A stretch of DNA of 64,000 nucleotides, from assembly GCA_951813565.1 (NCBI GenBank), contig OX638351.1:3410492-3474491 (forward strand), in the 5' to 3' direction. The notes beneath the pieces are model-generated. The model was given only the letters and a program-made list of their open reading frames with translations. It was not told the DNA's origin and ran no database searches. Of this stretch, positions 1-64,000 are shown one piece after another. Position 1 is the first letter of the stretch. Every line of letters begins with the position of its first letter. Source of the DNA: an uncultured Poribacteria bacterium (lineage in GTDB: Bacteria > Poribacteria > WGA-4E > WGA-3G). Both the position numbers and the translations under genes were made by a program.

Positions 1-2
1 AT

Positions 3-593
3 GAGTTAAAAGATGCTGGAGCAGAACTCCCTAAAGCAAGTGACTTTTCTGGTAAGGGACGCGTCGCTTGGAGTGCAAAAGACCCTACCCGTATCTATTT
101 CCTTGTTGAAATTACAGACGATGAACTCCAAGACATCAACCCGCATAATAGTAAGTGGTGGGAGGATGATAGCGTTGAATTTATGTTTGATTTTGACAAC
201 GAAGTGGTAAGGGCAGCGCTCGTTCAGTGGACTCTCGGCGCCAATGGAAAGGATCTTTCTGCCGCCGCATCGGCAGACAATACGGAATGGGCACTTTCTA
301 AGAACGGCAATAATTATATCTATGAAGTTGCTCTTGATCCGACAAAACCACGCGGTCCAAATCCAGGTAACCCAAATAGCGGAAAGAACTTCAAAGCGAA
401 AGATGGATTAACTATTGGATTTAGTTTTCACATGAATGATTGTGAAAATGGGCAGCGTGAACATCAGATTGGATGGATAGCCGGTAATGCTTGGGATGCA
501 CTCGCTTTTGGTGATCTCACTTTTGACAAAGAATTCTTGGACGTGGAACCGTTAGGTAAAGTCGCATTAACATGGGCGGCTATCAAACAATAG
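3..593 (+). CDS. CBM9-like / DOMON-like carbohydrate-binding domain protein, 5' truncated at window edge (true frame is frame 3; the 13..210 ORF is a wrong-frame artifact)
   Basis: Frame 3 is open from nt 3 and translates to ELKDAGAELPKASDFSGKGRVAWSAKDPTRIYFLVEITDDEL...DDSVEFMFDFDNE. This 'GK..V.W..KD..RIYFLVEVTDD / D.VE.F.D' pattern is typical of CBM9/sugar-binding DOMON-like modules. The same family recurs at 53942..54640. Confidence 0.55.
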   Translation, partial: ELKDAGAELPKASDFSGKGRVAWSAKDPTRIYFLVEITDDELQDINPHNSKWWEDDSVEFMFDFDNEVVRAALVQWTLGANGKDLSAAASADNTEWALSKNGNNYIYEVALDPTKPRGPNPGNPNSGKNFKAKDGLTIGFSFHMNDCENGQREHQIGWIAGNAWDALAFGDLTFDKEFLDVEPLGKVALTWAAIKQ

Positions 594-746
594 TTTCTTT
601 GCCATGCCTATTTCCGTGGGCATGGCTTTCCTACCAACTAAATCAAATCCAACCTTCTTAATTGAAAATTACTTCCCGCTTGTTTCATCAAAACCCCATG
701 CTTCTGCAATGTATCAGCAAACCTCTTACAAAGGAAGACGCCTTTA

Positions 747-1583
747 ATGTATAACCTAAATGGAAAAGTCGCTTTGGTGACAGGTGCAGGAGGTAGAAAA
801 GGCATTGGTCGAGCCATCGCTACGCGTTTAGCAAAAGAGGGAGCAGATGTTGCTGTCAACGATATAACCGAACATCCGTATGCAGCGGACGATACGGAGT
901 GGGGTGGGTTACCAGATGTTGTTCGCGAAATCGCAGCGATAGGCCAACGATCTATCAGCGTAGTTGCGGATGTATCAGATGCAAAGCAGGTTGGCGAAAT
1001 GGTAGAAAAAACCGTTGCTCACTTTGGAAAGATAGACATTCTCGTTAACAATGCAGGGACAAAAGCCGGAAAAGATCGCGTGTTAGTCGTTGACCTCGCT
1101 GAAGAAGATTGGGATAGGGTGCAAAATGTTAATGTGAAAGGGGTGTTCCTCTGCTGCCAAGCGGTGGCACGACACCTTATCGCACAGGGCACTGGTGGCA
1201 AAATCATCAACATCTCATCCGTAACAGGCAAACGAGGTTCAGCACGCTATGCCGCGTACAGCGCCTCTAAATTTGCTGTCCTCGGTTTAACACAGTCCCT
1301 TGCACACGAACTCGCACCGTATCAGGTTAATGTCAACGCTATCTGCCCAAGTCTTGTGGATACCGAACGCGTTGCACATTTAGCTGCTGCTATGATGCCT
1401 GCAGACCTTTCAGCAGATGAACAAAAAGCAGAGTTTGCCCGTCGCGCTGAGACATCCGTGCCGTTAGGGCGACTTGCTGAAGGGGCGGATATAGCGAATA
1501 TGGTAGCATTTTTTGCCTCAGATGAAGCCGCTTATCTTACAGGATTGGCTGTCACTGTATCGGGCGGTTCAGTGATGGATTAG
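747..1583 (+). CDS. SDR-family oxidoreductase (FabG-like short-chain dehydrogenase/reductase)
   Basis: Gly-rich NAD(P)-binding motif VALVTGAGGRKGIGRAIA, NNAG motif, and catalytic YxxxK (YAAYSASKFAV). Length 278 aa. Confidence 0.9.
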   Translation: MYNLNGKVALVTGAGGRKGIGRAIATRLAKEGADVAVNDITEHPYAADDTEWGGLPDVVREIAAIGQRSISVVADVSDAKQVGEMVEKTVAHFGKIDILVNNAGTKAGKDRVLVVDLAEEDWDRVQNVNVKGVFLCCQAVARHLIAQGTGGKIINISSVTGKRGSARYAAYSASKFAVLGLTQSLAHELAPYQVNVNAICPSLVDTERVAHLAAAMMPADLSADEQKAEFARRAETSVPLGRLAEGADIANMVAFFASDEAAYLTGLAVTVSGGSVMD

Positions 1584-1839
1584 AAGAGGTTTTCAACCTG
1601 ATGTATCACGCTTTGGAAGCGCGATACATTATGGTGTGACATCGGCGTTGCAAACGCCTTCCACAAGAGACAATACACAGCCTAATCCGCATTATCAACC
1701 GTGAGATCCCACAACAACACGATGCCACCACTCACACTCGCCAGTGTTTCCCCGTCCGGACTAAATGCTATACTTAAGACAGAATCCCGATACGCTTTTA
1801 GTGTCCGCAGATGTTTGCCGGTGCGCATATCCCACAACA

Positions 1840-3555
1840 TCACGGTGCTATAACCATCCCACTCGCCAGTGTTTCCCCATCCGGACTGAATGCTACGCTA
1901 TAGAGTTCTCTGCGATGTCCCTTCAATGTCCGCAGCAGTTCGCCCGATAGTGCATTCCATAAACGCACGGTCTTGCCCTGATCGCCACTTGCTATGGTTT
2001 TGCCATCTGGACTGAACGCTACACATTTAACTTGATCTTTATGCTTCAACGTCAAAAGCGGGGCACCACTATGTACATCCCACGCGCGCGCAGTGCCATC
2101 ACGACTCCCGCTCACCAGCAGAAAACCATCCGAACTGAACGCGACAGTACTGACCCAACTCTGATGCTCTGTTATCATATTGATACGTTTACCTGTTGGC
2201 ATATCCCACAAACAGATGGTGCCAATACCACTCCCACTCGCCAGCGTTTTTCCATCCGGGCTAAATGCGACGGTTGTGACCAGACGTTTATGTCCAACCA
2301 ACGGCGGAAGCGCTGCACCTGTTTTTACATCCCACAAACCCACGGTATTGTCCCCACTGCCACTTGCTAATATCTGTCCATCGGGACTAAACGCAACGCT
2401 TGTGACCGGTTCGGTATGCCCTTCCAGTAACCGCAGCGTTTTCCCTGTCTGCACATCCCACAAATGCACGTTATTGTCCCAATTACCGCCTGCCAGTGTT
2501 TTGCCATCTGGACTGAACGCGATGCAACGGATATTCTGCGTATGGTTTACTATCTTTCGAAGTTCTCTGCTGGTTTCCACATCCCACAACCGCACGGTGT
2601 TGTCCCTACTACCACTCATCAACGTTTTACCATCTGGGCTATATGCAACGCTGATACCGCCTTCCGCATGCCCAGACAACACTCGTTGATGTGTCCCTGT
2701 CTGCACATCCCACAGCCGAATAGTTTTGTCCCAACTCCCACTTGCGAGCGTCTTTCCATCCGGACTGAACGCTACACTCACGACAGACTTGTTATGTGCA
2801 GTCAACGTCTGAAGAGATACGCCCGTTTGCGCAACCCACAAGCGGATAGTTTCGTCTTCACTTGCACTTGCCAGTGTCTTTCCATCTGGACTAAACGCTA
2901 CGTCTAAGATTTTGTCCCAATGCGCTATGAACGTCCGCAGCGTTTTCCCTGTCTGCACATCCCACGACCTCGACATTTTGTCATTGCTCCCACTTGCCAA
3001 TGTTTTCCCATCCGGACTGAATGCGACGCTTGTTACACCCCCAATATGTCCTTCAAGTGTCCGCAGATGTTTGCCGGTGTGTACATCCCACAAACGGATG
3101 GTCTCGTCCTCACTTGCACTTGTGAGCGTTTTCCCATCCTGGCTGAACGCAACGTCCGTGGTCCTGCCTTCATGTCCTTGCAGCGTCCAAAGTTCAGTGC
3201 CGGTGTGCACATCCCACACACGGACGGTTCTATCGATACTTGCACTCGCCAATAAAGAACCATCTGGACTGAACGCTACGCTCAAAATCCATTCCGTATG
3301 CCCTGTCAGCAGATTAAGGGTTTTGTCCGTCTCTACGTCATACACCCAAATACCGATGCTACAAGCGACTGCCAAGCGTTTTCCATCATCGCAACTCGCG
3401 ATATTTCCTGTTATTGAGCCTCTACCGATCCGCGCTTTCACGCCTTCGAGTAAACCTCGTAAATGCCAATCCTGCGCGTCTTGTGCAACGGTGTTTAGAG
3501 AAATAACGCATATCGCTAACCCAATCGTTAAAATCAAAAACAGCGTTTTTTGCAT
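1840..3555 (-). CDS. secreted WD40 beta-propeller repeat protein
   Basis: N-terminal signal peptide (MQKTLFLILTIGLAICVISLNTVA) followed by more than 12 WD40 units with recurring GHT..V.SVAFSPDGK.LASGS.D.T(I/V)RLWD. Same paralog family as the 44.7-64 kb array. Confidence 0.85.
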   Translation of the reverse strand: MQKTLFLILTIGLAICVISLNTVAQDAQDWHLRGLLEGVKARIGRGSITGNIASCDDGKRLAVACSIGIWVYDVETDKTLNLLTGHTEWILSVAFSPDGSLLASASIDRTVRVWDVHTGTELWTLQGHEGRTTDVAFSQDGKTLTSASEDETIRLWDVHTGKHLRTLEGHIGGVTSVAFSPDGKTLASGSNDKMSRSWDVQTGKTLRTFIAHWDKILDVAFSPDGKTLASASEDETIRLWVAQTGVSLQTLTAHNKSVVSVAFSPDGKTLASGSWDKTIRLWDVQTGTHQRVLSGHAEGGISVAYSPDGKTLMSGSRDNTVRLWDVETSRELRKIVNHTQNIRCIAFSPDGKTLAGGNWDNNVHLWDVQTGKTLRLLEGHTEPVTSVAFSPDGQILASGSGDNTVGLWDVKTGAALPPLVGHKRLVTTVAFSPDGKTLASGSGIGTICLWDMPTGKRINMITEHQSWVSTVAFSSDGFLLVSGSRDGTARAWDVHSGAPLLTLKHKDQVKCVAFSPDGKTIASGDQGKTVRLWNALSGELLRTLKGHRRELYSVAFSPDGETLASGMVIAP

Positions 3556-3902
3556 GAGAGTTGTCCTTTTTTGGATGAAGTTGTTTTGACTTCATATTAT
3601 AACATGAGTTTGTGATAAAGGTATGTATAATTATTGGTTATTGGTAATTTTCTGAACCGCGGATTATCACGGATTTCTCGGATTACGCGGAATTTAGGAG
3701 TAGCACTGTTCGTAGTCGCGCAATTCATTGCGCCTCTTTCTTCTTCGTAGGTTGGGTAGCGAACCCTACCCAACCTACGATACTTACAAGAAAGATGACC
3801 TGGCTAATAACAATATATTTACACACTCAAAGATCACGAAAATACTTGACAAAAACTCAAAAACCTTTTAGAATTCATAAAAAATCCAGACTGGAGACAA
3901 GA

Positions 3903-4712
3903 ATGAAACTGGCAATATGCAACGAAATGTTTGAAAATTGGAAAATTGAGGATGTGTTCACTTATGCTGCCGAACTTGGATACGATGCGGTCGAAATTGC
4001 ACCATTTACATTAGCAGACTCGGTTTTGGACATCAGCGAAACGGAACGGACCCGAATCCGCAAAGCCGCTAAAGATGCAAAAATAGAAATCGCAGGACTT
4101 CATTGGCTACTCGTTTCACCGCCAGGGCTCTATATCAACCATCCGGACGCAGACATACGGAACGAAACACGGGACTATTTACTGGCACTTATTGAACTCT
4201 GTGCAGATTTAGATGGACAGATACTGGTTTTCGGGTCACCACAGCAACGCAATGTCATGGAACCGCTCAGCTTTGAACAAGCATGGAATTACGCAAAGGA
4301 TACCTTCGCAGCAGGGGCGGAACTCGCTGGTGAAAGAGACGTAGTATTGTGCATGGAACCGTTATCAAGCGATCAAACTAACTTTATTTCCCACCCTGAC
4401 AAAGCCGTTGAAATGGTTAACGCTGTGAATCATTCTAATTTTCAGATGATTTTGGACGTATGTAGTACCGCAAAAGAAGGTTTGGACATGCCAACACAAA
4501 TTCGCAACTGTGCCAAACATGTTGCACACTTCCATTCCAACGACGACAACGGCTATCTTCCCGGTTCTGGTAATGTAGATTATCCACCAATCATTGAAGC
4601 GTTGAAAGAGGTAAATTACAGCGGTTATGTCTCAACAGAGGTCTTTGATTTCAAACCAGACCCGAAGACGATCGCAAAACAGAGTATTGAATTTTTGAGC
4701 TCTCTACTATGA
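3903..4712 (+). CDS. sugar phosphate isomerase/epimerase (xylose-isomerase-like TIM barrel)
   Basis: MKLAICNEMFENW...GYDAVEI...GLHW...MEPL...HFHSNDDNGYLPGSG, the AP-endonuclease-2/xylose-isomerase-like fold signature. Start chosen at the ATG at 3903 with GGAG 8 nt upstream; the longer 3795 ORF has a non-protein-like leader. Confidence 0.8.
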   Translation: MKLAICNEMFENWKIEDVFTYAAELGYDAVEIAPFTLADSVLDISETERTRIRKAAKDAKIEIAGLHWLLVSPPGLYINHPDADIRNETRDYLLALIELCADLDGQILVFGSPQQRNVMEPLSFEQAWNYAKDTFAAGAELAGERDVVLCMEPLSSDQTNFISHPDKAVEMVNAVNHSNFQMILDVCSTAKEGLDMPTQIRNCAKHVAHFHSNDDNGYLPGSGNVDYPPIIEALKEVNYSGYVSTEVFDFKPDPKTIAKQSIEFLSSLL

Positions 4713-6304
4713 TATCCGAATTCCGTGAATGCTATAACGTTTATAGCAAACTCAGAACAGAAATGGGGCGTTGGCTCAAACAGAGCATGCTACTTGACCC
4801 GCCCGGCCCGAACAACGGCGGTGAGGACGAGGCAAACTATGCGCTCGCGTGGTTTCCACACTATTTAATCACTGGCGACCCAACCGTTTTGCAACACTTT
4901 GATGTTCTAAAAGAGGCACTTCTCGGTTGGGTAGAACGCGATTGTGTGCATGGGTATGAACCGAAGGCTGAAGCGCATCACGGGCCGGAACCATTTCTGC
5001 TCTTTTTGCCTCGCTATATCGGATTAAAACCGGACGATACTGAGGCGATTTCCCTTTTAACAGATGCCGCTGAACATATCGGGAATTGGGTGCCAGAAAT
5101 ACCGCCTTGGTACGATTACGCGCGAGATACATTTATCGGCTACAATATCGGCACACAGTTTGTCGAAAACGATAGAAAGAATGTCTATGAACTCGCGGAG
5201 CATTTCCGCTTCATTCACATCGCTCTCGCTACATATCATGTTACAGGTGAAAATCGGTATGTGGAGTGGGCATTACGGTATGGACGAAAACGGGCTGAGC
5301 GAATCATTGCGGCGCCGAATCCGATGCCGTTACTCTGGGATTTGAATGAAAATGGTCTTAGCGAGGCAGAAGTTGACGCAAAAAATTTGCATCGGCTTGT
5401 CGCAAGTTCACATCACGTTCCGGGAGACCCTTTGGCAGGAATTGAAAATCTACTGGCTTCTGGTGCCATTTATGCCTTAGGTGATCTGTATCTCTTATCT
5501 GGAGAAGAGATTTTCCAAGCTGCTGCGCAGCGAATCGTTGAACCACTTGTTACATCACTCAGTGATCCTTACAACGATCCAGCTGCATCTGCCCTCAGTT
5601 ATTATAGATGGACTTTCAACGATACCTATTTTGATACTGCCATTATTGGAGGCTTACAAGAACTTCCACCTACTTCACCAGAACTGTTAGCACTTGTATT
5701 CCCACAGGAAACTCGTCGCCGAGAACTCGGGGTAGGAAAGCGGTCAGATATGGCATACTGGGGTGAATGGTCAGATGACGGTTCGGTTCAACCGATACAT
5801 GAACCGTCAACTGCAACGTTAACACTCGCGTATCAGGTAACAGGTGAGGTAGCTTATGCAGTTAGAGCATTGCGGAATGCTGCTACCCGCCTAACTATCG
5901 CAAGACGTGTACTACGCGGTGGAAGGGAACACGCGGACATGGGGGGTGCTGTCTGCTCAGTTGCCGCAGGGCACGGACGCAATTGGGGACAAGGCGCAGT
6001 AACTGCTTGCTACGGTCCTCTGCTCCTCGGTACCCGTGAAATCTTGGGCAAGGTTGTCCCACTCATAACTATCAAAAAAACGAATGGACAAAACGTGATA
6101 CCACCAACACTTCTCTCCTTAGTCCGCCCTATTATTGGGACAAAAAACAAAGCAGAATTAATCTTTTACAATAGTGGCGATTCGTCTCTCAAATTTTCGT
6201 GGCAGCCACAAAATTACACTCATGCGTCAAGTAAGAAGGTTGAAGATAGTCCGTGGTACGATGAGGTTCTTGCAGCAAACGAGATTCAGAAACGGACTTT
6301 GTAA
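4709..6304 (+). CDS. hypothetical protein (531 aa), translationally coupled to the upstream isomerase
   Basis: ATGA start/stop overlap with the 3903..4712 gene. Long ORF with protein-like composition and no motif I can name confidently; possibly an alpha-helical glycoside-hydrolase-like fold. Confidence 0.55.
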   Translation: MISEFRECYNVYSKLRTEMGRWLKQSMLLDPPGPNNGGEDEANYALAWFPHYLITGDPTVLQHFDVLKEALLGWVERDCVHGYEPKAEAHHGPEPFLLFLPRYIGLKPDDTEAISLLTDAAEHIGNWVPEIPPWYDYARDTFIGYNIGTQFVENDRKNVYELAEHFRFIHIALATYHVTGENRYVEWALRYGRKRAERIIAAPNPMPLLWDLNENGLSEAEVDAKNLHRLVASSHHVPGDPLAGIENLLASGAIYALGDLYLLSGEEIFQAAAQRIVEPLVTSLSDPYNDPAASALSYYRWTFNDTYFDTAIIGGLQELPPTSPELLALVFPQETRRRELGVGKRSDMAYWGEWSDDGSVQPIHEPSTATLTLAYQVTGEVAYAVRALRNAATRLTIARRVLRGGREHADMGGAVCSVAAGHGRNWGQGAVTACYGPLLLGTREILGKVVPLITIKKTNGQNVIPPTLLSLVRPIIGTKNKAELIFYNSGDSSLKFSWQPQNYTHASSKKVEDSPWYDEVLAANEIQKRTL

Positions 6305-6341
6305 GAAAGGTCTCACGCAAATAATTTTGGAATGTGTCTGA

Positions 6342-7142
6342 TTAATTTCCGAAATTCTGTGCAACAAGTACTAAATCCAGAATATTAACTTTCCCGTCGC
6401 CGTTTACGTCTCCCTCCGTATCTTCTTGACCAAACCGAGAAGCTACAAAAACAAGGTCTGATATATTGACAACACCATCCCCAGTCACATCGTAAAGTAG
6501 GTTGGAACTAACCAATTCATAAACAATATCTTGGCTATTTTCGAATTTAACGGGACCGAAGTTTGGTGCAAGCCATTGGTAGGCGGTAGCACGCGTTATT
6601 GATAAAGTAGAAATGGTTCTTGTCTGTATTCTAATTTTTAGGCAATTCTCAAATGTCCCTGCTGGCGTCACAACATCTTCTACTTCGATAACTTCATTAG
6701 AACTTATGAATGTGATAGGACCGATTAAGTTCACTTCTGAATCAGCCGTAAGTTCCCACGAGGTTCCAAGCTTTAGTAATGCTGGATAGAAAAGAGCGGG
6801 TGGATATAACACGGCAATTGCTACACCAAACACTGAATCAAGTTCCACCTCAATTTTATAAAGTTTAATACCCTCTTCATCAAAATTGATAAGATACCGC
6901 TCAGTTGTAATGGAATCTGTTCCTAATGTCTCAGTCGTAATTTTGAGTAGTGCGAGTTCTTTGCCGTCAATGGACTCATCAGATGTTTCAACAGTGTAAG
7001 TTAGCCGTTCAGCTTTATCCTCGCTTTCCATGACCCATATATTGCCAAGAGTCGTTGGATAATAATTTTGTGCCATAGCAGTGAAACTAAAAAAGATGAG
7101 CAGGGCTGCTAAAAGCGCCACCAATAAAGCATTTTTAAACAT
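6342..7142 (-). CDS. secreted dockerin-domain protein
   Basis: Signal peptide (MFKNALLVALLAALLIFFSFTAMA). C-terminal tandem dockerin type-I Ca-binding repeats: DVTGDGVVNISDLVFVASRFG and DVNGDGKVNILDLVLVAQNFG. Confidence 0.75.
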   Translation of the reverse strand: MFKNALLVALLAALLIFFSFTAMAQNYYPTTLGNIWVMESEDKAERLTYTVETSDESIDGKELALLKITTETLGTDSITTERYLINFDEEGIKLYKIEVELDSVFGVAIAVLYPPALFYPALLKLGTSWELTADSEVNLIGPITFISSNEVIEVEDVVTPAGTFENCLKIRIQTRTISTLSITRATAYQWLAPNFGPVKFENSQDIVYELVSSNLLYDVTGDGVVNISDLVFVASRFGQEDTEGDVNGDGKVNILDLVLVAQNFGN

Positions 7143-7406
7143 TTAATCTTCCTTCCGCAAAATTGCTCAAAGTTCTCCCAGAACACCGAGGTGTTCTGTA
7201 TATAGTAAAGCACATAATTGCTTATACGCGTTGATGATTTCCTGTATTGTTTTTTAGCATTATATTGCCATCATCTTAATAATATTGGCAAAATCCTTTT
7301 CAATCGGGTTCAAATCCGGTGAATATGGAGGGAAAACAATAGATATTATGTGGAATGTTACAAGTTTACCAGATACTAACTATAAACACAATCAAATCGT
7401 TATAAT

Positions 7407-7740
7407 GGGGTGTGTAAAGTTTTTGTAGAAATCCGCACAACTCCTATTGTAGGGGCGGGTCTCCGGGAATGCCAAAAGGCATTCGGACCGTTGATTTCTT
7501 GATTTGGTGCCTGCCCGTTGCATGGCACTTCCTGCGCAGTGGCGGGGCACCAAATCAACGGTATGAATGCCTTATGACATTCCCCGGGACCCCGCCCTAC
7601 AGTGGACGCCGCGTAATCATTGCAAATTGAACCTATGTAACCAAATATTTACACACCCACACAAGAGTGCTTCTTGACAATTGAATGCCTCTGTCCTACA
7701 ATAAGGCACAGTCATTTTTGTACAAAAACTTTACACACCC
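7407..7740. repeat. MITE-like palindromic repeat, family A (two adjacent or nested copies)
   Basis: Ends are GGGTGTGTAAA...TTTACACACCC. The GC-rich palindromic core GGGCGGGTC(T/C)CCGGGAATGCC...GGCATTCCCCGGGACCCCGCCC recurs at 16578..16733, 35688..36146 and 51589..51688. Partial copies lie at 38761..38826 and 40124..40190. Confidence 0.8.
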
Positions 7741-7886
7741 ATAAAAATTTGATTTGCAGAAAATACACATTTATAGTATCATATAAATGTGCATATTTTA
7801 TCATTAAAGGTACTACATCCGTCTTTTAGCAAAACATGGTAGTGCCTTGCATTTTACTTTTTTTAGACAGATAAGGAGCAAATAAT

Positions 7887-8180
7887 ATGAGCAATGAAGC
7901 ATTAGGAATGGTTGAAACACGTGGGTTGGTCGGTGCGGTTGAAGCTGCCGACACGATGGTCAAAGCCGCGAACGTCAAATTGATTGGAAAAGAACAGGTA
8001 GGCGGTGGTTTTGTAACCGTCATGGTCCGCGGGGATGTCGGGGCAGTGCAAGCTGCCACAGATGCTGGGGCAGAAGCTGCCAAAGCAGTTGGTGAATTGG
8101 TATCAGTACACGTTATTCCGCGTCCACATTCGGATGTTGAAACGATTATTGCTGGGAAAGCTGCCGATTCGGATGAATAA
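7887..8180 (+). CDS. bacterial microcompartment shell protein, BMC-H (PduA/EutM/CcmK family, Pfam PF00936-type)
   Basis: The 97-aa protein [85 protein letters not shown] aligns to PduA/EutM almost position by position (ALGMVET.G...[40 protein letters not shown]...VHVIPRPH). AAGGAG Shine-Dalgarno 8 nt upstream. Confidence 0.95.
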
Positions 8181-8377
8181 ATTCGTTGTTTGTGTTGGAC
8201 ATGGCGCGACATAGAGATCGCGCCTACGGGAACGTGAAAGCAACTTATACTTACTATTCCCGAATCAACACATAAGCCATGGGATGCACGGATTTCTGAA
8301 CACGAATCGGTATTTATGCTACACCTATTGATTTATTCGGTTTAAGTGCGTGCCTACTTGAGGTATTGGAGGGTTGA

Positions 8378-9805
8378 ATGGCACAAATTGATGAGAAACA
8401 GATTGAACAGATTGTTTCACAAGTTTTAACAACACTGCAGAAAGATGGAACGGTTTCTGTGCCGCCTTCCGTGACATCTGGGGCGAATTCTTCGCGGTCA
8501 GGCGTTTTCGGAACTGTTGAGGAGGCTATTGGCGCAGCAAAAACAGCGCAAGAAGCACTCGTTAAACTTGGGTTTGCCAAAAGACGTGAAATTATTGAGG
8601 CGATAAAACAGGTCTCGCTTGAAAACGCAAAACGACTCGCGGAGCTGGCTGTTCAAGACACAAAAATGGGCACCGTGGAACACAAGGTGATGAAAAATGA
8701 AGGTGCTGTGAACTTGTCGCCCGGTATGGAAGACCTTGTGTCGGAGTCAATGTCCGGAGATGATGGCACGCTTTTGATTGAATATGTTCCGTTTGGTATT
8801 ATTAATTCAATTACGCCCACCACCAATCCAACTTCAACAGTTATCAACCACGCGATTATCATGATCGCTGCGGGTAACGCCGTTGTATTTAGTCCACATC
8901 CGAACGCAAGTGAATGCACGGAAGAGACAATGCATGTCATCAACGAAGGGATTGTAAAGGCAGGCGGACCTGCGAATTTACTCACCTCCGTTGCAAACGC
9001 TACGCTGCGGACTGCAAAACAAATTATGGACCATCCCGACATCGCTATGGTTGTTGCGACCGGCGGCGCAAGTGTTGTGCGGGCAGCATTAACAAGTGGC
9101 AAAAAAGCAATTGCTGCAGGACCTGGTAATCCTCCCGCGATTATAGATGAAACGGCTGATATTCCAAAAGCAGCAAGGCATGTGATTGCGGGCACAAGTT
9201 TTGACAATAACCTGCTCTGTATTGGCGAGAAAGCACTTTTTGTTGTTGAATCTGTTGCGAATGAAACGATCCAGGAATTGACAAAGAACGGTGGACATCT
9301 ACTCAGTGCAAGTCAACGCGAGGCACTTGAGGCGGTTGTCACGGAGAACGGGGAATCAAACAAGGAATATATCGGTAAAGATGCAAAGACTATCTTGGAC
9401 GCAGCAGGCATCACAGCACCCGCACAAACAGTTGCCATTGTAGTGGAAGTTCCAGCTGACCACGGGTTTGTTATCAACGAATACCTTATGCCGATTTTGC
9501 CTGTCGTTCGGGTGCGTGATTTTGACGAGGCACTCAAAGGTGCGCTCGCAGCAGATGGCGGTAGAGGACACACCGCGATGCTACACACCAACAACACAGC
9601 GCGCATCACACAATATCACAAGGCGATGAATTGTAGTGTTGTTGTTGTCAATGCCCCCTCTTATGCATGTTGTGGATTGGAAGGCGAAGGCTTTTTAGCA
9701 ATGACTATCGCCGGACCCACTGGCGAAGGATATACGCGCCCCCGCACATTTACACGCCAAAGACGATTAACCCTTGCTAACAACTTATCTGCACATACAT
9801 TATGA
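8378..9805 (+). CDS. CoA-acylating aldehyde dehydrogenase, PduP/EutE family, with N-terminal BMC encapsulation-peptide-like helix
   Basis: ALDH-EutE hallmarks are ITPTTNPTSTVINHAIIMIAAGNAVVFSPHP, the catalytic Cys region NNLLCIGEKALFV, and the ...GPTGEGYT C-terminal region. N-terminus is MAQIDEKQIEQIVSQVLTTL (amphipathic helix), then a Pro/Ser linker SVPPSVTSGANSS, then the ALDH core. This is the standard architecture of PduP/EutE encapsulation peptides. Confidence 0.9.
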   Translation: MAQIDEKQIEQIVSQVLTTLQKDGTVSVPPSVTSGANSSRSGVFGTVEEAIGAAKTAQEALVKLGFAKRREIIEAIKQVSLENAKRLAELAVQDTKMGTVEHKVMKNEGAVNLSPGMEDLVSESMSGDDGTLLIEYVPFGIINSITPTTNPTSTVINHAIIMIAAGNAVVFSPHPNASECTEETMHVINEGIVKAGGPANLLTSVANATLRTAKQIMDHPDIAMVVATGGASVVRAALTSGKKAIAAGPGNPPAIIDETADIPKAARHVIAGTSFDNNLLCIGEKALFVVESVANETIQELTKNGGHLLSASQREALEAVVTENGESNKEYIGKDAKTILDAAGITAPAQTVAIVVEVPADHGFVINEYLMPILPVVRVRDFDEALKGALAADGGRGHTAMLHTNNTARITQYHKAMNCSVVVVNAPSYACCGLEGEGFLAMTIAGPTGEGYTRPRTFTRQRRLTLANNLSAHTL

Positions 9806-9976
9806 GGGAAATAGTTTATTTACGACCAGTTTGAGTCGTTTATTATAATTAAGACAAACACTGGCAACCACAATATCGGAGAAGAACCGCTGTCAAATTT
9901 GGTGTCGCTCTGTGAGGAATGCCACTTTGATCTGCATGCGAAAAAGAAAAACTATGGCTCGTAAGGAGGAGACATT

Positions 9977-10654
9977 ATGAAACGAACACTATCGCACAAA
10001 ACGACAATATCTGTTATTTCTATAATCTTGGGTATACTCATCGGTTCTTTTTTTATGCATTATACGAATGCACAGAAATCAGAGTCAGGGGAACCCCAAT
10101 CTATTGAAGAATTTACAGGTGTCTTTGATGATGAGGCAGATATAGCAGACAACTATTTAAGAAATGGTGATTTCTATTCCAGAGACAAATCTACACGATT
10201 TAATATAGATACCAGTTACATTGACCCAGTTGCCACAGCAATCTTTTGGTATGATAAAGTGATAACCGAATTTCCAAATACTGATAAAGCGAATCAAGCT
10301 TTAAAAGCAAAAATGCAGACACTACTTGGGTGGACAGATGGTTATGGTAATGATAAAAAATATTATGGACTCTACAATAATAGTCTTGCCAAAACTAAAA
10401 TATATTTTCCACTGATTGAAACAACTTACAATAAATTAGCAGAAGACTATCCTGAAGATAGGCATCTTGAAGCATATTCTTATCAAATAGCCCAAGCATA
10501 TTGGTATAATTCGGTTGTAACTTCCAGCCTCAAGTACAGAGCAGAAGCAAAAAAATGGTTTGAAAAAACGATTAATTTAGGCAAAGGCAAATTAACATTT
10601 TACAGTCATCTTGCGAAAATGCGTTTAGATTGGTTGTCTAAACGTTCTCCGTAA
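9977..10654 (+). CDS. hypothetical secreted/membrane-anchored protein
   Basis: N-terminal hydrophobic segment (TTISVISIILGILIGSFFM). GGAGG SD upstream. No recognisable catalytic motif. Confidence 0.5.
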   Translation: MKRTLSHKTTISVISIILGILIGSFFMHYTNAQKSESGEPQSIEEFTGVFDDEADIADNYLRNGDFYSRDKSTRFNIDTSYIDPVATAIFWYDKVITEFPNTDKANQALKAKMQTLLGWTDGYGNDKKYYGLYNNSLAKTKIYFPLIETTYNKLAEDYPEDRHLEAYSYQIAQAYWYNSVVTSSLKYRAEAKKWFEKTINLGKGKLTFYSHLAKMRLDWLSKRSP

Positions 10655-10820
10655 TTTCAGTAGATTTTATAGCAAACCGTTAAGCAATTCCGCATTCAAC
10701 GTGCAAGATGTCATTAAATCAAGCACGCGGAATTATACGTAAAGTTAAATATTAACGGAAAATACCAGTCTATCTTTTCTGTCGCATTTTTGGTATATTT
10801 TGGTAAACTGTGTATAATAA

Positions 10821-11315
10821 CGTGAGCTTGATAATTAGAATGAGTATAGATGTCCGTTGGGTAGAGCGAAGCGAAACCCATAGGTGTAAACTTAAAGAAA
10901 TTTACGCGTGCTAAATACCCAACTTATGAGATGACGATAGGTGCGCGTTGTAAGTGCGCTGTTTTATCTTCCTGTAGGAGCGACCTCCTGGTCGCGACAT
11001 ATTACGAACGGTCGCGAGCTGGAGCTCGCTCCTACAAGAAGAAAATCGAGCGGACAAGGTTTCCCTCCCACAAGAGAAAATCCAGCATTTTTTCTTAAGT
11101 TGACACCTATGGGTAGAGCGAAGCGAAACCCAACAATTCAACCGTCTTGACAGTCCTAAAGAGTTGGGTTTCACTTATTTTTTTGGAAATATCGACCTCA
11201 AATAGGTCAACAACCTCTCTTTACGGTCTGTTTTTATTGTCCATTTCCGTTCTACCCCACCGAATGCCATAGGCGCATTCGGTGTTGATTCCCTACGGGA
11301 TTTATCAAACTCACG
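10821..11315. repeat. MITE-like repeat, family B
   Basis: Terminal inverted repeats CGTGAG(C/T)TTGATAA ... TTATCAAACTCACG. Internal inverted GGGTAGAGCGAAGCGAAACCCATAGGTG motifs. Paralogous copies at 15892..16298 and 16363..16519. Confidence 0.75.
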
Positions 11316-11352
11316 TTATAATAAGTTCCAACTTCCAGAAGAGGAGCAGGTC

Positions 11353-11670
11353 ATGGCAGAATCTCAAAAGGATATACTTGAATACCTAAAAGGCTATAAG
11401 GAAAGCAAAGAAGAGTCTGACATTGAGTTAGTTAAGGTTGAGTCGCGCCTTGAGGAACGGATTAAAGAAGTTAAAACAGATCTTACGAGTAACATTACAC
11501 AGCTCAAAACAGACCTTGAAAAAGACATCCGAGAAGCTAAAACAGATCTGAAAGATGACATAAAAGAGATAAGAAACAGCATGCGGACGATGACTAATCT
11601 CGTTATAGCTTGCGGCATTGGCATTCTTGGTGTAATTGTTACTTTAATTCTGAATATAGTTTCAAAATAA
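11353..11670 (+). CDS. small coiled-coil protein with C-terminal TM anchor (DUF1640-like)
   Basis: Repeating K(T/D)DL..DI.E.K heptad-like units (KTDLTSNITQLKTDLEKDIREAKTDLKDDIKEI). C-terminal hydrophobic helix LVIACGIGILGVIVTLILNIV. AGGAG SD. Confidence 0.5.
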   Translation: MAESQKDILEYLKGYKESKEESDIELVKVESRLEERIKEVKTDLTSNITQLKTDLEKDIREAKTDLKDDIKEIRNSMRTMTNLVIACGIGILGVIVTLILNIVSK

Positions 11671-11689
11671 TAGATATAGGAGATTAAAG

Positions 11690-11995
11690 ATGGCAGAAAG
11701 AGCTCCAGGCTTTGAGGATTACACACCATCCCGGTTAGAATGGTTAGCAATGGTATTAAATTCATTACACCCATATATAAACATAAGTTTAAGTAATAAG
11801 CAAATAAGTGCAGTATTTCTTCCAAAGGACGATGGGAAAACCCTTGTATTAATGGTTCGCTATCCTGAAGGTACAGACTCAAAAATAATTCAAAAATATA
11901 TACGGATCGCAGAGAATTACGTCAATGATTTGGCCAAAATTCATAAATGGGATTCATGGATTGAGATTGAAGTGGACCATGATCCACGTAAATAA
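11690..11995 (+). CDS. hypothetical protein (101 aa)
   Basis: ORF with GGAG SD immediately downstream of the previous gene. No recognisable motif. Confidence 0.4.
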   Translation: MAERAPGFEDYTPSRLEWLAMVLNSLHPYINISLSNKQISAVFLPKDDGKTLVLMVRYPEGTDSKIIQKYIRIAENYVNDLAKIHKWDSWIEIEVDHDPRK

Positions 11996-12239
11996 TCACT
12001 CACATTCCGCAGAAAACCTTACTTCTGTTAAATGCCTATTTATATCAAAAGAATGTGGAAGTCTACACCACATTCTTTTTTTGTTACCGCTTCAGTTCCC
12101 CAAACGTTATCCATATTCTGTAACCGAAGATTCCATAAAGGCGTTTTCATGGATAAACCTGTCCGTGTGAAAAGGATGGGATATAATGTGCAAAATAACT
12201 CCCTCAAGCAGTAGAGTTAGTACCGATTGGAAGGTCTAA

Positions 12240-14312
<2,073 letters not shown>

Positions 14313-14330
14313 TGGTTTGGTTATTTATAC

Positions 14331-14480
14331 CCAAGTTGCCACCTATTTCGCAAATGCTCTTGTAGGAGGGGTTTCTAACCCCGATTTAGAACAAAAAACA
14401 TAAGAATCAGCGAAAAAGCCTTGTTTTTTTAGTAAAAAGCAGTGTTTGCTAACTTGAAATCTTGTCCGAGCAACTTAGGT
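14331..14480. repeat. MITE-like repeat, family C
   Basis: Ends CCAAGTTGCC...GCAACTTAGG. Core CTTGTAGGAGGGGTTTCTAACCCCGATTTAGAACAAAA also occurs at 43445..43550, and reverse-complemented at 24351..24400. Related TIR to the 32462..32812 element. Confidence 0.7.
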
Positions 14481-14506
14481 TATTTATGAACAAATATCTC
14501 AGATAA

Positions 14507-15385
14507 TCAGCAGAGAAGATGGAGAAAAGTTATCACCTGTTTCGTACGTGGAATTCGCCGTGAATGTTCAAAAATCTTGTAGCTTACACTCTCCGACTTG
14601 CTTCCATTCGTTCGAGATTCTTTCGGTTTGCACCAGTAATTTAACGGCACTTCACCCGTTAACTCACCAACGCTTGTCCCGTTAGTAAACTGGGACGCTA
14701 ATGCCTGCGGATGAAGCGGTTGTCCGCTAACCAGATAGCAATCCTTGTTCTCGCGAAACCCATCGGAATACGCGAAGTACCGAATGACACCTGCCTCAGA
14801 AAACACAATCGCACAAACAAATCTGGATAACCTTGTATAATGAATCCCTGTGCTTGTTAAAGACGTGCCGTACTGTGCAGCAAGCGCAGCAATCGCTGGT
14901 AATCCTACTTGTGAATGGGCAGATGAATCTGCCGAAAAGATAGGGGTAGGCATTAGCAATTCAGCAGCAAATTGATTTGCTCGCTGTTCACTCTTTAGAT
15001 ATGCTTGTTTCTTCGCCTGTGCTGTGTCTTCACCCTGTTCTGCAATCATGAAATTCAATCGTTCATCCATTGAACAAGAATCAACAGTATCGCGCTCTAA
15101 CATGTAATGACCGATTTCATGCGCAATAGTGAAATTTCGGCGAGACTCTGATCGGATACGCGCATTGACAAGAATACCCCACGCATTCTCGACTCGCATC
15201 AGGCAACCGTCACAAGTGTCGGGAAGTTCACGTTCCCAGATCACAATGCCGAGTTTTGTCGCGATTTGTCTTGGGTCTATCGGAAAATCTTGTATTTTAA
15301 AGTCGCGAAGGATGCCCCATGCCGCCGCAGCGGGACTGTCCTTCGCATATTGCAGCCGATTATTCAGCATCAGCGGAACCTTCAT
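14507..15385 (-). CDS. ImmA/IrrE-family (DUF955/COG2856) zinc metallopeptidase with C-terminal extension
   Basis: HEXXH motif IAHEIGHYML plus the downstream ImmA-type motif EQRANQFAAELLMP. About 150-aa C-terminal extension of unknown function. Start trimmed to the internal Met (MKVPLM) to limit overlap with the upstream XRE gene. Confidence 0.8.
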   Translation of the reverse strand: MKVPLMLNNRLQYAKDSPAAAAWGILRDFKIQDFPIDPRQIATKLGIVIWERELPDTCDGCLMRVENAWGILVNARIRSESRRNFTIAHEIGHYMLERDTVDSCSMDERLNFMIAEQGEDTAQAKKQAYLKSEQRANQFAAELLMPTPIFSADSSAHSQVGLPAIAALAAQYGTSLTSTGIHYTRLSRFVCAIVFSEAGVIRYFAYSDGFRENKDCYLVSGQPLHPQALASQFTNGTSVGELTGEVPLNYWCKPKESRTNGSKSESVSYKIFEHSRRIPRTKQVITFLHLLC

Positions 15386-15728
15386 TCGGTGTTTCTGTTT
15401 CCGCTTGTGTCTTGAGAAATTTATAGAATTCATAGAGCGTTTCTTTATCTTTCTCCGCGAATTCCATCATTCCCCTGAACATTACATTAACCCTCGGATC
15501 CGCCAATAAGTCTTCATAACCACGGTCCTTCTTACCAAGCAGGTAATCTGTTGTTACCTTCAAGGCATCAGACAAACTGGAAAGCGTATTAAAAGAGGGT
15601 TTTCGAGTTCCTGACTCAAATTGAGAAATAGCTGCAGGCGTCAAATTCGCTGCCTTTGCCAATTCAGTTTGCGTCATTTTAAGTTCACGTCGACGTTGTT
15701 TTATTCGTGAGATAACTTCTTCACTCAT
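15360..15728 (-). CDS. XRE-family helix-turn-helix transcriptional regulator
   Basis: Classic Cro/C1 HTH LKMTQTELAKAANLTPAAISQFESGTRKPSFNTLSSLSDALKV. Sits immediately upstream of, and overlapping, the ImmA/IrrE gene. The pair is a canonical regulator-protease module. Confidence 0.8.
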   Translation of the reverse strand: MSEEVISRIKQRRRELKMTQTELAKAANLTPAAISQFESGTRKPSFNTLSSLSDALKVTTDYLLGKKDRGYEDLLADPRVNVMFRGMMEFAEKDKETLYEFYKFLKTQAETETPNEGSADAE

Positions 15729-15891
15729 GAGTAATTCCTTTCATTGTTAAAAAAAATAAAAAAGCATAATTTTAGGAGATTCCGATACAAAATTTCTTTA
15801 CAAGAAACGAAATCCAATAAGAATGTGAAATATAGTTTAACATAAAATTTAATTAAATGCAAACTTTTTTGTCTTATTTTGAATAAAAAAA

Positions 15892-16298
15892 CGTGAGTTT
15901 GATAATTAGACCTAAATGTAGATGTCCGTTGGGTAGAGCGAAGCGAAACCTATAGGCGTCAATTTAGTGCCTGATTTTCTTGTGGGAGGGCTTTCTAAGC
16001 CCGATATTGTGAGGCTCAAACCGTTATATCGGGGTTGAAAACCCGCAGCATGCCAAACGCGCATGCTGCGTTGATTCGCTCCCACAATAGGATATATCCT
16101 AAAATTGACGCCTATGAGTAGAGCGAAGCGAAACCCAACAATTCAACCGTTTTGGAAGTAATTTAAAGTTGAGTTTCACTCATTTTCCTGTTATTTCGGC
16201 ATCAAATGGAGAAAAAATCTCTCTTTTATGTCCGATTTTTTGTTTATTCCGTTCTACCCAACGGACAGTGGTTATTGAATTTTATTATCAAACTCACG
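15892..16298. repeat. MITE-like repeat, family B (copy with a family-C-like insert)
   Basis: Same TIRs as 10821..11315 (ACGTGAGTTTGATAA ... TTATCAAACTCACGT). Internal CTTGTGGGAGGGCTTTCTAAGCCCGAT segment and a GCATGC palindrome. Confidence 0.75.
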
Positions 16299-16362
16299 TT
16301 AAAAAAGAATTTTATACAGAATTCTGTTCCAAACTTAAATTATAACGAGAAGTATCACGTAA

Positions 16363-16519
16363 CGTGAGTTTGATAAATAGTTAGGATTTCTACATTTCCT
16401 CTTAAAGTCCTCTGATAAGGGGGATTTAGGGGTTAAAAACACCAAAATAACGATTTTTTCAGCAAATATGCCCGTTCTCTGTTCAATTTTTGCCTGTCCA
16501 GTTAATTATCAAACTCACG
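16363..16519. repeat. MITE-like repeat, family B (short copy)
   Basis: ACGTGAGTTTGATAAATAG ... TTATCAAACTCACGT flanking a 130-bp core. Confidence 0.65.
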
Positions 16520-16577
16520 TTATCACGTAGTAAATACGTTTTCTCTTTACTCCAAATTGAGGGTGATGTTATACATT

Positions 16578-16733
16578 GGGTGTGTAAATATTTGGTTACA
16601 TAGATTCAATTTGCAATGATTACGCGGCGTTTCCACTGTAGGGCGGGGTCCCGGGGAATGCCTTAAGGCATTCCCCGGAGACCCGCCCCTACAATAGGAG
16701 TTGTGCGGATTTCTACAAAAACTTTACACACCC
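16578..16733. repeat. MITE-like repeat, family A (compact, near-perfect palindrome)
   Basis: GGGTGTGTAAATATTTGG...GGGCGGGGTCCCGGGGAATGCCTTAAGGCATTCCCCGGAGACCCGCCCC...AAACTTTACACACCC. Confidence 0.85.
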
Positions 16734-16749
16734 TTATACATTATTTATG

Positions 16750-16778
16750 TTGACAATAAATTCTAAATTTGGTACACT
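16750..16778 (+). promoter_or_regulatory. candidate sigma70-type promoter for the giant gene
   Basis: TTGACA, then 17 nt (ATAAATTCTAAATTTGG), then TACACT. Located 36 nt upstream of the ATG at 16814 and immediately downstream of the MITE. Confidence 0.5.
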
Positions 16779-16813
16779 AACAAGAAGCGAAACATAGGAA
16801 TCGGGGAAATTAC

Positions 16814-19800
16814 ATGAGAATTAAATATTATATCGTAATAAATTTACTTGTCTTTCTATGCTGTGTTTCGTTCGGTTATGCAGCAGAAGGCAAAAAAACG
16901 TTAGGGTTGTCGGAAGCTGCAATCCAAATACGAGATCAACTTTCTATCCGTAACATTAGAAAAGACCTTGCACGCTTATCAAGTCTTGAAAGCCGCGTTA
17001 CAGGTTATCCGCAAGCAGCAAATGGAAGTAAATATATTTTTGACCGTTTCGTTGAAATGGGATTGAAGAATGTTGAAAGTCGTGAATTTACTGTCACAGT
17101 TCCTATTGATTATGGTAATAGTGCTATTGACATCCTTTCTGCTGATGGTACGGTGCAACACACGTTCCCACTCAAACCGTTGTGGCCGAACCTTGTCCGA
17201 ACATCCCTTCTTGCCGATGGTGTCAAACATACTGTTGAAGCAGGAGAAACCCTCGAAAAAATCGCAGAAAACTACGCTGTCCCGCTAACAACTATTGCAG
17301 AAAACCCACACAACCAATATTTACCTACACCTGTTGTGGAGGGGAACACGGTTTTCATACCAACTGGCGGTCTTACCGGGCCCTTATTTTACGGAGACGA
17401 TGCCCAACTTGCAGATTTCAACGGAAGTAAAGTCGGCGGCTTTTGGTACAGGCTCCAAGAAGGTGATACACTGGCTTCACTAGCGAGACGTTATCGCGTT
17501 ACGAAAGCGAGTATAACCGATGATGTTCTCAATGGACATCTGCAGAAAGCTTCCGATGGCATTGATAACAATGAAGATGGTACTGTGGATGAATATGGCG
17601 AAATTCCGCTGTTATCAGAGATTCTTGGATGGGCGACAGATGGCATTGACAACGATGCTGATGGTTGGACAGACGAAATTCCCGGCGATGCCACAGATGG
17701 TGTTGATAATAACAAAGACGGCCGGATTGACGAGACAGGCGAATTCATCGCCGCAAGCGAATCCGATATCTTTATCCCCAAAGGCGCGATCGTTCTTGCC
17801 GAGTTTAATTCGGGTACCCGATGGATCAACGCTGCCATGCTTGGTGCCTCCGCTGTTATTTTTATCGAACCAGAAACAACAATCCGAGGCGAAGCAGAAA
17901 ACAAATTCCTCACTGTACCAGCCAACATTCCCCGATTTTGGATTTCTAATACAGATGCTGTTCAATTAAAAGATTTTCTTGCCACAGGTGAAGAGGTCAA
18001 TGTTCGCTTGCGCGGTAAAATGAAATGGGAACGACGCGTCGGTCAAAACATTCGTGGCTTTTTAGAAGGTGGCGATCCTGTCCTACGCGATGAACTAGTC
18101 GTCGTTACCGCATATTACGATTCTATGTCAGTCGTACCGGCAATTGCCCCTGGTGCTGACCCAACTTGTGGGATTGCTGTCCTAATGGAGCTTGCACGTC
18201 TGTTCGGACAACCGCAATACCGCCCTGGTCGTTCAGTACTATTTGTTGCTGTTGACGCGCATTTCCAAGGTTTAGCTGGCATGCGCGCATTTATGGAAGG
18301 TATTGGACAAGATATTGTCGGGTCAGCAACTGATTCCCCTGGAACCCCTACTTTGCAAGGGTTAAGAAGGGGTTTGTCAAATGATATTATCGAGTTTGAA
18401 GAATTAGGACGCAAACTATTACTTTCCATTGATCGGAGTATTTTGGTTGACTTGGACGCGGATTTTTACCACGGCGTGCACGGGATAAAAGAAGACCTTG
18501 AATCGCTCTCCACAACGTTGACAGGACTCTCTACAACCCGTTCTCAAATTGATTGGTTACACAGAGCGCAACGAGATTTCTCAGAACGCCAGAAAAAACA
18601 GGTGGATCGCAACCGAAAACGCGAAAAACAGGGATTCACAGAGGAAGAAAAATCAAGACTCGAAGCGAATCTCGTTCGGTTTGAAAAAGAAGCATTGCAA
18701 ACGACACACTTCCTTCGCGAGATTGTTAACCGACTGGGACAGATTCGGACATCCGCCTTGAAAACGAGTAAGGATGCTCAACGAGAACTCATTGAAACTA
18801 TCGCATTGCCTATTGCACGATTAGACACATGGGCAGTGGATAGGCTGATGCGCGAACTTGAATCAGGCGAGATAGATGACCGATACGACACGCATCCAAA
18901 CGCATCATACCTGTTACCGATGAAGGATGGAACCGATTATGAAGTGCCAACACCTGACGATCTACCACCAGAATTATTATCCGAAATTGAACAATTGAAC
19001 AAGACTCTTGCCAATTGGGAGATGAGTGATCAGCGTAAATTTGCTTTGATGTGGACACCTGACAAAATACTTGACCGCCACTTAGATTTGCCGACTCTCA
19101 GAAAAGCGAGAGATGCACGAAAGACCCTTGCAAACACAACTGAATCTAAGGAAGATGCCATACCACGAGAGCGAGTACTTCTGGAAAAAATAAAGGAAAA
19201 TCTCAAGGACACCGCTACCATTGAAAATCAAATTAAAGAAGCTATTACGAAATTGAGCAGTGATCGTGAGCACGATCTTCCACCTGAAGTATTAACGCAA
19301 TATCTAACTGAAGCATCACAAGAACGGATTAATAGAATTGATGATCAACTCCAGCAACGTTTGACCGAAGCAACTTCAGCATCTGTGGTAGGTGAAGCTG
19401 GAGATGGTTCATCTGAAAATATTCTAATTGAGGATTTGGCACGCGATAAGCAAGGCATTTTTGAAATTGCACTGCGGAATGCCCGTTTAGAACGGACGCG
19501 TATCCAGTATCTCCTTGATTCCCATGAAACCCTCACACGTGAGTTTCTTGATGAGGAGTTGCTAATTCTGAAAAGTTATCTTTCAGGTGAGGAGGTTGCA
19601 CAAGCAAAAGAGGCACGCAAACATATTGCCGCCTATCTGGTTGAAGCCGAAATCCTACAAGCAGTCAAACAGAACGCAGCTTCAGATGTGATCGCTCTTG
19701 AAAATCTAATCAAGCAGCTCCCATCGCTAACAAGGGATATAGATGCACAAACGAAGGTGCTTCTTCGCGATAATATGCTCACGCTAAGGAATGCGCGATT

Positions 19801-22800
19801 CCGAAACATTCAGAGCAGAGTTGAGAAGATGTCGCGCATAAGCGAGATAGAATATAATCGCAAACTCGCTCAGATTGAAGCCGCAGTTGCACTACAAGAC
19901 CTATTCAACCGATACTATACCTCTCTTTTCTGTAGCATTGACCTTTCCTCTCAATCGAATCAGTTCGGTGTATTTAACAAAGGATGGTTTTATGACCAAC
20001 AACCGGAATTTGTGTTACGGCGAGAGTTCGCGAGTATTGGCAATAAACTCGCTGCTTATGCAGCTGATGCTGATTTCGGTGTCCGCGTGAGGAAATTATG
20101 GCGAGCAACAGACGATCAGATTCGTCAAGCGGTTATGGCGCGACAGTGGTCAGTGGCAAGTCAGATTTCTGATAAGGCAGACCTTGAAGGGAAAACGCTT
20201 GAGACTCTGCTTAGCGCACACTATGGTAAACTCACAGGTTTAGGCGGTGTTAGCCGACTCATGAAGATGCAGTTTGAGCAGTGGCGAAACCGAGGTGAAC
20301 CGTCTGAAGATATGCTTAAGGATATGGACTATATCCGCAAAGAGGTAGAACGGTTTATCCGAAACGATGTGCGCAGCGCAAAGAAAAACCGAAAAAACAG
20401 TATCCGCATGCGTGAACAGTTAGACGCTATGCTAAGACTCCGGCACGAAGACCCCGACACATTTACTGAAGATGAGATAGAGGACATTAAAACATTAATC
20501 TCAATTGTAGGATTGGGCGGCGGTAGTAACTTTGTCAATGCAATTTCCGCGAGTGGTGGAAAAACGTGGAAAACCTATATCCCAGGGAAAATCGCCTTTG
20601 ATAGTGAGGTCGCAACACTTGTTGGTAAAACAGGCATCGCCTTTGCAACGATTGAAGACGCGCGCGTCCTTACCGATACACCGCTTGATACGATTGATCG
20701 CGTTGATCTACGTGAAGATGGCAATCTACATCAACAAGCAAAAACATTGGCATCTCTACTGATACAAGCGCTACGCGATCCACAGATGCCCACTGCAGCA
20801 CGCGTTGGAAACTTTTATTGTAACCTTTTCGGTGATGTAGTTGAATTCGATGCCCGTGAATCTGCGTTGCCAAATAAACCTGTACCATATCCGATTGTAA
20901 CGCTTCGCCGAAAACACAAAACTATGATGGGGGTACGCGGTGACTTATTCGCCATGGGCGATAATAAAGGTAATTTTGAAGTCGCTGGGTTGGCAATGGA
21001 AGGCAGAGCGACTCGCAGACTTGGTGGTGCGCAAGAAGTAGAGGCATATATCCTTGACTCCGATTCTGGGGATATTGTCTACGCTCCCGATTTAGGGAAT
21101 TACGGTGCTAAACTGCTACCGAATAAAGTGCCGATCAACACACGGCGACGGGGATGTCGGGTTGTCACTTTCCCGTGTGTATCCACAACTATCTATGATT
21201 TAGTTGACCAGCGCTATCTCCGTACCTTACGCGAATTAGAGGTGTATGATGCGTTATCCGATAGCCCACCCGAAAAATTCGGCGTGTCTAAACCGTGGCA
21301 GCAGGAAGGTGTTTCTGCAGCTGAACCGATCGCGCTTGTCTATAGCGAACCGCAAAGCCGTATAAAAATTGGGATGGCGTACGGACAAATCGGTAAACGT
21401 CTACTTCTTATTAAAGCGACCAAAAGCGGTATGAAAAATCCAACGCTTTACACTGGCGAAGGGTTTGTAGTCCGTGAAAACGGCAGTATCCGTCTCACGC
21501 CTTATGTTGTTGTACGCGATATGTGGTGGCTTGATGAGAATCGGTCTCGCCTTTACAAACGGTTCGGTATATCCAGTGATCGGCTTGATAAGTTGCATCA
21601 ATTTGCCAATGAATATCTCTCACGAGCAGAAACTGCACTTTTCCAAAACGACTACCAGCAGGCGCTGAAGTTGGCACGTGCTGCATGGGGATACGAATCA
21701 CGCGCCTATCCGGATGTAAAAAGAACTGGGAACGATGTCGTTAACGGCATTATGTTCTACCTTGCGCTCTTGATGCCGTTTGCCTACTTTATGGAACGGC
21801 TTATATTCGGTTTCCCAAACATTCACAAACAGATTTTAGCCACTTTTGGCATTTTCCTCCTTGTCTTTTACTTCTTAAGTCAGGTGCATCCAGCGTTCCA
21901 GATAACAACAACGCCCATAATTATCTTAATTGCCTTCATTGTTCTTGCGTTGACTGTGCTTGTCATCAGCATTATCGTTAGGAAATTTGAGGAACAACTT
22001 GAAAAGATACGTCAGCAGGGCAATAAGGTGTATAAAGCCGATGTCGGTAGGTTGAGCGCAAGTGCTGCAGCATTTAGCCTCGGTATCTCCAATATGCGGA
22101 AACGCAAAGGACGAACTATTCTTACGTGCGCCACATTGGTTATTCTCACGTTTACTGTCATCTCGTTTACATCGGTGCGGACGTTTATGCGTCCTAACCG
22201 AACCAGTTTGCCACAAGTTACACCGCGTTATACAGGCTTACTCATTCGCGATCAGTATTGGCGTCCTCTTGAAGAACCTATCCTTAACTCAATTCTAAAC
22301 GATATGCAGAAGACGCAAATTACTGTAAATGATTTAGAACGACTTCTGGAACAGAAAAATCTAATTCTTGCAAAGCAAGGGCAAACGCCACTGGATATAC
22401 CTGCAGCAATTGCAGGATTGCAGGAAAGTGGGTTTATCAAAAATGTTGACGAAGAACCGATTCTCGCTGTTCAAAATGTTGTCGCGCCACGCGCATGGTA
22501 CCAGTCCTCTGGAACAGGGGATCAATCTTTTGTACAACTGACGCGAAGCCCGAACACACAAGACACTGCACCACCGACACGCCCGCTCACAGGTGAACCG
22601 TTGAGCTTCGCCGCAAACATGCTTGTTGGCATGAGTGAGTCGGAACCCGCAGTCACTGGTATTGATCGCTATCTCCAATATGGAAAATGGTTTAATCGTG
22701 ATGATGCTGACAATTGGCCAACCGAGTGGCCCTACGCAATCGTTCTTCCGAAAGGGATGGCAGATCTTTTGAAACTAACCGAAAGTGATATGGGGAAAGC

Positions 22801-24097
22801 GACAATCTCTGTTTATGGTGCTGATTTTACCGTTGTCGGTGTTTTGGGGATAGGATTCAAGGATTTGACTGATAACGATGGCGAAGAAATGACACCTGTA
22901 GATTACCAATTGATGCAGCAGCAACAGAGTAGAGGTGGCACAGGCGATGAAACGCTTGAGGGGGAACTTCAAAAATATCTCCATCTCACCCCAGATAGCA
23001 TTGCAGTTTTGCCTTATGAAGTTGTCATGAACCAAGGCGGAACACTTAGAAGCGTTGCAGTCAACATGGAACCTCAAGAGAACGATCCGAAACTATTAGG
23101 TGCAATTGATAAACTTGATCTTATCATGGCACCGCTGATGAACCGCATTGCGCTTGACTTTTTTGTTGGACGCGACAAAGATACCTATCTTTATAGCAGT
23201 ATTGGTATGACCAGTTTTAGCGGCATGGGCAACCTATTTGTGCCAATTCTGATTGCTGCGTTGATTGTTCTAAATACCATGCTCGGTGCAGTTTATGAGC
23301 GCGTCCGCGAAATAAGCATTTACAGTTCTGTTGGACTCGCGCCTATCCATATCGCTTTCCTCTTCCTTGCCGAAGCGTGTGTATATGCGATTGTTGGCGC
23401 TGTTTTAGGGTATCTAATGGGACAGGTGATCGCAACAACATTGGTGCATTTCGGTTGGCTCGCGGGCTTAACGCTAAACTATTCTTCAATGTCTACAGTC
23501 GTGGCGACAGTTATTGTGATGATTGTGGTGCTGCTCAGTACGCTTTACCCTGCTATAAAAGCATCCCGCATGGCAGTGCCAGATATTGAACGAAAATGGA
23601 AGTTGCCTGAACCTGAAGGCGATATATGGCATTTCAATCTACCGTTTACCGTTTTAGCGGAAGAAGCACTTGGCTTGAACGTCTTTATGCGCGATTATTT
23701 TGATGCACATGCCGATGAGTCTGCCAGCGATTTCTATACAGACAACGTTACTTTCAGTTCTGCTGAAGAGGATTCTTATGAGATTGGGATGATGGTCTGG
23801 TTAGCGCCTTACGATTTAGGTGTAAGTCAATCTATCCAATTTATCACTTCGCCTGTCGGTGGAGAAGAAGAAGACCTTTTCAAAATCACATTAGATGTGC
23901 ACCGCGAAAGTGGTGAGATAGCGTCATGGAAACGTGTCAATCGTCGTTTCCTCAATTTGTTGCGAAAACAGTTGCTGATATGGCGAACCTTCAGCGTTGA
24001 TATCCGCTCAGAATTCCATGAACGGGGTAGAACCGAAAGCACTGATACGCCAGAGGGTACCGGGCAATTGGATCCCGTCGTGGCACCGGCGGATTAG
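16814..24097 (+). CDS. giant (2427 aa) multidomain envelope protein: signal/TM - 2x LysM - TSP3-like Ca-binding repeats - PA domain - M28-peptidase-like (apparently degenerate) domain - coiled coils - C-terminal MacB/FtsX-type permease module
   Basis: LysM: HTVEAGETLEKIAENYAVPLTTIAEN and YRLQEGDTLASLARRYRVTKASI. Ca-binding repeats: DGIDNNEDGTVDEYGE / DGIDNDADGWTDE / DGVDNNKDGRIDETGE. PA plus M28-like: VVTAYYDSMSV...GADPTCGIAVLMELARLF...VLFVAVDAHFQGLAGMRAF, with the usual His/Asp/Glu-Glu zinc-ligand positions appearing substituted. C-terminus contains TM RTILTCATLVILTFTVISF, then a roughly 350-aa loop, then FtsX-like 3-TM LIAALIVLNTMLGAVYERVREISIYSSVGLAPIHIAFLFLAEACVYAIVGAVLGYLMG. Confidence 0.85.
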   Translation: MRIKYYIVINLLVFLCCVSFGYAAEGKKTLGLSEAAIQIRDQLSIRNIRKDLARLSSLESRVTGYPQAANGSKYIFDRFVEMGLKNVESREFTVTVPIDYGNSAIDILSADGTVQHTFPLKPLWPNLVRTSLLADGVKHTVEAGETLEKIAENYAVPLTTIAENPHNQYLPTPVVEGNTVFIPTGGLTGPLFYGDDAQLADFNGSKVGGFWYRLQEGDTLASLARRYRVTKASITDDVLNGHLQKASDGIDNNEDGTVDEYGEIPLLSEILGWATDGIDNDADGWTDEIPGDATDGVDNNKDGRIDETGEFIAASESDIFIPKGAIVLAEFNSGTRWINAAMLGASAVIFIEPETTIRGEAENKFLTVPANIPRFWISNTDAVQLKDFLATGEEVNVRLRGKMKWERRVGQNIRGFLEGGDPVLRDELVVVTAYYDSMSVVPAIAPGADPTCGIAVLMELARLFGQPQYRPGRSVLFVAVDAHFQGLAGMRAFMEGIGQDIVGSATDSPGTPTLQGLRRGLSNDIIEFEELGRKLLLSIDRSILVDLDADFYHGVHGIKEDLESLSTTLTGLSTTRSQIDWLHRAQRDFSERQKKQVDRNRKREKQGFTEEEKSRLEANLVRFEKEALQTTHFLREIVNRLGQIRTSALKTSKDAQRELIETIALPIARLDTWAVDRLMRELESGEIDDRYDTHPNASYLLPMKDGTDYEVPTPDDLPPELLSEIEQLNKTLANWEMSDQRKFALMWTPDKILDRHLDLPTLRKARDARKTLANTTESKEDAIPRERVLLEKIKENLKDTATIENQIKEAITKLSSDREHDLPPEVLTQYLTEASQERINRIDDQLQQRLTEATSASVVGEAGDGSSENILIEDLARDKQGIFEIALRNARLERTRIQYLLDSHETLTREFLDEELLILKSYLSGEEVAQAKEARKHIAAYLVEAEILQAVKQNAASDVIALENLIKQLPSLTRDIDAQTKVLLRDNMLTLRNARFRNIQSRVEKMSRISEIEYNRKLAQIEAAVALQDLFNRYYTSLFCSIDLSSQSNQFGVFNKGWFYDQQPEFVLRREFASIGNKLAAYAADADFGVRVRKLWRATDDQIRQAVMARQWSVASQISDKADLEGKTLETLLSAHYGKLTGLGGVSRLMKMQFEQWRNRGEPSEDMLKDMDYIRKEVERFIRNDVRSAKKNRKNSIRMREQLDAMLRLRHEDPDTFTEDEIEDIKTLISIVGLGGGSNFVNAISASGGKTWKTYIPGKIAFDSEVATLVGKTGIAFATIEDARVLTDTPLDTIDRVDLREDGNLHQQAKTLASLLIQALRDPQMPTAARVGNFYCNLFGDVVEFDARESALPNKPVPYPIVTLRRKHKTMMGVRGDLFAMGDNKGNFEVAGLAMEGRATRRLGGAQEVEAYILDSDSGDIVYAPDLGNYGAKLLPNKVPINTRRRGCRVVTFPCVSTTIYDLVDQRYLRTLRELEVYDALSDSPPEKFGVSKPWQQEGVSAAEPIALVYSEPQSRIKIGMAYGQIGKRLLLIKATKSGMKNPTLYTGEGFVVRENGSIRLTPYVVVRDMWWLDENRSRLYKRFGISSDRLDKLHQFANEYLSRAETALFQNDYQQALKLARAAWGYESRAYPDVKRTGNDVVNGIMFYLALLMPFAYFMERLIFGFPNIHKQILATFGIFLLVFYFLSQVHPAFQITTTPIIILIAFIVLALTVLVISIIVRKFEEQLEKIRQQGNKVYKADVGRLSASAAAFSLGISNMRKRKGRTILTCATLVILTFTVISFTSVRTFMRPNRTSLPQVTPRYTGLLIRDQYWRPLEEPILNSILNDMQKTQITVNDLERLLEQKNLILAKQGQTPLDIPAAIAGLQESGFIKNVDEEPILAVQNVVAPRAWYQSSGTGDQSFVQLTRSPNTQDTAPPTRPLTGEPLSFAANMLVGMSESEPAVTGIDRYLQYGKWFNRDDADNWPTEWPYAIVLPKGMADLLKLTESDMGKATISVYGADFTVVGVLGIGFKDLTDNDGEEMTPVDYQLMQQQQSRGGTGDETLEGELQKYLHLTPDSIAVLPYEVVMNQGGTLRSVAVNMEPQENDPKLLGAIDKLDLIMAPLMNRIALDFFVGRDKDTYLYSSIGMTSFSGMGNLFVPILIAALIVLNTMLGAVYERVREISIYSSVGLAPIHIAFLFLAEACVYAIVGAVLGYLMGQVIATTLVHFGWLAGLTLNYSSMSTVVATVIVMIVVLLSTLYPAIKASRMAVPDIERKWKLPEPEGDIWHFNLPFTVLAEEALGLNVFMRDYFDAHADESASDFYTDNVTFSSAEEDSYEIGMMVWLAPYDLGVSQSIQFITSPVGGEEEDLFKITLDVHRESGEIASWKRVNRRFLNLLRKQLLIWRTFSVDIRSEFHERGRTESTDTPEGTGQLDPVVAPAD

Positions 24098-24126
24098 ATA
24101 AATCAGAATCTGACTGAACAAGGAAA

Positions 24127-24324
24127 ATGTATATGGAAAAATTAGCAAGCGTTATTATTATCATTGGGACTGTTCTATGGTTTATTAGCGTTCTGTTTTT
24201 GGGAGGGCGTTGGCAGTGGCAAATGTTGGCAGCACTTATATTAACTATCGGCATCTTCCTCGCTCATTTTTGGGAAGAACTCAGCGAAGAAAAGAATAAG
24301 AATACACCGAAAGATGATAATTGA
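24127..24324 (+). CDS. small two-TM membrane protein (65 aa)
   Basis: Two hydrophobic helices (VIIIIGTVLWFISVLFLGG and ALILTIGIFLAHFW). Sits 30 nt after the giant gene. Confidence 0.4.
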   Translation: MYMEKLASVIIIIGTVLWFISVLFLGGRWQWQMLAALILTIGIFLAHFWEELSEEKNKNTPKDDN

Positions 24325-24412
24325 AGACTCTTGGAGTATAAAGCAGCACGTTAGAAATCGGGGTTAGAAACCCCTCCTACAAGAGCGTTTGGAAAAAAAG
24401 GAGAATATTTAA

Positions 24413-26401
24413 TTGGCGCGAGAGAGAATCTCACAAGCAGATGAATGGCAAACGTGGGCACAACGCTACGACATAGAAGGCGGCATCCGAACCTTTGAAT
24501 CTGGATTGACGGGCAAAGTGTTCTTCGGTGCACTTTTTGTCGGTTTGCTCATGATGCCCGGCTCCATCTATCTGAGTTATGTATCTGGTCAATCAGGTGC
24601 AGCGGCTGCCCCTTGGGTAGCAGTTATCTTGTTCACCGAATTAGCCAGACGTTCCTTCACCACGGCACGTCGTCAAGAACTCTATATGCTGCTAAGCCTC
24701 ACTGGTGCAGCAGTCGGCAGCGGTATGCAATATCGGAGTTTTATTTGGTATGCATATTTTATAAACACACCGCAAGCCATTTCTTATGAAATTGCCGACA
24801 AAATACCCGCATGGGTTGTGCCAGCAGGTGATTCCTTAGCCATTGCGAGCCGAAGTCTGCTACATCCTGACTGGTTGTTGCCTATAGGTATCTACCTCGC
24901 GGGGAAGTTTCTTGGGACTCTGCGGGTTGTCAGTGGTCAGTATATTCTCTTTAGACTTACTGCTGACCTTGAACGGCTTCCCTATCCGATGGCACCGATT
25001 ACAGCACAAGGTGCAACTGCGTTAGCTGAAACAACTGGTAAACAAGAAACATGGCGATGGCAAGTCTTTTCTATCGGGTCTATGGCAGGCTTAATATGGG
25101 GATTCATCTACATCGGCGTTCCTGCTCTCACTGGCGTGATGATGAGCCAACCGATACAAATTTTGAAGATACCGTGGATAGATTTTACGCAAAGTATTGA
25201 AGGATTCGCGCCGACAGGGGTCTTTGCGCTTCGAACCGACTTCGGACAGATGCTCTTCGGATTCGTCTTGCCGTTTCCAGTGGTGATGTCGGAGTTTGTT
25301 ACCGCGATGCTTTCGCAATTTGTTGTCAATCCACAAATTCTCTACAGAAACGAGATATTACATCAATGGGAACCTGGACTTGATGTGCGCGCGACTGGGC
25401 TCTTCAACGATCTCGATTTCTGGAGGAGTTACGGCATAGGTAAAACGTTTAGCCTCGGTCTTGTTGGCATGGCTGCCTCTGTCCCAATGCTTTTCAAACT
25501 TCGCAGTACCCAGAAAAAGGCGGGAGAACGTGGGTCACTTGCCACACCACCGAACCGTGGTGATTTTCCATTATGGCTTATGGGAACACTATGGTTGATC
25601 GGTATGGGTGGATTTGTCTGGCTCATCCATTGGATGGTACCGAATTTCCCACTGAGTTTCCTACTTGGATTCGCGTTCTTATATACGCCAATTAATTCAT
25701 ATATCACCGCAAGGACGTTCGGCGTGCTCGGCCGTGATCTATTTGAAATACCTTATTTGCATGAGATCACTTTTATTCTCAGCCGGTACGAGGAGATTGA
25801 TATCTGGTTTGCCCCGCTACCTGACGAAGATTACGGAGCAGGCACACAAGGATGGCGCGTGCTTGAACTTACCGGAACAACTTTTACATCAAACCTTGCT
25901 GCCACGCTTCTGATTATGCCTATCCTGATTGTTAGTGGAATTGTGGTACAGCACTTTATCTGGCAAATAGCACCAATACCGAGCGCACAATATCCATTTG
26001 TTCAGATGATGTGGCCGATTAACGCAACAAACGAATGTCTCATGAAAACATCACTGCGCGATGGGAATAGTGAGATAATACAAGCCATTCGAGGTGATTA
26101 TGTTGCGGCAGGATTTACCTCCAGTCTCGCGATCTATGGACTGCTTTGGGTGTTAAAATATCCGTCAATGTGGTTTTACGGTATTATTGGTGGAATTGGT
26201 GCTGATCCGGGCAGTATGGTTGCGCGGTTACTCGGGGCCATCATCGGTAGATTCTATATGATTAAGCGGTTCGGTTTGAAGCGGTGGTTTATGTTCAATC
26301 CGGTACTGGCAGCAGGCTTTGCTTGTGGTGTGGGACTGATCGGGATGGGTACCGTTGCCATTGCCCTTGTCTCTAAAGCGGTCATTGTTAAGCCGTTTTA
26401 G
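24413..26401 (+). CDS. large polytopic integral membrane protein (662 aa), unknown family
   Basis: At least 14 predicted hydrophobic helices. TTG start with AAGGAG SD 8 nt upstream. No catalytic motif recognised. Confidence 0.6.
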   Translation: MARERISQADEWQTWAQRYDIEGGIRTFESGLTGKVFFGALFVGLLMMPGSIYLSYVSGQSGAAAAPWVAVILFTELARRSFTTARRQELYMLLSLTGAAVGSGMQYRSFIWYAYFINTPQAISYEIADKIPAWVVPAGDSLAIASRSLLHPDWLLPIGIYLAGKFLGTLRVVSGQYILFRLTADLERLPYPMAPITAQGATALAETTGKQETWRWQVFSIGSMAGLIWGFIYIGVPALTGVMMSQPIQILKIPWIDFTQSIEGFAPTGVFALRTDFGQMLFGFVLPFPVVMSEFVTAMLSQFVVNPQILYRNEILHQWEPGLDVRATGLFNDLDFWRSYGIGKTFSLGLVGMAASVPMLFKLRSTQKKAGERGSLATPPNRGDFPLWLMGTLWLIGMGGFVWLIHWMVPNFPLSFLLGFAFLYTPINSYITARTFGVLGRDLFEIPYLHEITFILSRYEEIDIWFAPLPDEDYGAGTQGWRVLELTGTTFTSNLAATLLIMPILIVSGIVVQHFIWQIAPIPSAQYPFVQMMWPINATNECLMKTSLRDGNSEIIQAIRGDYVAAGFTSSLAIYGLLWVLKYPSMWFYGIIGGIGADPGSMVARLLGAIIGRFYMIKRFGLKRWFMFNPVLAAGFACGVGLIGMGTVAIALVSKAVIVKPF

Positions 26402-26430
26402 CCAAAATTCTCTCGTGGTGGAAAATCGGT

Positions 26431-27378
26431 ATGGACTGGACTCTTTTTGGTTGGGCAGGCATTCAGTTAGAGATACCGACAACTTGGGAAATCAGTGGTA
26501 TCAGCGGCGATGAGAAGAACGGTTACCTTCGGTTAGATGACGCTGAGATGCCTCGGTTAGAACTCAAATGGGCAAAGACACGGAAAAAGAAACCTGACCT
26601 ACACAAAACACTCGACGAATACTTCAAGTTAGTCCGTAAAAACTACAAACGCGGTGGTAATGTCTCATTTCGTAGGAACGTTGACCTTATTAAAGACGAG
26701 GATTTTTTAAAAGGTCACACTGTCCTTGGTTTTAGTTGGAAGGGAGGTATCCGCGCAAATGGATTGATCATCCATAGTCCCGATACTAAACGGATCACCA
26801 TTGTCCAAGTCATGGGACGGCTCAAAGAAAACTGGCGTCCTACGGTACTACGCATCTTTCAATCTATTTCGGACCAAGGAGACCCGAAAAACACCGTCTG
26901 GAGTGCGTATGGACTGAGGCTTGCTGTTCCGAAAAACTATAAGTTAGAAAGCCAGAAACTTCTCAGCGGATATCTATTGTTTGCATTTACAAGAGGTAAA
27001 AGTCGTAAACTTAGTATTGAACGCTACGGTCCTGCGGAGGTGTTATTAAACGAATTTAGTTCAGAACCGAATCCTTTAGAGACTTGGTTTCGGGCGCGCT
27101 ACGCTAAAGCGATTCGTGGTTATGGGTTTGAAGTGACACCACATGAAGAGCACGGAGACGAACGCATCACGTTTGTCGGACAGCAGACACGACTTTACGA
27201 TAGTATGCCATTTTCACCCTTACTAGTACTTGATAAACTCCGAAAACGGGTAAGACTTACGTTTTTTATTTGGCATTGTTATCATACCAACCGTATCTAT
27301 GTGGTGCAATCAATTGGACGCCATGAGACCTCTGAGAAACTTGCACAAGAGGTCGCAAAAAGTATTCACTGCCACTAA
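26431..27378 (+). CDS. hypothetical protein (315 aa)
   Basis: Protein-like ORF 30 nt downstream of the membrane protein. No recognisable motif. Confidence 0.5.
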   Translation: MDWTLFGWAGIQLEIPTTWEISGISGDEKNGYLRLDDAEMPRLELKWAKTRKKKPDLHKTLDEYFKLVRKNYKRGGNVSFRRNVDLIKDEDFLKGHTVLGFSWKGGIRANGLIIHSPDTKRITIVQVMGRLKENWRPTVLRIFQSISDQGDPKNTVWSAYGLRLAVPKNYKLESQKLLSGYLLFAFTRGKSRKLSIERYGPAEVLLNEFSSEPNPLETWFRARYAKAIRGYGFEVTPHEEHGDERITFVGQQTRLYDSMPFSPLLVLDKLRKRVRLTFFIWHCYHTNRIYVVQSIGRHETSEKLAQEVAKSIHCH

Positions 27379-27547
27379 GATTGAGATAGTGAATATTCAA
27401 TAATAGTCAGAACAACATCAATTGACCCTTAAGGGTATATGAAAAAAGAAACAGAGATACTCAATTTTTTTGACATTCCGGTTGAACACTTTCCCGATAG
27501 AAGTGTCAGATGGTTGTTCCAAGACAAGGAGAATGTCCGAGGGTTGT

Positions 27548-28913
27548 TAGCACTCCCCGTCAAACCCCCTGCCTTTAGGTAGGGGATGTCCACGGCGAAA
27601 GTTTTGATTTAAAATATACTTTTCAATCTAATCACAATGTGGTATAATATATCATACTATAGTGTAACTCTTGAAGTGATAAAAGACTATATTGAAGGTC
27701 AAAGTGGTCAATGAGAAAATCTCACAAGTTCAAACTTCAACACCAATCTAACACAATCAAACTTGGTAATATGCTTGATGATATGTGGGAAATCCATCTA
27801 CATATCATGCGTTTGGCACGTAGGTATTATCGCATGTTCGGCAAAAATTTGTCTGCGTATCGTCTGAAGGCACACGTCACAAAACTTAAAAAGACAACTA
27901 AACCGCATTGGGCAGCCTTGCCGAGCCAAGTTGTGCAAGACATTGTGCTGCATGGTAAATCTCAAGACGCTTTCTTTGAGAATATCGAAGACCGAAAAGC
28001 GGGCAAAACAACGCGTAAAGTGGATAGACCGAAAATCAAACCGCGCCACAAATACAACGCCATGACCTTCACACAAGCAGGCTACAAACTTGAAGGGAAC
28101 CGTATCAAAATCAACTGTATAGATACATGGTTTTCCTTTCACAAACACCGTGAAATCAAAGGTGTCATCAAGACGATAACGATCAAACGTGACAGGTGCG
28201 GTGACTATTGGATATGCTTTTCGTGTGAGAATGTTGACGATTCCGAACCCAAACCCAAGAGGGGTAAGAGCGCAGGATTTGATTATGGAAACAAAACATT
28301 CCTCACAAGCGACGAAGGGGACACAATAGAATCCCCGCAGTTTTTCAAACAATCACTCAACACGTTGCGATCTCTCAACAAAGCACTCAGTCGTAAAGTC
28401 AAAGGTTCTAACAACTATTATCGTGCGTGCCGTGCTTTGGCAAGGCAACACAGAAAGGTTGCCCGACAAAGAGAAGATTGGCAATGGAAACTTGCCTCAA
28501 AACTTTGTGTAGAGTTTGACACACTCATTTTTGAAACGCTGAACCTTGACGGTATGAAACGATTATGGGGACGTAAAGTTTCTGACCATTCTTTCTACCA
28601 GTTTCTTCAGATATTGGAACAGAAGTGTGCCAAACACGGCAAAAAACTTGTGCAAATCTCTCAATGGATAGCAACAACAAAACCTTGTAGTGATTGTGGA
28701 TACCCTAACAAAGAACTCTCTCTTTCTGATAGGCAGTGGACATGCCCCAAATGTGGCTCACACCACGACAGAGACATCAATGCTGCTATCAATATCAAAC
28801 AGGCAGGCTTGGCTGCCTAAAGTGGAGCGACAATAAGACGGTGGACGCTAAGCGAAAACCGCAGTCGCAAGGAAGCACAAGCCCCTACCTTTAGGTAGTG
28901 GGTACCTATGACA
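27548..28913 (+). mobile_element. IS200/IS605-family TnpB-only insertion element (IS1341-like), copy 1
   Basis: Left end hairpin CCCCCTGCCTTTAGGTAGGGG. TnpB ORF in between. Right end GCCCCTACCTTTAGGTAGTGGGTACCTATGACA, the region expected to encode the omega/reRNA. Roughly 96% identical to the inverted copy at 59351..60720. No tnpA. Confidence 0.85.
27711..28820 (+). CDS. tnpB: TnpB (OrfB) RuvC-like RNA-guided nuclease of IS200/IS605 family
   Basis: 369 aa. C-terminal zinc finger CSDCG...C.KCG and RuvC-III ...DRDINAAINI. Typical TnpB N-terminus MRKSHKFKL.... Confidence 0.9.
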   Translation: MRKSHKFKLQHQSNTIKLGNMLDDMWEIHLHIMRLARRYYRMFGKNLSAYRLKAHVTKLKKTTKPHWAALPSQVVQDIVLHGKSQDAFFENIEDRKAGKTTRKVDRPKIKPRHKYNAMTFTQAGYKLEGNRIKINCIDTWFSFHKHREIKGVIKTITIKRDRCGDYWICFSCENVDDSEPKPKRGKSAGFDYGNKTFLTSDEGDTIESPQFFKQSLNTLRSLNKALSRKVKGSNNYYRACRALARQHRKVARQREDWQWKLASKLCVEFDTLIFETLNLDGMKRLWGRKVSDHSFYQFLQILEQKCAKHGKKLVQISQWIATTKPCSDCGYPNKELSLSDRQWTCPKCGSHHDRDINAAINIKQAGLAA

Positions 28914-28929
28914 AATTCTCTCAAGTGAG

Positions 28930-29847
28930 TTGGTGGAATTGATTGATTTTAGCCAACTTACACAAATTAACAGGAGTTTTATTCCAAACACGCTTCGCGA
29001 ACAAGAGTCTGACATCGTTTTTAGCGTCCCTTTTCAACACGAATCGAAAACTAACGAGATACTTATCTATATTCTCATTGAACACCAATCAACAGTTGAT
29101 GTTACAATGGGATTTCGATTGTTGTTTTACATGACGCAGATATGGGATTTTCAACGTAGGGAGTGGGAATCGAACAATGTTTCCAAAAGTGAGCGGCGTT
29201 TTCGCCCAATCCTTCCGATTGTGTATTACACTGGCGCGCAGCAGTGGAAAACACCGTTGACTCTTGAGGCGATAATGGACATTCCTGATGTGCTTGCTCG
29301 CTTTGTCCCAAAATTTGATTCTTTGTTTCTAAGCGTAAAAGAAACAGATGAAGTGGATCTAACGAAAACTGGTCATCCATTGGGATGGTTGTTAACTGTA
29401 CTTCAAAAGGAACATGCAGACAAGGAAGCGATAAGTAGTGCGTTGCTTGAAGCTATATCTCACATTAACGCTCTTGATGAAGAACAAGCACAGCAGCGAC
29501 GGAGAGCAATTATCTATTTCTTGTTGTTGATATTGCATCGTCGTCCGGCTAAAGAACACGAAGATTTGATAGCACTTATTGACCAACATACACACGAGTT
29601 GGAGGTAGAAACCATGGCAAAATCAATGGCAGACGTTCTCAGAGAACAAGGTATTGAACAAGGCCAAACACGGGCAAAACAGGAGGCAGTACTTAAGCTC
29701 CTACAAATTCAATTTGGTGATGTGCCTGAGGATGTTTCTAAAAGAATTACTTCTATCCGTAGTATCTCAAGTCTTGATTCGCTCTTTGAGAAAACGGCTA
29801 CCGTTCAAACACTTGATGAAATTGATTGGCAAAACTATAATGACTAA
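28930..29847 (+). pseudogene. Rpn/YhgA-like recombination-promoting nuclease (PD-(D/E)XK, with C-terminal DUF4351), probably 5'-truncated by the TnpB element
   Basis: ILIYILIEHQSTVDVTMGFRLLFYMTQIW core of the YhgA-like family. DUF4351-like C-terminus VLKLLQIQFGDVPEDVSKRI. Lacks about 25 N-terminal residues typical of the family. In-frame upstream sequence is IS right-end DNA, with a stop at 28909. Confidence 0.6.
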
Positions 29848-29891
29848 TACCATATTAACCTAAAACTTGTTCATACGCTACAAAAAAAGAC

Positions 29892-30356
29892 ATGCTTAAC
29901 AAAGTTCTATATACCCTTAAACTAAAAAAACGACCTGATGTAGATAGAGGCAAAGTCCTCAAAGCATTTCCGCTACGCAATCAGTTGATAACGTGGGAAT
30001 TAGACGAAAAAGGTGAAGCCTCGCTCATCATTCCGCAGAAAGATAAATTCTGGGTTAGACTTACAAGTAAACTTTTTATGCTCCCCAATAAACGGGTTGT
30101 TGTGCTGGATAGCATCGGTACATACGTATGGGAAATGTGTGATGGGAAGCATACTATTTCACAGATTATCAAGGCACTCCAGAAAAAACATCAACTGACC
30201 CGAAAAGAAGCCGAAACTTCACTTTTTACCTTTGTCCAACAGCTCGGAAAACGAAATTTTATCCAATTTGCTATTCCGAGTGAAGAAAAACCGAATGAGG
30301 CAGCAGCACAAAAACCCGCGCAACAGAAGCGTTTCGGATTTTTGGCAAAGCGATAA
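29892..30356 (+). CDS. PqqD-family protein (RiPP-recognition-element-like peptide chaperone fold)
   Basis: VVVLDSIGTYVWEMCDGKHTISQIIKALQKKHQLTRKEAETSLFTFVQQLGKRNFI matches the PqqD 'N.TG..IWelldG..tv.eIv..L...y.v..e.a..dv..Fl..L...gll' pattern. Confidence 0.6.
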   Translation: MLNKVLYTLKLKKRPDVDRGKVLKAFPLRNQLITWELDEKGEASLIIPQKDKFWVRLTSKLFMLPNKRVVVLDSIGTYVWEMCDGKHTISQIIKALQKKHQLTRKEAETSLFTFVQQLGKRNFIQFAIPSEEKPNEAAAQKPAQQKRFGFLAKR

Positions 30357-30502
30357 ACGATCTATTTATAACCTATTTATAACTTGTTTAACAAGTTCAG
30401 GATTTTTTAGTCAAGAAATCGCGACCAAGAGGTCGCTCCTACAGCGGAGACGCGATAGCCGATAACTGACTGCCGATAGCCAATAAAAAGGAGAAAAAAG
30501 AT

Positions 30503-31309
30503 ATGCAAGCAGAAATAGAGGGTGTACAACCAAATCTCGCTGAAACCCCAGAACGATTCCAGCGCCTTATTCCTAAAGAGAATACTGTTAGAGTCAGAAA
30601 CCTCATAAAACGTTATGAGATGGGAACAACGACTGTGGATGCGCTACGCGGTGTCAATTTCCAAATTCAACGCGGTGAATACATCTCTATTATGGGACCT
30701 TCTGGTTCTGGCAAATCTACGCTTTTTAATATGATTGGTGGATTAGACAAACCTACCGAAGGCAGAGTCTATATTGACGAAGTAGATATTGCACAGCTTG
30801 ACGCTTACGAGTTGGCGTGGCTGCGTTGTCGGAAAATCGGTTATATTTTCCAATCGTTCAATCTAATTCCTGTTATGACAGCACTTGAGAATGTCTCGCT
30901 CCCCATGATTTTTGCTGGTATGAGTGCCGATGAAAGCAGAGAAAAAGGCGTAGACCTGCTTTCTCTTGTTGGGTTGGGCGACCGCGTTCAACATAAACCG
31001 CTTGAACTCTCTGGTGGACAGCAGCAACGTGTCGCAATTGCCCGTTCCCTTGCTAACGACCCCGCTATTGTGTTAGCAGATGAACCGACAGGTAACTTAG
31101 ATACCAAAACAGGTCTTGAAATCATAGATTTGCTCCGCCGCCTCAATGATGAAAACGGCGTAACCATTATTACTGCAACACACGACCATAAGATGCTTGA
31201 TGTCTCTGACAGGATTTTCCATATGGTAGACGGCAAAGTTGACAAAATTGAGGCGCGCGATGAAATTGACCTTCACGTCGGAAAATTGGACGGTCAGGAA
31301 GTCGGATAA
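30503..31309 (+). CDS. ABC transporter ATP-binding protein, MacB/LolD/FtsE-type nucleotide-binding domain
   Basis: Walker A GPSGSGKST, signature LSGGQQQRVAIARSL, Walker B IVLADEPTGNLD, and H-loop ATHD. No permease gene adjacent. Confidence 0.9.
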   Translation: MQAEIEGVQPNLAETPERFQRLIPKENTVRVRNLIKRYEMGTTTVDALRGVNFQIQRGEYISIMGPSGSGKSTLFNMIGGLDKPTEGRVYIDEVDIAQLDAYELAWLRCRKIGYIFQSFNLIPVMTALENVSLPMIFAGMSADESREKGVDLLSLVGLGDRVQHKPLELSGGQQQRVAIARSLANDPAIVLADEPTGNLDTKTGLEIIDLLRRLNDENGVTIITATHDHKMLDVSDRIFHMVDGKVDKIEARDEIDLHVGKLDGQEVG

Positions 31310-31317
31310 ACTCCTCA

Positions 31318-32436
31318 ATGTCAATCTACAAACGTTTAGGTATCCGGACGGTTATTAACGGCAATGCAACTCTGACACGTCTTGGTGGTTCCATTATGCC
31401 GCCTGAAGTTATTGCAGCGATGGCTGATGCATCAAAACATTTTGTAGACATCATTGAACTTCAAAAACGTGTCGGCGAAGAAATAGCGAAACTTACCCAT
31501 AACGAAGCAGCCTATGTCTCCAATGGTGCTGCAGCTGCCCTGACGCTTAGCACTGCCGCCTGTATCACTGGACTTGATGCTGCTAAACGTGCCAAATTAC
31601 CCCATCTTGACAACTCAATGAAAAGTGAAGTCATCGTGCATCGTCATGGACGTGTCGGTTACGATTTTGCCGTGCGGCAGGTCGGTGTCACATTAGTGGA
31701 AATAGGAGACGAAAACGGCACAACACCTGACGAACTTGAAAACGCCATCACCGACAAGACCGCTGCAATCTTCTACTTTGCAAACCCCGGTAGAGAACAT
31801 CTTTGGGTGTCATACCAAAAAGGCATTGAAATTGCCAAAAAGCACGGTATCCCTTTGATTGTTGACGCTGCTGCACAGTTGCCTCCGCCAGAAAACTTGT
31901 GGCGTTTTACAGAGATGGGAGCAGATTTAGCGATGTTTAGCGGTGGAAAAGGGTTATGTGGTCCGCAAAGTAGTGGACTAATCGTTGGCAAAAAATCGCT
32001 GATTGAGGCTATCGCATTCAATGGTCCGCCCCATCCTTTCATCGGCAGAGGTATGAAGGTCGGCAAAGAAGAGATGGTCGGATTATTGGCAGCAGTTGAG
32101 TGGTACCTGAATCAAAACCACGACCAATTAATGCAGTCCTATGAAGAACAAGTCGCTTACTATACTGAGGTGTTTAAGGATATCCAAGGCGTTAGTGTGT
32201 ATCGCAGTTTCCCTTCTGAAGCAGGGCAACCGATGCCCCGCACCGAAATCCGATTTGACGCAGAACAACTCGGTATCACGCGCAATGAAATTCTTCATCA
32301 ACTACAGATAGGTGAACCTGCGATAGATATTGCTGGTGCAGGTGCGAACGGCGTACTTATCAATGGGCAAACCTTGATGCCGGGAGAAGTAGAAATTATT
32401 GCTAAAAGATTAAAGGAAATTCTACTTGAGTTGTAG
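31318..32436 (+). CDS. SelA-like PLP-dependent enzyme (COG1921-type L-seryl-tRNA selenium transferase-related protein)
   Basis: MFSGGKGLCGPQSSGLIVGKKSLIEAI matches the SelA Lys-PLP region [22 protein letters not shown]. At 372 aa it is shorter than a bona fide SelA. Confidence 0.65.
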   Translation: MSIYKRLGIRTVINGNATLTRLGGSIMPPEVIAAMADASKHFVDIIELQKRVGEEIAKLTHNEAAYVSNGAAAALTLSTAACITGLDAAKRAKLPHLDNSMKSEVIVHRHGRVGYDFAVRQVGVTLVEIGDENGTTPDELENAITDKTAAIFYFANPGREHLWVSYQKGIEIAKKHGIPLIVDAAAQLPPPENLWRFTEMGADLAMFSGGKGLCGPQSSGLIVGKKSLIEAIAFNGPPHPFIGRGMKVGKEEMVGLLAAVEWYLNQNHDQLMQSYEEQVAYYTEVFKDIQGVSVYRSFPSEAGQPMPRTEIRFDAEQLGITRNEILHQLQIGEPAIDIAGAGANGVLINGQTLMPGEVEIIAKRLKEILLEL

Positions 32437-32461
32437 CGCGAGGTCTCTATGACTCTCCATA

Positions 32462-32812
32462 TGTAACCTAAGTTGCTACGGACAAGATTTTAGACATGCA
32501 GACGCCATTTTTAATCAAGAACAGTTCATTATTCGTGAAATATCGTAGCGCAAACTTTTAGTTTGCGTCTAATAGTGCACAAACTAAATGAAGATTAAGA
32601 AAATATTTCGGTATTTTCCTTAGTCCCGTAGGGACGATATGTTTATAGAAAACGTTGCGGACACGCTCTTTAGTCCCGACAAATGCGCGTGTGGCATTTG
32701 TCGGGACTTGAAGAGCGTTTGACATATTCAGAATATACCTAACAAGAAATTACCGAATTAAAAAATTAATGTTCATAAAGTTTGTGCTACATAGGTGGCA
32801 ACTTAGGTTACA
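32462..32812. repeat. MITE-like element (family D; TIR related to family C)
   Basis: Terminal inverted repeats TGTAACCTAAGTTGC ... GCAACTTAGGTTACA. Internal hairpins TAGTCCCGTAGGGAC and TAGTCCCGACAAATGCGCGTGTGGCATTTGTCGGGACT. Confidence 0.7.
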
Positions 32813-32844
32813 ATAGTACATTATAAATAATTTAGGAAACATAC

Positions 32845-33555
32845 ATGAAACTTAACAACGGTATACGTCTAACGTGGCTCGGACATGCCACATTTAAAAT
32901 TGAAGTAGATGAAAAAACCTTCTTAATTGATCCATGGGTTGATAGTAACCCTGTTTGTCCCGATGAACTCAAAACTTTTGATAGTCTTGACGTTATGATG
33001 ATAACGCATGGGCATTGGGATCACATGGAAGATGCAGTTCCAATTGCTAAAAAACATGCTCCCACAGTGATCGCTATGATTGAAATAGCAAAATGGTTGG
33101 ATAACCAGGGAGTTGATAATACAATAGGCATGAATAAAGGTGGTACGGTTCCAGTCGGCGGCGTGAAAGCAACGATGGTTACAGCGAATCATAGCAGTAG
33201 TTTCGTAAAGGAAGATGGAACGATAGTCTACTTAGGTGAACCTGCGGGTTTCGTGCTTGAATTTGCCAATGGCTATAAAATATATCACGCTGGTGATACA
33301 AATGTGTTTGGAGATATGCAAATAATCGGTGAGATATATCAACCTGACTTGGCACTGCTTCCTATCGGTGACCATTTCACGATGGGACCGCGCGAAGCTG
33401 CTTATGCGGTGCAGTTGCTCAATGTGCCAGCAATTTTACCCATGCATTACGGCACCTTTCCACTTTTGACAGGGACATTGGAAGAATTTCGTCAATTGAC
33501 GGCCTCTCAGGATGTAGAAATTGTTGAATTAGAAATAGGAGAAATGTTAGATTAA
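32845..33555 (+). CDS. MBL-fold metal-dependent hydrolase (UPF0173 family)
   Basis: WLGHATFKIE...LIDPW...MMITHGHWDHMED, the HxHxDH metallo-beta-lactamase motif. Confidence 0.8.
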   Translation: MKLNNGIRLTWLGHATFKIEVDEKTFLIDPWVDSNPVCPDELKTFDSLDVMMITHGHWDHMEDAVPIAKKHAPTVIAMIEIAKWLDNQGVDNTIGMNKGGTVPVGGVKATMVTANHSSSFVKEDGTIVYLGEPAGFVLEFANGYKIYHAGDTNVFGDMQIIGEIYQPDLALLPIGDHFTMGPREAAYAVQLLNVPAILPMHYGTFPLLTGTLEEFRQLTASQDVEIVELEIGEMLD

Positions 33556-33861
33556 CGTGAGTTGATGTAAAAAATAGGTTCACATGCAGGTTGGATTGAA
33601 CGAAAGTGAACTCCAACACCACACCCAAAATACATACTTTGCTCCGTAGGAGCAATATGTTTATAGCATCTAACGGTTTACGCTCCCGCTCCGTAGGTGC
33701 GGTATAGGGTTTTACCACATATAGCACTCCTTGGAGTGCAAGAACTTGAGAATCCCACCTTCTATAAACATAGCACTCCTCTGGAGTGCGGAAACTATCC
33801 ATCATAATTTATGATAGGTGTGATATGTGTGGGTTCATCTAACCTTTAAGTCGGACTCATG

Positions 33862-34776
33862 TTAGATTAAGGTATTTCGGTAGGGACCATGCAGGCCAAA
33901 GGCGTAAGCGGTTTTTAACAACTCTTGTGGGTTACCAGTATCGTAACGTGTACCTGCGACGTGGTAACCGTACATACCTTCTTGTCGGACCATTTCCGCC
34001 ATTGCGTCGCGCAGTTGAATCTCACCGTGCGTTAAAATCTTGTTGCGGTAGTTGTCCTCCAATATGTCAAACAGAAGTGGTGTAAGCAGATCAATCCCAA
34101 AGTGGCATAGATATCTATACGTTTCTTGTGCATCCCATATTCCTTCAACGCGCATGTGTTCTCGTGCATAGTCTACTGCAGGTTTTTCAGCAATTCGTGC
34201 TAATTTGAAAAGGTCTGGATTTTCAGGAGTGGGACTCCCTTGCACAATGCCGTTCACAGAGAGTTCGTTTTCATCACATACATCAAGGCTTGTCACAGAT
34301 TTTCCAACTTGTGCATAGACATCTATCAACTGTTTTGCACAAGAAACATCTGTCTCTGAAATATACAAGTGGTCGCCAAGCAGAATCATAACAGGTTCAC
34401 CTGCCGCGAAATCTTTTGCACAATAGATGGCGTGTCCGAATCCTTGTGGTTCAGCTTGAATTGCAAATTGCAAACGTTCCCCGATTTCAGTCAATCTGTC
34501 CGCTTGCACTGCCAGTTCCGGCTTCTCGCGAATTGCGTCTGGAACGTCGCCAGAAAAATAGTCGGTAATCGGTTCAACTTGGTGCGGCTGTGCAACGAGA
34601 CACACCTCTTCCACGCCAGCCGTTAGTGCTTCCTCAATAATCAATTGAATGACCGGTTTTGCGAGACCATCCTGATCAATAATTGGGAAAAGCGCTTTTG
34701 GTAAGGCTTTTGTTGCGGGGAAGAGGCGTGTTCCATATCCAGCGATTGGAATAATAGCCTTTTGAATTGGTTGCAT
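33862..34776 (-). CDS. sugar-nucleotidyltransferase, UTP--glucose-1-phosphate uridylyltransferase (GalU)-like
   Basis: N-terminal AIIPIAGYGTRLFPATKALPKALFP matches the GalU/NTP-transferase G-x-G-T-R motif and the following K region. Confidence 0.75.
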   Translation of the reverse strand: MQPIQKAIIPIAGYGTRLFPATKALPKALFPIIDQDGLAKPVIQLIIEEALTAGVEEVCLVAQPHQVEPITDYFSGDVPDAIREKPELAVQADRLTEIGERLQFAIQAEPQGFGHAIYCAKDFAAGEPVMILLGDHLYISETDVSCAKQLIDVYAQVGKSVTSLDVCDENELSVNGIVQGSPTPENPDLFKLARIAEKPAVDYAREHMRVEGIWDAQETYRYLCHFGIDLLTPLLFDILEDNYRNKILTHGEIQLRDAMAEMVRQEGMYGYHVAGTRYDTGNPQELLKTAYAFGLHGPYRNTLI

Positions 34777-34784
34777 TAGACCTT

Positions 34785-35552
34785 TTAGTTTCTATTACGC
34801 TTGAGTGCTCCCCAAGTTGTAGAGAGTTTATCTGCAGGTTCAACAGGTAAATTATCGGATTTCGCCTCAAAGTTCTGCATAACCTCGTCTTCAGTCAAAA
34901 CCCGGTCATAGATGCGGACGTTATCAACCATCCCGTTCAGGAATCTACCGTCGTGTTCACTGCCAATACGGCGTTCATCCATGTTTTCAGGTTGGGCACC
35001 GGCTGCGCCTTCTGCCTGCAATTCTCCGTCTACGTAGAGCTTAAGTTCGTTTTTTTCAGGATTAGTCGTGTAAATGATGTGATACCATGTCTCTGCCTGA
35101 GCGTTGAAGCGAATCTTAGAACCACCGTTTTTATCAACCTGAATTTGGTTCTCCTGAAACTTGAAATGGACCTTGCCTGCTACCCACTGCCAGGTAGAAA
35201 CAATGCCCTGAATGCCGCCAAACTGAGTTTGAAGAGCGTAGCATTCAACTGATGCGAAATCAAACATACCCAGGGCAGGAATTTCAACGTAATTGTTCGC
35301 TGCGGCTTTAAATTCGTATGCATCCCCTACGGGACCTTCAACAAAGTCAAGTTTACCAATAAGCTTCGCATGGTTATCGTTGCCGGAGGTATCCATGACA
35401 ACTTCACCTTTGACATCAGACTTATTGAGCGTATACATCGCGACAAGTCCATCTGTTACGAATTCTTTTGCTGCATCAGCTGTGTTTACATACCACATAG
35501 CAGTAAGTAATAGGCTGAGGATACAAATCACTTTTATAGCTTTCAAAACCAT
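34785..35552 (-). CDS. secreted concanavalin-A-like lectin / LamG-domain protein
   Basis: Signal peptide MVLKAIKVICILSLLLTAMWYVNTADA. LamG-like jelly-roll pattern (...WYHIIYTTNPEKNELKLYVDGEL...GRFLNGMVDNVRIYDRVLTEDEV). Confidence 0.65.
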   Translation of the reverse strand: MVLKAIKVICILSLLLTAMWYVNTADAAKEFVTDGLVAMYTLNKSDVKGEVVMDTSGNDNHAKLIGKLDFVEGPVGDAYEFKAAANNYVEIPALGMFDFASVECYALQTQFGGIQGIVSTWQWVAGKVHFKFQENQIQVDKNGGSKIRFNAQAETWYHIIYTTNPEKNELKLYVDGELQAEGAAGAQPENMDERRIGSEHDGRFLNGMVDNVRIYDRVLTEDEVMQNFEAKSDNLPVEPADKLSTTWGALKRNRN

Positions 35553-35687
35553 TTGAATTCTCCTTAGTTTCGCGGCACCCGAAGTAGCATATCTGTTTGT
35601 CTGTCGGATGCCATTCTATTATAATTAGATGTAGTTTAGCATATACGATTAAATTCGTCAAGTGATTTACGTTTGCTGGGTATGTAA

Positions 35688-36146
35688 ATATTTGGTTACA
35701 TAGGTTCAATTTGCAATGATTACGCGGCGTTTTCCACTGTAGAGCGGGGTCCCTGTGCCCCATAGCCGTCAATTTAAGGATATACCCTCTTGTGGGAGCG
35801 AATCAACGCAGCATGCGCGTTTGGCATGCTGCCAAATCAACGCCAAATGCGCTTTTTGGCATTTGTCCAAATCAACGCAGCATGCGCGTTTGGCATGCTG
35901 CGGGTTTTCAATCCCGATAAATACATATAAATCGGGCTTATAAAGCCCTCCCACAAGAGGCAATCTGGTAATTGTGTGCTTAAATTGACGCCTATGGGCG
36001 GGGTCCCTGTGCCCCGCCACTGCGCAGGACGTGCCATGCAACGGGCAGGCACCAAATCAACGGTCCGAATGCCTTTTGGCATTCCCCGGAGACCCGCCCC
36101 TACAATAGGAGTTGTGCGGATTTCTACAAAAACTTTACACACCCCC
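35688..36146. repeat. composite MITE: family A element carrying a nested family-C-like insert
   Basis: Outer ends GGGTATGTAAATATTTGG...AAACTTTACACACCC. Internal CTTGTGGGAGCGAATCAACGCAGCATGCGCGTTTGGCATGCTG direct repeats and a CCCTCCCACAAGAGG inverted partner. Confidence 0.75.
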
Positions 36147-36272
36147 GAACACATCCGAAGCCATTCAATTCTTCAGCAGTTCCTATGATTATGTCAACGT
36201 AGAGGGTTTGATAAAGAAAAGGCAGATACCCAAAGCGGATACCTGCCTGTAAAGGTTTTGTTCGCGATGCTG

Positions 36273-37698
36273 CTACTGTGCCCAACACCCCAAACCATTC
36301 CTCTGACGCCACGGTTTCTGGCAGGAGGGGCGGGTTCCACACGCATACCACGTTTGACCGCATTCAGTAAATCGACACGTCTTCAAACGATGATTGTCAG
36401 CAGCGCCTGATATACACGTCCAGTAATGCCCATTACACGGACCGCAATCTATACGATGCGCTAACCTGTCACTTACCGTCTGTCCGCAAGCGCTTCGCGC
36501 ACAGGTCGCAGATGGAGTAGGCGGCGGCGCAGGATACACATGCGTATGATATTAACACGCATAGAAACTTGTTACCGTGCAATAATCACCATTCGCATTC
36601 GTATCACTACAACTCGCTTGCAATGAATGGTCTGAACCATCACACACATAGTGACCAGAGTAGCCACAACCCGCAGCAGAATGATCCCCCGATTGCCACG
36701 TCTCATGAGAACCGCACATGTGGTAGGACGGCGCAGGCGTTGGTTCGGACGTTGGTTCTTGGAATTCATTTTGTGTCGTCTCTTCCGTGCTGTCATCATC
36801 GTCATCAGAATGCTTCGTTTCCCAGTTTATCCAGTCAGACCAATTATGATCTTTCTTGGGTCCAACACACCGCCTAAAACCATCTCCGCAAGTGTTGGTC
36901 ACACCCGATCCGTTTGTAAAGTCTCTGGTGCAGCTGCGCACTCTATGCCTATCATTTGCCGCTGTATCACAGGTGTAGTAGGCAATCCCATCCCCCGAAA
37001 TAAGCGTTCTTATAGCCGTAAGCGTCGACTTCTTCGCCACAGACCTCGCGATGCGTATAGAAAGCCTCACGCGGTGTACCATAAGACACGTTACACAAAG
37101 TCTTACCCGCAGTGTGGTTACCCCGACATGAAAATGACGGCAAATTATCACGACACGTCTTCTCCTCCCAATCTGGCACAAAATGATTGATGTTAGATGG
37201 GGACGCAGCATCGTGGTGACTCGCTTGATGCTTATTAACAGTCTTTTCAGCATACGCATGTGCACTATTATATACAGGGACCATAAGATTAAACAGATCT
37301 ATCTCAGACTTAACATTTTCAAGTTCATCACTATACAAATCCATCAGGCTCTTGTTCGCATAGTAGGATCTCATTTCTGATTCAAGTCTACCGTCTAATC
37401 CACCCGTTAAAGCCCAAAAACCTGTACCCATCGCTTCTATAAGAAAGTTGGAAGCCGTTTTTCGACGGTTCTCATCTAACATCGTTGCCCATTTGGTACT
37501 ACTCTCGTCTACAAGGACCCACGCCTTATCTACCTCTTTTTCTTGATCATCCACTTGCTTTTCAGTCCTGCTCAAGTCCAGCACAGCGTTGATTGGAACT
37601 ATATCATCATTAGGGGTTGCCCAAGATGAAACGTTACAGAAGGTGAAAACCCATAGGCAGATAAAGAAAAGTCCAATCGTTAAAACAGTTTTTCTCAT
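36273..37698 (-). pseudogene. Cys/His-rich secreted protein gene, disrupted (one apparent frameshift near 36967-37000 and an in-frame TAA at 36552)
   Basis: ORF 36967..37698 has signal peptide MRKTVLTIGLFFICLWVFTFC. A second frame (36552..37265) carries the protein-like continuation ...GDGIAYYTCD...CGYSGHYVCDGSDHS.... ORF 36273..36539 continues in the same frame after a single TAA (CGPCNGHYWTC...CGQTWYAC). Either a pseudogene or assembly errors. Confidence 0.4.
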
Positions 37699-37707
37699 GA
37701 TATTCTC

Positions 37708-38445
37708 CTATTTGGTGAAAGTTGAGGATTCTCTTTCGGGAAATATGATGAGCCCTTCCGTGACTCGTGACCATGTTAACTTCCCTAAATCATTTTGGCG
37801 GGCACTTTCCCACTCATTACGTTTGTATGCCTCCATATCGATAAAATCTAAACCTGCAGATAAAATTACCTTAAGTTGCTTCGACAACTCCTTGCGTCTT
37901 TCTCTGTCTGCCTTAATCCACGCCTCCAGATTCCTGAGTGCTTTTTGGCAGATAGGGTTGGTCGTGTCGTCAATGCTGTCATAGTATGTTATCAGATATA
38001 TGAAGCGTGCAATTGCTGCTGCCTCTGTGTCGTCCGTTGGGAATGGCGGTATCCATTTCGCGCTCCAGTGTCCACGTTCTTTGGCTTGCAAACGGAGTGC
38101 TTCCACAGGATGTTTCTCTAAAAGTTCCTTGTGGTAGGTTAACGGACCAGTATATGTTTGCGGCACTAGCGCAGGTTGCGTTATAGGCGCCTCTTGCCAC
38201 TCATCAGGTGCGTCAATCGGCACTTCATGGAAATGGTCATCATGCGGCACCCACTTTTTGCCCGGTTCGGCAGGTGGGAGTTCATTCGCTGCGACCGGTT
38301 TATCCTTTTCTTCAAGCATTTTCTGGTCTTGTGCAAGTTCTTCTTTGAGCTGCTGCACTGTTGACAGCTGCCAATACATAAAGCCACCAGCAGCAATCAG
38401 GACAACAATGAGGGCTGCGATGCCCCAATACATTTTGCGATTCAT
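37708..38445 (-). CDS. membrane-anchored hypothetical protein (245 aa)
   Basis: N-terminal TM (YWGIAALIVVLIAAGGFMYW) followed by a coiled-coil and a soluble domain. No known motif. Confidence 0.5.
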   Translation of the reverse strand: MNRKMYWGIAALIVVLIAAGGFMYWQLSTVQQLKEELAQDQKMLEEKDKPVAANELPPAEPGKKWVPHDDHFHEVPIDAPDEWQEAPITQPALVPQTYTGPLTYHKELLEKHPVEALRLQAKERGHWSAKWIPPFPTDDTEAAAIARFIYLITYYDSIDDTTNPICQKALRNLEAWIKADRERRKELSKQLKVILSAGLDFIDMEAYKRNEWESARQNDLGKLTWSRVTEGLIIFPERESSTFTK

Positions 38446-38703
38446 CTAATGGTCCTCCTGTATAGGCTTGTTGTTATTCCTGCTATGCGTTGTGTCCAGT
38501 GTACAGGGCTGTCTTGGACTTGGACAAATCAAGCCCGGTTTCTGTACCTCTTTTCTCGATGTACATTCGCGTTTGAATTGTTGTTCGCAAGCGGGCGTAT
38601 CTACTTGTGTGGCATCTATTGTGCCAAACAGTAAGAAACCGCTTCCGATGATGAATGCGAAAGTAAGAATGGAGAGAAGAAGTACTTTGTAGTCTCGTCT
38701 CAT
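38446..38703 (-). CDS. small membrane protein (85 aa)
   Basis: TM helix VLLLSILTFAFIIGSGFLLF. Adjacent to and co-oriented with 37708..38445. Confidence 0.35.
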   Translation of the reverse strand: MRRDYKVLLLSILTFAFIIGSGFLLFGTIDATQVDTPACEQQFKRECTSRKEVQKPGLICPSPRQPCTLDTTHSRNNNKPIQEDH

Positions 38704-39122
38704 CTTGTGCCTCCTCTTTATATAGAGTAGGTTAATTGTTTTGACAGACTACAGAAATAGGTGGGGAATGCCTAAAGGCGAATGCGCCAAATCAACGGTC
38801 CGAATGCCCTTTGGCATTCCCCGTCCAGCATTCGCCATGATTCATACCGTTGGTTAGGTATTTGTACAGTTTTAACTATCCCTGTAGAGGTCGCTGGTCT
38901 CTAAAGTGCATTGACACTTCAGAAGGTCTATGCTAAAATAGACACCAGCGCTGTCAGACTATTCCTGGCAGTGCTTCGCATCGGCAGTGATCGGTTCACT
39001 GTCGGTGCATCTAAAAAGCACCTCCGACGTAATCCACGCAAGGCGGATTTTTTTAACGTCTATTATAGTAGATATTGAAAATAAGTTTACATTTTCTGGG
39101 ATTTATGCTAGCCTTTATAATT

Positions 39123-39958
39123 ATGGCATATTCAACAGATTTACGCAAACGCGTGCTTGATTTCATCAATAATGGTGGCAGTAAAGCCGCCGCAGAACGC
39201 ACTTTTCGTGTCTCAAGAAGAACGATCTATAACTGGTTGGAAGCAGAAGACCCCTTCGCCTGTGAAAAACCGGGACCCAAAGGGCCCCGAGATATTGATT
39301 ATGACGCACTTCAGCAACATGTTGCCGATTTCCCAGATTCCACACTCGCCGAACGTGCTAAACACTTCGGTGTTTCAACAAATGGCATCTTTTATGCCTT
39401 CTCAAAACTCAATATCACGCGAAAAAAAAGACCACGACCTACAAAGAACAGTGTCCGATAAAACGCCAAGAGTATCTTTCGGCACTTCAACAAGAGACAC
39501 AGGCGCATGGCAAAACACCGGTTTATCTTGACGAAAGTGGTTTCACTGAAACCACTTTCCGTCGGTATGCTTATGCCCCGAAAGGTGTCCGTGTTGAAGA
39601 TAAAGTGCCAAGCCATCGGTATACCACCACGACGCTGATTGCTGCAAGGCTTGATGGATGTTTCACAGCACCTGTGCTTTTCGAGGGCAGTTGCGACGCG
39701 GTCGCCTTCAACAGTTGGCTTTCGGAAATGTTGTGTCCATTGCTTGACGATAGCCATGTTGTGATTATGGATAATGCGTCTTTCCACAAAGGTTCACAGA
39801 CGGCGGCATTGATCCGGGATTGCGGTGCGAGTTTGTTGTTTTTACCGCCGTATTCACCGGAGTTGAACCCGATTGAGAAGGATTTCGCCAACATCAAGCG
39901 GATACGTCAATACAACGCTGAGACCTCTATTGATGATATTATAAAAGTGTATAAGTAA
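39123..39958 (+). mobile_element. IS630 (Tc1/mariner-like) family transposase gene requiring a -1 frameshift at an A8 run (or frameshift pseudogene)
   Basis: N-terminus MAYSTDLRKRVLDFI (IS630 HTH). C-terminal DDE with LPPYSPELNPIEKDF signature. The two halves lie in frames 3 and 2 and are joined by the slippery run GAAAAAAAAG at 39421-39430. Confidence 0.8.
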
Positions 39959-40327
39959 TTACGGGATTTACTATAAGGTATTGTAAAACTTTTTGCATTT
40001 TTTGTCAACAACTTTTTTGAATTTTATCAAAAAATATAATTTATTATCAATAACCGAATGGACTTTAAGCAGAACCATTCAGTTTTCCAATAATTTCTAC
40101 CTTTTACTTAAACCTCTTCCTGTTGGCATTCCCCGTCCGGCATTCGCCATGATTTGTAGCGTTGATTTCTTGATTTGGCGTTGATTCACTGGTCGCGACC
40201 CTGTCTTTAATATTCAGAAAAACGCGAAAACTGAATGGCTCCGGAACACATCTCAAATTTGCGTTGATATTCACAAATAAATCTGTTATTATATTTGAAA
40301 ATAGCCATTTGTAAAGGCATTTCACCT

Positions 40328-41029
40328 ATGAACGCTGAACCAACCGCTATAAACGAACTACTCACTCAAATTCGTCAGCATCTTCTTCCACAAGTTGCGA
40401 GTCTCACTGAATTCCAATCGGTAACTGGGTTGCAACAATTCCGGAACCGTTTGCATAGTATCCACAATTTTTGTCTGCGTGCTGAACTGTCAGGTGAGGT
40501 TAGCAATCAAGTGGAGGTGCTGCTTTCAACGAGCGCGAGTTTTTGGCACCTTATTGCTGAAAACGAGATGCTGTTGACAAACTTGAAAGACTTTACGCGT
40601 GTTCGCACTTTCTCAGCAGAAGCAGAAGGCATAACCAACTTAGAGGAACTACTTTCTGGAGAGGACACGCTGCGCGATGTGATTATCAACAGTATCGCCT
40701 TTATGCTAAATTGGAAGGCGAATACTATCTGGGTTGATTCTGCTAAGAAAGCACGCACTGCGATGACAAAAAACTATATGCTTGAGATTCAGGACAGGAT
40801 TTGGCAATTTATCAAAGAGAGTCAAAACCAATCAGAACCGATTGATGTAGCACAATCTGAACAGGTGCGAGAACGAGCAGAAAAATTCATGCAGCTTATT
40901 CAAGTGGGTGAATTGACAACTGAAGCACAAGTGACTTTGTTGATGCAAATTTATAACATGTTACTCCGATTCCAACTTGGACAATTGATTATCCAGTTAG
41001 AAAACTTGCAGGAAAATGAAGACAATTAG
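40328..41029 (+). CDS. hypothetical protein
   Basis: Alpha-helical ORF. Start uncertain (40295 or 40328). No motif recognised. Confidence 0.4.
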   Translation: MNAEPTAINELLTQIRQHLLPQVASLTEFQSVTGLQQFRNRLHSIHNFCLRAELSGEVSNQVEVLLSTSASFWHLIAENEMLLTNLKDFTRVRTFSAEAEGITNLEELLSGEDTLRDVIINSIAFMLNWKANTIWVDSAKKARTAMTKNYMLEIQDRIWQFIKESQNQSEPIDVAQSEQVRERAEKFMQLIQVGELTTEAQVTLLMQIYNMLLRFQLGQLIIQLENLQENEDN

Positions 41030-41062
41030 GTGCTGCTGCCTTTTAGATAGAAGGTTTATTGT

Positions 41063-41845
41063 ATGAAGAAAGAACTCTTTGAATCACTCGTTGGAGTTAT
41101 AGCGACGTTAAGAGGCGAAAACGGGTGTCCGTGGGATCGGGAGCAGACACATACATCTTTAAAATCCACACTCATTGAAGAAACTTACGAGACGGTTGAA
41201 GCGATTGATTCTGGCGATCCGAAAAAATTGAAAGAAGAACTTGGCGACCTTCTATTGAACATCATGCTCCAAGCGCAAATTGCTGCAGAGAACCAAGATT
41301 TTGACATTTACGATGTGATTGATACGTTGACAGAGAAATTAATTCGAAGACACCCACATGTGTTTGGTGATGTTCATGTTGATAACGCTGAAGAAGTTGT
41401 AAAAAACTGGGAAGCTATTAAAAGTCAAGAGGCTGGTTACGAGGATAGAAAATCAGTGCTTGACGGTGTTCCAAATGCGCTTCCTGCTTTGCTTCGTGGA
41501 CAGAAAATACAGAAACGAGCAGCGCGGGTCGGTTTTGATTGGGATAACATCGCTGATGTGGTTGCAAAGGTGGACGAAGAGTTAGCAGAAGTTAAAGAGA
41601 GCCTGCACAATAATGATTCTGACGCTGCCGAAATGGAAATCGGAGACCTTTTGTTTGCTGTTGTGAATTTGTGCCGTTTTGTTGACCTTCAAGCCGAGGA
41701 GACGTTGCGAAAATCAAATCGTAAGTTTATAGCTCGATTTAAACGGATGGAAACAGAATTGGAAAAACAGGGAAAAACTTTTACCGAGCAAACACTGGCG
41801 GAACTAGACGAAATTTGGGAAAAAGTCAAGAAAGATGAATCATGA
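41063..41845 (+). CDS. mazG: nucleoside triphosphate pyrophosphohydrolase MazG
   Basis: Tandem MazG EExxE motifs: NGCPWDREQTHTSLKSTLIEETYETVEAI...ELGDLLL and a second half EELAEVKE...EIGDLLFAVVNL. Confidence 0.9.
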   Translation: MKKELFESLVGVIATLRGENGCPWDREQTHTSLKSTLIEETYETVEAIDSGDPKKLKEELGDLLLNIMLQAQIAAENQDFDIYDVIDTLTEKLIRRHPHVFGDVHVDNAEEVVKNWEAIKSQEAGYEDRKSVLDGVPNALPALLRGQKIQKRAARVGFDWDNIADVVAKVDEELAEVKESLHNNDSDAAEMEIGDLLFAVVNLCRFVDLQAEETLRKSNRKFIARFKRMETELEKQGKTFTEQTLAELDEIWEKVKKDES

Positions 41846-42573
41846 AGTCCCTCGATAAGTTTCAAGCGTACCCAGAATATGAGAAGTATTCCCAACTCAT
41901 CAATCAATTGGATCCAAACGCTCCGCCACAGGTCGTAATTGTACATCGGACAACTAACCCTATTCGTGCATCAGGTAAAAAACTCGGCATATTTTCCGGT
42001 TCTTTTAATCCGCTTACTGTAGCACACATCAAGATGGTTGAAGAAGCACAGGAGCGTTTCCAACTGGATGAATTGCTGCTACTTCTCGCTAAGGCAAATG
42101 TTGATAAAGATGTATTCGGGTGGTCGTTAGCTGGGAGGATTTTGACACTCAAACGTTATGCGGAAAATGGTACTGATGTTTCAGTCGGTATATCCAGCCA
42201 TGGTCGATATATTGACAAAGTAGAAGCTTTGAGAGCGGTTTATCCTGTCGATACGGAGTTTCACTTCATTGTTGGCTACGATACACTGGTCCGGATTTTT
42301 GATCCGAAATACTATACGGATATTCAGACAGAATTACAGCATCTTTTTTCACAGTGCCATTTCATTGCTGCAAACCGTGATCACGTGGACATAGAAACGC
42401 TAAAAGAATTCCTTGCGCAGCCAGCACTTCAATCGTATAGATCATCTATTGCATACCTGATACTTCCAGAATGCTATGCAGAGGTTTCCTCCACAGAAGT
42501 GCGTCAGCGAATAGCACAAGGTGATACTATTTCCCATTTAGTCCCACCTGTTATTGCTGAATTTTTGGAATAA
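41842..42573 (+). CDS. cytidylyltransferase-like protein, nicotinate/nicotinamide-nucleotide adenylyltransferase (NadD)-like
   Basis: KKLGIFSGSFNPLTVAHIKM resembles the (H/T)xGH nucleotidyltransferase motif of the NadD/NMNAT family. Start overlaps the mazG stop (ATGA). Confidence 0.55.
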   Translation: MKSLDKFQAYPEYEKYSQLINQLDPNAPPQVVIVHRTTNPIRASGKKLGIFSGSFNPLTVAHIKMVEEAQERFQLDELLLLLAKANVDKDVFGWSLAGRILTLKRYAENGTDVSVGISSHGRYIDKVEALRAVYPVDTEFHFIVGYDTLVRIFDPKYYTDIQTELQHLFSQCHFIAANRDHVDIETLKEFLAQPALQSYRSSIAYLILPECYAEVSSTEVRQRIAQGDTISHLVPPVIAEFLE

Positions 42574-43163
42574 CCATTCCCATTATACCATCTATAGCAA
42601 ATAACTGGTTTTCCTAATTTTTTACAGGCGTAAATGCGTGCATCTAAATGTTCACAAAATAAACAAGAATGAAAAAGACGAATTTCTGGTATAGGTTGAA
42701 AGTGAGCACATCTGTTCGCAGTTTCAGCCATCTCACTTAGATGCGTTCGGAAAACGATATTATTTAATTCGGATTTAGCGGCACGGTCTATTGCTCGTTT
42801 CTTTTCTCCGAGTTGTTCCCAGATTTTGTTAATCACTTCTGTTAAAATCGCGCGATATGTTCGTTCACCGGCAGGCTCAGGGGAGTAAAGCGTAACCTCG
42901 TTTTTGACACAATAATTTGCAAGCCTTTTGAGTAGACTGATATCACCTTTTCGGTATTCTTCTCGCAATTCAGCTTTGAACCTTTGTTGAAACTTGTCCC
43001 ACCCAATAAAGCGCGACTCCCATTTTTTTAACAAAGGCACAGAAGGTGTGAGTTCAGGAATTCCCCGGATACCTTCTATTTTCTGGTGGCAGATAACGAA
43101 CTTATCATGCGTATTACTTTCTGTTTGGTTTTGGAGTGCGTCTAAATACAGCACGTTCTTCAT
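42504..43163 (-). CDS. hypothetical protein (DUF488-like?)
   Basis: Protein-like ORF converging on the NadD-like gene. Family assignment weak. Confidence 0.35.
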   Translation of the reverse strand: MKNVLYLDALQNQTESNTHDKFVICHQKIEGIRGIPELTPSVPLLKKWESRFIGWDKFQQRFKAELREEYRKGDISLLKRLANYCVKNEVTLYSPEPAGERTYRAILTEVINKIWEQLGEKKRAIDRAAKSELNNIVFRTHLSEMAETANRCAHFQPIPEIRLFHSCLFCEHLDARIYACKKLGKPVICYRWYNGNGYSKNSAITGGTKWEIVSPCAIR

Positions 43164-43543
43164 CCTCTTCAGAAACACTATTCACAATATTAATTTTAAC
43201 GTTAAAACAAAAATAGGGTTTATTTCATTTTAACATTTAAATAAATATTGCGCAACAATATTTATAATTTGGCGCAAAGATAGGAAAAGGTGAACCCAAG
43301 AAGTGTTATAGCGGATTCTACAATTAACTGGACATCTGAGCTGTCCGAGGGAACTCCGATTCCCCACTACCAGTGGTTTCGTCGCAATTCGGAGATCGCT
43401 CCTACAGAATATATGTGAACTTATTTACATAATTTACTATAATAACCCAAGTTGCTACCTATTTCGTAAATTCTCTTGTAGGAGGGGTTTCTAACCCCGA
43501 TTTAGAACAAAAGACATCCAGAATCAACGAAAACCCTTGTTTT

Positions 43544-44476
43544 TTACTGTAAATTATTGGAATCTGAGTCTACAGATTTTACGAAGTGTCGATTATTATG
43601 CTGTATAGCCATATTAATAGTTATTCTCCACACCCATGTATGGAAAGGACATACAGATTGAAAAGAGTTTAACCCATTGACCACCTGTTCCAGCGTAAGA
43701 ATATCCAGTGCTTTTATCTCTTCGTCATAACGCCCGAAGAATTTCTCAAGAGCATTACGGATCCAAGGTTTTACCGTATCTTTTATCAACTCAGTTGCAT
43801 CACAATCACCGTTCACTGCGGCGGCTATTATTTTTTTATCTGTCTTCTTATCGTTTTGATTTTGGGATTGAACAAATTCTGACGACATAATTCCTCCTTT
43901 TTTATATTCTACACCAAACTCCTTTCGTAGGAGTGATCTTATTTCTCTAAGTCTTGTCTTGACCGTGCCTATCGGTAAATCAAGTTCTCTGGCAATCTCT
44001 TTCATGCTCCACGATTCTAAATAATACAATACTGCAACGGAACGCACCCGTTGTGGAAGATGATGAACTGCTTCTCTTGCCTCAGCACGGAGCTCATATT
44101 CCCAGAAGCGTGGTGCCGCCTCTTGGTCAATTTGCTCAAACAACTCCGCATCGGTGTACGGGATTTCACGTCTTGAGCGTTTAGGGGAAGCGTAGTACCT
44201 GTTGCAAGCGTTATAAGTAATTTTCTGCAGCCACGGTCCAAAACTTTCCACTTTCTTTAGCCCGCTAATGTTGTCCCATACTGCTATCCAGCTATCCGTG
44301 AGAATTTCTTCTGCATCAAGACGTTGCCGTGAATTTGCCATAATCACACGCCAGATTCGTGGTGTATAACGGGACATGAGTTCAGAAAACGCTGCTTCAT
44401 TCTGGTTTTGTACTAATCGTATGAGGTCTTCATCTTTCAGGCTTTTGATAAATTCCAAATCGTAGTACATAAACAA
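43544..44476 (-). CDS. ECF-type RNA polymerase sigma factor with C-terminal extension resembling a second, partial sigma2 domain
   Basis: Sigma region 2 (ILTDSWIAVWDNI...FGPWLQKITYNACNRY) and region 4 (LPQRVRSVAVLYYLESWSMKEIARELDLPIGTVKTRLREIR). C-terminal about 110 aa contain another region-2-like segment FHTWVWRITINMAIQHNNR. Confidence 0.7.
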   Translation of the reverse strand: MFMYYDLEFIKSLKDEDLIRLVQNQNEAAFSELMSRYTPRIWRVIMANSRQRLDAEEILTDSWIAVWDNISGLKKVESFGPWLQKITYNACNRYYASPKRSRREIPYTDAELFEQIDQEAAPRFWEYELRAEAREAVHHLPQRVRSVAVLYYLESWSMKEIARELDLPIGTVKTRLREIRSLLRKEFGVEYKKGGIMSSEFVQSQNQNDKKTDKKIIAAAVNGDCDATELIKDTVKPWIRNALEKFFGRYDEEIKALDILTLEQVVNGLNSFQSVCPFHTWVWRITINMAIQHNNRHFVKSVDSDSNNLQ

Positions 44477-44699
44477 ATCCCTGATTAGTGTTTAATATAT
44501 AGAGGAAGGTTTTTAAGAAAAAGGTTTAAAAAGATGAAATAATTCTATTTTTATGTGAGTTCAACAAAAGGATTTAAGGATTACAGCAGTGAATCGCCTT
44601 AAATTACTTTAGCAACTTTGGCAGTTGAGCAGTCAGTACAATACGCCAAAGTGCAAAAGCAAGTAATTCTTTGAGAGTTTACCACGAGGTAACAGGAAT

Positions 44700-47246
44700 T
44701 TAGGGATTTACATTCCAGATGAGGACAGTACCATCGTCACTTCTACTGCCGAGGGATTTCCCATCTGGACTGAACGCGATACTTCTAACCCAAGCTGTAT
44801 GACCGGTCAGTGTTTTCTTGTGCTTACCGGTATGTGGGTCCCATAAGTTGATGTTACTCTCAAAACCACCGCTTGCAAGTGTTTTGCCATCTGAACTAAA
44901 CGCTAAATCAAACACACGATGCGTCGGTTTGGTGATCTTCATCTTGGTTTGCGCAGTATCAATATCCCACAAGAGGATGATTTCGCCACCCCCGATTGCG
45001 AGGGTCTTACCATCTGGACTGAACGCGAGTCCGCACCAAGCACTATCTATCCGCCAATCTACAATATCATTTCGCAACGCATTATCCAAATCAAGTATAT
45101 TCTTTATCTCACCAGTATCTGTATCCCATACGGGAATAGTATTATCTTCACTACTTGTGGTAGCGACAAATCTACTATCCGGACTAAATGCTATAGCAAA
45201 AATATCTTTTTGATGACTGGATAGGACAAACTTCTCTTCACCTGTGAACATATCGCATAATCTGAGCAGATTGTCATCTAATGCAATTGCGAGTGTATTT
45301 CCGACGGGACTGAGTTTCAAACTATGGTTATGCCATTCATATTTCGTCGGTAACATTTTGCGCTCACCTGTGTTTGCATCCCATAAGTGCATACAATACT
45401 CACCCGATTCACCACCATCTCCCCATGCAAGTATTTTTCCATCAGGGATACACTTAAGATTTTGTATTTCACCGTTTAACATCGGATCCCTAAACTCATT
45501 GTCCGTTTTGATGAGTTCTCCTGTGTGTGCATCCCATACACGGATAGTACCATAGCCATAAGCAACTGTAACAGTCTGTCCATTAGAAGTGAAAGCAAAA
45601 GATTCCGTAGATCCGTTATGTCCATTGATAGCATAGTCTTTCGGGTTACCTGTATGTGCATCCCAGAAGCGGATGAGACCATCGCCTCTTCCACTCGCAA
45701 GTGTTTTTCCATCCGGACTAAATGCTAAACTGTAAAAGTCTGATTTGTGTTCTGTAAGTGTTAGTTTACCTTCACCTGTATGTGCGTCCCAAAGACGAAT
45801 TTTATTTTCTCCGTGTGAAGAACTCGCAAGGGTATTACCGTCAGGATTAAACGCTAAGCGTTTAACAGCCCCTGAATGTCCAGAGAGCTTAATCTTCAAT
45901 TCGCCTGTATTTAAGTCGTTAATGTAAATACTATTGTCTTCCTCTGTTAAAGCATTGCTGACAGCAAATGTATTCCCAACAAGATTGCATGCAATTCTAT
46001 GTTCATAATTAGTTGGCTCTGAAATTGTTTGCTTGTGTTTTCCTGTGATCACATTCCAGAGTGAGATTTCTGCGTCCATACTGCCACAATAAATAGTCTC
46101 TCCATCCAGACCGAATGCCAAGTCTTTGATTATTCCAGAATAATCTTTAGTGAGTGTATTCTTAAGTTCACCAGTGACTGCATCACAAATATGGATAGTA
46201 TTTCGATATCCGCACGCAAGGGTTTTTCCATCTGGACTGAATGCCAGACCTGGTGCCCTAATTGTAAAAGAACTTAAGGTCTTATCCGTTGGCTCAATAA
46301 CTTTTTTATAGGAACTTGTTCTTCTATCCCATAATAGAATTGTACCATCCATACTTCCACTGGCTATGGTGCATCCATCCGGACTGAATGCAACGCTGGA
46401 AACTTCACTCTGATGCTCAGTTAGCAGAGAGATTTCTTTATGGGTTTTCACATCGTAGAGCCAAATACCGATACTACTTGCAACTGCCAGAATTGTACCA
46501 TCGGGAGAATACTGTAGCTCCTGTATCGTACCTTTTCCGAGACGTGCTTTAGCATCTTTAGGCAGGTTCCATTGCATAGAATCTTGTGTTAAGTTGTTTT
46601 CCATTGTTTTGATTCCTTTTGGTAAACCAAGGTCTTTGTTCCTATCAGAGATAGTACTACTTCTAATTTGATATAACAAATCAGGTATTGTTTCTATGTC
46701 AACAATAATTCGTAGACGATTTCGAGCACGTTGAAGTCTACTTTTGACAGTGTTCGGAGACACACTCAAAAACTTTCCAATCGCTTCACAACTCATTTCT
46801 CCGAGGTAGTGGAGGATTATCACCGTGCGTTCGCTCTCCGATAGCATTTCCAGAAGATAATCTACTATTTCACGACGAAACTCAGCAGATGCTTCTTCAC
46901 GCTGTTCTGCAATATAATTGGCAAAAGCGGTTTTTTCGAGTGCCTCTTCACTAATGGTTTCCAGTGATTGCATCGCCAGTTTCTTCTTTCGAAACCATGC
47001 TGTGCAACGTCGGTCAGCGATAACATAGAGCCATCCTATAAACTGACTTGGATTTTCCAGCGAAGCAAGTTTTTTGTGCGCTTGAACGAAAGTGTCTTGT
47101 GTAATTTCTTCAGCGATGTGGAAATCACCGATTTTCCGCCATGCAAAAGCATGGATACGTTTTTGGTGTTTTCTGAACAAATCGCTGAAAGCATCTTCGT
47201 CACCAGACAGTATATTTTGAATTAGTTCAATGTCGTCTCTTTCCAT
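44700..47246 (-). CDS. ECF sigma factor domain fused to a WD40 beta-propeller (no TM segment)
   Basis: N-terminal 190 aa is an ECF sigma: region 2 ITQDTFVQAHKKL...FIGWLYVIADRRC and region 4 LSESERTVIILHYLGEMSCEAIGKFLSVSPNTVKSRLQRAR. More than 12 WD40 repeats follow, starting with the LPKDAKARLGKG motif. Confidence 0.85.
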   Translation of the reverse strand: MERDDIELIQNILSGDEDAFSDLFRKHQKRIHAFAWRKIGDFHIAEEITQDTFVQAHKKLASLENPSQFIGWLYVIADRRCTAWFRKKKLAMQSLETISEEALEKTAFANYIAEQREEASAEFRREIVDYLLEMLSESERTVIILHYLGEMSCEAIGKFLSVSPNTVKSRLQRARNRLRIIVDIETIPDLLYQIRSSTISDRNKDLGLPKGIKTMENNLTQDSMQWNLPKDAKARLGKGTIQELQYSPDGTILAVASSIGIWLYDVKTHKEISLLTEHQSEVSSVAFSPDGCTIASGSMDGTILLWDRRTSSYKKVIEPTDKTLSSFTIRAPGLAFSPDGKTLACGYRNTIHICDAVTGELKNTLTKDYSGIIKDLAFGLDGETIYCGSMDAEISLWNVITGKHKQTISEPTNYEHRIACNLVGNTFAVSNALTEEDNSIYINDLNTGELKIKLSGHSGAVKRLAFNPDGNTLASSSHGENKIRLWDAHTGEGKLTLTEHKSDFYSLAFSPDGKTLASGRGDGLIRFWDAHTGNPKDYAINGHNGSTESFAFTSNGQTVTVAYGYGTIRVWDAHTGELIKTDNEFRDPMLNGEIQNLKCIPDGKILAWGDGGESGEYCMHLWDANTGERKMLPTKYEWHNHSLKLSPVGNTLAIALDDNLLRLCDMFTGEEKFVLSSHQKDIFAIAFSPDSRFVATTSSEDNTIPVWDTDTGEIKNILDLDNALRNDIVDWRIDSAWCGLAFSPDGKTLAIGGGEIILLWDIDTAQTKMKITKPTHRVFDLAFSSDGKTLASGGFESNINLWDPHTGKHKKTLTGHTAWVRSIAFSPDGKSLGSRSDDGTVLIWNVNP

Positions 47247-47285
47247 CAGAAACCTCCATAATCAATTTATGCTTACAATAATAGG

Positions 47286-47315
47286 TGACGCGATTTTACT
47301 GTGGATGGGTTGCAA
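47286..47315 (-). promoter_or_regulatory. conserved upstream motif, candidate ECF-type promoter (TTGCAACC-N15-CGCGTCA in gene orientation)
   Basis: The same motif with identical spacing is found upstream of the paralogs ending at 50220 (motif 50261..50290) and 51410 (motif 51450..51479). Flanking sequence ATTTTTGCAACC...GTAAAATCGCGTCA.CT.TTATTGTAAGCAT is conserved in all three. Confidence 0.45.
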
Positions 47316-47508
47316 AAATGCAATAATTCAAAATATTGAATTCTTACACAAAATCATAAGAAAAGTTTTTTAGTAAAATCTATAATTACTTTTATACTTT
47401 GGTAGGTGCGGTTTCCCAACCGCACTTACCAGTGATGCGACATATTTTAGATTTTACTATAAGTTCTATGGATTGAAACAAACAGTGTTAACTGTGAGGT
47501 AAGTGATG

Positions 47509-50220
47509 TTAGGGATATATTTCCCAGATAAGCACAGAACCGTTATCACAACCGCTAACGAGGGTTTTTCCATCTGGACTAAAAGCGATACTATCGACCC
47601 GACCTATATGACCCGTCAGTGTTTTCTTGTGTTCGTAGGTGTGAGCATCCCATAATTGAATCGTGCCGTCACCACAGCCACTTGCGAGGATTTTTCCATC
47701 CGGACTGAACGCTAAGCACATCAAAAATGTATGCCCGTTAATTGTAATTTTGGTTTTCCACGTGTCTATATCCCATAGATGGATTATCCCGTCATTGCCT
47801 CCACTTGCGAGAGTTTTTCCATCAGGACTGAACGCTAAACCTTCCACCCAATCATTATGTTCGGTAAGTACCATTTTATTTCTACCAGTTGCAACATCCC
47901 AGAGACGAATAGTTTCATCATTACTTCCGCTTGCGAGGATTTTTCCATCCGGACTGAAACCGATACTATTGATCAACTTTTTATGTCCAATAAGTGTCTT
48001 TTTATGTTCGCCAGTGTGTGCATCCCAGAGGTGGATAGTATCGCCATCTTCACTCGCAAGTATATTTCCGTCCGAACTGAGTGTTATATGCTTAACAAAA
48101 CCGGTATGTCCAGTAAACATCAATTTGTGTTCGCCAGTGTGTGCATCCCAGAGGTGGATGTCATCATCAGTCCCACAAAAAAGAGTTTTTCCATTAGGAC
48201 TGAACACTATACTGTAAGCCGATTCTATCTGCCCATTTTTAGGCTCGTTAAATGTTCTTACGGGTTGCCTTGTATCCGCATCCCATAGACGAATAATTCC
48301 ACTGGCGTCTCCACTTGCGATATAGTCCCCATTCGGATTGAACGCAACACTGCGGACCTCCTGCGAATGTCCAGTGAATATGTTTTTCGCGTCGCCGGTG
48401 TGGGTATCCCAAAAGCGGATAGTGCCATCGCCACCGCCACTCGCAATTGTTTTTCCATCCGGACTGAACACTAAGCCCCCGCGCCCGGCACTTCGCGGGT
48501 GTTCGGTGCGTATTCTCCTGTGTGTGCCAGTGTGTACATCCCATAGACAGATTGTTTCATCTTCATAAGACGTAGTAGCAAGTATTTTTCCATCCGGACT
48601 AAACGCTAAGTGGATAACGTGATCCTTATGCTCGGAGAGGATCATCTTGAGTTCGCCTGTGTTTAAGTCGTAGAGGTAGACAGTGCCATTTACACTACCA
48701 ACAGCGACTGTTATTCCATTTGGACTGAACGCTGCACCTACAGCAGCGCAATCAGGGTGCATAGCGAAAGTTTTCTTGTGTTCACCTGTGTCTGAATTCC
48801 ACAGACTGATTTTGTTGTCCACAACCACAATGGTATCGTTGTCTGGCGTGAATGAAAAATTATGACCCGTAACATGCATGAGTGTATACTTCGCCTCTCC
48901 GGTGATGGCATCCCATAATCGGATAGTGCCTTCCCGATTACTACTTATAAGTATTTTGCCATCCGGACTGAATGCTATGCATGTGATATATTCTCCATTA
49001 TGCCCAATGAGCGTTTTTTGCTCACCTGTGATTCTATCATGCAGGGTAATAGTGCCATCGAGATTTCCACTCGCTAAGATGCGTCCATCTGGGCTGAAGG
49101 CAAGATAGTAGACGTCGCTCGTATCCGCATCCGCTGTGATTAGACTTGCTTCTTGATGTACTGTTACATCGTAAAGCCAAATACCGATGCCGCTCGCGAC
49201 AGCCAGAAACTTACCGTCAGGAGAATATTTTATATCGGCTATATACCCTTTACTAAGACGCGCTTTGGCATCTTCAGGCAGGTTCCATTGCATAGCATCT
49301 TGTGTTAGGTTGTTTTTCACTGTTTTTGTTCCTTTTGTTAGACCGTTGTTACTGTTTTTGCTGCGGTTAGTACCACCAACCCGGTTTTGCAATTCAGGTT
49401 TTGATTGGAGATTAAGGACAATAGGCGCGTCAACAATTTCAATTGTGGGTTCTGATTTCGCATTAAGGCTATATGGCTGCTGAAAATTAGTAATGATTTG
49501 ATTGCTTGCACCCATCAACAGAATGACTAAAATAGTAGATGAAACTAATGCAACCCACGGTAGCGGCTTGCCGCCTTGAGGAGATATATGTTTCACCTTA
49601 TCAATCTGCTGCATGATGTTTTCAGTTAGATTTGGAGATAATGGAACACTGCCGAGAGTCTCCTGAATTATGGACTCTTCATTCTGTAAACGTTCTCGAG
49701 CGCGTTTAAGTCGGCTTTTAACAGTGTTCGGAGATACGCCTAAAAACTTGCTAATCGCTTCGCAGCTCATTTCTCCAAGGTAGTGAAGGACCATCACTGT
49801 GCGTTCACTTTCCGGTAGTTTTTCCAGCAGCTTTTGCACGATTTGACGACGGTGTTCAAGGGCTGCGTCCTCACGCTGTTCACAGATATAGTCTGAATAT
49901 GCAGTTTTTTCGAGTGTTTCTTCAGCGGTGGCTTCAAGCGATTGTGTCCACAGTTTCTTTTTTCGGAACCATGCTTTGCAACGTCGATCAGCGATTACAT
50001 AAAGCCAACCTGCAAACTGACTCGGATTTTTCAACGAGGCAAGTTTTTTGTGTGCTTGGAGGAAAGTGTCTTGTGTAATTTCTTCAGCGATATGGAAATC
50101 ACCGATTTTCCGCCACGCAAGCGCGTGAACGCTTTTTTGGTATTTTTTAACCAAAATGCTGAAAGCAACTTCGTCACCTGACAAAACACTATGGATTAGT
50201 TTAACGTCATCTCTTTCCAT
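47509..50220 (-). CDS. ECF sigma factor domain - single TM helix - extracytoplasmic WD40 beta-propeller fusion
   Basis: ECF regions 2 and 4 as in 44700..47246. Then TM LPWVALVSSTILVILLMGA. Then the LPEDAKARLSKG motif and more than 12 WD40 repeats. Confidence 0.85.
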   Translation of the reverse strand: MERDDVKLIHSVLSGDEVAFSILVKKYQKSVHALAWRKIGDFHIAEEITQDTFLQAHKKLASLKNPSQFAGWLYVIADRRCKAWFRKKKLWTQSLEATAEETLEKTAYSDYICEQREDAALEHRRQIVQKLLEKLPESERTVMVLHYLGEMSCEAISKFLGVSPNTVKSRLKRARERLQNEESIIQETLGSVPLSPNLTENIMQQIDKVKHISPQGGKPLPWVALVSSTILVILLMGASNQIITNFQQPYSLNAKSEPTIEIVDAPIVLNLQSKPELQNRVGGTNRSKNSNNGLTKGTKTVKNNLTQDAMQWNLPEDAKARLSKGYIADIKYSPDGKFLAVASGIGIWLYDVTVHQEASLITADADTSDVYYLAFSPDGRILASGNLDGTITLHDRITGEQKTLIGHNGEYITCIAFSPDGKILISSNREGTIRLWDAITGEAKYTLMHVTGHNFSFTPDNDTIVVVDNKISLWNSDTGEHKKTFAMHPDCAAVGAAFSPNGITVAVGSVNGTVYLYDLNTGELKMILSEHKDHVIHLAFSPDGKILATTSYEDETICLWDVHTGTHRRIRTEHPRSAGRGGLVFSPDGKTIASGGGDGTIRFWDTHTGDAKNIFTGHSQEVRSVAFNPNGDYIASGDASGIIRLWDADTRQPVRTFNEPKNGQIESAYSIVFSPNGKTLFCGTDDDIHLWDAHTGEHKLMFTGHTGFVKHITLSSDGNILASEDGDTIHLWDAHTGEHKKTLIGHKKLINSIGFSPDGKILASGSNDETIRLWDVATGRNKMVLTEHNDWVEGLAFSPDGKTLASGGNDGIIHLWDIDTWKTKITINGHTFLMCLAFSPDGKILASGCGDGTIQLWDAHTYEHKKTLTGHIGRVDSIAFSPDGKTLVSGCDNGSVLIWEIYP

Positions 50221-50393
50221 CAGAGAACTCCCATAATCAATTTAGACTTGCAATAATAGGTGACGCGACTTTACAATGGATGGGTTGCAAAAATGTCATA
50301 ATTCAAAAAATACTGAATTCTTACACTAAATCATAAGTAAAGTTATAAGTTCTATGGATTGAAAAAATAACGTTTACTGTGGAGTAAGTATTG

Positions 50394-51410
50394 TTAGGGA
50401 TTTATCTCCCAAACAAGCACAGAACTATCAAGACTACCACTCACGAGTATTCTTCCATCGGGGCTAAAAGCGATACTTCTGACTATATCTGTATGACCCG
50501 ATAATGTTTTCTTTTCCTTTCCGGTATGTGCATCCCAGAGATAGATAATCTTGTTCCTGTCTCCACTTGCAAGGGTTTTACCATCTGGACTGAACGCTAA
50601 CGCATAACTATGCATCCAATTCGTTCTTTTGAGCATCATCTGGTTCTTGCCAGTATCAACATCCCAAAAGCGGATGGTAGTGTCGTCACTCCCACTTGTT
50701 AGGGTTTTACCATCTGGACTGAACGCTAATGAGCTAACCCAATCTGTATGTCCTATAAGTATCTTGTTGTTACCAGTGTTGATATCCCAAAGGCGGACGG
50801 TACCCTTGTAACTTGCACTCGCAAGCGTTTTGCCATCTGGACCGAACGCTAAACAGCTCAAGTGATTTGTATGTCCTCTAAGAGTTTTCTTGCGTTCATC
50901 TGTGTGTACATCCCATAGGGATATAGTCTTCTCGTCATCAACGCCACTGGCTAATGTATTTCCATCTGGACTGAATGCTCTGAGTACTGGGTTATAGGGA
51001 TCATTCATATAAAATATTTTCTTGTGTTCACCTGTCTGTACATCCCATAGGCGAATGCCAGCGTCAGTCCCACAAGCAAGGATTTTATCATCGGGCGAGA
51101 ATTGTATACTGTGGACCATATCGTTAAACTTTTTAAACGTTTTGATGAGTTGCCCAGTGTCTGCATTCCACAAGCGAACAATTCCACCGCTACACCCACT
51201 TGCAATAATGTCCCCATTCCGACTGAACGCTACACTCAAGACAGATTCCGAATGTCCAGTCAATGTATGTTTTACGGTACCTGTGTAGTCATTTTGGGAA
51301 CGGATAGTACCATCGCCACTTCCACTCGCCAGGGTTATTCCGTCAGGACTGAATGCCACCTCGTGAGTGGACAATATTTTGTGATTCAATTCAGTATCAC
51401 TCTTCTTCAT
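50394..51410 (-). CDS. WD40 repeat protein, apparent 5'-truncated paralog of the ECF-WD40 genes (sigma domain missing)
   Basis: 338 aa, WD40 repeats only. Retains the conserved upstream motif of the ECF-WD40 paralogs. Conserved C-terminal tail ...SVLVWEINP. Confidence 0.65.
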   Translation of the reverse strand: MKKSDTELNHKILSTHEVAFSPDGITLASGSGDGTIRSQNDYTGTVKHTLTGHSESVLSVAFSRNGDIIASGCSGGIVRLWNADTGQLIKTFKKFNDMVHSIQFSPDDKILACGTDAGIRLWDVQTGEHKKIFYMNDPYNPVLRAFSPDGNTLASGVDDEKTISLWDVHTDERKKTLRGHTNHLSCLAFGPDGKTLASASYKGTVRLWDINTGNNKILIGHTDWVSSLAFSPDGKTLTSGSDDTTIRFWDVDTGKNQMMLKRTNWMHSYALAFSPDGKTLASGDRNKIIYLWDAHTGKEKKTLSGHTDIVRSIAFSPDGRILVSGSLDSSVLVWEINP

Positions 51411-51837
51411 AAGAGACCTCCATCGTCAATTCATGCTTACAATAACAGATGACGCGATTTTACACGCAACAGGTTGCAAAAATGTCATAATTCGGAAAGA
51501 ATAGGATTCTTACATTAATACTACAGTCTATCTCATAAATCGTTAAATACGTTTCCTTACACAGGTTCTACATTCATCGTAGGGGCGGGTCCCTGTGCCC
51601 GCCCATTGTTTCCACTTATGAGAGAGATGGCGAGGCACCAAATCAACGGTCCGAATGCCTTATGGCATTCCCCGGGACCTCGCCCTACAAATGATTTATG
51701 AGATACGCTCTATTAGGATTTACGCACAAATTTGGAGCACACGGTAAATAAACGGACATCGCTAAAAAGCGTACAATAAATTGTGTTACTACAATAGCCG
51801 CTAAGACTGTATAAGTCTATAAAGTTTGTTCAATTGT

Positions 51838-53733
51838 TTAGCGATCAGAAACCAATTTTGTTAGATCCCATAAAAGGATAGTACCATCAGTACTACCACT
51901 TGCAACTGTTTCTCCATCAGGTGAATACACAACAGAATTGATCATAGTAGTGTGGCCCGTAAACGTGTTGATGTGGTCGCCAGTGCTCAAGTCCCAGAAG
52001 TATATCGCATCACCACTACTACTGGTAAGCACATTACCATCTGGAGAAAAATCAACAGAAATACTATTCCGCGTATGACCTCTGAAGGTATTGAGGAGTT
52101 CATGTGTATTGAAGTCCCATAAACAGACCTTTCCATCCCTGCTGGCACTTGCAAACGTATTACCATCCGGGGAAAAAACAACGGTATGTACAGCCCTCGT
52201 ATGCTCCACAAGTGTGTTAATGAGATTTCCAGTTTCAACATCCCACAACCGGATTGTATTGTCATCACTTGCACTCACAATTGTGTTACTATCTGGTGAA
52301 AACGTTACATAATGCACATCATCTGTATGCCCTACAATTGTATCTAACCGTTCCCCTATGACATTTCGCTCACCGGATCGTATTTCCCACAAACCGATAG
52401 TATTGTCCTGACTTCCACTTGCAAGCATGCTACCGTCAGGTGAAAAAGCAACACTTCTGACAAGATTAGTATGCCCTTTGAATGAACCGAGAAATCGACC
52501 AGTTTCAACATCCCACAATCGAGCTAAGTTAAAATCGGCACTTGCGAGAATTTTACCATCCGCTGAGAAGGTAACGGAGCTGACACTTCCGATAGGTCCA
52601 ACGAGTGTTTTTTGTAGTTCACCTGTCTTCGGATTCCAGAAACTTATTTTGGACATATTTCCTGTTACAAGGGAGCTGCCATCAGGTGCATAAGCGAGAG
52701 AAAAAACTTGAAAGGTAAAATCATCTATTGTTTTCTTAACTTTGTAAGTTTCTACATCCCAAAAATTAATCGTCCCTTCCTTGCCAACACTTATGAGTGT
52801 ATTGCCATCTGGAGAATAGGTCAAAGAAGTGATCGGTTCTTCAGTATGGATAGTTTTCAACAAAAGTCCTGTGGAGACATCATTTATCAAGATAGCGTTG
52901 TTTTCAATCCCAGTTGCGAGGGTTTTTCCGTCTGGTGAAAACACAACTGCCCAGATTTCTCCTATACTTTCTTCTGCTTCACAGGTTATAAGGAGTTTAC
53001 CGGTGCGTCCTTCCCATAAACAGATCTTTCCCCAACTACCTGTTGCGAAAATGCTGCCGTTGGGTAAACTTGCTACTGAATGTATATGCGCTATATCATC
53101 TTGATCACTGGTTATAGTGTTGATGCGTTCTCTCGTTCTCGGCTCCCAAAAACATAAGGTGTTCCCAACCCGATACGAGCCGCTTGCTATCACTGTTCCA
53201 TCTGACGAAAACGATACCGAGTGAACGTTATTTGAATGTCCTTGAAGAGATGCTACCCATTCTCCTGTGTTGACATCCCATAGTCCAACCGTATTATCAT
53301 CGCTTGCGGTAGCAAGTATCTTACCATCCCGACTGAATGATACCTCATTAATATCGTCCCGGTGTCCAATAAAACTTAATATGTGCTCACCTGTGTTTGC
53401 ATCCCACAACCAAGCAGTATTATCATCACATGCAGTGGCAAATGTTGTCCCATCCGGACTAAAAGCCAGAGACTTAATTGGACGTGTATGTCCTGTGAGT
53501 AAATCCAATAATTCATCTGTCCGCAAATCGTATATCCAGACACCGATTGTCGTAGTAATAGCAAGACGATTTCCATCTGGAAAATATTTTACTTTATATG
53601 CTTTACCTTTTCCAATCCGTGCTTTGGCTGCCTCAGGTAAATCCCATAATTCTTTTCCTTGACTATAGCTATTTGGTAAACATAGAATAAAGATTAACGG
53701 TAAAGTTGTTAGTAACAATTTTAGCATTTTCAT
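51838..53733 (-). CDS. secreted WD40 beta-propeller repeat protein
   Basis: Signal peptide MKMLKLLLTTLPLIFILCLPNSYSQG. LPEAAKARIGKG motif followed by about 14 WD40 repeats. Confidence 0.85.
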   Translation of the reverse strand: MKMLKLLLTTLPLIFILCLPNSYSQGKELWDLPEAAKARIGKGKAYKVKYFPDGNRLAITTTIGVWIYDLRTDELLDLLTGHTRPIKSLAFSPDGTTFATACDDNTAWLWDANTGEHILSFIGHRDDINEVSFSRDGKILATASDDNTVGLWDVNTGEWVASLQGHSNNVHSVSFSSDGTVIASGSYRVGNTLCFWEPRTRERINTITSDQDDIAHIHSVASLPNGSIFATGSWGKICLWEGRTGKLLITCEAEESIGEIWAVVFSPDGKTLATGIENNAILINDVSTGLLLKTIHTEEPITSLTYSPDGNTLISVGKEGTINFWDVETYKVKKTIDDFTFQVFSLAYAPDGSSLVTGNMSKISFWNPKTGELQKTLVGPIGSVSSVTFSADGKILASADFNLARLWDVETGRFLGSFKGHTNLVRSVAFSPDGSMLASGSQDNTIGLWEIRSGERNVIGERLDTIVGHTDDVHYVTFSPDSNTIVSASDDNTIRLWDVETGNLINTLVEHTRAVHTVVFSPDGNTFASASRDGKVCLWDFNTHELLNTFRGHTRNSISVDFSPDGNVLTSSSGDAIYFWDLSTGDHINTFTGHTTMINSVVYSPDGETVASGSTDGTILLWDLTKLVSDR

Positions 53734-53941
53734 TACATCTCTCCTTTGCTTTTATAGTAAATTCGAAAATATGTGAATACTTTACGATAAATGTGGTTTT
53801 ACAATGTTCAATTTTAGGTCTGGTAGGAGCGGTTTCCTAACCGTTTCCACCGGGGAGTGTCCACATTTTTTTAGATTTCACTATAATTAATTTGAATTTA
53901 TAAGATGGAATCCATCTCCTCTAATGTCTTTAGAGATTGGT

Positions 53942-54640
53942 TTATTTTGACGGAGGTAAGACATTTACCCAATGTCCGTCCATTCTGTCATCTTCAATAA
54001 ATCCGACTTTTGACCACCAAGTATTTGCACCTGTTCTGGCGTGTCCGCGGTCAAAGTTAATCCCAATGTCAATCCGTTGAGTTGTCTCAGGATAATCCAA
54101 CATGCCCCATGGAATCTCCATCTCTACAATCCATCCATCCTCAACGATGTTGGCAGCCACGTTCCATAGTTCAGGCACATCCTCTATAGGAACATTGAGT
54201 GGCGGATGGCTGACAAACTTTACGCCTAAAGGGTTTGACATAAAAAATCTTCTGTCTCTGAATTGATGTGTATGAAAAAGATCAATTGTAAAGGATATCC
54301 AATCATCGCGCCATGGTCGAACCTGATCCTCGGTCTCAAAGGCAACCAATTGGTCCGGTTTTTCGTCGTACAGATACCACGCGACATAAATGGCTTTATC
54401 AGTATAAATCAACCTGATAACGGATTGATCTTTAGCTGGGGCACCATCAGCATTTCTGTCAGTGAAATCAGTACCACGCGGCGCTTTTTTCCATGCAGCG
54501 TCGTCTAACTTCCCATCAATTATAGGTGGCGAGGCAACCTTTACTCCGCGCAATTCCTTAGGGGGTTTATTAACGACAATTTTACAACCTGTGAGTATTA
54601 ACATCACTGAGATTAATTTTATGAGAAATATGGTTTTCAT
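53942..54640 (-). CDS. lipoprotein with CBM9-like/DOMON-like carbohydrate-binding domain
   Basis: Lipobox ...LILTGC. IDGKLDDAAWKKA...IYVAW motif typical of CBM9-like modules. Confidence 0.6.
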   Translation of the reverse strand: MKTIFLIKLISVMLILTGCKIVVNKPPKELRGVKVASPPIIDGKLDDAAWKKAPRGTDFTDRNADGAPAKDQSVIRLIYTDKAIYVAWYLYDEKPDQLVAFETEDQVRPWRDDWISFTIDLFHTHQFRDRRFFMSNPLGVKFVSHPPLNVPIEDVPELWNVAANIVEDGWIVEMEIPWGMLDYPETTQRIDIGINFDRGHARTGANTWWSKVGFIEDDRMDGHWVNVLPPSK

Positions 54641-54821
54641 ATCTTCATTCTCCTTAGAATTGGAACGAACAGAGTATTAGTTCTTATCTTTGTAGATGTT
54701 AAGACATCATTATCGCATTAATTCAATTTATTTTCGTATTCTTAAATTCGCTGTGTCCACCATATAAATACATCCATGGATGCACTTTTAGCGAGTTTTG
54801 CATGAAAACAGATACCATGCT

Positions 54822-56726
54822 CTATTGATTAAAAACCACGGCTGTTAAATCCCATAACAGCACTGTGCCATCGTAGCTACTGCTTGCAAGCGTCTTACCA
54901 TCAGGAGAAAACATAACGTCCGTGATCCTTGAAATATGCCCAACAAAGGTGTGTATTTTCTCTCCCGTTTTTGCATCCCATAGATAAACTACATCGTAGT
55001 AGCTTCCACTTGCAAAAATACTTCCATCAGGGGAAAATGTGAGAGAAGTGACATCACCATGATGCGGAATTAGGGGTAAACGTAATTTGCCAGTTTCCAC
55101 ATCCCACACATGTATAATGTCATCTTCTCCGCCGCTTATAAGACTTGTGCCATCTGGCGAAAACACAATGTCATAAACATAGTCTGTGTGTCCAGTAAGT
55201 GTTTTTATGTGTTCGCCACTCTTGGAATCCCACAACATAACCGTGTTGTCCGAACTTCCGCTTGCGAGTTTGCTTCCATCCGGAGAAAACACAATGGAAT
55301 TCACAGACCTTGCATGTGCCTCAAGCGTATTTAGCAGATCCCCGATAAGTGGTTGTTCACCAGTGCGAACCTCCCATAACCGGATGTTACCGTCGTGGTA
55401 GCCTGTAGCAAGTGTGTCACCATTTGGAGAATAGGCGATAGATTTCGCATTGGATCTACCATCACTGAAACTTCCCATGAACCTACCAGTTTGCACATCC
55501 CACAAGCGAATTTTACTCACAGATGTGAGATTACGTCCGCTTACGATTGTATTCCCATCCGGAGAGAAAGCCGCAGCATAGAAAAAAGTGCGATAACCAG
55601 TAATGATTTTGAGAAGATCTCCTGTATGTAAATCCCACAATTGAAGTTTTACGCCGCCACCACTGGCAAGCATATTGCTATCTGGAGCATACGCAATTGA
55701 ATGTAACTGATACGTATGTCCAGTGATGGTTTTTGAAAGCGTCCAATCGTTACTGTTCCAGAACCGTACCGTGCCATCGTAACTTCCACTCGCAAGTATT
55801 GTGCCATCTGGTGAATATGTTAATGTTGAAACGAGTCTTTGGTGATATAGTGTTTTAAGTAGGTTGCCAGTGTTGATATCCCAAAGTCGAATTGTCTCAT
55901 CACGGCTTGCCCCCGCGACCGTACGCCCATTGGGTGCAAAAACAACAGAATTGATAAATCCACCGTGCCCAGTGAGGGTTTTCAAGCGTTCTCTTGTAGC
56001 AACATGATAAATATATACCTTATTTGCTGCACATGCAACTATTTTGCCATCTGGGGAAAACGCCAAAGTTTTCACCGTAGTATCTGGGACATAGATAATA
56101 TTCTGTTGTTCACCGGTATTTGCATCCCAAAATCGTAATGTCTGGTCTGCTGCCCCACTTGCAAGCATTTTGCCATCTGGAGAATATGCCACACAATACA
56201 CTCCTCCTCCATGTCCCCAGAGCGTTTTTAGGAGTTCGCCAGTGTGTATCTCCCATAGCTGAATAGAATTGTCGTCACTACCACTCGCGAGAATCTGTGC
56301 TTTAGGACTAAATGCAACTGAACTCACGCCGCCGCCATGTCCTACAAGTGTCGCTTTATTCTGACCAGTGTGTGTATCCCATAACTCGATTCTGCCATCA
56401 TTATTTCCCGTGGCAAATAGTTTGCCATCCGGACTAAAATCTACAGACCTGACGTATGTAGCATGTGCTGGTAGCAGATCAATTTCTTCTCCTGTCCGCA
56501 CATCATATATCCAAGTGCCAGCGGATGTTGCGACAGCGATTTTATTCCCATCTGGAAAATACTTAATGTTATATATTTTCCCTTTCCCGAAACGTGCTAT
56601 AGCATCTGTCGGCAAACCCCAGCGTGTATATTCACCGGAGAAAGCGTTTTGCATAAAAATTGGATACATAACAGAAATTACAAGGAACACCGATCGAAAC
56701 AGATTCATTTTACGCATGAAGGTCAA
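54822..56726 (-). CDS. secreted WD40 beta-propeller repeat protein
   Basis: Signal peptide, then LPTDAIARFGKG, then WD40 repeats. C-terminal tail LLWDLTAVVFNQ. Confidence 0.85.
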   Translation of the reverse strand: MTFMRKMNLFRSVFLVISVMYPIFMQNAFSGEYTRWGLPTDAIARFGKGKIYNIKYFPDGNKIAVATSAGTWIYDVRTGEEIDLLPAHATYVRSVDFSPDGKLFATGNNDGRIELWDTHTGQNKATLVGHGGGVSSVAFSPKAQILASGSDDNSIQLWEIHTGELLKTLWGHGGGVYCVAYSPDGKMLASGAADQTLRFWDANTGEQQNIIYVPDTTVKTLAFSPDGKIVACAANKVYIYHVATRERLKTLTGHGGFINSVVFAPNGRTVAGASRDETIRLWDINTGNLLKTLYHQRLVSTLTYSPDGTILASGSYDGTVRFWNSNDWTLSKTITGHTYQLHSIAYAPDSNMLASGGGVKLQLWDLHTGDLLKIITGYRTFFYAAAFSPDGNTIVSGRNLTSVSKIRLWDVQTGRFMGSFSDGRSNAKSIAYSPNGDTLATGYHDGNIRLWEVRTGEQPLIGDLLNTLEAHARSVNSIVFSPDGSKLASGSSDNTVMLWDSKSGEHIKTLTGHTDYVYDIVFSPDGTSLISGGEDDIIHVWDVETGKLRLPLIPHHGDVTSLTFSPDGSIFASGSYYDVVYLWDAKTGEKIHTFVGHISRITDVMFSPDGKTLASSSYDGTVLLWDLTAVVFNQ

Positions 56727-56769
56727 CTCCTTTGAAACAAATCAATATCATCAATGTCTTAGAAAGCTA

Positions 56770-64000: not shown

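Follow-up and report, generated by a model that had tools for sequence, protein, structure and literature searches.

The question raised by this locus is whether a shell gene of the bacterial microcompartment (BMC) type and the aldehyde dehydrogenase gene that follows it make up a compartment of their own, accompany a larger BMC cluster elsewhere, or belong to a system of another layout. Both genes lie in a stretch of 64,000 nucleotides from an uncultured poribacterium, which is referred to as the window; positions are counted from its first letter. Poribacteria rank with the most abundant symbionts of sponges. The two gene products and the N-terminal parts of the enzyme are listed below, with the basis of each assignment in brackets.

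7887..8180, + strand: BMC-H shell protein, paralogue 'H1', 97 aa (PF00936, EutM NCBIfam model, PDB matches)
8378..9805, + strand: predicted CoA-acylating aldehyde dehydrogenase (AldDH) of the EutE/PduP class, 475 aa (PRK15398, PF00171, PDB)
8378..8443, + strand: putative encapsulation peptide (EP), AldDH residues 1-22, MAQIDEKQIEQIVSQVLTTLQK (FRAG2 EP model, conservation, hydrophobic moment)
8444..8506, + strand: Pro/Ser/Thr-rich linker, AldDH residues 23-43 (low conservation, variable length)

The BMC-H protein was matched by PF00936 with an E-value of 1.6e-29 and 102 bits (cutoff 24.5), residues 5-80 covering positions 1-75 of the 75 positions of the model, and was scored at 128 bits by the EutM NCBIfam model. 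The closest solved structures were PduA, EutM and HO BMC-H (E 1e-39 and weaker). The protein had been described in an earlier note, made from the sequence alone, as PduA/EutM-like along its full length, with which the whole-domain match and the PduA and EutM structures agree. As read from the sequence, K26, N29 and R79 are identical to tiling residues of PduA, which we take to be the standard hexamer-hexamer interface residues. A PRPH motif was located at residues 78-81, and the pore stretch reads Q37-V-G-G-G-F42.

The AldDH was recognised by PF00171 in the Pfam scan and by the EutE-type NCBIfam model PRK15398 (577.5 bits versus a cutoff of 403, residues 5-471). Its top PDB matches were 4c3s (E 4.7e-116) and 5jfl (E 7.5e-110). 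Cys281, in the motif FDNNLLCIGEK, was aligned with the Cys of 4c3s, is encoded by the catalytic codon at 9218-9220, and is invariant in 33 AldDH orthologues. By these matches the protein is predicted to be a CoA-acylating enzyme of the EutE/PduP class, and the PduP/EutE signature read by the earlier note is borne out by PRK15398 and the PDB alignments. The named matches among the best 120 AldDH homologues (82-92% identical) were Candidatus Poribacteria, as were the best BMC-H loci; the non-poribacterial AldDHs among the fetched loci were at most 47% identical to the AldDH of the window. An AlphaFold2 model of the enzyme, computed from an alignment of 33 sequences (82-92% identical), reached a mean pLDDT of 35, too low for use.

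Column conservation in 30 poribacterial orthologues was 0.90 for residues 1-22, 0.62 for the linker (residues 23-43) and 0.87-0.92 for the remaining protein. The hydrophobic moment of the N-terminus peaked at 0.65 (residues 7-17). Residues 1-16 agree with 13 of 16 consensus positions of the published EP model HMMalddh_1_eutpdugrm.FRAG2 (Sutter 2021); the comparison spans model positions 1-16 of 31, where the consensus is M a e i d E e Q I E a I V s Q V and the AldDH of the window reads MAQIDEKQIEQIVSQV. The N-terminus thus has the make-up of a BMC encapsulation peptide, a predicted amphipathic helix followed by a poorly conserved linker. The same arrangement, with a Pro/Ser linker, had been noticed at first reading, and is upheld by the drop in conservation, the fit to the FRAG2 model and the hydrophobic-moment peak.

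No further BMC gene was detected in the window. Pfam scans of the larger ORFs of the 64 kb gave no PF03319, PF06130 or second PF00936, a BMC-P profile gave no match to its six frames, and tblastn gave no second BMC-H. The absence of other BMC genes had earlier been stated for more than 7 kb on either side; by Pfam, the BMC-P profile and tblastn it holds for the whole window. BMC-P genes were searched by tblastn with four BMC-P probes and with a profile built from 35 BMC-P sequences of the fetched loci. Both searches detected BMC-P in non-poribacterial loci, and neither found BMC-P within 10 kb of the AldDH module or of the PduL module described below in 31 poribacterial sources, nor in the window. 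Shell and core genes are accordingly dispersed, with no main locus of BMC-H plus BMC-P in the regions covered (10 kb on either side of the modules in the 31 poribacterial sources, and the 64-kb window).

These results could be taken to mean that the two genes are self-sufficient: BMC-H without vertex proteins would form sheets, tubes or a membrane-associated scaffold, with the EP-bearing AldDH tethered to it. Such an open assembly would agree with the lack of neighbouring BMC-P genes and with a cassette that brings its own promoter and relocates as a whole between differing flanks (see below). It would also agree with immunolocalisation of the paralogous BMC-H, for which the antibody signal was a ring near the cell membrane and not discrete polyhedra (Jahn 2016, PMC5087111). 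The second module found on the same chromosome speaks against it.

This second module was found in locus L066 and consists of a BMC-H gene (PF00936, E 2.3e-31) and a PduL gene (PF06130, E 1.3e-65); the same layout is present in L063 and L083-L085. On the poribacterial chromosome ERZ25068633 ctg160213_45x_c (5,553,991 bp), the AldDH module is located at 57-79 kb and the PduL module at 3.016-3.036 Mb. The two modules are thus 2.6-3.0 Mb apart on one 5.55-Mb chromosome, and closed chromosomes give direct evidence that they lie megabases apart. For two more chromosomes, contigs of matching length were present among the AldDH and the PduL matches. The PduL-linked BMC-H (H2) of L063 and L066 is 78-81% identical to the BMC-H of the window, and H1 and H2 both carry K26, N29 and R79-PH. 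Poribacterial PduL has an EP-like N-terminal helix, MPDxxLVELITRRVV. To our knowledge, closed shells have never been seen in Poribacteria.

Both modules are already on record. In single-cell genomes, or2341 (PF00936) followed by or2342 (PF00171, pduP) and a BMC-H plus PduL pair were described (Kamke 2014, PLoS One 9:e87353, PMC3909097), and three PF03319 (BMC-P) genes were reported at other loci of SAGs 3G and 4E (Kamke 2014 Table 2, PMC3909097). Poribacterial BMC loci with AldDH or PduL were later called "satellite-like" (Axen 2014, PMC4207490), and the type FRAG2, mostly from Poribacteria and with a BMC-P triplet of the green, grey and orange clades, was defined by Sutter 2021 (Nat Commun 12:3809, PMC8217296, Suppl. 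Data 2). In sponges, the BMC-H and PduL genes of the pair share a transcript and are strongly expressed (Jahn 2016, PMC5087111). Literature searches turned up no subsequent functional study of FRAG or FRAG2 compartments.

A self-sufficient open assembly is very unlikely in the light of the three BMC-P genes reported from poribacterial genomes (Kamke 2014 Table 2; Sutter 2021) and the second BMC-H plus PduL module on the same chromosome. Moreover, the BMC-H carries the standard tiling residues of shell-forming hexamers, and a compartment of its own would be of little use to an acylating AldDH that has no PTAC to recycle CoA. The locus is very probably the AldDH module of a fragmented, FRAG2-type metabolosome of Candidatus Poribacteria. 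The BMC-H/AldDH pair is an already catalogued module and represents no novel type of system. Since the whole poribacterial system is scattered, the pair is not a minimal compartment, nor is it the satellite of a large cluster. The earlier reading as a minimal two-gene microcompartment locus is therefore not supported, given the paralogous BMC-H and PduL genes 2.6-3.0 Mb away on a poribacterial chromosome and the BMC-P genes reported at other sites (Kamke 2014, Sutter 2021). The alternatives of that reading fared differently: the satellite of a larger BMC cluster came closest, although the system is fragmented and no larger cluster exists, and the reduced aldehyde-oxidising compartment found no support, the pair being one of several dispersed modules.

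The borders of the gene pair were determined by comparison with close relatives.

7741..9868, + strand: conserved two-gene cassette of promoter, leader, BMC-H, spacer, AldDH and short 3' tail (blastn versus close relatives)
7408..7740, no strand assigned: MITE-like repeat, left border of the cassette, outside the BMC system (terminal inverted repeats, three copies)

Homology by blastn to L002-L004 and L006 begins at 7739-7741, directly past the end of the MITE (7740). It reaches 9805 in L002 and 9868-9871 in L003, L004 and L006. Even L003, with a nucleotide identity of 92%, has different flanks on the two sides of the cassette. The order of BMC-H followed by AldDH is kept in 26 main-clade loci (L001-L025, L082) and in the distant Poribacteria L040, L045 and L046; the pair is retained in about 30 poribacterial genomes.

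The repeat is 333 bp long, non-coding and multicopy, with 24-nt terminal inverted repeats (96% complementary) and a nested palindrome with 50-nt arms, and thus has the properties of a MITE. Three copies are present in the window (at 7408, about 16.7 kb and about 36.1 kb), and none was found in the 81 other loci searched. A MITE at 7407-7740 had been recognised before, and the repeat was recovered at 7408-7740. The mobile DNA of the window comprises the MITE abutting the cassette, two TnpB genes and an IS630 transposase. For the ORFs of a 2.5-kb insert between AldDH and ligA, no convincing match was obtained with PADLOC, PHROGs, Pfam or NCBIfam.

The abundance of mobile DNA in the window (MITE, two TnpB genes, IS630 transposase) and the unstable flanks of the cassette would be expected if the pair were a decaying remnant of a complete BMC locus that was split by transposition and builds compartments no longer, a possibility raised over transposases near some BMC genes (Kamke 2014, PMC3909097). 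Decay is nevertheless hardly credible. Both ORFs are intact; identity across the main clade is 87-99% for BMC-H and 81-97% for AldDH, the latter being 65-73% in the distant L040, L045 and L046. Conservation extends to EP, catalytic Cys, promoter and leader, and transcription of the sister module in situ is high (Jahn 2016, PMC5087111). Intact ORFs, conservation and transcription of the sister module together point to purifying selection and not to decay.

Between the two genes, a spacer with a hairpin was found.

8181..8377, + strand: intercistronic spacer, 197 nt, ending in the Shine-Dalgarno sequence GGAGGG at 8368-8373 (ORF borders)
8203..8224, + strand: GC-rich RNA hairpin, stem GGCGCGA/TCGCGCC (7 bp) with an 8-nt loop (unique in the window, kept in relatives)

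The spacer, first given as 200 nt, measures 197 nt. Among 29 poribacterial sources (the window and 28 loci), its length is 145-280 nt in 23 and 30-132 nt in the remaining six. A large structured RNA in the spacer was considered and rejected, the fold of the whole spacer being no more stable than shuffles (z = -1.05). The hairpin starts 23 nt past the BMC-H stop codon, and its stem is all G-C except for one pair. It is unique in the 64-kb window, with 0 matches expected by chance, and the local fold at this site gave z = -2.5. In six close relatives the stem is invariant and the loop variable. In another clade, a different hairpin is present at the same place in 14 of 14 sequences, where it is kept via G:U changes and one change of C:G to U:A. 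A hairpin of the form GTAGGG..CCCTAC was also considered as a genome-wide REP element; this was rejected, as it occurs once per locus and in the BMC-H/AldDH spacer only.

The bases 3' of the hairpin of the window are TACGGGAACGTG, and the terminator scan did not call it. The hairpin is locus-specific and evolutionarily maintained, and it is not a canonical Rho-independent terminator or attenuator because a T-tract is lacking. The hairpin of the earlier note is therefore real and unique, with its coordinates (8201-8222) off by two bases; the attenuation proposed for it stays plausible for an element that is locus-specific and maintained across clades, although not in the canonical form.

Two separate transcription units were weighed at this point, in which the hairpin ends the BMC-H transcript, the AldDH gene has its own promoter in the spacer, and adjacency reflects ancestry and not coupled expression. 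The unusual length of the spacer in most genomes and the maintained stem-loop 3' of the BMC-H stop codon would fit such an arrangement. It is rather unlikely nonetheless: no promoter-like site was found on the + strand of 8181-8377 by consensus scan, the hairpin lacks a T-tract and was not picked up by the terminator scan, the spacer is just 30-132 nt long in six sources, and the BMC-H and PduL genes of the analogous pair form a single polycistron (Jahn 2016, PMC5087111).

Upstream of the BMC-H gene, the following elements were assigned.

7749..7777, + strand: sigma-70-like promoter, -35 TTGATT (7749-7754), 17-nt spacer, -10 TATAGT (7772-7777) (consensus scan)
7783..7886, + strand: 5' leader of about 100 nt (RNAalifold, nhmmer)

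In 25 poribacterial loci, one copy each of the motif TTGCAGAAA-N(6-14)-TAGTAT is present upstream of the AldDH-linked BMC-H gene. Its single other match among 85 loci was in the non-poribacterial L030. In the leader, a basal stem is formed by 7809-7816 (GGTACTAC) pairing with 7839-7846 (GTAGTGCC); the stem is followed by a T-rich tract and, at 7873-7878, by the Shine-Dalgarno sequence AAGGAG. When 19 orthologous leaders were folded jointly with RNAalifold, 5 of 9 basal-stem pairs showed compensatory changes, and main-clade leaders have an extra inner stem of 10 bp. By nhmmer, the leader was present upstream of the AldDH-linked BMC-H gene only, and in a regulon test the promoter/leader motif was not common to the PduL module. 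Rfam searches of leader and spacer (of the window and of L082) gave no meaningful match; a sub-threshold microRNA match in the Rfam search was the palindrome of the MITE.

A covarying basal stem, a conserved apical sequence, a T-rich tract and absence from Rfam are the traits behind a speculative and quite doubtful reading, by which the leader (about 100-146 nt) might be an unclassified cis-regulatory RNA, either a riboswitch or protein-binding. It could sense a substrate or product of the FRAG2 compartment and, with the hairpin, could set the shell-to-enzyme ratio. If this were true, the ligand of the leader RNA would show what the poribacterial FRAG2 compartment metabolises. Promoter, structured leader and intercistronic hairpin of the cassette are mentioned neither in Kamke 2014 nor in Sutter 2021; being conserved, they are possible handles for expression studies or heterologous reconstruction.

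From the parts of the FRAG2-type system, a mechanism can be proposed. The two BMC-H paralogues would tile the facets of the shell, and the three BMC-P proteins, which come from the literature only, would cap its vertices. AldDH and PduL would be drawn into the lumen by their EPs. There, AldDH would oxidise the aldehyde from a signature reaction with NAD+ and CoA to acyl-CoA, which PduL would convert to acyl-phosphate, so that CoA is recycled inside the shell. The pairing of each shell paralogue with one core enzyme in a small operon, together with the hairpin, would plausibly give more shell than enzyme transcript. Neither a signature (aldehyde-producing) enzyme nor an alcohol dehydrogenase was identified, which leaves the pathway incomplete. 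We know of no substrate or signature enzyme for any FRAG-type compartment.

Compared with PDU (PduA/PduP) and EUT (EutM/EutE) systems, the locus has the same full-length PduA/EutM-like BMC-H including K26, N29 and R79, and an AldDH of the EutE/PduP class (PRK15398) with an N-terminal amphipathic EP and linker as in PduP; PduL is the partner PTAC. The AldDH of the window is 40-47% identical to enzymes of the EUT/PDU/GRM type. Unlike PDU and EUT, the system comes without diol dehydratase, ethanolamine ammonia-lyase, BMC-T or an operon of 15-20 genes.

The BMC satellite locus of the ACI type of Acidobacteria is similar in that BMC-H is immediately followed by AldDH, remote from the BMC-P triplet (Sutter 2021). 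This order was found in acidobacterial loci including L052, L053, L057, L061, L062, L064, L071 and L079, whose BMC-H is mostly 76-78% identical to that of the window (67% in L052). The ACI AldDH, in contrast, is only 31-36% identical and of a different class, and ACI has a main locus with aldolase, whereas the poribacterial system is without a recognisable main locus.

With FRAG2 (groups A-D of Kamke 2014), the locus shares the phylum, the BMC-H/AldDH pair with its companion BMC-H plus PduL pair, and the dispersal of shell genes without a main locus. Common to both are also two BMC-H paralogues with standard interface residues and an AldDH of the eut/pdu/grm class, whose N-terminus in the window is identical to the EP model at 13 of its first 16 positions. 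The modules of SAG 4E are 21 genes apart on one contig, compared with 2.6-3.0 Mb on the closed chromosome analysed here; otherwise there is no substantial difference.

The pair consists of two genes, each preceded by a strong Shine-Dalgarno sequence:

7887-8180 (+), BMC-H shell protein, 97 aa, PF00936 (E 1.6e-29)
8378-9805 (+), aldehyde dehydrogenase (AldDH), 475 aa, NCBIfam PRK15398 (EutE-type), 577 bits

The earlier note had recognised a BMC-H protein and an EutE/PduP-type AldDH, and both assignments were correct: the PF00936 match covered the shell protein end to end, and the PRK15398 match, spanning residues 5-471, lay above the cutoff of 403. The nearest named or solved proteins of the BMC-H were EutM, PduA and a Haliangium BMC-H. 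Its pore stretch is QVGGGF, and K26, N29 and R79 are present at the positions that make up the hexamer-hexamer interface in PduA. The AldDH was aligned with the solved aldehyde dehydrogenases 4c3s (E 1e-116) and 5jfl (E 1e-110), both microcompartment-associated enzymes, and in this alignment Cys281 sits in the motif FDNNLLCIGEK.

Conservation of the N-terminus was analyzed in 30 poribacterial AldDH orthologues translated from the compared loci. Residues 1-22 (MAQIDEKQIEQIVSQVLTTLQK) were near-invariant, with a mean column conservation of 0.90 versus 0.62 for residues 23-43, which are rich in Pro, Ser, Thr and Ala and variable in sequence and length; the catalytic domain reached 0.87-0.92. The N-terminus was also compared with positions 1-16 (M-a-e-i-d-E-e-Q-I-E-a-I-V-s-Q-V) of the profile HMMalddh_1_eutpdugrm.FRAG2 (Sutter et al. 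2021, PMC8217296, supplementary data), where FRAG2 denotes a fragmented BMC type found mostly in Poribacteria. Agreement was found at 13 of the 16 positions, and two of the remaining three were next-best emissions. Judged by the conservation pattern and the profile agreement, the encapsulation peptide and Pro/Ser linker proposed earlier are real, and the peptide had already been modelled for FRAG2. The confidence of an AlphaFold model of the AldDH, made from a shallow alignment, was too low for use (pLDDT 35).

Database homologues of the AldDH, taken as the best 120, were 82-92% identical, the named ones all belonging to Candidatus Poribacteria. Scanning one genome per species for the BMC-H gave 24 poribacterial loci (87-98% identity), with AldDH directly downstream in every one and ligA next in most. 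The pair is retained in three more distant Poribacteria too (AldDH 65-73% identical). No BMC-P (vertex protein) gene was detected by profile search within 10 kb in any of the 31 poribacterial sources. By blastn against the closest relatives, homology starts at about 7741, one base past the right end of a MITE-like repeat, and in the closest loci ends near 9868; outside these bounds there is no relation even to a locus that is 92% identical in nucleotides. The conserved unit is therefore a 2.1-kb cassette. Three copies of the repeat are present in the 64 kb:

7408-7740, MITE-like repeat, stopping exactly at the start of the conserved cassette
~16380-16733, MITE-like repeat
~35790-36144, MITE-like repeat

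The copies, which contain a nested long palindrome (TGTAGGGGCGGGTCTCCGGG...) and are delimited by 24-nt terminal inverted repeats (GGGTGTGTAAAGTTTTTGTAGAAA), are identical over about the first 60 nt. No exact match to the first 20 nt of the repeat (GGGTGTGTAAAGTTTTTGTA) was found in 81 loci from other genomes. Downstream, a low-GC (~0.37) insert of 2.5 kb (9869-12300) separates AldDH from ligA; its ORFs (9977-10654, 11353-11670 and 11690-11995) gave no convincing family match. Loci L006 and L013 have other inserts at this junction (3.3 kb and 1.8 kb, respectively), and in L003 and L004 the junction is disrupted; the site is thus an insertion hotspot.

All sizeable ORFs of the window were scanned against Pfam. 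For BMC-P, a profile was made from 35 BMC-P genes of the compared loci and run against all six reading frames of the window; tblastn probes for BMC-H, AldDH and BMC-P were used as well. None of these searches detected a second BMC-H, a BMC-P, PduL (phosphotransacylase) or BMC-T gene or a recognisable signature enzyme in the 64 kb; the isolation described in the earlier note thus holds and reaches 54 kb downstream. Genes in the window encode, among others, an NAD-dependent DNA ligase, a short-chain dehydrogenase, a dockerin protein and a TIM-barrel protein resembling xylose isomerase. Further features are:

1840-3555 (-) and 44700-63814 (-), about ten WD40-repeat protein genes
14507-15433 and 15360-15728 (-), M78 peptidase and HTH pair (PADLOC: CapP E 5.8e-51, CapH E 1.5e-17)
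16814-24097 (+), gene for a 2427-aa protein
27711-28820 (+) and 59444-60556 (-), TnpB genes (IS605 OrfB / Cas12f-like TNB domain; 369 and 370 aa)
28930-29847, YhgA-like transposase
39075-39461, IS630-type transposase fragment
43544-44476, ECF-type sigma factor gene

CapP and CapH are defence-system regulators. The CapP/CapH-like pair is divergent from the 2427-aa gene, and the trio is kept in locus L001, where the orthologue of the large gene has Peptidase_M28 and FtsX domain matches. Eight of the WD40 genes form a near-continuous minus-strand array, which is directly preceded by the sigma factor gene and contains one of the TnpB genes. Poribacteria are known for eukaryote-like repeat proteins, which the WD40 genes fit.

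The spacer between the two cassette genes contains a hairpin (GGCGCGACATAGAGATCGCGCC), unique in the window; it exists as proposed earlier, at 8203-8224 rather than 8201-8222. Its 7-bp stem is invariant in six close relatives, and the loop differs. The other large poribacterial clade has a different, stronger hairpin (GTAGGGCGGGG...CCCTAC) at the same place and only there, once per locus; all 14 of 14 sequences preserve its outer stem, by way of G:U changes and a single change from C:G to U:A. The spacer between BMC-H and PduL in a paralogous pair (see below) also forms a hairpin, in which two genomes differ in a compensatory manner. None of the three hairpins is followed by a T-tract. The window hairpin was not called in a terminator scan, and the BMC-H/AldDH spacer as a whole was not unusually structured (z = -1.05) and matched no Rfam family. 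As a reasonable inference, the hairpin may stabilise the upstream shell message or partially limit read-through.

Upstream of the shell gene, a promoter and leader were recognised:

7749-7886, promoter and leader, also in 25 poribacterial loci among L001-L025 and L082; promoter read as -35 TTGATT, 17-nt spacer, -10 TATAGT
7809-7816 with 7839-7846, basal stem of the leader

In 25 poribacterial loci, a single copy of the motif TTGCAGAAA-N(6-14)-TAGTAT precedes BMC-H, and the 85 compared loci hold one other match, which is non-poribacterial. The leader ahead of AldDH-linked BMC-H genes is 100-146 nt long and, like the promoter, strongly conserved. Compensatory changes were found in five of nine basal-stem pairs among 19 orthologues; a T-rich tract is present, and main-clade leaders share the apical sequence ACAAACAGACATC. 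The leader had no Rfam match and was not found elsewhere in 1.7 Mb of compared sequence, nor is the motif shared by the PduL module. Of all the observations, only this uncharacterised RNA, for which a regulatory role may be considered, might be worth pursuing further.

Two poribacterial loci (L063 and L066) encode a BMC-H 78-81% identical to that of the window, without AldDH. Instead, a gene for a 234-aa PduL (PF06130, E 1.3e-65) begins 74 nt after the BMC-H gene (91 aa, PF00936). The PduL sequences considered were:

L066 10351-11055 and L085 10001-10714, poribacterial PduL (proteins P0121-P0240)

The PduL N-terminus consists of an EP-like helix (MPDxxLVELITRRVV) and a linker ahead of the catalytic domain. 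The four conserved cysteines of the linker (C-x2-C-x4-C-x6-C) may represent a site for metal binding or redox chemistry, one that is not known from characterised PduL. A search with this PduL gave poribacterial proteins, and the longest contigs carrying them matched contigs of the AldDH homologues in length; for one contig the presence of both modules was confirmed. On one contig of 5,553,991 bp (ERZ25068633 ctg160213_45x_c), BMC-H, AldDH and ligA lie at 57-79 kb and BMC-H and PduL at 3.016-3.036 Mb. A distance of 2.6-3.0 Mb thus separates the two modules, which lie roughly across the chromosome from each other.

Vertex genes in poribacterial genomes are reported in published work. In single-cell genomes, Kamke et al. 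(2014, PMC3909097) described four groups of BMC genes and emphasised their scattering: group A is BMC-H with PduL, and groups B and C comprise three PF03319 genes at two further loci. In SAG 4E of that study, a PF00171 gene with the annotation pduP (or2342) comes directly after a second PF00936 gene (or2341); these two are the BMC-H/AldDH pair of the window. All poribacterial loci, several with PduL or AldDH, were classed as satellite-like by Axen et al. (2014, PMC4207490). Jahn et al. (2016, PMC5087111) reported the BMC-H/PduL pair as one highly expressed polycistron and localised its BMC-H to ring-shaped, membrane-associated signals. Sutter et al. (2021, PMC8217296) introduced the FRAG types to cover shell genes dispersed across as many as six places. 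Given these descriptions, the pair is already known, a rediscovery of a catalogued module. A literature search found no later functional work on FRAG/FRAG2 compartments.

A minimal two-gene compartment, one of two readings in the earlier note, is not supported: a second module, BMC-H/PduL, shares a poribacterial chromosome with the pair, and BMC-P genes have been published for Poribacteria. The other, a satellite of a larger cluster, was right in spirit as to the satellite-like nature; there is no main cluster, the modules being scattered. Best supported is that the cassette is one part of a FRAG2 metabolosome with its sister cassette and vertex genes elsewhere. The cassette would contribute one of the shell paralogues together with the core enzyme for aldehyde oxidation; the second paralogue, and PduL for recycling CoA, would come from the sister cassette, and the vertex proteins that would close the shell from other places.

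A comparable arrangement is the AldDH satellite of the ACI type in Acidobacteria, which has the same two-gene layout, BMC-H then AldDH, but an AldDH of an unrelated class, only 31-36% identical to that of the window. This layout was found in Acidobacteria loci L052, L053, L057, L061, L062, L064, L071 and L079, whose BMC-H proteins are mostly 76-78% identical to the window BMC-H (67% in L052), and these loci agree with the published ACI satellite locus.

Follow-up and report, generated by a model that had tools for sequence, protein, structure and literature searches.

A giant Poribacteria protein joining a PA/M28-like head to a Type VII ABC permease module is encoded by the first gene of a conserved operon

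The product of the open reading frame analysed here is the permease component of a Type VII (MacB/LolCE/FtsX-class) ABC system, and a conserved operon begins with its gene. Export is predicted for the first ~1,600 residues, which form a PA + M28 head and a beta-rich domain; according to the structure models, the head is anchored in the inner membrane by three extra transmembrane (TM) helices and a canonical MacB module. In the window (the whole stretch of 64,000 nucleotides that was analysed) the gene and the promoter-like element preceding it are located as follows.

16750-16778, + strand: promoter-like site TTGACA-17-(TG)gTACACT, found by consensus scan ahead of the first gene of the operon
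16814-24097, + strand: giant gene, ATG start, 2427 aa, encoding a Type VII ABC (MacB/FtsX-type) permease with a fused M28-like head

The translation contained no internal stop codons, and GC content was even along the gene. A total of 417 homologues were retrieved, of which the best 120 were 2378-2478 aa long with 71-95% identity; more than 100 full-length homologues were from Poribacteria, and over 100 protein clusters, drawn from independent assemblies, contained co-linear full-length homologues, some of them on contigs of 5-6 Mb. The giant ORF, which had been described from the sequence as a single frame of 2427 aa, is therefore confirmed as a genuine, conserved Poribacteria membrane protein. 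The unusual length of the protein, its heterogeneous mix of domains and the mobile elements nearby could be taken as signs of a misassembled chimera, or of several genes or pseudogenes run together. A chimera is rejected because of the homologues in independent assemblies and on long contigs, and the intact frame, the even GC content, the confident AF2 domains and the same architecture in distant phyla leave the artefact explanation effectively refuted.

The giant protein is an expanded member of a family of proteins typically ~1,500 aa in length (1,330 clusters at 50% identity, E<=1e-30), with relatives in Armatimonadota, Planctomycetes, Omnitrophica, Latescibacteria, Gemmatimonadetes and Deltaproteobacteria; operon and family extend across at least seven bacterial phyla. 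The upstream element had been called a strong sigma70-like promoter. It is present, but the number of sites returned by the consensus scan alone was not above chance (7 against 4.5 +/- 2.1 in shuffled sequences). At least 14 other Poribacteria genomes carry it at the same position and almost unchanged in sequence, and it is probably a real promoter because this conservation persists despite unrelated DNA further upstream.

The C-terminal half of the protein was divided into the following features.

20831-21493, + strand: beta-rich periplasmic domain including a small beta-sandwich, aa 1340-1560
21497-22021, + strand: stalk helices and three extra TM helices, aa 1562-1736 (hydropathy and AF2; TMs at 1642-1660, 1672-1692 and 1702-1720)
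22049-22168, + strand: N-terminal amphipathic helix and TM1 of the MacB module, aa 1746-1785 (AF2; near-invariant consensus LGISNMRRRKxRTxLT)
22172-23221, + strand: periplasmic core domain between TM1 and TM2, aa 1787-2136
23225-23575, + strand: FtsX domain, TM2-TM4, with coupling-helix motif YERVREISIYSSVG, aa 2138-2254
23624-24043, + strand: C-terminal cytoplasmic alpha+beta domain, family-specific, aa 2271-2410 (~140 aa)

The MacB/FtsX permease module that had been proposed for the C-terminus was recovered by Pfam (FtsX, PF02687, aa 2143-2253, E 1.1e-11, 45.2 bits against a gathering cutoff of 25.5), by PDB sequence matches (LolC, MacB, YtrF and LolF) and in the AF2 model of aa 1340-2427 (pLDDT 83.6, pTM 0.73); Pfam MacB_PCD scored 19.9 bits, under its cutoff of 27. 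Hydropathy and AF2 gave a MacB-like layout of TM1 (1765-1785), a loop of ~350 aa forming the large periplasmic core domain, and TM2-4 at 2138-2254. The three additional helices (aa 1642-1720) ahead of this module were absent from the sequence-only reading, and an HPAF loop in the stalk and extra-TM region is invariant in the family. Motif YERVREISIYSSVG at aa 2161-2174 is of the ER-x-REIG type, with columns invariant or nearly so in 80 relatives; it is situated between TM2 and TM3 and is taken by us, from the MacB and LolCDE structures, to be the coupling helix. No family match was obtained for the C-terminal cytoplasmic domain. Part of the C-terminal model adopts a Bet v 1 / KA1-like fold, of a type that binds lipids or membranes, and this part is probably the cytoplasmic domain. 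Conservation along the protein was highest (0.9-0.99 identity) in the FtsX module, coupling helix and cytoplasmic domain.

The head was assembled from segments separated by insertions.

16916-17218, + strand: N-terminal segment of the M28-like fold, aa 35-135 (motif SRVTGYPxA... conserved family-wide)
17759-18028, + strand: PA (apical) domain, an insertion into the M28 fold, aa 316-405 (weak Pfam PA; Foldseek)
18029-18313, + strand: M28 core part A, aa 406-500, with Y434, D436, D449, H483 and F484 (Pfam M28, AAP alignment, family column counts)
19913-20005, + strand: M28 core part B, aa 1034-1064; D1043 aligns with AAP D179 (beta-strands in the AF2 model)
20510-20803, + strand: M28 core part C, aa 1233-1330, with D1263-S-E1265 and T1279..D1282.R1284...D1288-T-P-x-D1292 (columns nearly invariant family-wide)

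An effector-like periplasmic head and a permease in one polypeptide, as had been suggested, were both borne out by Pfam, AF2 and structural matches. Of the PA and M28-like domains named earlier, the latter exceeded its Pfam cutoff (Peptidase_M28, aa 412-495, 35.5 bits against 21.3, profile positions 1-78 of 193 only), whereas Pfam PA did not (16.2 bits, cutoff 23.9). The remainder of the M28 fold was recovered beyond the insertions by column alignment and the AF2 model, and Foldseek with the head model returned the PA/M28 structures Nicalin, TfR, the Shewanella M28 precursor 3iib, GCPII and Nicastrin. We infer that aa 35-135, which lie outside both AF2 models, belong to the same fold.

Zinc ligands were aligned to those of the Vibrio/Aeromonas aminopeptidase AAP. 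The claim that they had been replaced applied to H97 (Tyr434), E152 (Phe484) and H256 (Ser1264), as well as to the general-base Glu E151 (His483), but D117 and D179 are kept as Asp449 and Asp1043; the five-ligand set His-Asp-Glu-Asp-His is thus incomplete, with three of five replaced and only the two Asp left. Family-wide, the ligand columns read Y/F, E/D, F/G/Y, D/H and S/G/A. The column at E151 was His in 217 of 237 relatives and that at D117 acidic in 206 of 237, Asp436 was kept in 236 of 237, of 96 relatives 74 had Asp and 19 had His at the D1043 column, and E1265 and the DTPxD motif were conserved across the family. Judged from these columns, the M28 site of the family is remodelled but conserved and non-canonical, and the strong conservation of the altered pocket (His483, Asp436, Glu/Asp449, Asp1043, Glu1265) suggests a retained ligand or metal site, not decay. 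With this pocket (Tyr/Phe, Asp, Glu/Asp, His, Asp, Glu), the head would act as a receptor for peptide or protein ends; alternatively, it could be a non-canonical hydrolase.

According to Bzymek et al. 2005 as cited in PMC3426542 (PDB 2ANP), AAP with His in place of Glu151 retains function. Such a substitution could support catalysis in an anchored, active aminopeptidase serving nutrition, for which an OPT-like protein would import peptides and the FtsX part would be an anchor or degenerate relic; the M28 fold with its PA domain does resemble secreted bacterial aminopeptidases, and an OPT-like gene follows directly downstream. This explanation is considered very unlikely, given the family-wide replacement of three of the five zinc ligands. 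The FtsX module is among the most conserved parts of the protein and a dedicated, highly conserved ATPase is co-encoded; therefore the idea of a passive anchor does not fit.

The following features of the N-terminal part and of the insertions complete the protein.

16814-16885, + strand: predicted signal peptide or N-terminal anchor, aa 1-24 (hydrophobic segment aa 6-24; MRIK...GYA/AEG)
17228-17554, + strand: two LysM domains, aa 139-183 and about 211-247 (Pfam; Poribacteria-specific)
17555-17734, + strand: three acidic DG[IV]DN[ND]xDGxxDE repeats, aa 248-307 (read from the sequence; low pLDDT)
18353-19912, + strand: helical/coiled-coil insertion 1, aa 514-1033 (AF2 helices of 49, 75, 36 and 47 residues; Poribacteria-specific)
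20006-20509, + strand: helical insertion 2, aa 1065-1232 (AF2 helices of 33 and 45 residues)

The hydrophobic, signal-like stretch agrees with the N-terminal TM or signal segment of the sequence-only reading, as do the LysM domains (PF01476, 32.4 bits against a gathering cutoff of 20.9, in two stretches), for which peptidoglycan binding is predicted. For the Ca-binding TSP3-like repeats, the three acidic repeats are visible but received no HMM support as TSP3: the Pfam search of the giant protein gave no TSP_3 match, and NCBIfam gave only a weak acidic repeat match (E 0.01). The coiled coil, put at more than 1000 aa, was reduced by AF2 to ~690 aa of helical material in two insertions inside the M28 fold, with longest predicted helices of 75, 49, 47 and 45 residues; insertion 1 is the least conserved region of the protein. 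The spacing from H483 to E1265 was ~775 aa in the Poribacteria protein against a median of 125 aa elsewhere in the family, and by spacing statistics the N-terminal region of non-Poribacterial relatives was ~180 aa shorter and without the LysM module. The LysM pair, the acidic repeats and the ~690 aa of helical insertions are Poribacteria-specific additions to a family core of ~1,500 aa. A further role of the LysM pair and helical stalk in Poribacteria would be to tether the head to peptidoglycan or set its distance from it.

Cell-wall remodelling or adhesion had been offered as the function of the protein. In its FtsEX-like form, with head and coiled coil acting as EnvC/PcsB, binding peptidoglycan through LysM and either activating a wall hydrolase or serving as one under ATPase control, this proposal would account for the two LysM domains above the Pfam cutoff, for the long helices, which recall EnvC/PcsB coiled coils, and for a class A PBP gene upstream of the cluster in one relative (L001). 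It is nevertheless rather improbable. The LysM domains and helical insertions are confined to Poribacteria, and no M23/LytM, CHAP, amidase, NlpC/P60 or other peptidoglycan hydrolase domain was present in the protein or operon; because of these two findings, a wall role would amount to no more than tethering in one lineage and would not be the core function. Furthermore, the ATPase scored under the FtsE cutoff (TIGR02673, 212.4 against 264.85 bits), the giant protein reached only 11-21 bits with FtsX equivalogs (cutoffs 225-255), and FtsEX systems have no known equivalents of the OPT-like, PqqD-like and Cys/His partners.

Downstream of the giant gene, the following features were assigned.

24127-24324, + strand: two-TM ORF, 65 aa (in 82/82 Poribacteria loci, 44-94% identity)
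24413-26401, + strand: polytopic membrane protein, 662 aa, divergent OPT superfamily member (by orthologue matches to Pfam OPT)
26431-27378, + strand: soluble 315-aa protein with conserved Cys/His motif (alignment A3; orthologues in the Desulfospira and Phycisphaerae clusters)
27711-29847, + strand: insertion within the operon, not part of the system (Pfam: TnpB 27711-28820; Transposase_31/YhgA-like gene 28930-29847)
29892-30356, + strand: PqqD-like (peptide-binding RRE fold) protein, 154 aa (Pfam PqqD; conserved in the operon)
30503-31309, + strand: ABC ATPase, LolD/MacB/FtsE clade (Walker A, signature, Walker B and H-loop motifs all intact in the translation)

The order of the operon is giant gene, 65-aa two-TM protein, OPT-like protein, 315-aa Cys/His protein, PqqD-like protein, small FtsX protein and ATPase. 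The two-TM gene is found in Poribacteria only; the small 4-TM FtsX gene is found in most other phyla, before the ATPase gene in ~27 loci, and is absent in Poribacteria. The operon was present in essentially all 82 Poribacteria loci as well as in Desulfospira and in a Phycisphaerae MAG, and the two transposase genes that split it in the window were absent from the same junction in most relatives. Of the 53 metagenome loci that extended 3 kb or more beyond the giant gene, 44 contained the OPT-like gene, in each case directly 3' of the giant gene; the 315-aa gene was found in 29, and the PqqD-like and ATPase genes in 27 each. In a natural fusion, a giant-family protein and a DUF6785-DUF6784 membrane protein form a single polypeptide. 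With four or five partners in a conserved operon, the giant protein does not constitute the self-contained machine envisaged earlier. The MacB-type ATPase expected nearby was located 6.4 kb downstream in the window, and ends the same operon in most relatives, but two Armatimonadota (Fimbriimonadales-type) loci had neither it nor any other partner gene within 10 kb; the partner set is therefore not universal.

NCBIfam searches with the ATPase gave LolD at 1.8e-70, MacB NBD at 2.2e-63 and FtsE at 5.8e-63, all under the equivalog cutoffs, and it was 65-85% identical to the operon ATPases of other phyla. The 662-aa protein of the window itself had no OPT match in the Pfam search. Full-length orthologues (36-37% identity) lie beside the giant gene in Desulfospira and Phycisphaerae, Pfam OPT (PF03169) matched 4 of 25 orthologues (best E 8.8e-10), and the Phycisphaerae orthologue (37% identical, full length) scored 36.9 bits against 25.8. 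For the 315-aa protein no Pfam, NCBIfam or PDB match was found, every homologue is named 'hypothetical', and its Cys/His motif is a probable metal site. PqqD (PF05402) matched aa 63-124 of the 154-aa protein (E 1.2e-11, 45.2 bits against a gathering cutoff of 23.4), which was under cutoff for all NCBIfam equivalogs.

PqqD is a leader-recognition fold of RiPP systems, and its presence in the operon could point to a MacB-type pump that exports or extracts a RiPP-like peptide or a lipid-like molecule, the PqqD-like protein delivering, the ABC unit expelling and the head processing the cargo, in parallel with peptidase-containing ABC exporters or YbbAP-TesA. The closest structures (MacB, LolCDE, HrtBA, YbbAP), lipoyl/HlyD-like adaptor segments in the Phycisphaerae partner FtsX protein and the Bet v 1 / KA1-like fold in the C-terminal model are in keeping with a pump. 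This remains unlikely, since the operon contained no conserved precursor peptide gene, radical-SAM enzyme, cyclase or other maturase, the Poribacteria operon had no adaptor or TolC-like gene, and OPT-family members are importers. Every Poribacteria locus fetched carried a single cluster with an ATPase 88-99% identical, which therefore looks like housekeeping, not secondary metabolism.

MacB, LolCDE and FtsEX were the best structural matches of the membrane module and share with it a four-TM unit, an amphipathic helix, a periplasmic core between TM1 and TM2, an ER-x-REIG-like coupling helix and a separate LolD/FtsE-like ATPase; the second, different FtsX subunit of most relatives recalls LolC/LolE. 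Unlike in those systems, the module of the giant protein is preceded by ~1,600 additional periplasmic residues and three further TMs and is followed by a cytoplasmic domain of ~140 aa. Its operon contains OPT-like, PqqD-like and Cys/His partners unknown in those systems, has no MacA/TolC, LolA or EnvC equivalent, and encodes an ATPase under every equivalog cutoff. The pairing of an ABC mechanotransducer with an extracytoplasmic hydrolase-fold protein is described for YbbAP-TesA in PMC12646458. It is also seen in FtsEX with PcsB, CwlO or RipC, and YbbP was among the structural matches. There the hydrolase, an esterase or a peptidoglycan hydrolase, is a protein of its own, whereas here the hydrolase fold is M28, has a non-canonical site and is fused to the permease.

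The non-catalytic TfR, Nicalin and Nicastrin, top Foldseek matches of the head, likewise combine an M28 fold and inserted PA domain with loss of canonical zinc ligands, and place it on the extracytoplasmic membrane face in a receptor or gatekeeper position; GCPII is an active relative among such ectodomains. The likeness is at the level of the fold only (19-22% identity), and the giant protein differs in being bacterial, in its fusion to an ABC permease and in its strongly conserved altered pocket. PCAT1-type transporters also have a peptidase fold and an ABC transport unit in one polypeptide, with likely peptide cargo. PCATs, however, carry a cytoplasmic C39 cysteine peptidase on a Type IV exporter with its own NBD, in contrast to a periplasmic M28-like domain on a Type VII permease with a separate NBD, and PCAT1 appeared only among non-significant Foldseek matches of the head. 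BceAB-type/ADOP permeases resemble the giant protein as an enlarged FtsX family with extra TMs and a large extracellular domain, and BceB was among the structural matches; unlike it, they have two FtsX domains (10 TM helices) and no M28 head, and the NCBIfam ADOP match was weak (28 bits against a cutoff of 622).

By analogy with these systems, we favour, with somewhat better than even confidence, an explanation in which Type VII ABC mechanotransmission acts on a fused head that binds peptides or proteins and works with the operon partners. The ATPase would dock on the coupling helices of a permease dimer, which in Poribacteria would be a homodimer of the giant protein and elsewhere would pair it with the small FtsX protein. 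Powered by the binding and hydrolysis of ATP, the periplasmic core domain would move in the manner of MacB, with no substrate passing through the ABC module, and this motion would be transmitted to the covalently attached head. Membrane passage of the ligand or product would fall to the OPT-like partner; its handling in the cytoplasm might, as a guess, be the task of the PqqD-like and Cys/His proteins. Among the points in favour of this explanation is that M28/PA, OPT and PqqD are all superfamilies that handle peptides. Among those against it are the lack of an OPT match for the 662-aa protein of the window, the ATPase scores below cutoff and the three missing metal ligands.

More tentatively, the operon may be an unrecognised envelope machine of at least seven phyla, in which a Type VII motor powers a fused, non-canonical M28 head that captures or processes protein or peptide ends, coupled to an OPT-like permease and to the PqqD-like and Cys/His proteins as cytoplasmic peptide binders. 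If so, it would represent a new functional class beside efflux (MacAB), lipoprotein extraction (LolCDE), division (FtsEX) and lipid hydrolysis (YbbAP-TesA), in which energy from cytoplasmic ATP would reach a head located in the periplasm, where ATP is lacking. Type VII ABC systems are a known bacterial route for passing ATP energy across the inner membrane for periplasmic work, and to our knowledge only a handful of their functional classes have been characterised.

The architecture had not been recognised as a described family; no paper or curated family describing it was found, but it belongs to a large multi-phylum family under generic or hypothetical database names, e.g. 'FtsX-like permease family protein' and 'M28 family peptidase'. 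Such annotations conceal a coherent multi-component system, whose fixed partner set has no known parallel among described systems and which is a well-defined, testable candidate for a new envelope function. Poribacteria are abundant, uncultivated sponge symbionts; the giant protein is among their largest conserved envelope proteins, and its LysM and stalk additions may bear on envelope organisation inside the host. Desulfospira joergensenii, which carries the operon, is a cultured host, and experiments are therefore possible.

The giant gene is a single uninterrupted open reading frame (ORF) of 2427 codons at 16814–24097 on the forward strand, with the GC content of its surroundings. Its product was analysed by Pfam and NCBIfam searches, by a hydropathy scan and through two AF2 models, one of aa 146–1345 (pLDDT 77.2, pTM 0.60) and a confident one of aa 1340–2427 (pLDDT 83.6, pTM 0.73), the latter using 79 homologues of 27–97% identity.

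Features of the giant protein
N-terminus: signal-like segment (hydropathy scan)
aa 412–495: Peptidase_M28, profile positions 1–78 only (Pfam, 35.5 bits, cutoff 21.3)
aa 514–1033: helical insertion 1, longest helices 75, 49, 47 and 36 residues, many with pLDDT 85–95 (AF2)
aa 1065–1232: helical insertion 2, helices of 33 and 45 residues (AF2)
aa 1340–1560: beta-rich domain, followed by two stalk helices and three TM helices (AF2)
aa 1642–1720: three extra TM helices (hydropathy scan)
ahead of aa 1787: cytoplasmic linker with amphipathic helix, then TM1 (AF2)
aa 1768–1786: fourth TM helix, then a loop of ~350 aa (hydropathy scan)
aa 1787–2136: mixed alpha/beta periplasmic domain, followed by TM2–4 (AF2)
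aa 2142–2244: last three TM helices (hydropathy scan)
aa 2143–2253: FtsX domain (Pfam, 45.2 bits, cutoff 25.5)
aa 2271–2410: compact alpha+beta cytoplasmic domain (AF2)
two stretches: LysM (Pfam, 32.4 bits, cutoff 20.9)

By Pfam and hydropathy, the domain list drawn up in the sequence-only reading was correct, with the FtsX domain above cutoff at the C-terminus; MacB_PCD and PA matches were sub-threshold in Pfam, and NCBIfam returned weak C-terminal likeness to LolC, ADOP, MacB and FtsX, far under all equivalog cutoffs. The membrane layout proposed there was right as to the MacB-type module, but three extra TM helices and the C-terminal cytoplasmic domain had been overlooked. Its coiled coil of more than 1000 aa was an overestimate: the two insertions hold ~690 mainly helical residues in the AF2 model, and are the least conserved part of the giant protein among Poribacteria. 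TSP3-like repeats were rejected, being unsupported by both Pfam and NCBIfam HMMs; only three acidic DG[IV]DN[ND]xDGxxDE repeats are visible in the sequence.

A word-indexed search returned 417 homologues, of which the best 120 were full length (2378–2478 aa) and 71–95% identical; all named ones among these were Candidatus Poribacteria. An assembly chimera was rejected, since full-length homologues occur on many independent assemblies, several of them on contigs of 5–6 Mb. With aa 1228–2427 as query, HMMER was run exhaustively against 1.84 billion cluster representatives and retrieved 5,389 of them at E≤1e-3, of which 1,330 reached E≤1e-30; most of the best 150 were 1,450–1,700 aa long. Distant members in other phyla keep the M28 + MacB_PCD + FtsX architecture, and an invention unique to Poribacteria was rejected on the strength of this large ~1,500-aa family. 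Named hosts included Armatimonadota/Fimbriimonadales, Omnitrophica, Latescibacteria, Gemmatimonadetes, Planctomycetes (Phycisphaerae, Brocadiia) and Deltaproteobacteria including the cultured Desulfospira joergensenii; database names were ‘FtsX-like permease family protein’, ‘M28 family peptidase’ or ‘hypothetical’. The spacing between the equivalents of His483 and Glu1265 has a median of 125 aa outside Poribacteria against ~775 aa within, and the stretch ahead of His483 measures ~310 aa against ~500 aa, the remainder of the protein being co-linear with its relatives. From these anchor-residue spacings, the window protein is read as the ~1,500-aa family core plus Poribacteria-specific additions, namely two LysM domains, the acidic repeats and the two helical M28 insertions.

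The top 33 Foldseek matches in the PDB to the model of aa 1340–2427 were all Type VII ABC permeases or isolated periplasmic domains of these, and included MacB (E 1.7e-10), LolC/E, Spr0694-0695, HrtB, YbbP and BceB; global TM-scores were low because the query carries extra domains and a different inter-domain pose. Every membership feature tested for a Type VII ABC permease was found in the module. Its TM2–TM3 loop, YERVREISIYSSVG, lies in columns that are invariant or near-invariant family-wide, and is the segment that we take, from known MacB and LolCDE structures, to be the coupling helix engaging the ATPase. The most conserved motifs of the family (WLAPFDLGVSQ and RxSGxxxxWxRxNxRFLxxLRKQFLIWRT) were located in the cytoplasmic domain, for which sequence and profile searches gave no PDB relative and Pfam no family, with a single weak KA1 match among 13 members.

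In the model of aa 146–1345 a PA domain and an M28 alpha/beta core were recognised, the core being broken twice by helical segments. The best Foldseek matches were Nicalin (7tm3, 9c7u), transferrin receptor (TfR), a Shewanella M28 peptidase precursor (3iib), GCPII/III, Nicastrin and the AAP/SGAP aminopeptidases; TfR, Nicalin and Nicastrin are non-catalytic parts of membrane complexes. By its predicted fold the head belongs to the M28 group having an apical PA insertion. Site columns were assigned by alignment to the Vibrio/Aeromonas aminopeptidase (AAP) and counted over ~237 diverse relatives.

M28 site columns (AAP residue, window residue, family)
H97 (ligand): Tyr434; Tyr/Phe, His in only 21
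D99: Asp436; Asp in 236/237
D117 (ligand): Asp449; Glu/Asp in 206
E151 (general base): His483; His in 217
E152 (ligand): Phe484; Phe/Gly/Tyr
D179 (ligand): Asp1043; Asp 74/96, His 19/96
H256 (ligand): Ser1264; Ser/Gly/Ala, then conserved Glu1265 (198/234)

Replacement of the zinc ligands, as suggested from the sequence, thus applies to H97, E152 and H256 and extends to the base E151, but Asp449 and Asp1043 are kept. A canonical M28 enzyme was rejected on these columns and counts. The C-terminal T..D.R...DTPxD motif of the core is near-invariant. Judged from the ligand substitutions together with the conserved columns, the site is neither canonical nor decayed, and a different pocket under purifying selection is predicted. 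Such a non-canonical site may still hydrolyse peptides, the best PDB sequence match of the head being the AAP E151H mutant 2ANP, which is called functional by its authors according to the citing passage of PMC3426542 (Bzymek et al. 2005, as cited there); against hydrolysis, the head is without three of the five metal ligands. To class the giant protein among active M28 peptidases would be wrong.

Downstream of the giant gene, the following genes were annotated.

Genes downstream of the giant gene in the window
24127–24324, +: 65-aa two-TM ORF
24413–26401, +: 662-aa polytopic membrane protein
26431–27378, +: 315-aa soluble protein
27711–28820, +: TnpB (OrfB_IS605 and Cas12f1-like TNB domain)
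28930–29847, +: Transposase_31/YhgA-like gene
29892–30356, +: PqqD-like gene
30503–31309, +: ABC ATPase gene

The sequence-only reading had envisaged a MacB-type ATPase, and one is indeed encoded nearby, at 30503–31309. Its best NCBIfam matches were LolD (1.8e-70), YbbA, DevA, the MacB NBD and FtsE, every one under the equivalog cutoff; the protein preserves all of the Walker A, signature, Walker B and H-loop motifs. Poribacteria loci were collected by a genome-contig search with one protein as query, which returned only Poribacteria. Among the 82 loci, the 65-aa ORF and the 662-aa gene were present in all 82, the 315-aa gene in 81, the giant gene in 80, the PqqD-like gene in 79 and the ATPase gene in 77. 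Two other Poribacteria chromosomes carry the same genes as a single co-directional cluster without transposases.

In the window, the TnpB and Transposase_31 genes (27711–29847) split the operon between the 315-aa and PqqD-like genes. Other Poribacteria genomes show IS-size gaps at other junctions (e.g. giant/65-aa ORF) and a gap of ~5 kb between the PqqD-like and ATPase genes, and Transposase_31 matches, mostly partial, occur at the 315-aa/PqqD-like junction in 8 loci. With insertions and gaps at several junctions, the intergenic spacers look like recurrent landing sites.

In Desulfospira joergensenii, whose giant protein has 1604 aa, the genes run from small FtsX through ATPase, giant, DUF6785/6784 protein, a 653-aa counterpart orthologous to the 662-aa protein and a pair of small proteins, of which the second is the orthologue of the 315-aa protein, to PqqD-like. 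A Phycisphaerae metagenome-assembled genome (MAG) has the order 296-aa orthologue, PqqD-like, 910-aa FtsX protein, ATPase, giant, 673-aa orthologue and second ATPase. BLASTP supports the orthologies in these two loci: the counterparts of the 662-aa protein are 36–37% identical to it from end to end, those of the 315-aa protein match it at E 5e-20 and 5e-12, and those of the ATPase are 68% and 57% identical. A metagenome scan with an alignment as query added 80 loci, 53 of which extend for 3 kb or more past the 3' end of the giant gene; a homologue of the 662-aa protein lies directly 3' of the giant gene in 44/53, and the 315-aa, PqqD-like and ATPase proteins were found in 29/53, 27/53 and 27/53, later counts that are lowered by contig ends. 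Two Armatimonadota loci had none of the partners within 10 kb of the giant-family gene. By the Desulfospira, Phycisphaerae and metagenome comparisons, the operon crosses phylum boundaries.

Directly 5' of the ATPase gene, ~27 metagenome loci carry a small FtsX gene, which suggests a heterodimeric permease in these non-Poribacterial operons; it was found neither in the window nor in the other Poribacteria operons examined. The small protein has 185–265 aa and 4 TM helices without a large loop (fetched loci L102–L168, e.g. L122:16812–17507 and L168:12489–13172). Poribacteria operons carry instead the 65-aa two-TM ORF (24127–24324 in the window) after the giant gene. In the second FtsX-type permease of the Phycisphaerae locus (L085:6397–9129, 910 aa), Biotin_lipoyl and weak HlyD-like segments were detected. 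It looks as though an adaptor resembling membrane-fusion proteins had been joined to it, a hint that some versions of the system span the periplasm.

Neither the 662-aa nor the 315-aa protein gave a match in PDB sequence and profile searches. Pfam OPT was passed by 4/25 orthologues of the 662-aa protein (best E 8.8e-10) and not by the window copy, and the family is placed, by these profile matches, as a probable divergent branch of the OPT superfamily. For the 315-aa family no relative was found in Pfam, NCBIfam or the PDB, and the entries returned by a profile search with it were all named ‘hypothetical protein’, lacked Pfam domains and included no fusion that was informative. Its alignment shows invariant Trp residues and a CxxC...DH...WHCxESNRIY...C-terminal CH pattern, which suggests a metal site. 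The CxxC pair is lost in the window lineage (IHSPDTKR) and kept in a Poribacteria lineage of 71% identity (L001). Genes for DUF6785/6784 membrane proteins are frequent further neighbours and flank giant-family genes in Desulfospira, a Gemmatimonadetes MAG and at least 9 metagenome loci, and in one ENA metagenome protein (P0344, 2088 aa) a complete giant-family protein (M28, CarboxypepD_reg-like, MacB_PCD, FtsX) is fused C-terminally to a full DUF6785–DUF6784 protein. Homology of the 662-aa protein to DUF6785/DUF6784 was unsupported, BLASTP being empty and hhalign giving only 13% probability.

These data establish that the permease has a Type VII fold in which the coupling motif is intact, that an ATPase of the matching clade is dedicated to it and that the set of partners is fixed; the M28/PA head with its conserved non-canonical pocket is predicted from topology to be exported. 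The ATPase would drive MacB-style mechanotransmission in a permease dimer, which in Poribacteria would be a homodimer of the giant protein and, where the small FtsX gene is present, probably a heterodimer of giant and small FtsX proteins by analogy with LolC/LolE. The fused head would take up the motion of the periplasmic core domain, and the ligand of the head is most likely a peptide or protein terminus, because M28/PA, OPT and PqqD are all peptide-handling superfamilies. The OPT-like protein could provide passage through the membrane, the PqqD-like and Cys/His proteins could act in cytoplasmic handling or regulation, and in Poribacteria the LysM pair and helical stalk may tether or space the head relative to the wall. 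We are highly confident of the architecture of the giant protein and its operon as described; the peptide-handling scheme is put forward tentatively and is itself rather doubtful, and the two judged together are considered reasonably probable.

The system would work like a mechanotransducer of the MacB/LolCDE/FtsEX/YbbAP class, but it is not an FtsEX, LolCDE or MacAB equivalog, since scores are far under cutoff and the defining partners are missing. Literature searches found nothing on the giant architecture, DUF6785/6784, the partner combination, or Poribacteria with FtsX or M28. The claim of an architecture unlike any described family therefore agrees with the literature searched, although a large family was already in databases under generic names. 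The family represents a widespread, uncharacterised Type VII ABC system in which a peptidase-fold head is fused to the permease; its most elaborate, Poribacteria-specific form is the one in the window.

A consensus scan of 1.5 kb gave 7 matches, where shuffles gave 4.5 ± 2.1, and the promoter proposed upstream of the giant gene (16750–16778: TTGACA, 17 nt, TACACT, with TG upstream) is among the 7. When the 220 nt 5' of the start codon were aligned for 17 related genomes, the block from the -35 element to the ribosome-binding site was conserved in position and sequence in at least 14, and DNA further 5' was unrelated. This is good comparative evidence that the promoter is real and that the giant gene is the first of the operon.

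Scans of the whole 64 kb for tRNA and tmRNA genes, and against Rfam at gathering threshold, were empty. Upstream, on the opposite strand, an M78/IrrE-like protein is encoded (14507–15433, -), matching the NCBIfam spr1629-family repressor/antitoxin well under cutoff; its position next to the operon is not conserved in the other genomes compared. Just 5' of the promoter lies an imperfect palindrome (16637–16695, arms of ~28 bp, TGTAGGGCGGGGTCCCGGGGAATGCCTT / AAGGCATTCCCCGGAGACCCGCCCCTACA), the core of which occurs once in the window and is missing from the aligned upstream regions of related genomes; it could terminate the unit upstream, or else be a small mobile element.

Follow-up and report, generated by a model that had tools for sequence, protein, structure and literature searches.

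A conserved gene set encoding a giant FtsX-domain protein, an OPT-like transporter and an ABC ATPase, apparently split by nested mobile elements in a Poribacteria genome

To our knowledge, only a few type VII ABC systems exist, and those characterised (MacAB, LolCDE, FtsEX and YbbAP) each serve a distinct envelope process. Type VII systems do periplasmic work and pair with hydrolases (FtsEX-EnvC, PMC7668044; YbbAP-TesA, PMC12646458; MacB, reviewed in PMC5985334), and FtsEX systems regulate peptidoglycan hydrolases (PMC7668044, PMC10694151). Members of the OPT superfamily transport peptides or metal chelates. Here we describe a gene cluster whose parts have never been reported together, namely a giant M28-like ectodomain fused to a permease, an OPT-family transporter, a PqqD-like protein that is sometimes fused to FtsX, and a tandem-PsbP family; our literature search found no description of a system combining giant FtsX, OPT-like, 315-aa, PqqD-like and ATPase components. 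The system is conserved in poorly studied phyla, dominant sponge symbionts included. Solving it would give function to several "hypothetical" families at once and could show by what route these bacteria obtain peptides or chelates.

The window analysed is a 64,000-nucleotide stretch from a Candidatus Poribacteria bacterium, and positions are counted from its first letter. The first-pass annotation had placed three genes on the plus strand behind a giant gene and described their products as a 65-aa two-TM protein, a polytopic 662-aa protein with at least 14 helices and a soluble 315-aa protein. The three ORFs were found at those positions and on that strand, and the descriptions hold, as the hydropathy scan finds two TM segments in the first protein and zero in the third, and the AF2 model of the second contains about 16 long helices. 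The genes of the putative operon are as follows:

16814..24097, plus strand: giant 2427-aa envelope protein (Pfam LysM, PA, Peptidase_M28, MacB_PCD and FtsX)
24127..24324, plus strand: 65-aa membrane protein with two TM segments (6-24 and 31-49, hydropathy scan) and an acidic/basic C-terminal tail
24413..26401, plus strand: 662-aa protein, predicted from its fold and its homologues' OPT matches to be a divergent secondary transporter of the OPT/Yellow-Stripe-like superfamily with about 16 TM
26431..27378, plus strand: 315-aa cytoplasmic protein with two tandem Mog1/PsbP-like domains, by fold similarity
29892..30356, plus strand: 154-aa PqqD-like (RRE-type peptide-binding) cytoplasmic protein (Pfam PqqD PF05402, 45.2 bits, GA 23.4)
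30503..31309, plus strand: 268-aa LolD/YbbA/MacB/FtsE-type ABC ATPase (NCBIfam; intact Walker A, signature, Walker B and H-loop)

Spacers of 29 nt (24098-24126), 88 nt (24325-24412) and 29 nt (26402-26430) separate the giant gene and the three ORFs. All three ORFs are genuine genes: the 662-aa and 315-aa proteins have hundreds to thousands of homologues, and the 65-aa ORF keeps its place, behind the giant gene and ahead of the OPT-like gene, at 43 of the 47 Poribacteria loci sampled, with 36-92% identity (tblastn). The earlier statement that none of the three carries a nameable motif stands for the 65-aa protein, which has no family match in Pfam or NCBIfam, but not for the 662-aa protein (OPT superfamily) or the 315-aa protein (tandem Mog1/PsbP fold). 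The PqqD-like gene, which sits between an insertion and the ATPase gene, had been missed. Promoter and terminator scans returned chance level only.

The giant protein consists of a signal peptide, about 1600 aa of extracytoplasmic sequence (LysM, PA and an M28-like domain, together with about 900 aa matching no assigned family), four TM segments, a MacB periplasmic core, an FtsX bundle and a cytoplasmic tail of about 180 aa. Pfam FtsX matches residues 2143-2253 (1.1e-11) and MacB_PCD residues 1935-2038, and the hydropathy scan places a 350-aa loop between TM segments at 1768-1786 and 2142-2244. As in MacAB-TolC, LolCDE, FtsEX-EnvC and YbbAP-TesA, an FtsX four-helix bundle is thus combined with a MacB-type core domain between TM1 and TM2. 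Among PDB chains, the giant protein's C-terminus matches LolC, MacB, YtrF and LolF, with LolC as the best match for the FtsX module. By its sequence, the giant protein is a predicted permease subunit of a type VII ABC system. It also resembles FtsEX-EnvC and YbbAP-TesA in having an extracytoplasmic hydrolase-like module. However, unlike in the described type VII systems, the permease is fused behind its 1600-aa ectodomain and three extra TM helices, the second FtsX is either minimal (~200 aa, no periplasmic domain) or absent, adaptor and outer-membrane genes are absent, and the operon includes OPT-like, tandem PsbP-fold and PqqD-like genes. The Armatimonadota permease would be heterodimeric, like LolC/LolE; the small second FtsX is absent from Poribacteria, so the stoichiometry must differ between phyla.

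An ATPase of the LolD/YbbA/MacB/FtsE type encoded within the operon is a further likeness to type VII systems. Its motifs are intact, and its gene is linked to the cluster both in Armatimonadota and at 45 of 47 Poribacteria loci. Its NCBIfam scores were 236.9 bits for LolD, 221.9 for YbbA, 214.6 for the MacB NBD and 212.4 for FtsE. The equivalog cut-offs are 307.75 (LolD), 336 (YbbA) and 264.85 (FtsE), and the scores for these three families all fall below them, so the ATPase lies within the LolD/FtsE/MacB subfamily but is none of the named orthologues. Neither another FtsX domain nor another ABC ATPase was found in the 64-kb window. This, together with the synteny described below, supports the earlier suggestion that the ATPase is the partner of the giant protein's FtsX module, and we consider it likely that the ATPase is the motor that powers the giant protein.

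Gene order was compared across 47 species-representative Poribacteria loci. The giant gene was present in 46, the OPT-like gene in 47, the 315-aa gene in 46, the PqqD-like gene in 46 and the ATPase gene in 45, with order and strand unchanged: giant, 65-aa, OPT-like, 315-aa, PqqD-like, ATPase, with gaps usually shorter than 100 nt. The PqqD-like gene is a core member of the operon, found behind the 315-aa gene at 46 of the 47 loci; the ATPase gene comes directly after it (from an overlap to a gap of ~100 nt) in most of the 45 loci holding both. This order, joined by a minimal FtsX gene, recurs in Armatimonadota (loci L005/L077, L007, L060, L076, L085, L086 and L087), despite only 40-45% identity for the OPT-like protein and 24-30% for the 315-aa protein. 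Outside Poribacteria, 22 of about 28 informative loci have the giant gene directly before the OPT-like gene, a pairing that spans Planctomycetota, Brocadiia, Abditibacteriota, WS1 and Nitrospiraceae, and the OPT-like gene is the giant gene's most constant neighbour across phyla. In one sponge-associated Gemmatimonadota/Latescibacterota clade, the OPT-like gene occurs without the others. Several phyla have no 315-aa, PqqD-like or ATPase gene within 10 kb of the giant/OPT-like pair, which would fit the genes being mere neighbours, with an ATPase that serves a permease encoded elsewhere and three functionally independent genes. We regard this as highly improbable, however, given that order and strand are kept from Poribacteria to Armatimonadota at low identity, that insertions of unrelated DNA, which occur at different points, have not dispersed the genes, and that neither an FtsX domain nor an ABC ATPase occurs more than once in the 64 kb. 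The first-pass annotation had proposed an ancestral order of giant gene, membrane partners and ATPase that mobile DNA later split. The proposal survives with an addition: the ancestral order included the PqqD-like gene before the ATPase gene and, outside Poribacteria, also the small second FtsX gene.

In the window, the 315-aa gene is parted from the PqqD-like gene by a 2.5-kb block (27391-29869), an Rpn gene split by a TnpB element:

27441..27550, plus strand: 5' fragment of an Rpn/Transposase_31 (PD-(D/E)xK) gene, first 36 codons, translation MKKETEILNFFDIPVEHFPDRSVRWLFQDKENVRGLL
27551..28912, plus strand: IS200/IS605-type TnpB-only element, 1362 bp, inside the Rpn gene (TnpB ORF 27711-28820)
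28913..29847, plus strand: 3' part of the Rpn/Transposase_31 gene (Pfam Transposase_31, 3.5e-26; collinear with L054 13129-14087)

Pfam and NCBIfam confirmed TnpB (27711-28820), the Rpn-like ORF (28930-29847) and the LolD/MacB-type ATPase (30503-31309). TnpB scored 217.9 bits on NF040570 guided_TnpB (cut-off 100) and matched Pfam OrfB_IS605 and Cas12f1-like_TNB. Its element has subterminal hairpin repeats at 27564-27585 and 28882-28903 and no TnpA, and a second copy lies at 59447-60556 on the minus strand. A precise empty site was found in L054, which lacks exactly window positions 27551-28912 and has an intact 356-aa Rpn, whose N-terminus matches the 36-codon fragment of the window; gene, hairpins and empty site together identify an IS200/IS605 TnpB element. 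The whole Rpn and TnpB block is missing from L008 and L016, and in L008 window position 27390 is joined to 29870 with about 6 nt between. Hence the Rpn gene was inserted first and the TnpB element then entered it, as separate arrivals. The first-pass annotation was right that mobile DNA had inserted at the system; what it took for a truncated Rpn gene is one split by TnpB, and the two did not arrive as a single block. Nor does the operon end at the TnpB element, as it had supposed, since the conserved set continues beyond with the PqqD-like and ATPase genes. In relatives without the insertion (L008, L016 and L044), the 315-aa, PqqD-like and ATPase genes are directly contiguous, as that annotation's scheme requires. 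All six operon genes are intact despite the insertions. From these comparisons the genes almost certainly form one operon and one system, split in this genome by two nested mobile elements; synteny allows an orphan ABC ATPase to be reunited with its permease and the two nested insertions to be dated.

The ORF of the 662-aa protein starts with TTG after a GGAG motif, and its N-terminus is kept full length in homologues of 662 aa. Its AF2 model (pLDDT 80.8, pTM 0.80) had significant Foldseek matches in the PDB only to barley YS1 (7wst/7wsr; E 1e-9, probability 1.00, TM 0.61-0.66, 675 columns), the next-best match having E 0.02 and TM 0.10. The likeness to OPT/YS1 proteins (PF03169, 7wst) covers the whole length and extends to size and helix count. 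Unlike YS1, to which it is about 15% identical, the protein is not seen by OPT models: it had no Pfam or NCBIfam match at E<=0.1, OPT models included. Three full-length homologues with 41-44% identity (P0081, P0104 and P0105) scored 41.1, 45.5 and 28.3 bits on PF03169, whose gathering score is 25.8, in matches collinear with profile positions 69-621 of 623, and TIGR00728 was matched by 2 of the 47 family members. OPT membership is therefore reached transitively and by fold, not by the protein's own profile match. As judged from the predicted fold and the homologues, the protein is a divergent OPT/Yellow-Stripe-superfamily transporter; among known OPTs it represents a distinct bacterial branch, genetically tied to the giant FtsX protein. 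The 65-aa gene was not found in Armatimonadota by tblastn and is an accessory gene specific to Poribacteria.

The 315-aa protein resembles solved structures of the Mog1/PsbP-like fold. By sequence, it had no meaningful match in the PDB, and neither it nor 45 members of its family matched Pfam or NCBIfam (PsbP, DUF1795, DcrB and others). The family comprises about 1000 clusters at E<=1e-10 and is a large new one for which there is no Pfam model. In sequence it belongs to none of the Mog1/PsbP-fold families compared (PsbP, Mog1, DcrB, LpqN, the T6SS immunity proteins Tsi3/TplEi, and Eag/DUF1795 chaperones), from which it further differs in being cytoplasmic without a signal peptide, in its internal duplication, in a conserved CxxC...C...CH motif, and in being always encoded beside PqqD-like, FtsX and ABC genes. 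The motif, a probable Zn-binding site from its sequence, is ancestral to the family and partly lost in the clade of the window protein. We hold the fold and family assignments, those of the 662-aa and 315-aa proteins among them, with high confidence.

Some Mog1/PsbP-fold relatives (LpqN, DcrB, Eag chaperones) bind lipids or TM helices, which could indicate an extractor of lipids, lipoproteins or hydrophobic compounds of the LolCDE/YbbAP-TesA type, with roles of the OPT-like, 315-aa and PqqD-like proteins unrelated to peptide uptake. LolD and YbbA as best ATPase matches, LolC as best PDB match of the FtsX module, and the hydrolase partner of YbbAP, itself a type VII ABC transporter (PMC12646458), are in line with it. 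Nevertheless, we find such an extractor quite improbable: the ATPase scores all lie under the family cut-offs, the PA/M28-like ectodomain is unparalleled in Lol or YbbAP systems, and the tight cross-phylum linkage of giant and OPT-like genes would be left unexplained.

The PqqD-like protein shares with PqqD and RiPP recognition elements (RREs) a PqqD domain over the Pfam threshold, and more weakly matches lasso-peptide and SCM PqqD chaperones in NCBIfam. In Armatimonadota, its gene is followed by the minimal FtsX gene (L007, L087) or fused to FtsX (L005, 368 aa), a fusion that points to a structural subunit; we know of no RRE-type domain described in fusion with an FtsX membrane domain. With a peptidase-like domain and an ABC ATPase in the same operon, a RiPP-like maturation and export cassette might be considered, in which the PqqD-like protein recognises a leader, the M28-like domain removes it, the ABC components export the product, and the small ORF or another peptide is the precursor. 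This is very unlikely, however. Unlike RRE loci, the conserved cluster has no RiPP precursor, and among the conserved genes of about 60 loci there is no modifying enzyme such as a radical SAM, YcaO or cyclase; the 65-aa ORF encodes a two-TM protein of Poribacteria only, and the active site of the M28-like domain is degenerate. The FtsX fusion in L005 also speaks against it, and type VII ABC export from the cytoplasm is not known (PMC5985334).

The M28-like domain scored 35.5 bits on PF04389 (gathering score 21.3), in a match limited to profile positions 1-78 of 193. Across 18 sequences, those of the window protein and 17 homologues, it lacks equivalents of Aeromonas aminopeptidase His97, Glu151 and Glu152, which are replaced by Tyr/Phe, by His and by Phe/His/Gly/Leu, respectively; in the same alignment the position of Asp117 is ambiguous, and the later ligands Asp179 and His256 are not alignable. 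The domain thus does not show the co-catalytic zinc ligands and catalytic Glu of peptidase family M28, and from its sequence the ectodomain is probably non-catalytic. A PA domain followed by an M28 fold is also found in the transferrin receptor, nicalin and GCPII, and the giant protein has weak sequence matches to nicalin and glutamate carboxypeptidase III. The transferrin receptor and nicalin are catalytically inactive, and the giant protein resembles both in that canonical zinc and catalytic residues are replaced. Unlike in those pseudo-peptidases, a bacterial ABC permease here carries the module as its tip. The replacements make the arm more probably a ligand-binding or ligand-presenting device, or one of non-canonical chemistry, than a standard aminopeptidase; such chemistry stays conceivable because the replacing residues, Tyr/Phe for His97 and His for Glu151, are conserved in turn.

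The ectodomain also bears on an FtsEX-type role in cell-wall remodelling and recycling, in which an ATPase-driven FtsX would switch the LysM/M28-like ectodomain on peptidoglycan stem peptides and the OPT-like protein would recycle the peptides set free. The LysM of the Poribacteria giant protein, the presence of FtsE among the best ATPase matches (212 bits), the OPT importer adjoining the giant gene, and the precedent of FtsEX control over peptidoglycan hydrolases (PMC7668044, PMC10694151) all agree with this role. We judge it unlikely, though, as LysM is recorded in the Poribacteria versions only and not in the 1500-1600-aa Armatimonadota homologues, the M28-like domain misses its canonical catalytic residues, zero division or cell-wall genes are conserved nearby, and the periplasmic domain is of the MacB_PCD type.

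Our preferred reading is an operon in which a type VII motor is coupled to an OPT importer, and for this whole, with its layers of differing firmness, we lean towards acceptance. The giant protein and the ATPase, joined in Armatimonadota by the minimal second FtsX subunit, would form an ABC mechanotransducer like MacB, LolCDE, FtsEX and YbbAP. Cytoplasmic ATP hydrolysis would act through the FtsX bundle and periplasmic core domain on the 1600-aa extracytoplasmic arm, whose PA and M28-like module (in Poribacteria also LysM) may bind or present a peptide-like ligand or perform non-canonical chemistry. The OPT-like protein would then import the captured or released peptide, or peptide-like chelate, by secondary transport. 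On the cytoplasmic face, the tandem PsbP-like protein and the PqqD-like protein may serve the ATPase/FtsX engine as adaptors or regulators and might sense the imported peptide. Peptide capture and import as the function is a tentative proposal, and the lack of canonical catalytic residues weakens a simple reading in which a peptidase feeds an importer. Bolder, and in our estimate rather improbable, is an unrecognised type VII class in which an ATP-driven PA/M28-like pseudo-peptidase receptor arm, likened to the transferrin receptor, is physically coupled to the OPT/Yellow-Stripe-like importer, and the PqqD-like and Zn-binding tandem-PsbP subunits gate the motor by the imported ligand; this would amount to feedback-controlled capture and import of peptides or peptide-like metal chelates, conserved from Armatimonadota to sponge-symbiotic Poribacteria.

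Finally, the first-pass annotation had correctly seen no permease gene adjoining the ATPase gene, because the gene downstream encodes a DgaE/SelA-like PLP enzyme. Two clade-specific genes outside the core, assigned by Pfam/NCBIfam, follow the operon:

31318-32436, plus strand: trailing DgaE/SelA-like PLP enzyme
32845-33555, plus strand: metallo-beta-lactamase-fold protein

Of the 47 loci, 27 have the SelA-like gene behind the ATPase gene, and most of these also have the metallo-beta-lactamase gene next in line. Both occur only at loci whose OPT-like gene is at least ~87% identical to that of the window, and less closely related Poribacteria, like the other phyla, carry other genes behind the ATPase.

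On the forward strand, the giant gene (16814-24097, 2427 aa) is followed in our ORF table by a 65-aa ORF (24127-24324), a 662-aa ORF (24413-26401) and a 315-aa ORF (26431-27378), and the spacers between these four genes are 29, 88 and 29 nt, bearing out the three co-oriented genes that the first-pass annotation had placed behind the giant gene. The 662-aa ORF has a TTG start preceded by a GGAG motif, and this N-terminus is kept in the 662-aa homologues. The nearest homologues, from Candidatus Poribacteria, share 95-96% identity. The first-pass annotation had let the operon end at a TnpB element; however, a PqqD-like gene and an ABC ATPase gene continue the conserved order beyond the insertion. 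The features assigned by Pfam and NCBIfam downstream of the 315-aa gene are as follows.

27711-28820, + strand, TnpB
28930-29847, + strand, Rpn/Transposase_31 ORF
29892-30356, + strand, PqqD-like gene, just upstream of the ATPase gene
30503-31309, + strand, LolD/MacB-type ABC ATPase

The TnpB and the ATPase were thereby both confirmed, and the ATPase indeed lacks an adjacent permease, the gene on its 3' side encoding a DgaE/SelA-like PLP enzyme. The FtsX domain of the giant protein and this ATPase are the only ones of their kind found in the 64-kb window; as the ORFs around them are unrelated too, a second permease partner near the ATPase was rejected. A small second FtsX gene hidden in the window was also rejected, because tblastn with Armatimonadota proteins matched the PqqD-like part only. 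SelA-like and metallo-beta-lactamase genes were rejected as members of the system since they are found 3' of the ATPase in close relatives only. No Rfam family reached its gathering score across the entire window (1-64000), indicating that the operon has no riboswitch in front of it. Promoter and terminator scans gave chance-level results, also with respect to transcription across the insertion.

Synteny was examined in contigs with homologues together with 79 loci picked up by scanning species-representative genomes, queried with the window proteins. Related loci were gathered with the alignment of the 662-aa (OPT-like) family, the 315-aa alignment having no stretch conserved enough for this search. 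The order giant, 65-aa, OPT-like, 315-aa, PqqD-like, ATPase, on one strand, was invariant in 47 Poribacteria-type loci, in which these genes were present in 46, 43, 47, 46, 46 and 45 loci, respectively, and the missing genes are largely accounted for by contig ends. The gap between the 315-aa and PqqD-like genes is mostly below 200 nt in these loci (2513 nt in the window, the largest seen), and that between the PqqD-like and ATPase genes is usually -70 to +120 nt. The proposal that the ATPase was once contiguous with the other genes is upheld by this fixed order and these short gaps, and the operon inference was correct. Outside Poribacteria, the giant gene lies immediately 5' of the OPT-like gene in 22 of about 28 informative loci, from Planctomycetota, Brocadiia, Abditibacteriota, WS1, Nitrospiraceae and other groups. 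The conserved order speaks against the alternative that the genes are unrelated neighbours. Two observations weigh the other way: outside Poribacteria, the giant/OPT-like pair does not always have the 315-aa, PqqD-like and ATPase genes within 10 kb, and in sponge-associated MAGs labelled Gemmatimonadota, Latescibacterota or 'bacterium' (L059, L061, L065-L068) the OPT-like gene, with 44% identity, stands alone, none of the other four genes (giant, 315-aa, PqqD-like, ATPase) lying within 10 kb of it. We take the synteny to show one conserved operon. In Armatimonadota, the order is an M28-like-FtsX gene (~1500-1600 aa), OPT-like, a 315-aa homologue (24-30% identity), PqqD-like, a minimal FtsX (~200 aa) and ATPase. 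The minimal FtsX, which has no periplasmic domain, lies directly behind the PqqD-like domain (L007, 11166-12210; L087, 11018-12039), and PqqD and FtsX domains are fused in one 368-aa protein in locus L005 (13451-14557). This second FtsX subunit is absent from Poribacteria.

The splitting of the operon by mobile DNA, as the first-pass annotation had suggested, is seen from these comparisons: the Rpn and TnpB block at 27391-29869 is extra DNA relative to loci L008 and L016, and relative to L054 the extra DNA is limited to 27551-28912. At this site L054 has an uninterrupted Rpn gene of 356 aa (13017-14087), whose first 36 codons can be read in the window at 27441-27550. Hence the Rpn/Transposase_31 gene, formerly described as truncated, is instead in two pieces (27441-27550 and 28913-29847) with the TnpB element between them. 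This 1362-bp insert consists of TnpB and near-identical subterminal hairpins, one at each end. Since L008 and L016 have neither insertion and L054 has Rpn only, sequence comparison places the Rpn gene first, between the 315-aa and PqqD-like genes, followed by a TnpB-only IS200/IS605 element that entered the Rpn gene. A second TnpB copy (59447-60556, - strand), 91% identical at the protein level, indicates that the element is multi-copy in the genome. In other Poribacteria, same-strand inserts occur in the gap between the OPT-like and 315-aa genes or in that between the PqqD-like and ATPase genes, and carry either WD40 and TPR (eukaryote-like repeat) genes or HATPase_c and SduA_C genes, at the positions below.

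L011, 12773-13891 and 18408-20354, same strand as the operon, inserts
L031, 15615-17591, same strand as the operon, insert
L003, 14409-16337, same strand as the operon, insert

These different inserts indicate an operon that is tolerant of insertions in its intergenic gaps.

Pfam and NCBIfam searches with the 65-aa, 662-aa and 315-aa window proteins gave no direct match for any of them, and searching PDB sequences with profiles of the 662-aa and 315-aa families yielded no useful match. Hundreds of full-length homologues of the 662-aa protein were found, and the species set contains at least 594 relatives of it; those homologues outside Poribacteria share 40-45% identity, some are annotated 'peptide transporter', and three exceed the Pfam OPT gathering score with the model covered collinearly. 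An AF2 model built from an alignment of 47 sequences (pLDDT 80.8, pTM 0.80) has ~16 long helices, in agreement with the at least 14 counted earlier. Its sole match in the PDB was barley Yellow Stripe 1 (E 1e-9, TM 0.61-0.66, 675 columns), the runner-up having E 0.02 and TM 0.10. On the basis of the OPT-scoring homologues and this modelled fold, the 662-aa protein is placed in the OPT/YSL superfamily as a divergent branch. By a hydropathy scan, the 65-aa protein has two TM segments and the 315-aa protein has none, as had been claimed; the former has no family match, yet is positionally conserved in 43 of the 47 Poribacteria loci.

The 315-aa protein was modelled confidently (pLDDT 88.3, pTM 0.82) as two beta-rich halves that are alike, and profile-profile comparison of the halves (probability 87.8%, E 3.4e-6) supports an internal duplication. 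The family is large and has no Pfam model; clustered at 50% identity, it has 1804 representatives at E<=1e-3 and 1011 at E<=1e-10. In its alignment (A3, n=45), a CxxC at positions 116-119 is present in 32/45, Cys283 in 44/45 and the C-terminal Cys314-His315 in 42-43/45, a pattern suggesting a zinc site; the sponge-associated clade of the window has lost the CxxC and retained the other residues.

The giant protein begins with a signal peptide and an extramembrane region of ~1600 aa, followed by four TM segments. Next comes a MacB-type periplasmic domain of 350 aa, and the FtsX bundle and a cytoplasmic tail of 180 aa complete the chain. The extramembrane region includes LysM, PA and M28-like domains and ~900 aa without assignment, and a PDB sequence search with the 940-aa middle of the protein gave no matches. 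When the M28-like domains of the window protein and 17 homologues from several phyla are aligned to the Aeromonas aminopeptidase, Tyr or Phe stands in place of His97, His in place of Glu151, and Phe, His, Gly or Leu in place of Glu152; the window domain (18014-18400, giant residues ~420-500) has Tyr at the His97 zinc-ligand position and His-Phe for Glu151-Glu152. Nicalin, an inactive PA/M28 protein, is among the weak sequence matches. Given the conserved replacements and the nicalin match, canonical M28 catalysis is unlikely, and the domain is probably a pseudo-peptidase or has a non-canonical site.

The analysis thus shows one conserved operon, the folds and families of its parts, the membrane topology and intact ATPase motifs. 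In sequence and topology the system fits the type VII ABC machines, and by analogy it would work as they do (PMC5985334, PMC7668044, PMC12646458). The ATPase would power the giant protein's FtsX module, whose movement would be transmitted to the extracytoplasmic arm. Import of what this arm captures or releases would fall to the OPT-like protein, which is the partner found most constantly, and the PqqD-like and tandem-PsbP (315-aa) proteins may serve as adaptors or regulators on the cytoplasmic face. Besides unrelated neighbours, the rivals to this reading are an FtsEX-like cell-wall system, a RiPP cassette and a Lol/YbbAP-like extractor. The ATPase scores under the specific cut-offs of LolD, YbbA, FtsE and MacB. 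We found no description of the cluster in the literature on FtsX, M28, PqqD, OPT and Poribacteria combinations, nor any type VII-like system that combines an OPT-like transporter with a PqqD-like domain and a protein of tandem PsbP fold. Splitting by mobile DNA is ordinary; the conserved system underlying it is uncharacterised and occurs in several phyla.

Some loci carry additional genes. One Poribacteria lineage (L001, 7437-11998; L036, L037, L038, L040) has two tandem OPT-like paralogues, and L001 has an additional 243-aa gene without a family match upstream of the 315-aa gene. In Armatimonadota locus L087 (5601-9983), four small genes (DUF4190, DUF2752 and two without a family match) lie between the giant and OPT-like genes, and a TatA-like gene lies between the OPT-like and 315-aa genes.

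What the first reader, a model, noticed from the sequence alone, without database searches (positions are those of the whole stretch)
27548..28913. Two near-identical TnpB-only (tnpA-less) IS200/IS605-type elements with conserved hairpin ends: active OMEGA-type mobile elements
Copies at 27548-28913 (+) and 59351-60720 (-) share about 95% nucleotide identity across the TnpB ORF, the left-end hairpin (CCCCCTGCCTTTAGGTAGGGG) and the right end (GGTAGTGGGTACCTATGACA). They diverge exactly at those boundaries, which defines the element ends.

Neither copy carries the Y1 transposase TnpA, so mobility must be supplied in trans, or TnpB-guided homing maintains them. The 3' end of the ORF plus the right end should encode the omega (reRNA) guide.

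Copy 1 appears to have inserted into an Rpn/YhgA-like nuclease gene, removing its first 25 or so codons. Copy 2 sits in the WD40 array.
Basis: partly seen in the sequence, partly recalled or inferred. Interest (0 to 1): 0.5.

Follow-up and report, generated by a model that had tools for sequence, protein, structure and literature searches.

The report
Two tnpA-deleted IS605-family transposon copies
The window, from a sponge-symbiont Poribacteria genome, holds two copies of an ordinary IS605-type insertion sequence that lost its transposase gene but keeps an intact RNA-guided nuclease (TnpB); relatives show that one TnpB residue changes together with the DNA motif the element inserts next to.

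Summary
The two copies are real, but identity is 92%, not 95%.

An orthologous empty site in a related Poribacteria contig reads TTAG|AAAT. So copy 1 inserted 3' of TTAG with no target duplication. It split an Rpn gene inside codon 38 and removed no codons.

Both copies carry intact tnpB (D191/E275/D355, zinc finger, dN/dS 0.15), IS608-like subterminal hairpins and an omega-RNA-like 3' structure with strong covariation.

They are deletion derivatives, not a primary TnpB-only type. Twenty of 80 related Poribacteria loci carry a 139-aa Y1 TnpA upstream of tnpB, and the window copies keep its last 16 codons. The same deletion junction occurs at five or more different TTAG sites, which implies mobilisation in trans.

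Across about 70 independent insertions, three things change together: the fourth target base (A/G), the LE guide base (T/C) and TnpB residue 53 (Asn/Lys). Residue 53 aligns with ISDra2 S56, a contact of the -1 TAM base.

Verdict: a new member of a known kind. Current activity is unproven.

The parts
27547..27550 (+). Target / left cleavage site (CL) and predicted TAM TTAG of copy 1. This is host DNA, not element.
   Evidence: The empty site in orthologous locus L081 reads ...GGGTTATTAG|AAATTCTC. The family left flanks are TTAA or TTAG.
27551..28912 (+). Copy 1 of the element, 1362 bp (CACTCCCC...CCTATGAC).
27562..27565 (+). LE guide tetranucleotide GL (AAAC), the 4 nt 5' of the hairpin foot. 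It pairs with CL TTAG in the IS608 manner.
   Evidence: Covariation of TTAA with AAAT and TTAG with AAAC over 72 insertions, Fisher p 1.7e-18. IS608 rule from PMC3201880.
27566..27585 (+). LE subterminal imperfect palindrome (CCCCTGCC TTTA GGTAGGGG), enclosed by an outer stem CCGT/ACGG (27557-27560 / 27592-27595).
   Evidence: Compensatory variants occur in relatives, e.g. CGGTGTC...GACACCG.
27620..27648 (+). Promoter-like site TTTTCA-17 nt-TATAAT with a TG extension. In full-length relatives it is the tnpA promoter; here the deletion fuses it to tnpB.
27664..27714 (+). Remnant of tnpA: the last 16 codons VTLEVIKDYIEGQSGQ plus a stop that overlaps the tnpB ATG (ATGA).
   Evidence: tblastn with L004 TnpA; alignments. 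The deletion corresponds to L087 2477-2867.
27711..28820 (+). tnpB, 369 aa, intact. RuvC residues D191, E275, D355; CxxC...CxxC zinc finger.
   Evidence: Pfam OrfB_IS605 plus Cas12f1-like_TNB. ISDra2 TnpB structures match at E 4e-41. Residues located. dN/dS 0.15.
27867..27869 (+). Codon 53 (Lys), aligned with ISDra2 S56. It covaries with the last TAM base: Lys with G, Asn with A.
   Evidence: PMC10097598
28801..28912 (+). Minimal omega-RNA-like scaffold. It has a hairpin over the tnpB stop codon, a long central three-tier stem and the RE hairpin.
   Evidence: 97% of cells are paired against 33-39% in slid controls. 157 cells have both-side changes against 1-13.
28882..28902 (+). RE subterminal imperfect palindrome with a bulged T (28899). 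GR CAAG lies at 28878-28881.
28909..28912 (+). Right cleavage site / transposon-encoded motif TGAC. It ends 10 nt 3' of the hairpin foot, as in IS608.
   Evidence: The family RE ends are TATGAC, ATTGAC or CTTGAC, followed by variable sequence. IS608 geometry.
28913..28928 (+). Predicted guide of the copy 1 omega RNA (AAATTCTCTCAAGTGA). It is host DNA, the Rpn gene. The 16-nt length is assumed by analogy.
   Evidence: Inference from the ISDra2/Gst TnpB mechanism (PMC8612924; bioRxiv 10.1101/2023.03.14.532601).
27439..27550 (+). 5' fragment of the interrupted Rpn/YhgA (Transposase_31) gene: codons 1-37 plus the first base of codon 38.
28913..29847 (+). 3' fragment of the interrupted Rpn gene.
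59352..60716 (-). Copy 2 of the element, 1365 bp, with the same tnpA deletion junction as copy 1.
60717..60720 (-). Target/TAM TTAG of copy 2 (host DNA).
59444..60556 (-). tnpB of copy 2, 370 aa, intact. D192/E276/D356; K53 at 60398-60400.
60553..60603 (-). tnpA remnant of copy 2 (16 codons plus stop).
59352..59463 (-). Omega-RNA-like scaffold of copy 2. It has the same fold as copy 1. The apical stem is CUC/GAG where copy 1 has CGC/GCG.
59336..59351 (-). Predicted guide of the copy 2 omega RNA (ATATTCAAATTAACCG); intergenic host DNA.
   Evidence: inference, as for copy 1

Best explanation
Both copies are non-autonomous members of an IS605-type (tnpA-tnpB) insertion-sequence family that is multi-copy in Candidatus Poribacteria.

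Origin. An ancestor lost about 391 bp, from the tnpA 5' UTR to tnpA codon 122 or so. That fused the tnpA promoter to the last 16 tnpA codons and to tnpB. This derivative then spread to new sites.

Mobility (inferred). It follows the IS608 'peel and paste' single-strand pathway. A Y1 HUH TnpA, supplied in trans by a full-length relative, binds the LE and RE hairpins. It cleaves 3' of the flanking TTAG, which is read by the LE guide AAAC, and 3' of the element's terminal TGAC. It re-inserts the single-strand circle 3' of another TTAG without target duplication.

Retention (inferred). tnpB and the overlapping 3' RNA form an RNA-guided nuclease. The RNA is a scaffold of at least 112 nt ending at the RE, followed by about 16 nt of flank. 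The nuclease recognises TAM TTAG plus the flank sequence, which is the empty donor joint. Cutting it lets recombination with a sister copy restore the element.

Shown here: exact ends, the empty site, no target duplication, the TTAG target, guide/target covariation, intact catalytic residues, purifying selection, RNA-structure covariation, TnpA-bearing relatives, and multiple sites for the deleted form.

Not shown: transcription of the RNA, nuclease activity, and a TnpA source in this particular genome.
For: Ends and empty site. Intact orthologous and paralogous Rpn proteins read ...RGLLEILASELVELIDF, matching only the TTAG|...GAC| reconstruction. The Pfam Transposase_31 match extends from profile positions 30-199 to 4-199.

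TnpB: Pfam; ISDra2 TnpB structures at E 4e-41; D-E-D and zinc finger in both copies, and 65 of 75 family ORFs are intact with the motifs; dS 0.30, dN 0.046.

TnpA: the 139-aa ORF in L004/L027 hits Y1_Tnp at 3.6e-40. It is near-full in 20 of 80 loci. L087 is a full element with the same TTAG, the same AAAC and the same LE hairpin; its RE hairpin has the same stem and one loop base different.

Spread of the deleted form: the same deletion junction is seen in three metagenome contigs, each with a different flank and each preceded by TTAG.

Guide/target covariation: A:T 46, G:C 25, 1 exception in the 2x2 table (a second, TTAT/AAAC, lies outside it); p 1.7e-18; all 69 flanks tested are distinct.

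Geometry: CR lies 10 nt 3' of the RE hairpin foot and GL directly 5' of the LE foot, as in IS608.

Omega-RNA structure.

Presence/absence: L081 (87% identical, syntenic) is empty. L082 and L083 (99.6-99.8% identical) carry the same insertion.
Against: No TnpA gene in the 64-kb window, and the rest of the genome could not be searched. The two copies are old relative to each other (dS 0.30). The same copy 1 insertion is fixed in the two near-identical assemblies, so no recent movement is documented in this population. Copy 1 has a weakened outer LE stem (AG to CC). No Rfam family matches the RNA, and there is no expression evidence. The RE hairpin covariation could reflect the DNA hairpin that TnpA needs rather than RNA.
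Confidence: 0.85

Rival explanations
1. The copies are immobile relics in this genome. No compatible TnpA is present, so they persist only by vertical descent, perhaps helped by TnpB-mediated homing between sister chromosomes.
For: No TnpA in the window. dS 0.30 between the copies. The copy 1 insertion is shared by the 99.6-99.8% identical assemblies L082 and L083. The copy 1 outer LE stem is weakened.
Against: Both ORFs are intact and under purifying selection. Hairpins, GL/CL pairing and CR are all intact. The same deletion derivative sits at five or more sites. Full-length elements with the same LE hairpin and a near-identical RE hairpin exist in the phylum. 139-aa TnpA homologues are abundant: 1657 proteins at E <= 1e-30.
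Confidence: 0.25
2. Segmental duplication of a host region that happens to include a tnpB gene.
For: None beyond the presence of two copies.
Against: Identity ends sharply at hairpin-bearing ends. The flanks are unrelated. An orthologous empty site shows precise insertion. About 70 further copies sit at unrelated sites with the same ends.
Confidence: 0.01
3. A domesticated TnpB used by the host with a fixed guide, for example as a TldR-like RNA-guided repressor, rather than a transposon nuclease.
For: Strong purifying selection in copies that lack tnpA.
Against: The RuvC D-E-D triad is intact in both copies. Transposon ends and target motif are intact. The 3' flanks (guides) differ at every site. 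The element is multi-copy and mobile across genomes.
Confidence: 0.03
4. An IS607-type element mobilised by a serine recombinase.
For: TnpB also occurs in IS607 elements.
Against: Full-length relatives carry a Y1_Tnp, not a serine recombinase. The target is AT-rich TTAR and the ends carry IS608-like hairpins.
Confidence: 0.01

Closest known systems
IS608 (Helicobacter pylori), IS200/IS605 family, IS605 group
   Same: The full-length relatives have the same tnpA (Y1 HUH) - tnpB organisation. There are no inverted repeats and no target duplication. Insertion is 3' of a tetranucleotide (TTAC there, TTAR here). A 4-nt guide 5' of the LE hairpin foot pairs with the target in the same pattern: AAAG/TTAC there, AAAC/TTAG or AAAT/TTAA here. 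The right cleavage site lies 10 nt 3' of the RE hairpin foot. The RE hairpin has a bulged T.
   Different: CL lies 15-16 nt from the LE foot rather than 19 nt. The target sequence and CR differ (TGAC against TCAA). tnpA and tnpB overlap (ATGA) on the same strand. The window copies lack tnpA.
ISDra2 (Deinococcus radiodurans) TnpB-omega RNA (PDB 8H1J, 8BF8, 8EXA)
   Same: It is the closest solved TnpB (E 4e-41 over residues 28-368). The D-E-D and zinc-finger residues align. The guide RNA scaffold overlaps the tnpB 3' end and RE. The TAM equals the transposon's target.
   Different: The TAM is TTGAT against a predicted TTAG. The protein is 369 aa against 408 aa. The RNA sequence is unrelated and no Rfam match was found. 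The residue aligned with S56 is Lys or Asn here.
IS1341-type (tnpB-only) and Geobacillus ISGst non-autonomous elements (Meers et al. 2023)
   Same: The elements carry only tnpB and are predicted to be mobilised in trans by a TnpA that recognises shared ends. About 25% of family members carry tnpA, both here (20/80) and in their survey. TnpB is expected to act in donor-site retention.
   Different: The window copies are demonstrably recent deletion derivatives that keep a tnpA remnant and the tnpA promoter. A separate class of about 1405 bp in the same family has a leader not derived from tnpA.

Membership tests
IS200/IS605 family (IS605 group) | Y1 HUH transposase TnpA | tested here: met
   Not present in the window copies, which keep only a 16-codon remnant. 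Present in 20 of 80 family loci: 139 aa, Pfam Y1_Tnp 3.6e-40, HVH and YIEGQ motifs.
IS200/IS605 family (IS605 group) | TnpB with the OrfB_IS605 RuvC fold, zinc ribbon and D-E-D triad | tested here: met
IS200/IS605 family (IS605 group) | No terminal inverted repeats; subterminal imperfect hairpins at both ends on the same strand | tested here: met
   Stems keep pairing through compensatory changes.
IS200/IS605 family (IS605 group) | Insertion 3' of a short conserved motif without target-site duplication | tested here: met
   Empty site L081 TTAG|AAAT against the filled window. TTAA or TTAG flanks 71 of 74 aligned family copies.
IS200/IS605 family (IS605 group) | Cleavage/target site read by a DNA guide 5' of the LE hairpin | tested here: met
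   Flank base against guide base: 46 A:T, 25 G:C, 1 exception in the 2x2 table, p 1.7e-18, independent flanks.
IS200/IS605 family (IS605 group) | Single-strand excision and integration catalysed by TnpA | not testable with these tools
   Needs an excision assay.
OMEGA system (TnpB plus omega/reRNA) | Structured RNA overlapping the tnpB 3' end and RE, ending at the transposon boundary | tested here: met
   28 pairs, 97% paired, 11 pairs with double changes, controls far lower. Only the structure was tested, not expression.
OMEGA system (TnpB plus omega/reRNA) | RNA-guided, TAM-dependent DNA cleavage | not testable with these tools
   Catalytic residues are intact, but activity was not measured.
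Curated Rfam RNA families | Match to a curated covariance model | tested here: not met
   No hit at gathering threshold in the window. Only chance-level hits at E 1.9-6.8 in 28500-28960.
IS1341 group (primary tnpB-only elements) | Element encodes tnpB only | tested here: inconclusive
   The gene content fits. However, the copies retain a tnpA remnant and the tnpA promoter, so they are IS605-type deletion derivatives.
TldR (nuclease-dead TnpB repressors) | Loss of RuvC catalytic residues | tested here: not met
   D191/E275/D355 are present.

The most novel reading that the evidence does not exclude
Within this one family, target choice by TnpA and TAM reading by TnpB appear to have been re-tuned together by paired point changes. 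TnpA's target is set by one base of the LE DNA guide (T or C). TnpB's TAM reading would be set by residue 53 (Asn or Lys), the position aligned with ISDra2 S56 that touches the -1 TAM base. TTAA elements have guide AAAT and Asn53. TTAG elements have guide AAAC and Lys53.

Both synonymous codons occur within each class. Sites lying between the LE tip and codon 53 are much less associated with the class. The class needs 12-15 changes on tnpB trees. If causal, this is a natural single-residue TAM switch (Asn for A, Lys for G) that keeps the nuclease matched to the transposase's DNA-encoded target.
Probability: 0.55. Interest if true: 0.5.

Novelty: new member of a known kind. Interest (0 to 1): 0.3.

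Why it matters
As a genome feature it is routine. IS605-family elements that lack tnpA are the commonest context of tnpB, and their biology is established: Karvelis 2021, Altae-Tran 2021, Meers 2023.

Three things have modest value.

1. It documents an abundant IS605 family in Poribacteria. The full-text search found no paper mentioning both Poribacteria and TnpB. The ends are defined to the nucleotide and an empty site is in hand.

2. It catches the step from autonomous to non-autonomous element. The deletion fuses the tnpA promoter to tnpB, and the derivative then spread.

3. The coupled variation of target base, LE guide base and TnpB residue 53 gives a concrete, testable rule for the -1 TAM position. 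This could help TAM engineering of compact TnpB editors. It also illustrates, at single-base resolution, the TnpA/TnpB co-evolution that reviews describe only at family level (PMC13565253).

Tried and rejected
- Exact look-up of the copy 1 TnpB in the assembly index found nothing on record.
- A fuzzy-regex search for ends over all loci timed out.
- blastn-short with the window LE found the LE in only 8 loci, which wrongly suggested that most relatives lack it. Iterated nhmmer recovered it in 74.
- A regex-based LE locator gave false starts in about 20 loci. A second regex for the TAM table was wrong. Both were replaced by column-based counts on a MAFFT alignment.
- Two other junction reconstructions were rejected: TT|...GACA| and TTAGC|...AAT|. 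They give an Rpn protein one residue short and without the conserved Glu.
- Rfam searches at gathering and at E-value threshold gave no meaningful match.
- PATE-like derivatives (ends only) were considered. The hairpin core occurs only at the four element ends in the window.
- The short dispersed repeats found by self-blast are a different, TIR-bearing family.
Full report
OBSERVATION. Aligning 27248-29213 (+) with the reverse complement of 59051-61020 shows a block of high identity with abrupt loss on both sides. Within the exact ends the copies share 1257 of 1365 positions (92.1%). By segment: LE 160/165, ORF 1015/1113, RE 87/93. The 300-nt flanks align at chance level. Divergence is patchy: 2 mismatches per 100 nt at the left end and at ORF nt 740-840, and up to 19 per 100 nt elsewhere. 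This suggests mosaicism by recombination among family copies. The hairpin core CCTTTAGGTAG occurs only at the four element ends in the window.

WHAT THE GENES ARE. Both ORFs (27711-28820 +, 369 aa; 59444-60556 -, 370 aa) hit Pfam OrfB_IS605 and Cas12f1-like_TNB. They match the solved ISDra2 TnpB structures at E 4e-41 over residues 28-368. The RuvC triad (D191, E275, D355 in copy 1) and the CxxC...CxxC zinc finger are present in both copies. Between the copies dS = 0.30, dN = 0.046 and dN/dS = 0.15. Both proteins have therefore been under purifying selection since they diverged, and the two copies are not recent duplicates of each other.

SOURCE AND FAMILY. A scan of one genome per species found 162 related stretches. 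The best 80 (74-88% aa identity) all come from Candidatus Poribacteria or uncultured sponge-associated MAGs. Several copies occur per genome: 7 in OX639973.1 and 5 in OZ253447.1 among those kept. Of 75 full-length matches, 66 ORFs are intact and 65 keep the catalytic motifs.

EXACT ENDS AND THE EMPTY SITE. Upstream of copy 1 an ATG at 27439 opens a frame reading MKKETEILNFFDIPVEHFPDRSVRWLFQDKENVRGLL. This is the missing N-terminus of the Rpn/YhgA (Transposase_31) ORF that resumes after the element.
- Only one junction restores a protein colinear with intact homologues: flank ...TTAG | element CAC...GAC | flank AAAT.... The homologues read ...RGLLEILASELVELIDF in P0001, P0002 and P0005-P0016.
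- With that junction the Pfam match grows from profile positions 30-199 to 4-199.
- P0001 lies on a Logan contig (L081) that is syntenic with the window: a 315-aa gene, Rpn, PqqD, ABC ATPase, SelA-like, metallo-beta-lactamase. It is 87% identical in DNA.
- Its sequence at the site is ...GGGTTATTAG|AAATTCTCGC.... The window reads ...GGGTTGTTAG|[1362 bp]|AAATTCTCTC....
- So copy 1 is 27551-28912, inserted 3' of TTAG inside codon 38, with no duplication and no loss of host bases.
- Two assemblies 99.6-99.8% identical to the window (L082 from GCA_021295735.1, and L083) begin inside the RE and show the same right junction.
- By the same criteria copy 2 is 59352-60716 (-), also preceded by TTAG. It lies between two WD40 genes.

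ENDS ACROSS THE FAMILY.
- Iterated nhmmer plus MAFFT recovered the LE in 74 loci.
- The flank immediately 5' of the element is TTAA or TTAG in 71 of the 74 aligned copies; 72 of these, the two window copies and 70 related loci, passed the filter for the alignment. The remaining three are TTTA.
- The RE always ends in TGAC (TATGAC 41, ATTGAC 18, CTTGAC 14), followed by unrelated sequence.
- The LE has a hairpin (CCCCTGCC TTTA GGTAGGGG in the window) inside an outer stem. The RE has a hairpin with a bulged T. Both keep pairing through compensatory changes in relatives.
- The four bases 5' of the LE hairpin foot are AAAT in elements flanked by TTAA and AAAC in elements flanked by TTAG. The counts are 46 and 25, with one exception in the 2x2 table (a second, TTAT/AAAC, lies outside it); Fisher p = 1.7e-18.
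- All 69 left flanks tested are mutually unrelated, so these are independent insertions.
- This is the IS608 rule. There, the target and left cleavage site TTAC is read by the guide AAAG 5' of the hairpin foot, and the right cleavage site lies 10 nt 3' of the RE hairpin foot (PMC3201880). Here TGAC also ends 10 nt 3' of the foot, and CL lies 15-16 nt 5' of the LE foot.

TNPA.
- About a quarter of the family (20 of 80 loci) has 552 nt rather than about 200 nt between the LE tip and the tnpB ATG. That stretch holds a 139-aa ORF (L004 3585-4004) that is a Y1 HUH transposase: Pfam Y1_Tnp 3.6e-40, HVH, YIEGQ. Its stop overlaps the tnpB start.
- More than 1,600 homologues at E <= 1e-30 exist in public data, and all but one of the 120 listed are 139 aa.
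- The window contains no TnpA. What remains at 27664-27714 and 60553-60603 is the last 16 codons (VTLEVIKDYIEGQSGQ) and the stop.
- Alignment with full-length elements shows a deletion of about 391 bp, corresponding to L087 2477-2867. It joins the region just downstream of the tnpA promoter to tnpA codon 122 or so. That promoter is TTTTCA-17-TGgTATAAT at 27620-27648, and TTGACA in L004.
- L087 is a full element with TTAG, the AAAC guide and the same LE hairpin. Its RE hairpin has the same stem and differs by one loop base. It is therefore a plausible type of trans-acting partner.
- Both window copies share the same deletion junction. An exact search for that junction found three further metagenome contigs, each with a different left flank ending in TTAG. 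The deleted form has therefore occupied at least five sites, which requires mobilisation after it lost tnpA.
- Other loci (L006, L073, L079) show independent partial tnpA deletions.
- The commonest class, about 1405 bp, has a leader of about 100 nt that is not derived from tnpA.

THE RNA.
- No Rfam family matches.
- RNAalifold on 78 family sequences covering the last 220 nt of the element predicts three features. One is a hairpin over the tnpB stop codon. The second is a long central stem (outer GCGAC/GUCGC, inner CGGU/ACCG, apical 3 bp). The third is the RE hairpin.
- Both window copies fold this way on their own. They differ in the apical stem by a compensatory change, CGC/GCG against CUC/GAG.
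- Counted on the alignment, 97% of cells pair, against 33-39% when partners are slid. 157 cells carry changes on both sides, against 1-13. The covariation score is 0.249, against 0.046 or less. 11 of 28 pairs show double changes, four of them in the outer central stem.
- The RE hairpin could owe its conservation to the DNA form that TnpA binds. The central stem is better explained by an RNA scaffold.
- Transcription and the length of the guide are inferred from ISDra2 and Geobacillus TnpB (PMC8612924; bioRxiv 10.1101/2023.03.14.532601).

A COUPLED PROTEIN CHANGE.
- I asked whether TnpB differs between TTAA and TTAG elements. One column stands out. Residue 53 is Asn in 40 of 41 TTAA elements and Lys in 24 of 25 TTAG elements (98.5% fit). 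The next best columns, 57 and 50, reach only 82-83%.
- At nucleotide level the signal is a sharp peak at the third base of codon 53. Both synonymous codons occur within each class: AAT 23-24 and AAC 16 for Asn, AAA 14-15 and AAG 9 for Lys. The amino acid is therefore what is kept.
- ORF sites between the LE and codon 53 are less associated, which argues against simple linkage.
- On neighbour-joining trees of tnpB the class needs 12-15 changes, against about 20 for random labels.
- In both the single-sequence and the profile alignment to ISDra2-type TnpB, residue 53 aligns with S56. In the cryo-EM structure S56, with Y52, contacts the -1 TAM nucleobase (PMC10097598).
- Lys with G and Asn with A fit common protein-DNA contacts; this last point is from my own knowledge.
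- The analysis is not phylogeny-corrected and the contact is inferred by alignment. I therefore rate a causal reading at about 0.55.

COMPARISON AND VERDICT.
- The element works like IS608 for transposition and like ISDra2 or ISGst TnpB for donor-site homing. It passes every testable membership criterion of the IS200/IS605 family.
- The tnpB-only state is secondary. That most tnpB genes lack a nearby tnpA (about 25% have one) and are thought to be moved in trans is already described (bioRxiv 10.1101/2023.03.14.532601). Co-evolution of TAM and transposase target is described at family level (PMC13565253).
- The feature is therefore a new member of a known kind.
The identity figure, both ends, the TAM and the supposed loss of Rpn codons are corrected. 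'Active' remains unproven for this genome.

Noticed in passing
window 16578-16733; 7408-7658; 35677-36145; fragments at 51628-51690 and 38784-38855: A separate MITE-like dispersed repeat, 88-97% identical between copies. It has 19-nt terminal inverted repeats (GGGTGTGTAAA...TTTACACACCC) and a long central palindrome (TGTAGGGCGGGGTCCC...GGGACCCCGCCCTACA). It also occurs on metagenome contig L085. It is unrelated to the TnpB element.
   Followed up: partly
window 35801-35901: Three tandem units of 32-35 nt (AATCAACGCAGCATGCGCGTTTGGCATGCTGC), each with an internal palindrome, lie inside the largest MITE-like copy.
   Followed up: no
L002, L036, L001, L033 and about 40 other loci, 200 nt upstream of tnpB: The commonest family class, about 1405 bp, has a leader of about 100 nt between the promoter and tnpB. 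It is not derived from tnpA and looks self-complementary. Its origin and role are unknown.
   Followed up: no
window 27551-28912 against 59352-60716: Divergence between the copies is mosaic. The LE plus the first 80 nt of tnpB, and ORF nt 740-840, are 98% identical. Other stretches are 81-90% identical. The tnpA remnant, which no longer codes for anything, differs at one base only. This suggests gene conversion among family copies or constraint on the tnpB 5' leader.
   Followed up: partly
L071 868-2004 (-); L057 276-892 (+): A second, distantly related tnpB (46-50% aa identity) lies within 3 kb of the family copy. Poribacteria therefore carry several TnpB lineages.
   Followed up: no
window 44700-62856 (-): A run of large paralogous WD40/beta-propeller genes (631-903 aa), 65-81% identical to each other in parts. 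A 2427-aa ORF lies at 16814-24097.
   Followed up: no
window 28930-29847: Gene callers in the near-identical assemblies annotate the 3' Rpn fragment as a complete 304-308-aa protein starting at an internal TTG/GTG (P0003, P0004). This is an annotation artefact of the insertion.
   Followed up: yes
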